Shown here piece after piece: positions 1 through 64,000 of a stretch of DNA of 64,000 bases. The translations under genes and the position numbers were made by a program. The DNA comes from Stylophora pistillata (lineage: Eukaryota): positions 11,092-75,091 of the forward strand of contig NW_019218013.1 in NCBI RefSeq assembly GCF_002571385.2, given 5' to 3'. Numbering within the stretch: the stretch's first letter is position 1; each line of letters opens with the position of its first letter. The notes under the pieces were generated by a model. It saw nothing but the letters and a program-made list of their open reading frames with translations, did not search any database and had not been told where the DNA came from.

Positions 1-24300: not shown

Positions 24301-27300
24301 ATTCGTCTACAACTACAGAGCCCATCGTTGAAATAAAAGTTAGCATCAAGTTTGCCGTCGTGCCTTGGTTTAAGGGAACACCAAAGCCAATGATTTGCAT
24401 CAGGAGGGAACGCAGCAGTCCCGAGGAGGCTCCCTTGCAGGTAAGAAAACAAAATCACTCTGTTAAACTTATAAATCTTATTACGCAAATAATAAATGAT
24501 TAGATCATGAAAAGATTATACACAAAACTGCTTATTTATTGATTTTCTTTGTATTCATGTATGCATTTATCCATTTCGTATTTCTATTTAAGTGGTCGCT
24601 TGCTATGGGCCTAGCCACACCGCCTGATCCTTCAGTAATTTACAACAGCTTAAGATATGATGACAACACTGATGTGGTAACTTTCCATCTACGCGAAGAA
24701 GACTGGAATGAGCATGAAATTTCCTCCACGATGTGGATATCATCCATAGAATTAATACCTGCCGTCATCAATTGTGAACCAGTGAGGCTAGGAGAAGAGA
24801 CTGTGCAGAGTGTTGAACGGATTGATCCTGTCGAAAAATTTGGTCTGTTTGCAAGACAGACTTTCACCGTGGTTGAGTCCAACGAGAAATGCCAACTACT
24901 AAAGGTAAAGGGTGTATTGTATGTTGTTAACTTTAAGTTATCATTGTTTTGACTTGATACACATGGGATGCTCATTTGCCCCACAGCCAAGCACAATGAG
25001 GTCCCAGACTTGGTGCATCTTTTTGAGGCCAGTTCTGTAATAATAGTGGAAGGATTTTGGACACAAGGACAAGAACTGGAATACAAAATGGCACTTTAGG
25101 TCCAATTTCGTTATCGTGGCGAAGAACAAAACAGTATAGTAAATAAGCACATGAATCATAAAATGACGCGTTAAACCAGTCGCAAATTTCGTCGACGTGC
25201 AATGAAAACTGGTATTATAAAGGTAGATAACAACTGAAACGTCTCGATATGCATTCGAAGTGATGACATCGCCAAGACCATGGACCCTGTAATCATATAC
25301 GTTTCATCTAGTCATTGTTGCCGTTTTTCCCCTTTTTTGATAGGTAATGAAAGTGGCGGAGAGCATACACTCTTATTCTGCAGAGCTTGAGGTACTAGAC
25401 TCCACCATGTGCAAAGCGAAGGCAATGAAGATCAGCCAGCCAGCTAAGTCTCCTACAGGAGTCCAAATAGACTTTGAGGGGGCCAGAGGGTGGGTAGCGC
25501 ACTCTTGGGATGTGCAAAAACTTCAGCAGTGATCATTAAGCACCACTACGTGATGATTATAACGATGTTATGAGCCTCGCAAAATCTTCGCTGGAAAATT
25601 TAAGTTTTTGATTGATTAAAAAAGAGATACCATTGACTTTAAATTATTAATGGTTAAAAGAAAACTCCAAGTGATCTTCTCATTTGCAAGAGAAGTCACA
25701 AGCTGTCCACAGTTATCAAAATATTATTTTCATAATACTTTCAATTTCAATTATATTTGCCCAGGAAAAAATGTCCTGTGTCATCTCATCAGCATTTGAG
25801 GACTGTGCTCTTTTTGTTACAAGTTAATTTATCTCCTTTCTTTTTCTGACATCCTTACAGCGACCCACTCAGCATGCATTTTTCATGCTTTGTCAATATT
25901 GACTCATCCAAGTTCCAAATCTCACGCAAAGTCGGGAAAATATTCTGCAACATTTCCAAACGAAACGATGGAACAGTGGGAGAACTTGTAATACAAAACT
26001 TAGCTCCACTGCCTTTTCATGCAATGCCAGAGTGGGATAGTAGACTTACCGATATAAGGTATGTTTAAAATGGAATCAGCGAGGGATTTTTTATAAGAAA
26101 ACAAAACTAAAGTATAACTATGGTACATTTAGTGATTCTGGATAGGTTTAAGGGAAAAAATCAATAAGTAGGATCTTTAATCAATAGACCGCACTTTCTC
26201 TCTGTTCACCGACGTCATAACCTATGAAAGACGTTGGGATAAAGCTCGAGAAGTTTGTAAATCACGAGCCGGATTAACCCTTTTGCTAACCACAGGACAG
26301 GTTTATATCTGTGATGGTACCTTTATTTAATACTAAAGAAACGGTAACTGTCAGCGATTTCCTCTTGTAACATTTCTTCCTAAGATATTTATACAATAAT
26401 GTTCTAATATATTAACTTTTGTTTCTTATTGTTTTCGCTGTTCTAGAATGCTCTGCAGAATGTTTCGCACTAAACTTGATCTGGAACTGAAATCACGAAA
26501 AGAAAGTGGTCCGCCATTTTTTAACCTCAGGGAATCCATTACAAACATTATTCATCAACATGTGAAGGAGCCTGAGGTAAATCTGCAGGAAACACTTATT
26601 TTTTTACATGTTTTTTTAATGCATACATTTAAAAATCGAGGAGTGTTTCACGTCCTCCGTCGTCAGCATATTGGATAATCTCGCAGAGTAATCAACAATT
26701 TAGTACCGAAAGTAGTCGGAGATTGCATTTGTTTTCCTTAACTTCGCTCATGCTGTGATTTGAACAGAAAAAATCGGGCCACTCTCTCAACAAACCAGAT
26801 GCAACTAAAACCAATCGCGACTTAATCGGTGGTTGCACTTTGGGCGGTTGACTTGGTTTTTGTTTAAGTTCTTTGTTCTTTGTGATAACGGTGGTTTTGG
26901 CATTACAACCTAGAATCGAAAAGCGCTCTATCTAGCTATAGTTAGGCGAGTGCTTTAAGCTTTCATCGATCTATGGCTATACTTTTGATACCTTGGAAGG
27001 GCGAAAGTCTGATAAGTTTGGAAGCTCTTTCTCCAGTCAGTAAGTAGCCAGGGATTTTGGAGTTTGGAATGAGATATTTTCCACCAAACGTGGTTTTAGG
27101 TCATGAAAAGATACTTGTCGCCGCCGGTTCCACTTGGGAATATTCTTTAATCTCTTTGTCATTTTGTTATGATTTTGTTGGTCACATGGCCGTGGAATTG
27201 TTGCATCCGAAAAAAGCGAGCGTTTGACGGTCAAGAATAATTTTTTTTATGCCGTTTGTTCACTGAGTGAAAAATTGTGATATTTGTTATGGTGTGACAT

Positions 27301-28360
27301 TGAACTTTTTGCCTGTTTATGGTGGTTGAGCCTTTGAGTTGTGAGGTTTGGAAGTCTGCCTCGTGAAAAACGAAGGCAGAGTAGACAAATATTTTAATTG
27401 TTGATGAACTAAAGGGCTCATTCTCGATAGCCACAATCATCGTATATGTACTGGGGAACTGTTGCTCCAATTGTATGTGAGTTCATTTTAAATAAAACTC
27501 TAATGATGGCGCGTTTTTCGTTGGACGCCAAAGATTCCCAAGGTACATTATGTTGACGAACGAGGAATCATAGAAGAACCATATGACTCAGTGGAAGACA
27601 TGCTGAAGAAGAAGGGCTTCGTTATCAAAGTGGAAAAACTGTTCAAGTGGAAGAATTTGCCTGTGGCTAAGGTCATTTTCTGCGATTGTCAGCGGTTTGC
27701 GGAATTGATTCGCAAGAATCCGGGAAATACTCTACTAGTGGAAGAATACCACCACCGAATTTTTCTTCATAAAGTCAACAGATTTGTAGCTGACCGAGAG
27801 GTAAGGGGTAATTGATGTTGACGGAACAATTTCTGCGAGATATTGCGTCGCTCCTGTCTTCTGCTGTTTCTTCCATTTCATTTATAAGGTGAAAAAGGAA
27901 GGATATGGCCAACGGTTGTTTCGAATTCAAATGGATGAGAACAATAATAATAGCATTAATAATGATAATAATGCTAACAATAATAACAACGATGCTACTA
28001 ATGATAGCAATTGAAATGACAATGGTAATGATGATATTACAATGGTAACAGTTATGGTAACAATATAAAGATAATTATGATAATTATGATAATACTAAAG
28101 AATTGCAATTAAGCTAAAAAGTGTTTTTGCTTACTCATTGTTTAGTTGAAACAGCCATGAAATGGATTCTGTTATGCCCAATTTTTTCACAGGAGAAGGT
28201 CTTATTCCGTAAAATGATATACACAAATGCAGTCCGAGTTCCTCAAGATGATGGCTATGTTGTGTGGAAGAACTCTTACATTATCCCGTTGTTTCCACGA
28301 GAAAGCACCAAAAGTCTCGCTCGTAAGTTAACTAATGAGAGAAGGCGATTCTTTTTGTGA
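18316..28360 (+). CDS. DUF4470-domain protein, copy B, ~982 aa. Exons 18316-19166, 19786-19894, 20730-20875, 21888-22043, 22551-22633, 22929-23084, 23688-23792, 24319-24440, 24593-24904, 25344-25489, 25861-26058, 26447-26576, 27534-27800, 28193-28360 (may instead splice at 28322 to 28813-28911 and beyond)
   Basis: DUF4470 motifs YAMGNTPA, LLLACGDVRSFLYS, LNDYDPSVIARN, FDVIDTSNLSDHIGLLNVL; 14 GT-AG exons sum to 2949 nt with no internal stop; exons 3-13 conserved in copy A. Confidence 0.82.
27945..28095. repeat. Degenerate (AAT/GAT)n low-complexity tract
   Basis: Directly visible trinucleotide-like repeats. Confidence 0.8.
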
Positions 28361-29441
28361 TAGGTTGAGTTCGTTCTACCTCGCAAGAAGTAAGGCAGCA
28401 AACATCGTAGGCGTTCTCTGCATAACTTCTTCTTGGTAACCGACATTGCAGGGCACCCGATACGCTGCAGCTTTTTATTTCGGGTTTTTCAAAACTAAAA
28501 AAAGGATTTAATGGTGGGAACAAAATATGTTGAGGATGCAATTACTGAGTGACATAGCATTATAAAGATAGGAGGATTGAGCTAAACACATATGAGTGGA
28601 TAGCAGCAGTACACGCTTGTCAAAAGTGACAAGGTAGCTGGGGATAAGTCGTCTTGAGCGCACCTACCCCAAAATTGATCGCCTAACATTAATTCATAGG
28701 TGATTACTTTTCTTCTTTAATAACACATCTATACCTTGATATATACCTTAATAACACATCTATACCTTGATCCACAGAAAAAGAATATTGTTAATTTTTT
28801 TTTCTGCTATAGCAGCCCTTGGGAAAAGAAAACATGGTATGAAAAGTCCTCTATTCAGCGCTCTTACTTCTGCAAAACCTGGCCATATGGATGCATCCTC
28901 TTTGTCACGAGGTAGATCTGCCCCCTCTCTCGNNNNNNNNNNNNNNNNNNNNNNNNNNNNNNNNNNNNNNNNNNNNNNNNNNNNNNNNNNNNNNNNNNNN
29001 NNNNNNNNNNNNNNNNNNNNNNNNNNNNNNNNNNNNNNNNNNNNNNNNNNNNNNNNNNNNNNNNNNNNNNNNNNNNNNNNNNNNNNNNNNNNNNNNNNNN
29101 NNNNNNNNNNNNNNNNNNNNNNNNNNNNNNNNNNNNNNNNNNNNNNNNNNNNNNNNNNNNNNNNNNNNNNNNNNNNNNNNNNNNNNNNNNNNNNNNNNNN
29201 NNNNNNNNNNNNNNNNNNNNNNNNNNNNNNNNNNNNNNNNNNNNNNNNNNNNNNNNNNNNNNNNNNNNNNNNNNNNNNNNNNNNNNNNNNNNNNNNNNNN
29301 NNNNNNNNNNNNNNNNNNNNNNNNNNNNNNNNNNNNNNNNNNNNNNNNNNNNNNNNNNNNNNNNNNNNNNNNNNNNNNNNNNNNNNTGCTCGATTGGTGT
29401 GAAGATTTTTCAGCAGCTGGGTAAGTATGAAATTTCCCGAC

Positions 29442-29734
29442 AGAGCAACTGTCGATTGAGTGTCCAAAGTAATCCGGGACTTTTTTGGTTTTACAATACT
29501 TCGCTATGTGATTGGTCCAGAAAACGTGCACTACTTTCTCAACCAATCAGATTCAAAACTAAAACCAATCACGACTTGGTCCATCACACGCGTTTTCCCG
29601 CGCTTCAGGCAGTTTACTTGTTTATACTTCTACTTCTCATTGGCTCCTCATACTATTTTTCTTGCTTTGATTAGCTTCTGTGACCTTCTGTGATTGCTTT
29701 GGGTTTGATTTTACCACACTATTGAAAATCGCTC
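29442..29734. mobile_element. MITE-like repeat (second copy ~26705-26930)
   Basis: Two copies share GTGATTGG..CAGAAAA..CAACCAATCAGA..AACTAAAACCAATC; degenerate inverted ends AGAGC..TC.ATTGAGTG / CAC..TTGAAAATCGCTC. Confidence 0.55.
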
Positions 29735-30454
29735 AAAACTATAAGGATGGTAAAGTTATCTACTATGTCTTTGAAATCAAACGTGATTGTGTTCTTCAGC
29801 TAGTGTAGTATACCACACTATAAGATATTCAAGATGTCTTTTCTGTGCAACGTTTCCAAAGGGCTTAAATCATTTTTCTTTCTGTGTGATTTCATAACTA
29901 ATAAAATCAAAATTGAAGCAGTAATAGTATTTGCATAACTATAAAATGTCCTTGAGAGCTACAACCAGTGTTAAAATTAGTGGACACATCATGTTTGAAT
30001 AGTTCTATTCATGTGCAGAATAACGCACCTGTTTATACCACACTTTAAATTATTGACAAGAACCCCCCCCCCCATTCATTGTTGCCTGTATGTAGCTAAA
30101 GATTCATGGAACCGCTATACAACTTTGTTTTGTATGGGGGCAGGGGAGCGAATAACTTAACTTAACAAGGACAAAAGAGATAAACTTGAAGTAAGACGGG
30201 ATTGAAAAGGTGGATGCGTCAACAATAATGTCGCTGCCTGTAGGTGGTGGGAGGAAGAACACAACATCTCAGTACAATATTATAAAATAAATCTGTATTT
30301 CATAGATAAATATCTGACAATAATCTTTGCGTTTCAATGAAACTTGTTCAATAAGGTTCGTTTCAAACGGATGTGCACTATCTATAACCTATTTAAACGT
30401 TATTGTTCATTCTGCTATTCCTTACTATGTTCAAAANACCTCAAACAGACTTAC

Positions 30455-33400
30455 CTTTCAACTGAACTAAGATACGAAGTGCCATCGTATCCTCCAACCA
30501 CATAAATAAAGCCGTCCAGGACTCCTACTCCACATCCACTCCGTGGAGTACTCATTGATGCAACAGGCACCCATTCATCCTTACCAGGATCGTACCTCTC
30601 CACTGTGTCATACCTATGGCCGTGATCACAACCTCCGATGGCGTAAAGATACCCTCCTAGAGTAGCCACGCCTACTTGTTTTCTACAGAAAAGATAAGAG
30701 ATGTACTGTTATGTTCTCACAAGTGGCTCTTGAACATATTAGTGGAGTTATACCCGCTATAGGTCAACCAAGTGCTGCCAAAACCATGGTCTTAAAAGAA
30801 ATACCCGATAATATTGAAACGTATCTCCTGGGATGCGGCTTCGAGAATGGAGGGGGGTGAGGGGTGGGAGTCAAGGTTACGGCGAGGGGTAGATTCCAGC
30901 ATGATGTAACGATTGAAATATTGCCACTCGGCAACACTTACCAATAGCAGTGTTAATTATACCGTAAAAAGGTTCCTTACTCTTTAATCATAAAACCCTC
31001 ACAGTGAGTGAGCTTACAGAGCAATGCTCTAATGTGGTATTGTTCGTCGCGCTCTTAGGGGATTAAAAGGGTTGCCGTGATAAAAAAAATTGTCTGCTTC
31101 ATAAGTGAACTCATCAAATTACTTCCATGCATTTTTTTTAATTAATTGCGGCATGATACGGTGACTAGTTTTGATGAAGAAACCAACAAGGTCGACTCAT
31201 CAATAAGAAGGCCATTGAGGTAAAATCTTTTAACCTGTCTCCATTACTTATGCGAAATTCAGTTTGCAAACGAACCGTTGGACGAGTTAAAACTCGATTC
31301 AATACGTCATATTTGTTCCCGGGCGAACTATTCTGTATTTTGTTTAATGAACACCGTTTTATAAAGTGTGCTGAACCAAGTTATCAAACCCACCTTGCTG
31401 TGCTCATGGAAGCGACGATTGTCCATGTGTTCGTGACTGGATCATATCTTTCCACAGTTCTAAGATTTGTTCCATCTGAGCCTCCAACAGCATACACTAC
31501 ATCATTCATCACAGCACACCCCACACCAAACCGACACTGGTTCATACGAGCAATCTCCATCCACTTTCCATTCTTGGGGTCATAGTATTCGGCTGTGTTC
31601 AGCGGCATCGAGCCATCAAAACCACCTGAAAAAGCAGGAAAATGGACAAATTTCATGATGTGCGAGAGTTTCATAAGATACTTACAATCTTGGAAGGAAG
31701 GAAGGTAGTTACAGGCTTGGGAAAACAAGTATCTGATGACAAAAAAAAAAACTGAAAAACAGCGACGGCACTTCCCTAGAGACAACTTCCAAGCCTACAA
31801 GCTCAATAGTTCAACTGGTCAGATTATCTTGTTTGGATGGCATTGCGACTCCTCCCCTGAATGGAGTAGCAGTTCAAAGCAAGTTACCCCCCGACATTTT
31901 ATCCGGTTTCACTGAAAGTTGGCTGGTATCGACCTTTGCTGACACCAGCAGGTGGAGAGAGGTACTCTAACAGGAAAGCGTCTTGCACTGACTAGGCCAT
32001 CACTCGAGCAGTCACCTTTTGACCCGATGCCCAGCGCATTGATCATGAGATCACTGCTTTTCCCACCTTTCCAATGGACGCAAACGATTGCACGAAGCAA
32101 GCAACAGTTAACAAGATTCTTATCATATTCATATGGTGTACAGGTACCGTCTGTGTTACTATAGAATAGTCTCTTAGTTATTTCACTTTATCAATCAGGG
32201 CCCAGTTGTTCAAAGGACGGATAAAACTATCATAAGGATAAATCGCTATCCAACGGATAAATGTTAATTAAACGCATTGCGCTATCTGCCGGTGTGTGGA
32301 CTCCTACTCCTTCTATAAAACTCACCTATAGCGTAAATTCTCCCATTTCCTGCCGTTACCCCAACACCATTACGACTCGACGACATGGGGACAGACGGTA
32401 CCCAGACATTAGAAAACGGATCGAACCTTTCCACAGTCTCCAGCCGCGATGCATCATCGCTACCACCACAGATGTAAAGAAATGGACCCAAAGCACCTAC
32501 CGCAGCACCCCAGCGGCAAATGTTCATGTCACCTAAGAGAGGAAGATCAGGGAAATACATGTTGAGCTTTGCAAACTGACGAGGTTTTTATAGAATTCTT
32601 GACCTATCACCATACAGCTACCTTCTATTAGAAAGAAACTACAAAATGTTAATTCACTGCGTTTAATAACAACGCGACATCCTGTTTTATTTTTGAATAA
32701 ATGGATAAACAAAGAAAGAAAAGACAAACAGACAGAAAGGTAGGGAGGAAGAAAGAGACAAAGAAATAGGAATTTACCGATAGTTTTCCATTTTCTCTCT
32801 CGTGGGTCATACTTCTCCCCACTTTTACTGGCCTCCCTACGACTCATTCCGCCAATAGCATACAACACGTGGTTTACTGTGGTAGGTCTCCTGGGGGCAA
32901 CGCGATGACTGTGTACCTGTGATTTCCTTTTCGGGAGGAGAAGGCATTCGGCAGCTTCCAGCAAGAGATCGCTGTTGATCAAGGTACAAAAATCGGTTAA
33001 ATTGTCGATTCTTCTGAGTTATTCCACGTTACTGAATAGCGCTTGCTTATTACGCATAATTGTCACTCGTGAGTAGCGCGCTAGTGGGGCAAATCCGATT
33101 ACATTTTCTATTAAACGAGTCCGGCGACCCAATTGTGTTAGTCATTTCGCCTTTTTTTCGGGCGAACTCGGTTTTCCGATGGGCAGAAATTATCCATTAG
33201 CTTAACTCTCTCGCGAATCCTGCGCTCTATTTTTACAGACACAGAAGTTACAGGAAGGCTGTAATTGACCTATTAAAGTTCGGAAAACCTCGGGAAATTC
33301 AGTGTAATTGACCTATTAAAGTTCGGAAAACCACGGAAAATTCAGTCTTCGGTTCAAATGGGTCGTCACGCAAGAAAGACGAATGTCATGTCCGTGTATA

Positions 33401-36400
33401 AAAAGCGATAAAAATGACGTATTTCAACCCGACACTCGAACTGTCACGGTGCAGATTGAACGTGGTCCAGAAGAAAAAAAAAGAAAAACCGACCAAGAGG
33501 AAGATAAAATTAACAAGTGATGACAAAGACTTTACAAAGGCGTCTCGTCACAAGGTGACAAGATCGAAGTCTTTGGATGACACCGCGTTTGTCGCAACGA
33601 AGAACACTCGTCAACAACTGGCGCCTCAGAGAAGCAATTCAGTGCCAAATGGTTTAGCGGTTAAAATTGGCTCTCGCAAGAAATCTNNNNNNNNNNNGGG
33701 GAGGGAGATCCCCTGTAGCAACGATCAAGACTTAAATGTTCTCGAATTACTCAGTAAAAACACCCCAAGTTCCTCGTGAGTTACAAGGTCACTCATGACT
33801 CATTTAAATTTCACGATAATTGTTCGGAAATACAAACTGAACTTGTTCTAAGATTTTCTTCAAAACTCTATCTGTTGTTTCTCGTGGTAGCTTTTGTTGG
33901 CAGGGAGGGAGGGGTGGATGCCTTTTGTCAATGTGCGCCTGTAAATTACGCATAAAATGATATGTAAGAGAGTAAAGAGTAAGGTTCGTTCAAAGAAGGA
34001 GATGTAAAATGTAATTTTACTGTGACGAGTTCGTTATTATCTGCTGGGAGCATACGAAGTGATAATTAATCAAGACAAAAGCATATCATTACATGTATTT
34101 CATCCACCCAAAAAAACCTTTTTTGCTCTCTAAAAGATCTAAAAGCTAAGGTTGGACTCCTAGTAAAGCACTCGTCTGACAGATGTTTGCGTCATACTAT
34201 TGTAGTTAAAAAGCTGGATCTTACCTGCAAGTTCTCTCGTTTCTAACAATTTCCTCAGTTGCAACTCGATCCATTAAGAACTCCGGAGACAGCATAGGAA
34301 ACCGCACATTGCTCAGGATTTCAGCGGCAAATTTCTGTGAAAACAAAAAAAAAAAAAAGGATAAAGGAAAATCCCCTTACTGATTGTTACAACGTAGATG
34401 TATTGATTCATGTTATGTTTTTGATACTCATATCTATACTCTCTGGACGTGTAAACTAAAGCAAATTTAATTTGAATTGAATTGGATTAAAGTATTTGCA
34501 TGTTGGAAAATAAAATATTACTCTTCGACTGTGTCATAAAGCTAAACCAAAGAAATCACAACTGCAAGTCAAAAATAAATCTCAATAAGCAAACAAAAAT
34601 TGGATGTAAAAAGGAGCAAACTGCCTACAGCGAATCAAACTGCAAATGTCCAAGTTACGATTGCTTCTAATTTTAATACTGTTGCATTCAACAGCATGTA
34701 AAGAACTTTGTCCTTCGCTACTGTTTTTCGTGCCAGAATTAAATCGTTTCCTCAAAACTGCGGATCGAGATCCTCGAAACGTTCCTCGGACGCCCCGATT
34801 CTCGATCCCCGATTCTCGAAAGTTTCCAGGATCGAGCTTCGAGTCACGACTGTCAACTGTTGAGCGGCACTGTAATAACATAAAGGGCTGTGGTCTAACA
34901 GCACCCAGTGGCCCCGGGCGCCTTACTTTTGCTCTTGGGCGACTCAGAAATCTTAGTTTTTTTTATAAAAAGCATATGCTGGGCACCCTGGATTTCACAG
35001 TTTCTGGGCTGCCTTCGATTTTTCTTAGAGCACAGCCATGTCATAAATACCTCATTCCTCCCCACAATATCACCCCTAAATAACACATCAAGGTCTTAAG
35101 ACTACAGAAAATGATCACTAACTAAAGAAGCTCTTGATTGTGAAACAAATTCTCCCTGACTGTGTCAGTACCTTCGGAAATGTATAGAGAACAGTATGGA
35201 GAATATGCATACTGATGTTAGGGTGCTACAGTTCACAAAAGTTACCAGGCTACCTAAACCTAAAGCAAGTCATGTACACGTACGTACCTGTCTCCCATCC
35301 ACATCAAACTTGATCCAAGCTAATACAGCCTCAAAGACTCTTTCTTCAGACTGAGTGTTCAAGTCATCATCACGCAAAAGTCGTGTCAGCTGCCTGGAGG
35401 ATATTTCCATGAACTCCTCACTCTGAACAACATCAAGAAAGTGATATCGGGCAAATGATTCCGAGGACGTCACCAAATCTGTACAATTATGACGATCCGC
35501 AAAGGCACTGATCCCTAAGAACCAACAACAAAGTTATCATTGGTGTGATTACCTTCCTCTGATTGCGTTCATACCTCTAAACTTTAACCCTTTAACTCCC
35601 AGAAGTGATTAACAAGTAACTTCTCCCCATAAGATCCATACAATATCCAGCGAACAGGTAATGAGAATACCTAAACTTATCAGGTACAAGTTGTTATCTT
35701 GATCTAACATCAGATTCTCTTAACTCACTTACAAGGAAATGTGTAGCAATTAGAGGGGAGAATTAACAATTAGATCTTGGGTATTGAAGAGTTAACGCCT
35801 GAGGGTAAGACGCATTTGATCTCTTCCAACAGTATCACCCCTGAATCATACATCAAAAGGTAAAGAGAGAGTGAGGGAAATCATTGAAAAATCAAGGAAC
35901 TCTTGATTGTTCAACAGATTCTCTTTATAGGTACCATGAGAAATGCAAAGAGAACAGTGTGGAGACAATACTGCTTATGATTGCAGGGGTTTCATTCACG
36001 TTTTCAGCAGGAGGGCAACTGGTTTTCATAGGCGGGCAAACCTTTTTGAATCAGTGAACTTCATTATAAGATAAACTTCCCTCCTGATTGTCAAACCTGG
36101 TGGGCAAAATCATCCCCACAACTGGTCAATTTGCCTGGTGCCCAGGCCCTTAATGAAACCCCTGCAATTGATGTTAAAGTGTAAAGGGTTAACTCCTCTC
36201 TTAACAGATCTGTCTTTAAGACACAGTGATCTTCATGTGGTTGGTGCACCAAACTCTGAATTGAGAGACTCAGCCATGTAGACAATCTAGATCCTCTACT
36301 TACAATGCATGTACGTCCACACCAATTCTTCTGTGGTTAGCCGTGAGAGACAATGTGACATGTTACAGTGTACTTTGAAAGGCTATATGCAAATCTCAAC

Positions 36401-38925
36401 ATTAAGATCTCAACACGAAGTAAACCCACTTGTTTGCTGAATGTTAACTCCAACCCACACGAAGGGATAACAAATTGAAACTCTCCCTAACCGATTTATT
36501 TAAAATAAACAAACTACTTTGTCAATACTCTTGTGTCAGAACTCACCAAGGCAATTCTCTGAGCTCAGCTGTCTTTCGAGGAAATCACAACATGCTTTTT
36601 GTACAGACTGCACTTGTAGGATACAAGTCACTGGTAAAAGCTCTTGGACATTGCTCTCTGATATTTCAATTTCACCACTATAGAAGAAGTCCACAATAGC
36701 TTCCATGGCACTTTCATCAAGTTCTTGTAAAGTAACTGTGCTTTGTCGACTCTCTGAAAGGTCTCCTACGAAGAAACAATGAGGATTTCATTCTTATTAA
36801 TTCAGAACTGTCACAGACAACTGCACTTGTCTACAGTGTATGTCAGGAACTGGTTGCAGGTCTACATTTAGTTCATACATGTACAGGTGTATCTGCAAAG
36901 TAACAAACTGTTTACACCTGAACATCAATATGCATATTCTCCATACTGTCCTCTATACATTTCCTTAAGTGATGCCAAGGAAAATATGATTATCAATCAA
37001 AAGCTTCTCTATCTGATGATCATTTCCTTCACTACAGTACATGGTTTGAACCTGGGGCTAACGCGTGAAAATGTAGTGTGATTGTCCGGGTGTGTGTAGT
37101 CCTGAGAAGGTCTGTTGTTGGTGGTGGTGACTGACCTTTTGACAACCTGTGCAGAACTCATCATCAGAGTCAAGTGGATAGTTGTTTTCAGTAGAATGTT
37201 CTTAGTCCAGTTTGTGTAAAATGATCGCTCGGTTCTGCCATAATGTTATTGGCTGGAAGACTCAAGTAGTGTAAGTCAGTCATGATTGGTCTGTTTCAAC
37301 CTGTTTGTAAAGTTAGGTCGTTCTGTTCAGTTTGTTTGTAATGTTACTGTCCTGTCATTTGTATGAAGCCAGTAGTGGTTGACACCAATGTTGAGGGGAG
37401 TCTGTTCTAAGTTAGAAACCAGCTTTCCTTTATTCCTTTTTATTTTCTTTATTCTCCTGACCTTAATGTGAGATTCTGGAATGATATTCTTAGGAGAAAT
37501 TTGATGATGGTCAAGGGGTCAAAGGGTTTTATCAGAATTATCTGAACTGGAAGTGCTCTACCATAATTATTCCTTTGAAACATACCCATTCTAAATAATA
37601 TTGCTATTCTGAAGGTTCTGAGGTACATGTATCAGGCATATAATATTTGAATTACTTTGGATAAATTTACAAAAATATAACAAAATTCAGTGATAAACAT
37701 CCAATTTGAGTGCGTTGTTGCTATTCGCACAGCCCAAGGATCGACTAAAAATAAAAGGAAATAATGTGGCATATGTAACCCAAGCCATCCCATGCAAGTA
37801 CCATAATTTTTGCCATCTGCATTTGCACTTTGTTTTATCCCACAAAACCCCAGCAACAGGCATGTAAATACCCTCAAAAACTCTCAGTCAGATATAAAAA
37901 TTTTCAGTAATTGTTAATTCATTCATTTTTAAGTCAACTGAAAAAGATATTCTTGTTCTTTTTCTTTGCAAAGCAACTCTTACATGACTTTTTTGTAGCT
38001 GCTTATCACTGGCTTTATTGACCAGGGCTACAAAAGTAACTGCACTATGCCCACTACAGGCACAGTCTGAACACATGCTTCAGCAATGTGTTGCCTGTGG
38101 AACAAATTTATCCCTCAGGCGACAAATATTTAAAATCAAACTAGGTCGCAAGATTGATTATTTGGCCAGATCTAAATCTAATGCAAGGAAGCAAGAGTGC
38201 ATAACCACAGCACTTTCAAATTTAAGTTTTGAAGGATGAGGTTGCCACAGGTAATTAAAACAAAATAGCTATAAAACTTGGGTGCCAAAGGACTACCGGC
38301 CTCTTGAAGGCTGAGCGAGCATTCCAAGCGTGTTTTGAAAAGTATCCTGTGTATGCAATTTTTACACAACCGAACAGTGGATTACTTGAGTTATCTGATT
38401 AGGAACACAATTGAAACATAACTTTTGTTCCCCTTAGTGTATTTAATCTATTTCTTAAGGCAAAATAAAGTTATTTTGGAGATCAAGTTTCCATTTAGTA
38501 AGGCAAGTAAAGGTATTTTCTTTTCTTGAGCGAAAACAGTGGAAAGTTTATTGGCAACTCTAGCACATTACCCAACAAAGTGTGAAGTACTATCTACAGT
38601 AGTATGAAGGAACCAGACTGCCTTATAATGAAACCTCTGATAGCTAAATTTGCTAAGCACATGACTTACCAGTAAACATAGCTTTGAAATAGGGACTACT
38701 TGCAGCCAAAATAACTCTATGAGCTGATATACTGGTACTGCCCACCTTCAGTACTACATCACACAGGTCTTCATCTCCACGCAATGACTTCAGGGCAGTA
38801 ACCAGATCCTTACTGTGCGCAACATCAGCAAAAAGATATTGACGTCTTACAATGCTGCTCTCACTGTCACCTCGGTAAGGGCTATGTGCAAAGGATACAG
38901 GGGAGTTCCTATGAGGGGAAGCCAT
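30455..38925 (-). CDS. Kelch-like BTB-BACK-6xKelch protein. Coding exons 38925-38670, 36765-36547, 35514-35288, 34334-34225, 32971-32778, 32532-32326, 31625-31394, 30682-30455; last exon not found; probable 5' UTR exon ending at 41713
   Basis: BTB ([26 protein letters not shown]), BACK ([19 protein letters not shown]), six Kelch repeats (YAIGG..YDP..W..M..R); phases consistent at all junctions. Confidence 0.92.
33060..33786. mobile_element. Putative non-autonomous TIR element in a Kelch intron
   Basis: Ends TTGTCACTCGTGAG / CTCGTGAGTTACAA form an imperfect inverted repeat; internal tandem duplication GTAATTGACCTATTAAAGTTCGGAAAACC. Confidence 0.4.
34884..35040. mobile_element. MITE (second copy ~52476-52641)
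   Basis: Two similar copies; inverted ends GGCTGTGGTCTAA / TTAGAGCACAGCC. Confidence 0.65.
35584..35795. mobile_element. piggyBac-like TTAA MITE (related copies ~42610-42908, ~43930-44456, ~48197-48410, ~48895-49105)
   Basis: TTAACCCTTT...AAG(A/G)GTTAA termini; many diverged copies within the window. Confidence 0.65.
35984..36164. mobile_element. MITE with CAGGGGTTTCATT TIRs (inverted second copy 50134-50305)
   Basis: 13-bp TIRs in both copies and shared internal sequence. Confidence 0.75.
37070..37420 (-). mobile_element. Penelope-like fragment with degenerate hammerhead
   Basis: Minus strand TGACTCTGATGATGAG..GGTTGTCAAAAGGTCAGTCA..CAGGACTACACACACCCGGACAATCAC; GAAAC core mutated. Confidence 0.55.
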
Positions 38926-41900
38926 TGGGGAGCCTCTGTGAAGAGGACGGGAATCTACAGCCAAGACATAAAAGACAAAGAGACATCAGGCATTACGCAC
39001 ATATTATATCTCATGAATATGTTTTATCTAGACGTGCCAACAAAAGATATTTCATTTGAAAGTAAACATGTACATAAATAACAATTGATTCATTGTCACT
39101 GTGTGTCTGTTCTGAAGTAGACCACAAACCTGATGACATTAAAATGTGGTAAGTACAAAAGAGTAGCATGTGAGGCACAGCTGAGTGTGTCAGCAATTGT
39201 CTGAGCACATTATTACATTCTAATTGCAATCTACATGTATTACTAAACAAACCCACTGTAACATGGAATCTATCGTATTTCTCTCATCAAAATGAAGCAA
39301 AAAAGTTGCTTCATAAAGTTAATGCTCAATGTCACCCAGGTATCTGTCCTTCAACAGATCATAAAAACCAATCAAATAAGCGTGTAAGAAAGCTCATTAT
39401 ATAATTAGTAAAATAATATGGTCACTCTCTATTAAGAATGCACATGAATTCATGCAATTTCATCTCAAATTCTTGTGTTTGTTTGTTTAGCTTTCATGAT
39501 GTTGACACAATGTTCTAAGCCCTGTTCTTGTTTTTCAATCAATCCCCATTGTAAACTTCATTTTGGTATATTTTGGTTTTTGGACTGCCATCTCCCCAAA
39601 TATACAAATAAGTGATATAAATATATTACTTATAATTAGAAACTTTATTTGATTTACCACAAGTCTCCAGTAAGCGCATCTGAAATTTTCAATCAAAAGC
39701 TCCCAAAGGAACAAAAATAAACTCTTTAGAAGGAGAAATGCAGTCAAATAAAGTTATGAATTTTGACTATGATATAATTAAATTTAAGTATTTAGAGAAA
39801 GTACAAAGTCTTTCCAGGCTTACAGACCCTAACTGATTTGCACTTGGGCTACTAATGTTGTATACCCCATTTCTTTAAAAAAAAAATAAAGACAGAAAAG
39901 GTTGAGCCTAATTTAGACACTTTTCTGAGAGAAGAAAAGAAAAAATATACAACCAATGCTATAGATCCCCATTTAAATAAAAAGCAATGTTGGATTAACA
40001 GATCAGGGAACCATATAAGTCAACAACTAGCGGATTTGCACACCGCAAATCACTCCTTCATTTCCAGCGTAAGGTTAAAGTATATAAATGTTATGAGTAT
40101 GTTTTTGTTGTTGTTTCCACTTGTTAGCAATTTAAGAATTGTTTTCAGAGCATCTAAGAATCAGACAAAAAATACTCTAAACTAATCAAGCTTACAGCTT
40201 AAATGGAAAAATCACACATGTATTTAATTCTTGCTCCCTATGAAGTATTAAGTCTTGAATTCTTCAAAAAAATAAATAACACAGAATTTTAACAATATTA
40301 CCAATTCTCTATTTTGGTGAGAGTACTAAAATTTATGAATAGCTTGGTCTAACAGAAAAACATAATTTAAATTCCTATTCTTCTGGATGGCAAAAACCAT
40401 GGGTAATTATCATAAACAGAATCTTACCCCCAATCAATACAGGCTAAACTTACAACTTAGATCTTGCTTGAAATGTTTATTTAATATATGTTTGTTTTGT
40501 GATCAACAAACTGCTTGGATAAATTTATATGAAGGTCAAAAATACAAACCTTTGAATCTAAACATTGCCTGTTGCTATCAAGGTGAATGTGAACTATTTG
40601 GTGACTGCCCTCTTGTGAACACCAAAAATCATAAATATTTCAACAAAAATATAATTTTGCAATTTCACTCAGCTTATTCAAATTTACGGACTATAAATTA
40701 TTGAAATGCAATTTGCACGTGGAAATACAAGAAGATCTGCGCACCTCTCAAACAAAAAATGTGTTGCCAATTTTATCATGAACGGTGGGCAAGTTTATAC
40801 TTGCTGCATAAGTAAAAGTTCAAAAAAGTAACATTAGCCTGCCTATCAGTATAGAAACTGGCAGATGTTGATCTGCCCATGCAGAACTTTAGGAATTGAT
40901 AACAAAGGAACAAGAAAATTATTAGTTCGCTGGTGACGAAGGATTCGTGATTTTGATTCACTAAATTCGTGATCAAGGCCAATTGGAGCGGAAATGCTTA
41001 TTGAAGCGGAATGCTAGTTCATCCTAGATTAAAACAAAAAACACGAATAGTTTCGTATTTAATATGATAAAAATAATTTCCTATTTAGAGCAAAAAAGAG
41101 TATGTTTAAACGAATATTGTAAACGTGAATTAAGGATTTCATAAAGTCGTTGCCTAGTCGAAAAAATTTTCTTTGTACGTGCTCTGCTGTAGACCACCAA
41201 CTGCGAAATTCAAACAGTAATCATATCGAAATACGACAAACGTTCACATAGAACTTCTGATAAATTAAGCGTAAGTTTGTGCAACAATTTCTGACACAAA
41301 TACTCTTTACGGCAGGCAAGCATTTAGGATGACGACTCCAAATATAACGTTCATTTATTGATCTGAGAGACAACCCAGTTCAATTAAAGACCACCGGCTT
41401 GCTCAGACTCGGTACTTCCAAATCAAAAAATATCTTAGATTAACAAGCTCACTTTAAGGCGAAAAATACTTTCGCCATCCTAAGCACATAAAGAAATGTA
41501 TTATATCTGTACATTTCGAAAACGAAATGCCCACAGTCACACACAAGCGGAACATTACGCTGAAGTTAGCTTCCAATATTTAAAGACACTTCTAATTCTT
41601 GTTTCTGCCATGGTGCCAATTCAATCGCGTTATAAATCCAACTGTCCAAATCACATAAACATGTCGAAACTTACACAAGCATAAACACCAGTGCTAATAG
41701 GTCTACACTCACCAATAGACGCCGTTTTGAGATGTTTCAGGGGGAGCACTGCATAAAAAAAAATTATTTGATACAACTCCGCTCAGTCAGCAACTTCTTT
41801 ACAAGACCAAAGTTGAAAAGCAAAAGCTACGTCATCGATCGTCTGCCAAATTTGGAACGCGCCGCATTCTAGCATTTCCGGTCAGTCACGCAATAATGGA

Positions 41901-43161
41901 TATAAGATAAAGTGGCTTTCTGTTTCAACTCGTGGATTTAGAAGGGTAAAAATACCGATTTTGACGATGAACACTGATCGCATTCTTTATATTGCCCTGC
42001 ATTCTGAGATTTTCCTTTTCAATCTTTTTTGTCGTTGTTTTTTGAGGTTTTGAAACGTGAAAAATTAAATATCTCACGCTACCAGCACAAGGAATGCGTG
42101 GATAAAATAAATTTAACCAGCTCACCAAGTTTTCCTTTTTTTCATGGTCCATTTCAGTCCAAATCCGACCATAGTATCGTGTATCGTTCTTTAGGGAGCC
42201 TATTGCTCCTTCGCGATGATTTTTTTCATTGCTGTTACTAAATCAACGAAGACGATAACACAAAAATGTGCAGTGGACCAGCCAAAGAGTATTAGCAAAG
42301 TTGAGGCACGACCAGTTTGCTGGTACCCCTTTATACACCCATGCATGGAGAGAGGTACCATGTGATTTAGCGTCTTGCTCAAGAACGCAACCCAGTGACC
42401 TTGCTACATCTTGAACACAGACCTTTCATCCCAGATTCCAGCCGGTTAACCTTTGGGTGCAGAGAACGTGTCTTGGTAGCAATCAGTGCTTACATGTTAG
42501 TGGAAAGCAAGAAAAAATAATGAAGATGAGAAACAATTTGGATGGAGTTCAGTTTTGTTGAATATCCCCGTAAAAGAAGTCACTCGGAAAGTAAAGGAAA
42601 ATTAAGGGATTAACCCTTTACAACTCTAACATCAGTAGGGATATTCTCCATACTGTTATCCAAGCATTTTCTAAGGTGTCATTAAGAAGAATTTGTTAAA
42701 CAATCAAGAGCTTTTTTAGTAGGTGATCATTTCCTTTATTCTCATGACCTTAATGTGTGATTCAGGGGTGATACTGTAAGGAGAAATTAGATGCTGGTCA
42801 CTCTTATGCTGATCATTTCCTTTATTCTCATGACCTTAATGTGTGATTCAGGGGTGATACTGTAAGGAGAAATAAGATGCCAGTCACTCTTAGGAGTCAA
42901 TAGGCTAAATAAAGACAACACAAAGGCTCACCAAGTGTCTGAAGTGCATCAAGTGTAATTTTATTTGACTGCATATTTTTATATTTCTCATATTCATATG
43001 ACCTTTTTTAAATAATTATTACAATTCACCAATGAATTTTCTACAGTTCCCACTCGTCAGAAATGTTCAACTAAAAGAAAACAATTGAATTTGTCCAATT
43101 TGGCTGTGAGTATGACAATGTCATCACAAGTCACCTCAGTCAGTTGAAGCCTCCGCAACTC

Positions 43162-46100
43162 TTATACCAGCCTTCCAAGGTAAATTGACTTAGGAAAAAT
43201 TGTTTGAAGCTGTTTCCATTGAACAATAAAATAATCTGCAAAGCAGTACAATATTTTCCCTGATAATGATAGTGTCTTTACTCTGCAGATACTTTCAACA
43301 AACACCATGGTGATATCCCTTATACCAAAAACCTGAAAAAAGAAAGAAACAAACCAAAAAAATCACTCAATACAATATTTAGGTGCATAACGATCACCAC
43401 ATGTAAGTGCTAAAATGTATTTTTATTCATTGCTTTGTTTTACACAACATGAAAAAAAGAGAATTTTGACTGGAGAGGATGAAGTAATTATGAAAATTAC
43501 CACATTATCTGATTAGCACATCAATTTGTTATACATGTATATGTAAATGAAGATTGACACAAACTTTCTTACTTTTAAGGCAAAAGCTGCCACACAAATC
43601 GGAATGCATGTCCCTGGACCATTACACAGAATCTGGAGGGAAAAAAAACATTCTATCTTTAAATTAAAAAAATTGCATTGCAAAAGAGGTATTGCAAGGT
43701 ATTATACATTGTAGCTGACTTAATAGACTCAGAGGCTGTTCTGTTAAATAGCACCTCAGCACCTTAGGGAACTAAATTTTTTCTTGAGCAACCTATCTCA
43801 CTTTGCTTATGTGGAAGGTTTTGCAGTTTGGGACTACAGATTTTTTTTGGACAAAGGCACTCCGTGATTCTTCTGCGGGCATTAGTATAATGAGAAGAAC
43901 TTTATAAACATGCTGGAAAGCTTGATTCTCAACCCTTTCCACCCTAACATCAGTAAGTATATGTTGTAGGTCAATTTGTTCTTTAAGTAAATTTGTTTCA
44001 AACTAGGTCAATTTGATCTCAACCTAGATCAGTTGCTGATGTCTGTCTGTCTGTTTTTTTGTTTTTTTTTCGGCTGTGTTGAGATGTCTGAAAGGTCACT
44101 TATGGGAGGTTTGACTGTATTTTAAAAATAATTTCAGGTTCCAGACATCTCAACACAGCCAAAATAAAAACAGACAGACAGACAGACATCAGCAACTGAC
44201 CTAGGTTGAGATCAAATTAAGCTAGTTTGAAACAAATTTACCTAAAGAACAAATTGACCTACAACATATATTCTCCATACTGTTCTCTATATATTTCCTA
44301 AGGTGCTGACAAGGAGAATTTGTTGAAAAATCAAGAGTTTCTTTAGTTGGTGATCATTTCCTTTAATCTTGTGACCATAATGTTTGATTCAGAGGGTGAT
44401 ATTGTAAGGAATAAGTAGATGTTAGTCACGCTTGCTTGTAAAACTCAAAGGGTTGAATAAAATGCAGGGAAAGTCTGAACAGCTGCCAGAAAAGGCCACA
44501 TTGAACCTAAAGCCTTAACACCTAGCACAGGAAATCTTATTCTGTGGCAGGAAATACTTGTATCAAGTACTCACCAAATCTGGTTTCTCTTGTAACACAA
44601 CAGGAAATGAAAATGTCAAGGCATTTAAAGTTGTAAAGATTGTAGATAGCCACGATTGACTGACCTCTCTACTGCGTGGAATTTGAACAATTCTAAACTG
44701 TGTGAAAAAGACATAAATAAAAGTGTCTTAAGGGAGTTATGTTTTCATTCAATAAAGATAACTATGAAAATATAAAGATATCATTATTCTATGATATGAT
44801 TACATTGCATGTACCAGTACCTCTGATTTATTCTCATCTTCCTTGTTCTTGGATTTTTCAAAACTATCAATCTTGACTACACTCATTTTGTCCGTCTCAG
44901 CAACAATATAGATCCTTGGTTCATAACAAGAGGACAGTGACCCCATAAGTCTTAGCATCTCTGAAGTATGACCACCTGGAAAAAAAATGTAGCATGCTCA
45001 ATTTGGAGGTCAAAGGAAAAAGTGAAGGCTTAATTTCCTAGATGATTTGGTTTTATCAACTGAGTTGATAAGGTAAGTCAACCACTATGAAGAGTTTCCA
45101 AAGCTGATTTTTCAAGTGTTCACCCTTCCTCAGCACTTGAAACATCCTTCAATCATCTTGTAATACCCCCCACCAATGCAGCACCACAGTTTCTTTAGAC
45201 ACTTACCGCCCTTAATTCCTTAGAACATATCATGAATATATTGTAACCATTTTTAATACAATAGCACAGAGTCCAAGTGACTGGATCAGCAACACAATGT
45301 ACATTTAACCCTTTGAAACCCTGATCTAATGACTGATTCTCTTAAAAGCAGACCCTTATGGTTATCTATATCAAGACAAATGAAGTATCTTTGAAGGGAG
45401 AGGAAAAAGAAAAAGAAGGCATTCCCTGTCAAATATTTTCTTAATTCTCATTCTCACATTGTGGGGAGAATGGGGTACATTTCTGTACAGCCCCAAACTA
45501 GTTGAGTGCCTGGTATTGTTGTTCCTTTATTCTGTGTGTCTGTTTTTTTTTTATTTTTTTTCTAATTTTAATCCTAAATAATCAGTACCTAAATTACACC
45601 ATACAACTGAGAATGGCAAGTTATGCGATCATCTCCGTCTATAAACTGGAAGAACTTACACCACTGACGCAGTCTGTATATATTGTATGATTTAACGCCG
45701 TTAGTAAATGGCGTAAAATCCTACGGTATGTATAATACCAATGAGAAAAAATTACACCATTAGTTAGTGGTGTAAAATCATACACTTACAGTATAACAAA
45801 ATAGTCACATATGTGCATTATATCTATTCCATATAGCTGATGTCTCACTTTGTAAAATACGAGGAGCCTGTAGCTCGCATAAGCTTATTGGTTTCTCTAC
45901 AGGTTTCCTTACTACATGTTAAGTTTTCAGTTGTATTATATCAAATAAATGTGAATGTAATTCCTTTTATTAATACTGATGACTATTATAACTACAAAAT
46001 GGCAAAATAGACAAAAATAAATAAATACTATTTTAATTAAACAAAGCTATATCTCAAAGGCATCAGTTGTTTTTGCCATTGTTTTCTTTATACGAGAACA

Positions 46101-46527
46101 ATATGCAGAGTAAAAAATGGGGTTGTGCAGAAATCTTGCAGTAGAACGTACTAAATGATCATTCCAAGAAGAGAAAGGGTTCTTAATGATATTACATCTA
46201 CAGGTACACTGAATTACCGCTACCTTTATCTCTAAAATTCATGCTCATATTAAAATTAGATCAAAAATTGAAACAAAAATTCTGCTTATCTACTGACTTT
46301 TCAAAAAAATGAGAACTACAGGATCGATTCGGTAACACTTAAAACTTGAGGAACTTGTAGATAAGCATACCTGAGCCGGCAACCACCATGACTTTAACTG
46401 ACTTTCTCCTATCCAAAGGAACATGATTTCGTTTTTTCTTCAACACATATACGGTGCGAAGTATTAGTAAAGAAGCTAAGAAAAGAATCGCTGCCAAAGA
46501 TACGTAAAAAGTCGACCAGAAATCCAT
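43162..46527 (-). CDS. ALG14: UDP-N-acetylglucosamine transferase subunit ALG14. Exons 46527-46371, 44975-44821, 44697-44575, 43632-43573, 43332-43162
   Basis: N-terminal TM helix, VVAGSGGHTSEM, IPRSREVSQS, ILCNGPGTCIP, FVESICRV, VQW, terminal YLGRLV*. Confidence 0.96.
43962..44266. mobile_element. Fold-back element with ~130-bp inverted arms, TA-flanked, nested in a TTAA MITE
   Basis: TGTTGTAGGTCAATTTGTTC... / ...GAACAAATTGACCTACAACA; the host MITE resumes on both sides. Confidence 0.8.
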
Positions 46528-46735
46528 AATTTGATCGCAATTTCTTCAAAAGTCACGAAAAAGGTTATGAGCACCCAAACGATTAGGCATTGCCGCTGAA
46601 TGTATGTAGGCTCAAGAATTCTAGCGTGACACAAAATCATCCAGCTTGCCACGTGCCATGGATAACCATTTGTTTTTTCATAGTTGACCACGCATTTCGC
46701 CACACTACAAATATTCATGAGTGGATTTGTTTAAG
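46528..46735. promoter_or_regulatory. Bidirectional promoter region ALG14 / TLCD4
   Basis: Divergent ATGs are 208 bp apart; CACGTG E-box at 46650-46655. Confidence 0.7.
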
Positions 46736-49700
46736 ATGAATGGATATGGTAAGTGTCCCTTTCTTGAAGCACTCGCCTCAAGCTCTATTGCGCTTTGTTG
46801 TCGTTCAAATATCTTCTCGCGCCTGACGGATGTAAAGGAATTTTATCCTGATCGATCATTTCATCCTGATTGATCGCTCGAATGCGCAAGCTCTGAAGAG
46901 TGTCGTCTGCCATTTCGAGTGTTACTGATTTGTGCTTTTTATCGTATATGGGATATTGACATGTTCAGTCACCGTTGTGTGGGAGAGCTCGTTAACAGAC
47001 TCGACGTGTATACCTTCCACATTACTCCCCTCTTCGCTAAGTGGTCAGTTGAATGATGGCTTTTTTGTGGTCGGCCTACAAGAACGCGAAGAAGGTTGGA
47101 TGGTGTGAAATTTGGTGAACGGTTTGACAGTCGATGGAGGGAAGATACTACAGTATAATCCATCCAGCCCCACCTTTTTTCTCTGTTTTTGTTTGTTTTT
47201 CTGTTTGTGACAGTCGATGGAGGGAAGATACTACAGTATAATCCATCCAGCCCCACCTTTTTTCTCTGTTTTTGTTTGTTTTTCTGTTTGTTTTTCTGTT
47301 TGTTTTTGGCTTCATATACACCAAGGGTTGCTAGGTAATCCATTCTTTTAGACAGTCAGGGGCCAGAGTCACATTTGGGGTGGGGTACGATGGCGATAGA
47401 TGGTAAGATGTGATAGGTTTGGTGTGAAGAATCAGTGGTAAGGAGTTAGTGGTGAAGAGTGAGTTGTGATAGCTGAGGAATGAGAGATGTGTGGAAGTCA
47501 AATGGTATGATAACCGGAACACGAAACACTGACCATATCACACCTATTTTAAAGAGTCTACATTGGCTGCCACTCGAAGCAAGAGTTAATTTTAAGATAT
47601 AACTTATAACTAATAAGATCTTAAATGAGCAATCTACTAGTTATTTAGAACCTATTATACAAGAATACCACCCATCAAGAACACTGAGATCATCAACTCG
47701 CTTACAGTTATGCATCCCACCTTTTAAATCCAATTCCTATGGTGGACGCGCTTTTTCAGTATCTGCACCAAAACTATGGAACTCAATTCCCAAATATATT
47801 AAAAAGAGCAGAAACAGTAGAAACATTCAAAACTAGGCTTAAGACATTTTTGTTTAAAAAACATTACTGTTAATTAAGATTAGAAATGCGCCCTATAAGC
47901 ATCTATTTATTATTATTATTATTATTATTATGAAAGGGGTGAAGAATGAGGATACATGCTCAGAGGGTTGAGGGGTATGGCTACACAGGTGATACACTGA
48001 GGGGTAAGGAATGATGATGGAGGGTGACAAAATGGAATGTGGAAGCAAATGATGAGGAGTAGGGAATGACAGATGTAGGAAGAAAGGAACTTGGACATGA
48101 GAAAAAAAGTTAGAGAGGACGATGATGATGTTGATGATAATGATGGTGACGATGAAGAGGAAAAGTAAAAGTAACAGATGAAGAAGCCCTTCCCTGAACC
48201 CTTTAACTCCCATGAGTGAGCAGAACACAATAATTTCTCCTTATAACATTGATTCAATATCAAGCAGACTAAAATTATGACAGAAAATAAAAATATAAAT
48301 TAGGGGATTATAAGTTGATCCAAACCCTAATTCTTTTAATGGACATCATGAAAATTCTATGGGAGATGGTAAGGAGAATTACCAATAAAGCAAATGAGAT
48401 CTTTGAGGGTTTCTTTTTCTTCTTTTTTTTTAACTCAGTCTATGGTCTTTTTCTGGTGAATGATGCACAACCCCTCTGACAAAGTAAAGTTAGCTGTAAT
48501 GTATTTGTCATAAATCCTGGAATGAACTAAGCCAACCAAGAGTGGGTTAAATATACTTGTTGAGTCCTTGATATAAAATTAAGGTATGTCAATTTAACCT
48601 TTTTGTTCAAAACTAAATGTAATTTCATCGTTTGTTCTTAATCCCTTTCTTTTAGGTGCTGATGAACACAAGAAGGATTTGAACATTTTCAGTCTTTATG
48701 TGTATACATCAGCAGCCAGTTTTCTACTCTGTCTGACTTTATTTTATTTTGTGAGCCCAAGATTCTCAGCACGGATTTCCTCAGGATACTGTGGGCTCAG
48801 TGTCACCAAAAAAACTGACTGGGACACAAGGTTATACTGATTGTTATCACTACCAGACCTTCTATCATTTCTATAATTCCCTCTCCTTCCCCTAAAATCC
48901 TATAACTTTTAGAAGTGATGAATATGTAACTTCTCCCCACAAAATCCATATATTATCCAGCAAATAGATTATGAGAATATTCAATCTTATCAGATTAAAG
49001 TCGTTGTCTTTGTCTAACATCAAATTCTCAAAAACTAATTTAAAAGGAGATTTCTAGCAGCTGGAGGGTAGAATTAACAATCAGATCTTGGTAGTAAAAG
49101 AGTCAAGCCTTTATGATCTGTATGAAAGTGATCCTCTTCAATGCCTGTCAACTTTTTTCTCTTTCTTACTGCTCCTCCACATCCACAGTAGCTTGCAGTG
49201 CAATCAAACAAGTCATTTAAATACCATGGGTTTGGTAATATGTTCAGTGTTGTAAACTGTCTTTGACAAGCATACCACTCTTTCATAGCTCTCTCTCCAT
49301 TTTTCATCAGCTGTATTCTCATTCCACTTTTTATTTTCATTCAGCCTTTCCTTTTCTTATTTTCATTTATTTTCCTTCTTTTCCAACTCCATCCAAAATG
49401 ATGGTGTTGGACAATCGTGTTAGACAATCGTGTTCCCAAACAGTTTCCTTCTCTGAAAGGTAATAAATAATTGAATAGTTTAAATCTAAGAGAGTTTGCT
49501 GGCAAAGAAAAATTAATCCATTAGGTAAACCCCAAGATCTGACTGATAATTTCCTTCTCTAGCTGCCTCACATTTCCTTGTAAACAAACTGGCTATGATA
49601 ATTGATGTTTGATCATGATAGTTCCAATCTGATAAACAAACAATCAAAAGTGCCATTTGCAAGCAATGAAAAGTCTACATAGTAGGTAAAGGGGGATACA

Positions 49701-52700
49701 ACGTGTAGAGAACTTTGATGACCCTCTTTGGGAGGATAATATTAGTTTACTTTGTTTTATGGTACCTACATGTACAAATTACAGTACATGTTCATGAATA
49801 AAGTGTTGTCAGACAGAGGCGCAATCAATAAAAAGATCTATCAATAGGAAATAATATAATAACTGATAAATGAACCTCTGCATGGTAAGTAGAATTTTTC
49901 AAGTGTTTTTAACAAGCAGCTCTTCCTTTCTTGCAGGATTGGCTCAAATTTGCATGCAGTGGTTGTCAGCACAATCAGTTTGTATTGCTTCTTATTTGAT
50001 CCAGAGACAACATCCAATCCTATAAGGTACATTGCATTTCTTTATAAGCTAATTTGGTTGACTTTGCGATAATGATGATGAACTGTATTTAACAAGGATT
50101 CATAGTGTGAACTGATAAATTAATGGCCTTTAACAGGGGTTTCATTAAGGGCCGGGCACCAGCCAAATTGGTTGTAAGGACGGTTTTGCCCACCTGGTTT
50201 AACAATCTGGAGGAAGGGTTATCTTATAAAGAATTTAGTTCAAAAAGTTTTGCCCGCCTGTGAAAACCAGTTGCCCTCCTGCTGAAAATATTAATGAAAC
50301 CCCTGCTTTAACGAAGAATTAATGTATGTAGAAAACACGTGTAAAATGGTTGACATTGTATAATTTAAGTATATATACAGTCAAACCTTGATTATGTGGA
50401 CTTGTGGGGACTGGGCTGAAAAATTAGAAATCAAAAGTCAGGACAATCAAAAGTATGGCTATTAATAAGCCAAAAATAAAACTGAATACCAATATTAGGC
50501 AAAAGGTTAAGGTGCATTCTCAAATCACTGTGCATCATTGCCAAAATTTGTTAATTGAAAGTATTTACAAAATAAATTTTACAACAATGATGTTTTACAA
50601 CCTAAATAGCTGTGGGTCGAAGTAGCTACAGCATGTGCAGGTAGCTAATTCTTTCATTCTTTGAAGTTGGGTGAATGGAAAAAGTCATTGCATATCTCTA
50701 ATTAAAAAATGGGAGGGTAGAGGTGAGTGTTGTTAATCAAAGATCGGGATAATGGAAGACTGGATAATCGAGGCTATACTGTATTTGTAAAATCATCATT
50801 TTTTGCAAATACGTTTGCTGCAGTTCTCTTCCTTTCTTTATAGAAATGATGGTGTTTTAGTGAGAGTGGGGGTAGCCATTACATTAGGGTACATTTTAGC
50901 AGGTAATTGACTTTGTATAATTTATGCTTTGAATATTATGTTGCAATAGTACAAATATTGGAATACCTGGTAACTCTCTGTGAGCCTATTCCTGCGGGCT
51001 GGCTGGTCTTGGTTTTGAACATGTTTCCATTTACTTCATGATATATGTGATGTCAATTTTTTTTCTGTTAATTTCTCTTGATTGTAGCAGTGACTAATTC
51101 CTCAGACTGAATAAAGTACAATTTGACTTTGGCATGAAACACAATGAAAGTTTGACAATACAAAGTTCCTCAGGGGCACTTGCAATCACAATTATTTTGA
51201 AAAGGGATGGCCATATGGCTCCAAGATTTTTGGCAACTCGCATTATAAGGGCATTTGTGGATGTGAACTGTAATGGAATCCATGAAGTATTCCAAAGTAT
51301 CACAGTGCTTGCTAGTATTGCTCCCATGGTGCAACATGATATGATTCTCAACCATGCATGTGACTGATCTTTGTAATGGCTTCTACACTTATTAATCTGT
51401 TTACATTTACTTGCCATGTTCTTTCCTCTCAACTTAAACAAATCAACAGCACTCAAGTCAGAAATTAACTAGACCTCTAGTTTGCCAGAAATAAACAATC
51501 AATCTATCAGAAATATACTTTATAGATGTGAACCATTTTTGTGCACAAGGTTCAATTGATACATCGTAATTGTAGCTCTCACTGCTTTTATATTTACATC
51601 TTCATGTTGATTGTTTCAGATTTCCTTATCATAGTTTGGTCCTATAAATACATAGGAGATTTGTTCACTTTGGTTCACCACCTCATGGCAATATCAGCAT
51701 ATTATTTCGTTGTGGTAAGACTGGTGTACGCTTTCTACATGCATGTGATCAAAGGCTTCTTTGTATATGAATGCACACATACTTAAATGCAAACTTTTTA
51801 GTTATTGTTTGAAAAACAAACAAACAAAATTATCATGGTGATTTTAGTCCCCACAAAAGTAAGATACATCTACTGGCAACAAATGTAACATTAGAATACC
51901 TTTGGTTAATAAAACTTTTAGTCTATAGCTGAGAAGTAATAAATACTATTTTAATCTGTAGTAGTTGGTCTTATAGTGATCAATGAATAGTCCCAAAGGT
52001 CAACATGTACATGCAGCTTCATTTACATGTAGGTAGTAAGGGATCAATTTGCCTTTGTAGGTCAATGGGGTTTTGCCTTATTTTGCTAATGTCCGTCAAC
52101 TTGCAGAGATCTCCACACCATTTGTGAATCAGAGGTTAGTTTGCTTGAAAATTCCTTTGCTGGAAATTACCTTTTCTACATTCTATTCTACATGTAGGGC
52201 TAACATCAGATTTTCTGTCTAAATTTACATTTCCATGTCTACACATGGTGGTAACTCTTCTGCTATCACATGGTTAGGATTTTCTCCTTCCATTTCCTTT
52301 CATTTTGTCCATCTGTTGCTTTTCCTAAACTTCTGAGACCTTCCAACTGAAGGTTGATTAGTCTAATTGGTCTTAGCTACAGCAGTCAGTCTCGGCCAGG
52401 GGGACTGCCTATGGAGGAACTGTCAGTAACTTTTTCTTACCCCCCTATGTGGTAAGAAAAACAGTTACACACTCCAGGGTTGTAGTCTAGCAGTGCCGGG
52501 TGGCCCAGGCACCTTCCTTTTGCTCTTGGGTGACTCAAGAATCTTAGTTTTTTTCATACAACGTATAATGGGCACCCTGGATTTCACAGTTTCAGAGCAC
52601 TGGGCTCCCTTGAGTTCAATTTTTCTCAGAGCGCAACCATGCATTCAGCGGTACCTAACATGAGCCACTTTTTTGCACTTACCACATTTTTAAGTCTTCT

Positions 52701-53141
52701 GTGAACTATTACTGATTGGAGGCACAAAAACATTGAATCTAGTTGTTGAGATTATTTTGCTCACACTCATGTACCTTTTTGTTTGATGTCTTCACATGTT
52801 GATACCTTTTCTTTTCTTTTTTTTTTATTTTATACTTCTTTGCCTCCCAAAGGTGGTTTTTTGATGCTATTGGTCATCCCAGGTCATCTAGCAGCTTCGT
52901 CATCAATGGTTATGTGATGGGGGCTTCCTTCTTCTTCTGCCGCATACTAATGATGCCCATTTACTATTACAAGTGTTATTTGGTTTGGGGAAGTGATGAG
53001 CAACAGCAGCTGGGTGCACTTATTAATTTTTACTGGATTTCTACTTGCATTGTGCTGGACATAATAAACTTATATTGGTTCACCAAGATAGTAAAGGGTG
53101 CAATGAAGCTGACTCGAAAGCTTAAAGATTGTAAAGACTGA
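46736..53141 (+). CDS. TLCD4: TLC-domain protein TLCD4/TMEM56-like. Exons 46736-46748, 48656-48830, 49937-50026, 50844-50902, 51620-51714, 52061-52134, 52853-53141
   Basis: DWDTRIGSNLHA, GYILADF, HH, EISTPFVNQRWFFD, FFFCRI, LDIINLYWFTKIVKG; phases consistent. The 13-nt first coding exon is less certain. Confidence 0.88.
47125..47290. repeat. Direct tandem duplication (~83 bp x2)
   Basis: TGACAGTCGATGGAGGGAAGATACTACAGTATAATCCATCCAGCCCCACC... appears twice in tandem. Confidence 0.85.
47521..47930 (+). mobile_element. L2-type LINE 3' fragment
   Basis: DHITPILKSLHWLP..RVNFKI..GGRAFSVSAPKLWNSIP..FKTRLKTFLF with stops, followed by an (ATT)n tail. Confidence 0.88.
50388..50781. mobile_element. TA-flanked Tc1/mariner-type MITE (deleted copy ~61358-61454 in the TLCD4 duplicate)
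   Basis: TA-CAGTCAAACCTTGATTAT ... ATAATCGAGGCTATACTG-TA. Confidence 0.65.
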
Positions 53142-54037
53142 CAATGAAATACCTAAAATTAATGTGGCAAGATTAGATATTTGTTAAATCAGCTGATCTT
53201 TTTTCAATTTTTTTTTCAATTTGTCTTTTTTTTTTTAGTTGCCACCCACCAAAACTGATTTGTCTTTTCTGTTTTTGTTCTTTTACTTAATACTTTCTGT
53301 GGAAAAAGGTGAAATTGTTAATAGTTTGACTGGTTATCATCAGTCAGTCCAAATTTAGGATGAGTGCTGCTTTTAATTGGTAAGTAAGTAGGCTAAGATT
53401 TTGGTCTAGACTGACCTTCTTGTAGACTAAAGAATATTTTATGGAGACAATGGGCACAAAAATTCCAAATAGCCCTAATACTAATTCTAACTTATTTTAT
53501 GATATAATATTTTTTTTCGCTTCAGTGAAGTTTTTTATGGACACTGATTTTCTCTAACTTTTTTAGAAATAATATTAATTTTTTTTATTAATAGAAATAT
53601 GAATTTTAAGCTTTAATTGATATGTGTGACAAAAATATTTATAGCGTTTTTTTGGAATTCCAGCGAAAATAGTAAATTAGAAGATTTATTCATTGTCCTT
53701 GAACTATTTACTGTCTAACGATATATATATCTTATTAACCAAGCGCGAGGGCCGTACTGGGAAAATATCGGCCCGAGGTCTTGACAGATTTTTTCAATAT
53801 AGTGAGCAGCACTTCTGCGATCAGTAGTTGTAAAACTTCTTGTATTTTCCTACGCGTTTCGTCTAACTGTCGTAGACTTCTTCAGGGAGTTTTACAAGTA
53901 TAACTAAATGCCTGTATTTATAAGCCAAAGTTACAGGGGCCGATGACCGTAAAGGCTTGGCCGGACTTACGAACAGGAACAGGCGAAGTTGTGAAAAATT
54001 TGTGAAAAATTTAACACGTGTAAGGCAAGGTGAGAAA

Positions 54038-54087
54038 AATATTTTGGGGGCCACGGTTTTAGCTAAAACCGTGGCCCCCAAAATATT
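54038..54087. repeat. Perfect 50-bp palindrome
   Basis: AATATTTTGGGGGCCACGGTTTTAG|CTAAAACCGTGGCCCCCAAAATATT. Confidence 0.92.
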
Positions 54088-57000
54088 AGCCTCTTTCTAG
54101 CGCCTTAATATCGTCACCAGATCTCTGACATGCGATAACTAAACAAAATTCCAACCTCTACTTGTTTTCATGGCATTTATTTTCTCCCCTTTTAAATATC
54201 ATGAAAATCCTCATGAAAATACATTGACCAACACCAGTTTCCAGCCTTTTTCATCTCTTCGTTACNNNNNNNNNNNNNNNNNNNNNNNNNNNNNNNNNNN
54301 NNNNNNNNNNNNNNNNNNNNNNNNNNNNNNNNNNNNNNNNNNNNNNNNNNNNNNNNNNNNNNNNNNNNNNNNNNNNNNNNNNNNNNNNNNNNNNNNNNNN
54401 NNNNNNNNNNNNNNNNNNNNNNNNNNNNNNNNNNNNNNNNNNNNNNNNNNNNNNNNNNNNNNNNNNNNNNNNNNNNNNNNNNNNNNNNNNNNNNNNNNNN
54501 NNNNNNNNNNNNNNNNNNNNNNNNNNNNNNNNNNNNNNNNNNNNNNNNNNNNNNNNNNNNNNNNNNNNNNNNNNNNNNNNNNNNNNNNNNNNNNNNNNNN
54601 NNNNNNNNNNNNNNNNNNNNNNNNNNNNNNNNNNNNNNNNNNNNNNNNNNNNNNNNNNNNNNNNNNNNNNNNNNNNNNNNNNNNNNNNNNNNNNNNNNNN
54701 NNNNNNNNNNNNNNNNNNNNNNNNNNNNNNNNNNNNNNNNNNNNNNNNNNNNNNNNNNNNNNNNNNNNNNNNNNNNNNNNNNNNNNNNNNNNNNNNNNNN
54801 NNNNNNNNNNNNNNNNNNNNNNNNNNNNNNNNNNNNNNNNNNNNNNNNNNNNNNNNNNNNNNNNNNNNNNNNNNNNNNNNNNNNNNNNNNNNNNNNNNNN
54901 NNNNNNNNNNNNNNNNNNNNNNNNNAGCGCTCTCTACTGCGAGGATCATGCATCCTACGTAAAACTCTTCGTGTTGCGAGCCCTTCGTACTTATCAAAAT
55001 CTTGGTTTAAAGACGAACCAACAGTGAAAAGTATGCAACTAAAGGACCGCAACCTTTTTCGGAATTTGCAACGCTGTTTTTAAGTCCATCAATAGAATTT
55101 CAAATATCTATAATGTTTTGCGTTTCTATCCAATAAATTTACCCTGCTTCAGCTACACGTCAAATCAATAATGTGAAGCTTTACGTAAATGACCTCCAAA
55201 TGGATAAGTAAACGTAGAAATTCTCAATTTACTTGATGTTCTAATTTTTTTAATCAACTTAATTTACGCTTTGAACAAAACAGTGTATGCTCCAAATTCG
55301 AAAAGCCTTATTCGGACTCAAAATAGGAATCCGAGGGATTCATTTTCTTTGCTTGTGGTAGAAATGAATCGAACTTTCCTCTTACATATTCAAGTGAGTG
55401 AGTGACGAACGTTTCTCGAACTAACTTGTAATTTCATTTACACTGTAGTTAGAAAAAAAGTGATTAAACCGAACAAAAATTATATTGAATGGACCATAAG
55501 ATCCTTTGAATCTGTGTCCGAAAAGTTCAAGTTCGCTGAGCCGATAAATTCAATAATTGTCGTGGAAATTTGTAGTATTAGCAGTATTAATTGGCGCAAT
55601 CAAGCAAGCCAATTGTGCTTCAAATTTAAAAAGACATTTTCATTAGTCGATGAGCCTTTACCGCCTCGACTGCTTCTCATCATGATATACTTTAGCTATG
55701 ATACTAGCGCCCACGACATCTGCATTGTATTGTAGGTCAACTGTACTCCTTCACTGCGACTTACTCAAATGTAAATCGTTACCTAACAGTCGATTTAAAA
55801 CCTGTATCATTGCGTTTCTCTTAACTTGGCTGATGTTTGATCCAACCCATCAAGAAAAAAAACCTTGTTTTTTTTTTTTTTTCGACAACTTCTAACTGAT
55901 CACAATTATTTTAGTGTTGTCCACATCGTAATCGATTGGAAAATCCTTTCACTGTTATTATATTTTTACGGGATGATATGGTAAGATTTTTAGTTTGCGT
56001 TTACACTACATAAAGGGTCATTTGTTATCACAGTCTCCTCCACCAGAAGTAAGCCAATAAAGGGATAAAAAGATTATAGTCGGAACTACTTATAAAGGGA
56101 TAAAAAGATTATAGTCTTGTAGGGAAACCTATTAACTTTTCTTTGATATGAGGGCACTGATGCACCGGCTAAAGTCGCATCACACTGCGTCAAGAACAAT
56201 TCATTCATAAAAATTCTGCCAAAATGAAGCAAAGTTAAAGAACGATTCATAGCACCGAAACTACCCCTTTTATGATATGAGAAAAACTATATTTCGTGAA
56301 GCAGAAAAGTCTGCGCATTGTCTATCTAATGATTGTTATACAAATAAAGTAATTTGCACGAATTACATTTTTAGCAAGTAAGGCAACCTTTGCACCTGAA
56401 AAGAAAATGTTCCAAATGAAAAATATCTAACTATAAAAGTCTGTGAATGACTAGAAACAGGATTGATTCCATGGAAATGTTCTTAAACCGTACAGAATTA
56501 ACCAAAGACTTTGCCAGCATGACAAATCCAATTTTACTTTTCTATTGCACGGAAAGAGAAAATTTAAATTGGATCTTCAACGAAGGAGGGGGAAATTATG
56601 GCTGGAATTTCCTTTTCGTCAGCCGTTCTGTTGCATCTCTTTTTATCGTACTCTAACTATCCTTACCGTGCAAGAAACCAACATTTCAGAGAAGAGGTGG
56701 ACCATTTTGCCATTTGACCATCAAGCCGTTATCCCCATAAAAAGTCATTAAAAATGGATTCGCCATATTTAACATTCAGTCTGCCATTGTCAATAAGATG
56801 CATCCAATCCCCAGACTCCTAGAGTCATGCAAACGCCAAGAAATTTGCATATGGAATCCCACATTACCCGTCCCTGTACTTTACATATCCACGAGTTTAA
56901 AGGCAAGGCAAAGGCACTGGAGAAATTTAATCGTTCTCTTTCTGACATCTTTCATTTGGTCAGTAGAAAGAAGTCTTCATACCTTAATGATTTTTCTGTT

Positions 57001-57844
57001 TTCACAACTTAAATATGATATCTAATTGACAGATGAATTGCGGATAGTGTTACCGTTGATTCCGTTTTACCTTACTTTTATGAGAATCCTTCTTTACATT
57101 TGTCCACAAATTCCTTCCAATTTAATTTAATTTTGGCTCTCTCCTTTGTGTTTTGGAAAACGAAATGCGCTGTGAAATTCTGCAGGCGTAGGTTTTCTTT
57201 TGAATATCATTAAGCACGAAGAATATCTCGGCAACAAATTGGCGTAAGTTTTAAATTTAGGACCTGAACTAATATAAATGTAACGGACAGGGGAATGCTT
57301 AGAACTTTTCTTGCTTGGATAATAATTTCAAATAGGTGCACTTTAATAAATAATTGTTATGGGGATTTTTTGTACCATTGTTAGTAAATTCTGAGTTGAT
57401 CACCAACGTTTTTTCTTACATCTACGCGTATATCCACCTGTAACCGTAATAGGAAAGAATAAATATGGCGTGCTTGAGTGGCATCACGTAGACTAACGAA
57501 AAGTATCAGCTTAACCTTCTGAGAACACTCGTGTTTGCTTTTGGTGCAAACCAAATTCAAGCCATTTCAAACTGCAAATTTTGACCGCTTGAAGTTTTTT
57601 TGTCTCCCATATATCCCGCTACACCCACTGCTCGTCTTCAATTGGCAACTGTGACACAAGATCCCATCTACTTCTTTGTCTCTCCTGATAAACTGGAACC
57701 AAGTGAAAAGTATCACACATAATTATTTCGCTATATTGTGCCAATTTACCATACCGGGGTGAGCGAACGCAAAAAAATGTGCGGTGGTATTACACTCTAG
57801 GACAAGGCATTCGTTCATTTGCTGCCACATTTCGATAAACTTCT

Positions 57845-58368
57845 GAGGAAGAGGAGGATGTGGGAAAAGGAAGGAGGGAGTCTGAGGAGGAGGAAGATGT
57901 GGGAGAAGGAAGGAGGGAATCTGAGGAGGAGGAGGATGTGGGAGAAGGAAGGAGGGAGTCTGAGAAGGAGGATGATGTGGGAGAAGGAAGGAGGGAGTCT
58001 GACTTNNNNNNNNNNNNNNNNNNNNNNNNNNNNNNNNNNNNNNNNNNNNNNNNNNNNNNNNNNNNNNNNNNNNNNNNNNNNNNNNNNNNNNNNNNNNNNN
58101 NNNNNNNNNNNNNNNNNNNNNNNNNNNNNNNNNNNNNNNNNNNNNNNNNNNNNNNNNNNNNNNNNNNNNNNNNNNNNNNNNNNNNNNNNNNNGATGTGGG
58201 AGAAGGAAGGAGGGAGTCTGAGAAGGAGGATGATGTGGGAGAAGGAAGGAGGGAGTCTGAGAAGGAGGATGATGTGGGAGAAGGAAGGAGGGAGTCTGAA
58301 GAGGAGGAGGATGTGGGAGAAGGAAGGAGGGAGTCGGAGGATGTGGGAGAAGGAAGGAGGGAGGAAGA
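57845..58368. repeat. 39-bp purine-rich minisatellite spanning an assembly gap
   Basis: Unit GATGTGGGAGAAGGAAGGAGGGAGTCTGAGAAGGAGGAT repeated on both sides of the N run. Confidence 0.95.
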
Positions 58369-58841
58369 ATCTGCTGAGTGGCAGACATTCTCTCACTGAA
58401 AGGGCAAAAGTTCACAATGAAGTTAGGCCAGCTGTGCTTAAAACTGAATTTACTCTGCTTACTTTCCCTAATCCTGACTCAAAGCAATGTTGGTTTGTCT
58501 ATATCAAATCTCTTACACATCATAACAAAACAAAGCAGCAACAACATCGTAATGAGGGGGGGGAGGAAGGGGGGAGGTAAAAAATGTTTGTTTTTTAATA
58601 ATAATAATAATAATAATAAGGATTGAAGATTTTTTAGAGGACAATGTACCCCTTTCGCCGACTTAATGAGGAATTCCGCGGTAAGTTGTCAATCTTACGC
58701 TTTTTTTAGACCCTCTTAAAATGATGGTAATTTACAATACTGATCTGTATTCAGGAGTTTTATAACCATTTTTTCTCCCTTAAAATGTCTCAATGTCCGA
58801 ATATTGTTTCCACTTGCAGCTTACAGAAACTCATCACTTAC

Positions 58842-59568
58842 CTAATTTTCTCCTCAACCAAAGCACAACTCTTTCATAATAAGCGATGCTTGCCCTCAAA
58901 TTTCCCAAGCAATGGTATGCGTTAGCAATGCTCGCATCGGCCTTCGACACGCTGTTACCATCCTTTAAACTCTCGGAAATCTTTCGCCTTTCTAACTGAT
59001 AATAAATGGCACCTTCAAAGTCTTGCTGCATCTCACAGATGTTTCCGAGATTATTGTACATCCTCGCTTGACAACTTTTGTCATGTAACTCTTCAGAAAT
59101 CGCTAGACCACTTTCAAAATACTCTACGGCTTTTTCAATATCCCCAAGCCTCTTGTAAACACATCCAAGGTTGCAGTAAGCTCTTTGCAAACGAAGTAAC
59201 GAACGTTGTCGTTTAACCAGACTAAAATACTGCGCGTAGTAATCTTTGGCAGCAGGGAACTTGCATAGTTTATAGTGAGCGTGACCTAACTCAAGCAATA
59301 ACTTTTCCTTCTCAGGTTTATTGCACCGATGCTTTGCTAACTGTTTCTTTAGATCTTCTATCAGCTCTCCTAGATCTTCTTTGGTGTACGAAGCAACTTT
59401 AATCTCTTCAACATCTTCCCCTTGTAAAATCTCGTTGAGCTGTTCTTTGGCCGATTCTTCTCCATCGACAACAATTTCATTGACATTCAAAATCTCTTTA
59501 TCTTCAGTCTTTTTCGAAGAGAAACTTTTTCTCCATTTTCTTAGCCTCGAACAGATACTGGATCCCAT
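58842..59568 (-). CDS. TPR-repeat protein, large first coding exon (downstream exon uncertain; candidate 57684-57668 giving GETKK*)
   Basis: Four TPR-like repeats (AYCNLGCVYKRLGDIEKAVEYFESGL, MYNNLGNI..GAIYY, SIANAYHCLGN); ends at a G|GTAAGT donor; start chosen at MGSSIC. Confidence 0.85.
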
Positions 59569-60989
59569 AATTTTTATGCGGTAATAAATATTAAATTTAC
59601 TAGACCTCGCTCTCGTTAAACATTTCCTTTGCATAAAATGATTATCTTATAAGCTAGCCACCTGTTACTCGACAAATACGTATGCGATTTGTAAAAATAC
59701 ATTTGTATGTCAGGCAGATTATGAACACAGTTTTTGCACATTCTAGCCAGCTCAAGTGAAAATATCTCTCGGCTCTTACTCTCAACCAAAACAAAAGGTA
59801 TATTTATAGTTAAAAATTATGTCGACGACAAAAATATACGTACACATGCATTCCCACTTCTAAGCTCACCCCCACAAAAAATTGCAAATGCATATGAAAG
59901 AAAATAATCCTTTCCTGTTTGGCTTTCAGCGACATAATTTGCCTGACAGTCCGATATAGAAACCAATTATGCGAAACAGTATAATTATATTGGATCTAGA
60001 AATTTGACTAAAAATTGTCTCCATGTCGTGGTTGTTCATGCAATAAGATTATTGCAACATTTGGTCACATGAGCAATACTTGCGGAACTTGGCTTCGGAG
60101 TTGTATAAATTCCTGAAAGGCAAAGAAAGTTAAAATGTTTCATTTAGTCAACATAGTCATCGGAGATCGAGATCATTGCTTAAAACATTGTCCATCGTTC
60201 TGTTCTGCAGAACTCAGTCAAACATCTTTAGTTATATGAGGTAGAATAAGCGAGCAAGAGTGGACCGTTTTAGTTTACAAGTTGCAATAAAAGAATTTTG
60301 CAGCAGCTTGAATAATAAGCAAATTTCAAAGAGTTGTGTATAAATCAGTGGAGGGGAGACGTCCAAGCCTTATGGCACAGAGGGATTTTAAAAGATTAAG
60401 GTATGGTGCATAAATCAGTCAAACGTGACTTGTACATGTTTATAGATTTTGACGTCTCACTAAAATGAATTTTGTTTGGCAGCATGTTTTAGGTCGTTTA
60501 TAGATATGTCGAGCAAATACGCTGGCTTGTCACGCAAATAACATTTCCAAAAGAATATACACGTAATTATAGCACCATCGTGAGACATAAACGACGCGTT
60601 ACAAGTATAATAAAACAATTGCTAAATACGATAGATTTCCACCCACGATCCGCTATTCCAGTACGGGTTTCAAACTTAATCTGGTCTTGTCTCTAGAACG
60701 CATTTTAATTTCAAAGTCAACAGTTCTTTCAACAAAAAAGAAATTTTATGGCGCTATCATTTTGAAACTATGTTGTTCGAATTCTCAGCACGAAAACTCT
60801 TTATCGGAGCCACTTACGAAATTATTCCATTAACAGCGTTGTGTGTGTGTGTGGACAGGGGTTAGAAAAATAGGAGTCAACAAAAGTTCACTGTCACCCA
60901 AGGAGAAGTTAACCACTCAGTCTTTCAATTAGTTCCAGGTCATTGATCCTTTAATATCATAATGATTGCATGTACATGTACATGCATGT

Positions 60990-62500
60990 ATTAAGGGTTG
61001 CCTGAGAGAGGCACAATCACTAAAAAATCTATAGGAAAATTATATTGAATAAATGAACCTCTTCATAGTAAGTAGAAATTATTTATAATTACCTCCCCCT
61101 TTTCTGCAGGACTGGCTGAAATTTGCATGAAGTGGTTGTGAGCGCAATCAGTTCATATTGCTTCTTATTTCATGCAGAGACAACATCCAATCCTATCGAG
61201 TACGTTGCCTTTCTTTGTAAGCTAATTTTGTCAACTTCTTGATGAGGATGATGAACTGTTTTAGACAAGGATGCATATAACAGTGTGAACTGATAAATCA
61301 ATGGGCCTCAACAAAAAAAAATGTATTGAACAGTCAACATTGAATAAAACTATACACAGTCAAACCTGGATCATGTGGACTCGTGGGGACTGGGCTGACT
61401 AATCGAAAAACTCAGACAGTTGAAGTCTGGATAGTCGAGGTTCAACGTTAACTGTACTTGTAAGATCATCAGATTTAAATTGTTTGCTTCAATTCTCTTC
61501 TTCTTTTCTTTATAGAGATGATGGTGTTTTAGTGAGAGTCGGGGTAGCCATTACATAGGGTACATTTTGGCAGGTATATGACTTTATATTATTCTAATGC
61601 AATAGTACAACTGGCGGGCTGGCTGGTCTTGAGGTTATGGACAACTTTCCCGCTTCTCCGAGTTTCCAACTCACTTCAACTTTGTCAGTAAGTCTCAGAC
61701 TGCCCGGGGTGGAAATGTCAGTAATTGCGAAGAAAATCTCCACTCTATGTGATAAGGATATCAGTGACATACTCAACTGCACCTAATGTGAGCAACTCTT
61801 TTGCCCCTTGTAGTGTATTGAGAACATAGTAAAAGTACTTGTACTGATGTTAGTGATATTACTGTAAGATTACTGAATAATGTGAAAGGACTGTTATCAA
61901 GTAAGACTATTGTACTAGCTTATAAGACACTTGATCAATGAATAAAGACAGAATATAGTAAGCAACTGAAGAGTGTGCGTTTACTAAATATTTCCTAATG
62001 GATGCACAACAACATGGAATCTACTTGTTATGATTATTTTATGCACACTCTCGTACCTTTTTGTTTGATTTCTTCACATGTTGGTATGTTTTCTATTGGT
62101 CATCCAAGGTCATCTAGCACTGTGCTTCGTTATCAATGGTTATGTGATGGGGGCTTCCTTCTTCTTCTGCCCTATAAGATAGTGTTGTTTGGTTTGGAAA
62201 AAGGTAATGAAGCTGACGCAAATGCTGAAAGTAACTTAAAAAGACTGACAATGAAATATCTAAATGCGGAAAAACTAGATATTTGTTAAATCATCTGATT
62301 TTTTTGCAATTTGTGTTAAAATTTTTGTTGCTACTCACCCAAACTGAGTTTTCTTTTCTGTTGTGATTCTTTTACTAAATACTTTCTGTGGAAAAAGATG
62401 AAACTGTTCATAATTTGACTAGTTATTGTCAAACAGTCCAAATTTCGGATGAGCACTTTTTTTTAATTGTTTTAACTTAAAAGTCAGTAAGATAACATTT
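60990..62500 (+). pseudogene. Partial unprocessed duplicate of TLCD4 (copies of exons 3, 4, 7 and 3' UTR)
   Basis: Exon and flanking intron similarity to 49805-51010 and 52762-53410; 1-nt deletion in exon 4 (~61556); exons 5-6 missing; exon 7 acceptor and internal segments deleted. Confidence 0.9.
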
Positions 62501-63250
62501 TTGTCGACACCTAATAGTCTACACTGGGTGGGATGCCATTCCATTGCAAGGTAACCCCTGGGCAGCATTTCATATGCTACCCTGACTATTCCCTGATACC
62601 TAATTACACCCTAGGGAGGAGATAAGCATTGTCAGGATAAAGTATTTTGCGCAAGATGACACAATTAGTCGACCAGGTTTACTGACCTGGAGTCCGGCAT
62701 ACTGACCGTAGGGCTGCTGCCTCTCCTTTATAATTAAACATGTAACATGACACTAATTTTCCGCGCAGGGAGTTAAAAATCTTCTAAAAATGCTTCTTTT
62801 GGTGTACAAATGTTTATCGCGATGCACATGTTCCTTAATATTCTTTATCTGTACCAAGGGTGAGCAAGATCTTGAGGACATGATTGTCAACTGGAAATTG
62901 ACACCAATCGATAAAATGCTATTGAAAACATTGGTAATTATAAGCGTTGACAATTTGCATATTTTCAAGACTTGATGAGTCCAATAAAACACCAAAAGTA
63001 ATAAAGAACATCTCTAAATGACATTCCTTTGGTCCACACCACATTAAGTATTTATTGCTTTTTTTCAATTAATTGATAAATTATCATGCCTAAAGTTAAG
63101 TTAATTTGGTATACTATACAATTATATTAAATCGTAATCGGGATAAGATCTAAGTAGCAAAACCTTACATTGGTCCTTTCGTTTGGCCATCTTACAAAAC
63201 AAGGAGGTGGATTTTCTTTGTCTTGTTAAAAAAACCTCTCATTAGGAATT

Positions 63251-63680
63251 TTATTCCTGTAGTATCCCTTTCTCGTCTGCTGTATAAGCATTTTCATGAT
63301 AAAATGAGGAATTCCGTGATCCAATTCCGCTGTCAAAATGTTTCCCATGCGATTTTTCGTTCCGATCATTTCCATCAATGTCCTCGTCCTTCTCGTAACT
63401 GTCCAGTAAAATCTGTTTCTCTGGGGACGCCGTTCTCTGATATTTTACCCGAGCTATCGTCAGGGTCTTCAATTTTACTCAAACAAGTCAAAATACTTTC
63501 AAAAGCCTCAAGGTGCTTGCAGATCTCGTCCAAAGCTCCGGAACGATTCTTCAGGTGTTCCAGGGAAACTTCATGGGAATTAGTCTCTCGAGCGAGCCTC
63601 TCTGTGACTGCTTCTGAAGATTCAAGTTTCTATCTTAGTTCTTGTATCTATTCATCTTTTTATATCAATGTTTGATTAGC
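63251..63680 (-). pseudogene. Decayed terminal exon of a coiled-coil/acidic protein
   Basis: ANQTLI*KDE*IQELR*KLESSEAVTERLARETNSHEVSLEHLKNR..., then a probable frameshift to SYEKDEDIDGND..FDSGIGS..QE*. Confidence 0.5.
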
Positions 63681-64000
63681 TCAGAATTTACCAAAAATGA
63701 TACAAATAATCACCATAACAATTATTTCTTAAAGAGCAGCTTCTTTTAAATCATAATTAGCCGGCGCAAGAACAACACTACGCATTCTACCCTCCACCAA
63801 ATTTATATTAGTTCAGGTCCTTAAACTTACACCAATTCGTGGCTAAGCGACGTTTTCTTCCTTAATAACATTCAAAATGAAACCTATATACGCCTGATAA
63901 ATTTTAGAGAGCATTTTAAGAGTGACTCTACCTAAGCACCACGTGAGAGGCGGCACAAGGTCTGTAAAATGGACCCTCGATATTTCGTCCAGAGATAGCC

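What the first reader, a model, noticed from the sequence alone, without database searches (positions are those of the whole stretch)
43162..53141. ALG14-TLCD4 head-to-head pair matches human gene order
Seen: ALG14 (-) and a TLCD4/TMEM56-like gene (+) diverge with ATGs 208 bp apart. Known: human ALG14 and TLCD4 are adjacent and divergently oriented at 1p21.3. Inference: an ancient microsynteny predating the cnidarian-bilaterian split, perhaps held by a shared promoter co-regulating two ER-membrane proteins, hinting at a functional link for the poorly characterised TLCD4.
Basis: partly seen in the sequence, partly recalled or inferred. Interest (0 to 1): 0.7.

Follow-up and report, generated by a model that had tools for sequence, protein, structure and literature searches.

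The report
Old back-to-back ALG14-TLCD4 gene pair
In a stony coral the sugar-chain gene ALG14 and the lipid-enzyme gene TLCD4 are transcribed back to back, with RNA reaching to within tens of bases of each other; they appear to be neighbours in ten other corals and are neighbours in mammals, so this is likely one more of the hundreds of ancient animal gene pairs, probably held together by a shared promoter rather than by cooperating proteins.

Summary
Observation confirmed. ALG14 (5 exons, 221 aa, minus strand) and a TLC-domain gene (7 exons, 264 aa, plus strand) diverge, with 208 bp between ATGs; the TLC protein equals an NCBI Stylophora pistillata TMEM56-like record. Stranded RNA reads on both strands come within about 30-60 bp. 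The gene is the TLCD4 orthologue: sole match of bat TLCD4 in this genome, with intron positions matching break points in vertebrate-like gene models; the tree alone is unresolved. Accession numbers are neighbours in 10 of 10 other corals; mouse and cattle gene lists show the pair adjacent. A rough null gives about 1-3 x 10^-4 per pair, so ancient linkage is likely (about 80%). No intermediate lineage was shown to keep it, and the one amphioxus record lists other neighbours. The functional hint is unsupported: mammalian TLCD4 is mainly Golgi and binds CerS2, and the human starts are, by recall, 20-45 kb apart. This is a new member of a known kind (conserved ancestral microsyntenic pairs). The scan noted similar pairs on other DNA, not this one.

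The parts
43162..46527 (-). ALG14, 5 coding exons, 221 aa, single copy
   Evidence: Spliced model intact; Pfam PF08660; exon 1-2 splice in 4 and 9 reads and one contig
46528..46735 (.). 208-bp interval between ATGs holding both 5' UTRs and the likely shared promoter; contig ends at 46604 (ALG14 side) and 46632 (TLCD4 side) leave 27 nt
   Evidence: Stranded reads and contigs; CpG observed/expected 0.97-1.1 here against 0.26 and 0.23 in the two gene bodies
46736..53141 (+). TLCD4/TMEM56 orthologue, 7 coding exons (13, 175, 90, 59, 95, 74, 289 nt), 264 aa, keeps H69, D113, H132, H133, E160, R199
   Evidence: PF03798; splice 1 and splices 4-6 read; only match of bat TLCD4 in the genome; invariant columns; CLN8 alignment
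30454..38976 (-). BTB-kelch (KLHL-type) gene directly downstream of ALG14; third member of a block kept in stony corals
   Evidence: Pfam BTB and Kelch; Desmophyllum P0074 and Porites lobata P0300 gene models fuse ALG14 to this same gene, best segments 67-96% identical
60973..62505 (+). Decayed partial tandem copy of TLCD4 (exons 3, 4, part of exon 7, intron pieces, 3' UTR), 75-92% identical, with stops
   Evidence: blastn and tblastn

Best explanation
ALG14 and the coral TLCD4 orthologue are two separate genes transcribed in opposite directions, likely from one short shared promoter, and their pairing is probably inherited from the common ancestor of cnidarians and bilaterians. Shown: both genes are intact, spliced and expressed, and RNA from the two strands comes within tens of bases. 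Inferred: with two start sites packed this closely, a rearrangement break between the genes would damage both, so the pair persists for structural reasons while outer neighbours change (KLHL in corals, CNN3 and RWDD3 in mammals). Inferred: the proteins work separately. ALG14 is the membrane anchor of the Alg13/Alg14 GlcNAc transferase (established knowledge), and TLCD4 is predicted to be a TLC-family lipid acyltransferase with an intact His/Asp/Glu/Arg site.
For: RNA (X21 17 reads, X22 0, X24 22, X3 4 contigs): in X21 ALG14-strand depth ends by 46593 and TLCD4-strand depth starts in bin 46615-46635; X3 contigs cover 46369-46604 and 46632-46750; in X24 one or two ALG14-strand reads run on over TLCD4 exon 1. 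CpG is kept only at the shared 5' region: o/e 1.1 in 800 bp, reached by 15 of 279 windows, against 0.23-0.26 in the gene bodies. Orthology: 4 of 4 matches of bat TLCD4 (P0155, named) in the genome are exons of this gene; 43% full-length identity against 23% for the intronless paralogue; 22 of 55 break points in 49 vertebrate-like models (of 160 hits examined) fall within 2 residues of a coral intron, random mean 5.0, 1 of 20000 draws as high. Linkage: ALG14 and TLCD4 accessions are 1-10 numbers apart in 10 of 10 corals with both, from both the robust and complex clades. Mammals are adjacent. A toy null gives 0.04-0.18 chance-shared head-to-head pairs per coral-human comparison, whereas 595 ancestral pairs are known, at least 378 from the eumetazoan ancestor, and 54.8% of the human ones are 5'-5'.
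Against: No intermediate lineage was shown to keep the pair. In Branchiostoma lanceolatum ALG14 is listed in a block with TEK-like, two PTPRA-like and an FCH-domain gene, with no TLC gene, although amphioxus has TMEM56. Read counts at the promoter are low, one of three raw runs gave none, and RNA-seq ends are not mapped start sites. The careful tree leaves deep nodes open, and AU tests do not reject grouping with this genome's other TLC genes (p 0.16-0.47, one a 37%-filled fragment). Accession neighbours show neither orientation nor spacing. If the human starts are 20-45 kb apart (recall), a shared core promoter cannot explain retention in mammals.
Confidence: 0.7

Rival explanations
1. Independent adjacency: the two genes stayed on one ancestral linkage group and became head-to-head neighbours separately in stony corals and in vertebrates.
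For: The only intermediate record (amphioxus) lacks the pair. No flanking gene is shared with mammals: none of 9 RWD-domain matches lies on this contig. The pair was not found in any ancestral-pair table I could read, though those tests were weak.
Against: About 1-3 x 10^-4 per pair under within-linkage-group shuffling, against hundreds of truly ancestral pairs. Loss of such pairs in single lineages is common.
Confidence: 0.14
2. Functional coupling: the pair is kept because TLCD4 works with ALG14 in or beside dolichol-linked glycan assembly in the ER and needs co-regulation.
For: Very tight divergent starts in the coral. Both are secretory-pathway membrane proteins acting on lipids. TMEM56 shows a weaker ER signal and changes hexosylceramide levels.
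Against: TMEM56 is mainly Golgi; named interactors are CerS2 and HACD3, and ALG14 is not among those named in the passages read (the list of 150 is not shown). Its expression is enriched in haematopoietic stem and erythroid cells. Only 8.5% of conserved human bidirectional pairs are functionally related by GO. None of 33 metagenome TLCD4-like loci carried ALG14, but most are transcripts or look non-animal.
Confidence: 0.1
3. Mis-assigned orthology: the coral gene belongs to another TLC subfamily, or is one of several co-orthologues, so the match to human order is only apparent.
For: The careful tree is unresolved and the AU tests are not significant. Nematostella has two TLCD4-like genes.
Against: Reciprocal best match with bat TLCD4; shared intron positions; the genome holds separate TLC genes on C83, C59, C117 and C824, and the C824 gene has its intron five residues further on. 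The quick tree joins anthozoan, vertebrate, amphioxus and snail TLCD4 at SH-aLRT 89.
Confidence: 0.04

Closest known systems
Conserved ancestral microsyntenic pairs (CAMPs), 5'-5' co-regulation class; Irimia et al. 2012, PMC3514665 (abstract, first third of Results and Methods read; supplements not readable)
   Same: Two unrelated genes, head-to-head, short intergenic distance, shared between a cnidarian and vertebrates.
   Different: CAMPs need linkage in four or more lineages; only two (stony corals, mammals) are shown here. Whether this pair is among the 595 could not be checked.
Mammalian RWDD3-TLCD4(TMEM56)-ALG14-CNN3 locus, human 1p21.3 (table or text passages in PMC4204525, PMC12567842, PMC12561425, PMC5453326)
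   Same: ALG14 and TLCD4 are direct neighbours; the TMEM56-RWDD3 read-through implies that the TLCD4 5' end faces ALG14.
   Different: Outer neighbours differ (KLHL and a TPR gene in the coral; no RWD match on this contig). Spacing is tens of bases in the coral against 20-45 kb in human (recalled).
TLCD4/TMEM56 within the TRAM-LAG1-CLN8 family (PF03798); TLCD1 and CLN8 acyltransferases (PMC11838012, passages), TMEM56 (PMC13147617, abstract, section 8, passages)
   Same: TLC domain, ceramide-synthase-like fold (TM-score 0.65-0.70 to yeast and human CerS), H133 and R199 aligned to CLN8 H139 and R204.
   Different: No substrate has been shown for TLCD4 in the papers read; nothing was tested for the coral enzyme.

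Membership tests
CAMP (Irimia 2012) | Two non-paralogous protein-coding genes adjacent in the focal genome | tested here: met
   Alg14 and TLC domains, no gene between them
CAMP (Irimia 2012) | [quoted passage not shown] | tested here: met
   Bat TLCD4 is a reciprocal best match; mouse and cattle lists place Tmem56/TLCD4 next to Alg14
CAMP (Irimia 2012) | Linked in at least four major lineages | tested here: inconclusive
   Two lineages shown. The amphioxus row shows other neighbours, from a cut table whose rows may not list every gene. Other lineages could not be reached.
Bidirectional promoter pair | Divergent transcription starts under 1 kb apart | tested here: met
   ATGs 208 bp apart, strand-specific reads on both sides
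Bidirectional promoter pair | Shared cis-elements drive both directions; correlated expression | not testable with these tools
   Needs CAGE, reporter assays or many RNA runs; three raw runs per lay are too few
Bidirectional promoter pair (human counterpart) | Human starts under 1 kb apart | tested here: inconclusive
   ALG14, TMM56 and TMEM56 absent from the 927-row table of conserved human pairs under 1 kb, but my control term HSPE1 was absent too; the second list was not held. Recall says 20-45 kb.
TLCD4/TMEM56 orthogroup | Reciprocal best match with vertebrate TLCD4 | tested here: met
   Top vertebrate library hit is bat TLCD4; 4 of 4 reverse matches are this gene
TLCD4/TMEM56 orthogroup | Shared exon-intron structure | tested here: met
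   22 of 55 break points within 2 residues of coral introns 2-6 (1, 2, 6, 7 and 6 per intron; intron 2 rests on one), 1 of 20000 random draws. Indirect: vertebrate genomic DNA was not read.
TLCD4/TMEM56 orthogroup | Supported clade with TLCD4 to the exclusion of other TLC subfamilies | tested here: inconclusive
   Quick tree SH-aLRT 89; careful tree unresolved, AU p 0.16-0.47; no named TLCD1/2/3/5 or CLN8 rows were available
TLC-family acyltransferases | Active-site His, Asp, Glu, Arg kept | tested here: met
   D113, H132, H133, E160, R199 invariant in 28 of 28 rows; H133 and R199 align to CLN8 H139 and R204; H69, D113 and E160 match TLCD1 H54, D98 and E145 by spacing (inference)
TLC-family acyltransferases | Acyl transfer to a lipid acceptor | not testable with these tools
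   Needs purified enzyme or knockout lipidomics
ALG14 | N-terminal membrane segment plus PF08660 domain, single copy | tested here: met

The most novel reading that the evidence does not exclude
The pair is a eumetazoan relic whose regulatory tie changed form: a promoter of a few dozen bases shared in corals became, in mammals, a long-range arrangement in which elements in or near ALG14 control TLCD4. The human variants labelled 'ALG14' that shift plasma phospholipid palmitate and stearate (rs2391388, rs6675668) would then act through TLCD4, identifying it as a saturated-acyl phospholipid remodelling enzyme conserved since cnidarians.
Probability: 0.15. Interest if true: 0.6.

Novelty: new member of a known kind. 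Interest (0 to 1): 0.27.

Why it matters
As it stands it adds one likely member to a list of about 600 ancient gene pairs and gives a very compact natural two-way promoter candidate for coral work. It does not tell what TLCD4 does. It would matter more if the linkage pointed to TLCD4, not ALG14, as the effector of the human fatty-acid association at this locus, which can be tested with existing eQTL and lipidomics data.

Tried and rejected
Irimia 2012 supplements: not readable. Davila Lopez 2010 (PMC2871058; passages and 6 supplement files): no Alg14 row, but the metazoan Table S4 was too large to read and my control term failed, so this is weak. Zimmermann 2023 (PMC10719294) supplements: 13,838 characters, no hit, one file unread. 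Chen 2021 head-to-head list (PMC7817982): control HSPE1 absent, no test. PMC5453326 supplements: no hit, 5 files not searched. Robert 2022 (PMC8851819) file 4 is cut at 4.0 million characters; ALG14's orthogroup occurs once, and the Exaiptasia and Acropora TLCD4 accessions not at all; its blocks need three genes. Human coordinates were not found in print; one GWAS paper id was not held. PMC13500770 holds nothing on TLCD. Metagenome scan: 33 loci, none with ALG14, most are transcripts or look non-animal, so uninformative for animal gene order. RWDD3 as a third conserved neighbour: rejected, 0 of 9 RWD matches on contig C230, counts being lower bounds. Long TLCD4 models (snail P0151 and others) carry no second family. 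Four alternative ATG-plus-donor candidates in intron 1 were listed; only 46736 has a splice seen in the output, but 101 joints were not displayed. The ESM Atlas only repeated the TLC family. No complex prediction was run, since neighbouring genes alone do not justify one. Not-in-print claim: searches for ALG14 with TMEM56 (2 papers) or TLCD4 (2 papers), and two wider ones, found only gene lists and no paper on this synteny; supplements are not covered by those searches and may list the pair.
Full report
Observation. Splicing the window at canonical GT-AG sites gives an intact 221-aa ALG14 on the minus strand (46527 to 43162) and an intact 264-aa TLC-domain protein on the plus strand (46736 to 53141), with 208 bases between the ATGs. 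Pfam confirms both. The TLC protein is identical to a named NCBI record, Stylophora pistillata TMEM56-like isoform X1, so the window is stony-coral DNA. ALG14 is single copy (3 of 3 matches). The genome holds other TLC genes on four further contigs (8 matches in all).

Transcription. Four runs were laid on 46300-46900: X21 gave 17 reads, X22 none, X24 22 reads, X3 four contigs. Strandedness is controlled internally, since ALG14 exons carry first mates on + and TLCD4 exons on -. In X21, ALG14-strand depth ends by 46593 and TLCD4-strand depth begins in bin 46615-46635. X3 contigs cover 46369-46604 and 46632-46750, leaving 27 nt. In X24, TLCD4-strand reads begin in bin 46657-46677, while one or two ALG14-strand reads run on to about 46806, over TLCD4 exon 1. 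The first splice of each gene is read directly, as are TLCD4 introns 4-6 (9-25 reads per raw run; 101 further joints were not displayed). Read ends are lower bounds on UTR length, not mapped starts, and counts are low, but there is no room for two widely separated promoters. CpG observed/expected is 1.1 over the 800 bp around the starts (15 of 279 windows reach this) and 0.23-0.26 in both gene bodies. This fits an unmethylated promoter between two body-methylated housekeeping genes (inference).

Orthology. The best vertebrate hit in a 1.84-billion-protein search is P0155, named bat TLCD4/TMEM56. Searched back into this genome, all 4 matches are exons of the window's gene. Identity is 43% over the length, against 23% for the intronless paralogue on C117. 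Truncated vertebrate-like gene models betray intron positions. Of 160 hits examined, 49 were vertebrate-like and gave 55 break points; 22 lie within 2 residues of coral introns 2-6, against a random mean of 5.0, reached in 1 of 20000 draws. The mouse knockout floxes a 'frameshifting exon 5' of a gene with exons 7 and 8, which fits the 59-nt exon at that rank (inference). Trees are weaker. A quick tree (112 rows; 98 of 146 new library hits kept for length) joins anthozoan, vertebrate, amphioxus and snail TLCD4 at SH-aLRT 89. A careful tree of 39 hand-picked rows leaves deep nodes open, and AU tests do not reject grouping with this genome's other TLC genes (p 0.16-0.47). I take orthology as well supported by the reciprocal match and the introns, not by the tree. 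The predicted structure (pLDDT 91) best matches ceramide synthases (TM-score 0.65-0.70, E 0.005-0.03). D113, H132, H133, E160 and R199 are invariant in 28 of 28 rows; H133 and R199 align with CLN8 H139 and R204, residues tied to catalysis or disease in TLCD1 and CLN8. An acyltransferase activity is therefore predicted, not shown.

Linkage in corals. With no other animal genome searchable, I compared accession numbers. TLCD4 and ALG14 are 1 apart in Acropora muricata, Montipora capricornis, Porites harrisoni and Desmophyllum pertusum; 2 apart in A. millepora and P. lobata; 3 apart in A. palmata, A. cervicornis and M. foliosa; and 10 apart in Orbicella faveolata. Sixteen or more species had a TLCD4 number but no ALG14 number and are untested, including all sea anemones and the octocoral. 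In Desmophyllum and P. lobata the ALG14 model is fused to the same KLHL gene that follows ALG14 in the window, so TLCD4 must lie at the ALG14 5' side there (inference). The block spans robust and complex corals, split at least 245 million years ago (PMC5730576, start of abstract in the listing).

Linkage beyond corals. Mouse lists Rwdd3, Tmem56, Alg14, Cnn3 and cattle the same; human has a TMEM56-RWDD3 gene at 1p21.3, which points the TLCD4 5' end at ALG14. That human ALG14 runs the other way, and that the starts lie about 20-45 kb apart, is recall. Outer neighbours are not shared: no RWD match lies on this contig. The only intermediate datum is against conservation. In Robert et al. 2022, Branchiostoma lanceolatum ALG14 sits in a block listed as TEK-like, PTPRA, PTPRA, ALG14, FCH-domain, although this species has TMEM56. 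The table is cut and may not list every intervening gene, so this is weak. A toy shuffle within 29 ancestral linkage groups, with assumed parameters, yields 0.04-0.18 chance-shared head-to-head pairs per coral-human comparison, 0.8-2.8 x 10^-4 per pair. Against that, Irimia et al. count 595 ancestral pairs, at least 378 dating to the eumetazoan ancestor, with 54.8% of human ones head-to-head and even amphioxus having lost some. Ancestry is thus much the likelier reading; I put it near 80%, held down by the missing intermediates and the recalled human strand.

Mechanism. The simplest cause is structural. Two start sites within tens of bases leave almost no place for a harmless break, so the pair persists while flanks turn over (inferred). 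A functional tie is not needed and has little support. Mammalian TMEM56 is mainly Golgi, binds CerS2, alters hexosylceramides and is enriched in blood stem and erythroid cells, whereas ALG14 acts on the ER face in N-glycan precursor assembly (established knowledge). Only 8.5% of conserved human bidirectional pairs are related by GO. What keeps the pair in mammals, if the starts have moved apart, is unexplained: inertia, or regulatory elements within ALG14. The latter is the bold reading. Two variants labelled ALG14 shift plasma phospholipid palmitate and stearate, a trait that suits a TLC acyltransferase better than a GlcNAc transferase subunit. I did not test this.

Verdict. The pair is real and expressed, probably shares a promoter, and is probably ancient, but it is an ordinary member of a catalogued class. 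Searches found no paper on this particular synteny; unread supplements, above all Irimia Table S2, may already list it. Earlier notes of this scan describe several comparable pairs in other genomes and none on this pair; I had fetched Irimia 2012 before seeing them.

Noticed in passing
window 60973-62505 (+): Decayed partial tandem duplicate of TLCD4 (exons 3, 4, part of 7, intron pieces, 3' UTR; 75-92% identity; stops and deletions), about 8 kb downstream, upstream of a TPR exon on the opposite strand.
   Followed up: partly
window 30454-38976 (-): KLHL-type gene behind ALG14; gene models in Desmophyllum and Porites lobata fuse the two (P0074, P0300). Probably prediction artefacts, but they show the tandem is conserved; read-through was not tested.
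   Followed up: partly
window 46900-47400 and 48202-48546 (+): TLCD4-strand reads and contigs inside intron 1, with molecule ends near 48461 beside a GT donor at 48457: possible alternative 5' exons or retained intron. Acropora records list several N-terminal isoforms.
   Followed up: no
window 46658, 46717 (+) and 46590 (-): Upstream ATGs in both 5' UTRs; read by eye they open short frames of 9, 5 and 14 codons, the second ending just before the TLCD4 ATG.
   Followed up: no
window 46594-46824: In run X24 one or two ALG14-strand reads extend across TLCD4 exon 1, hinting at overlapping 5' ends.
   Followed up: no
window 58834-59646 (-): TPR-repeat exon of 270 codons; next gene after TLCD4, convergent.
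   Followed up: no
window 18271-19170 (+): DUF4470 domain frame among repeats; reverse-transcriptase-like frames at about 10244-11930 (recognised by eye).
   Followed up: no
G000 C59 (L003, L006, L008), C83 (L001, L007), C117 (L002), C824 (L005): Other TLC genes of this genome: two similar ceramide-synthase-like genes on C59, one on C83, an intronless TLCD5-like gene and a TLCD3-like gene (labels from recall of motifs).
   Followed up: partly
P0151 (Nucella lapillus), P0051/P0150 (Nematostella): The snail model holds two TLC domains in tandem and Nematostella has two TLCD4-like genes: lineage-specific duplications.
   Followed up: no
human 1p21.3, PMC6890658 table: rs2391388 and rs6675668, labelled ALG14, associate with plasma palmitic and stearic acid; neighbouring TLCD4 is a plausible effector.
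   Followed up: no
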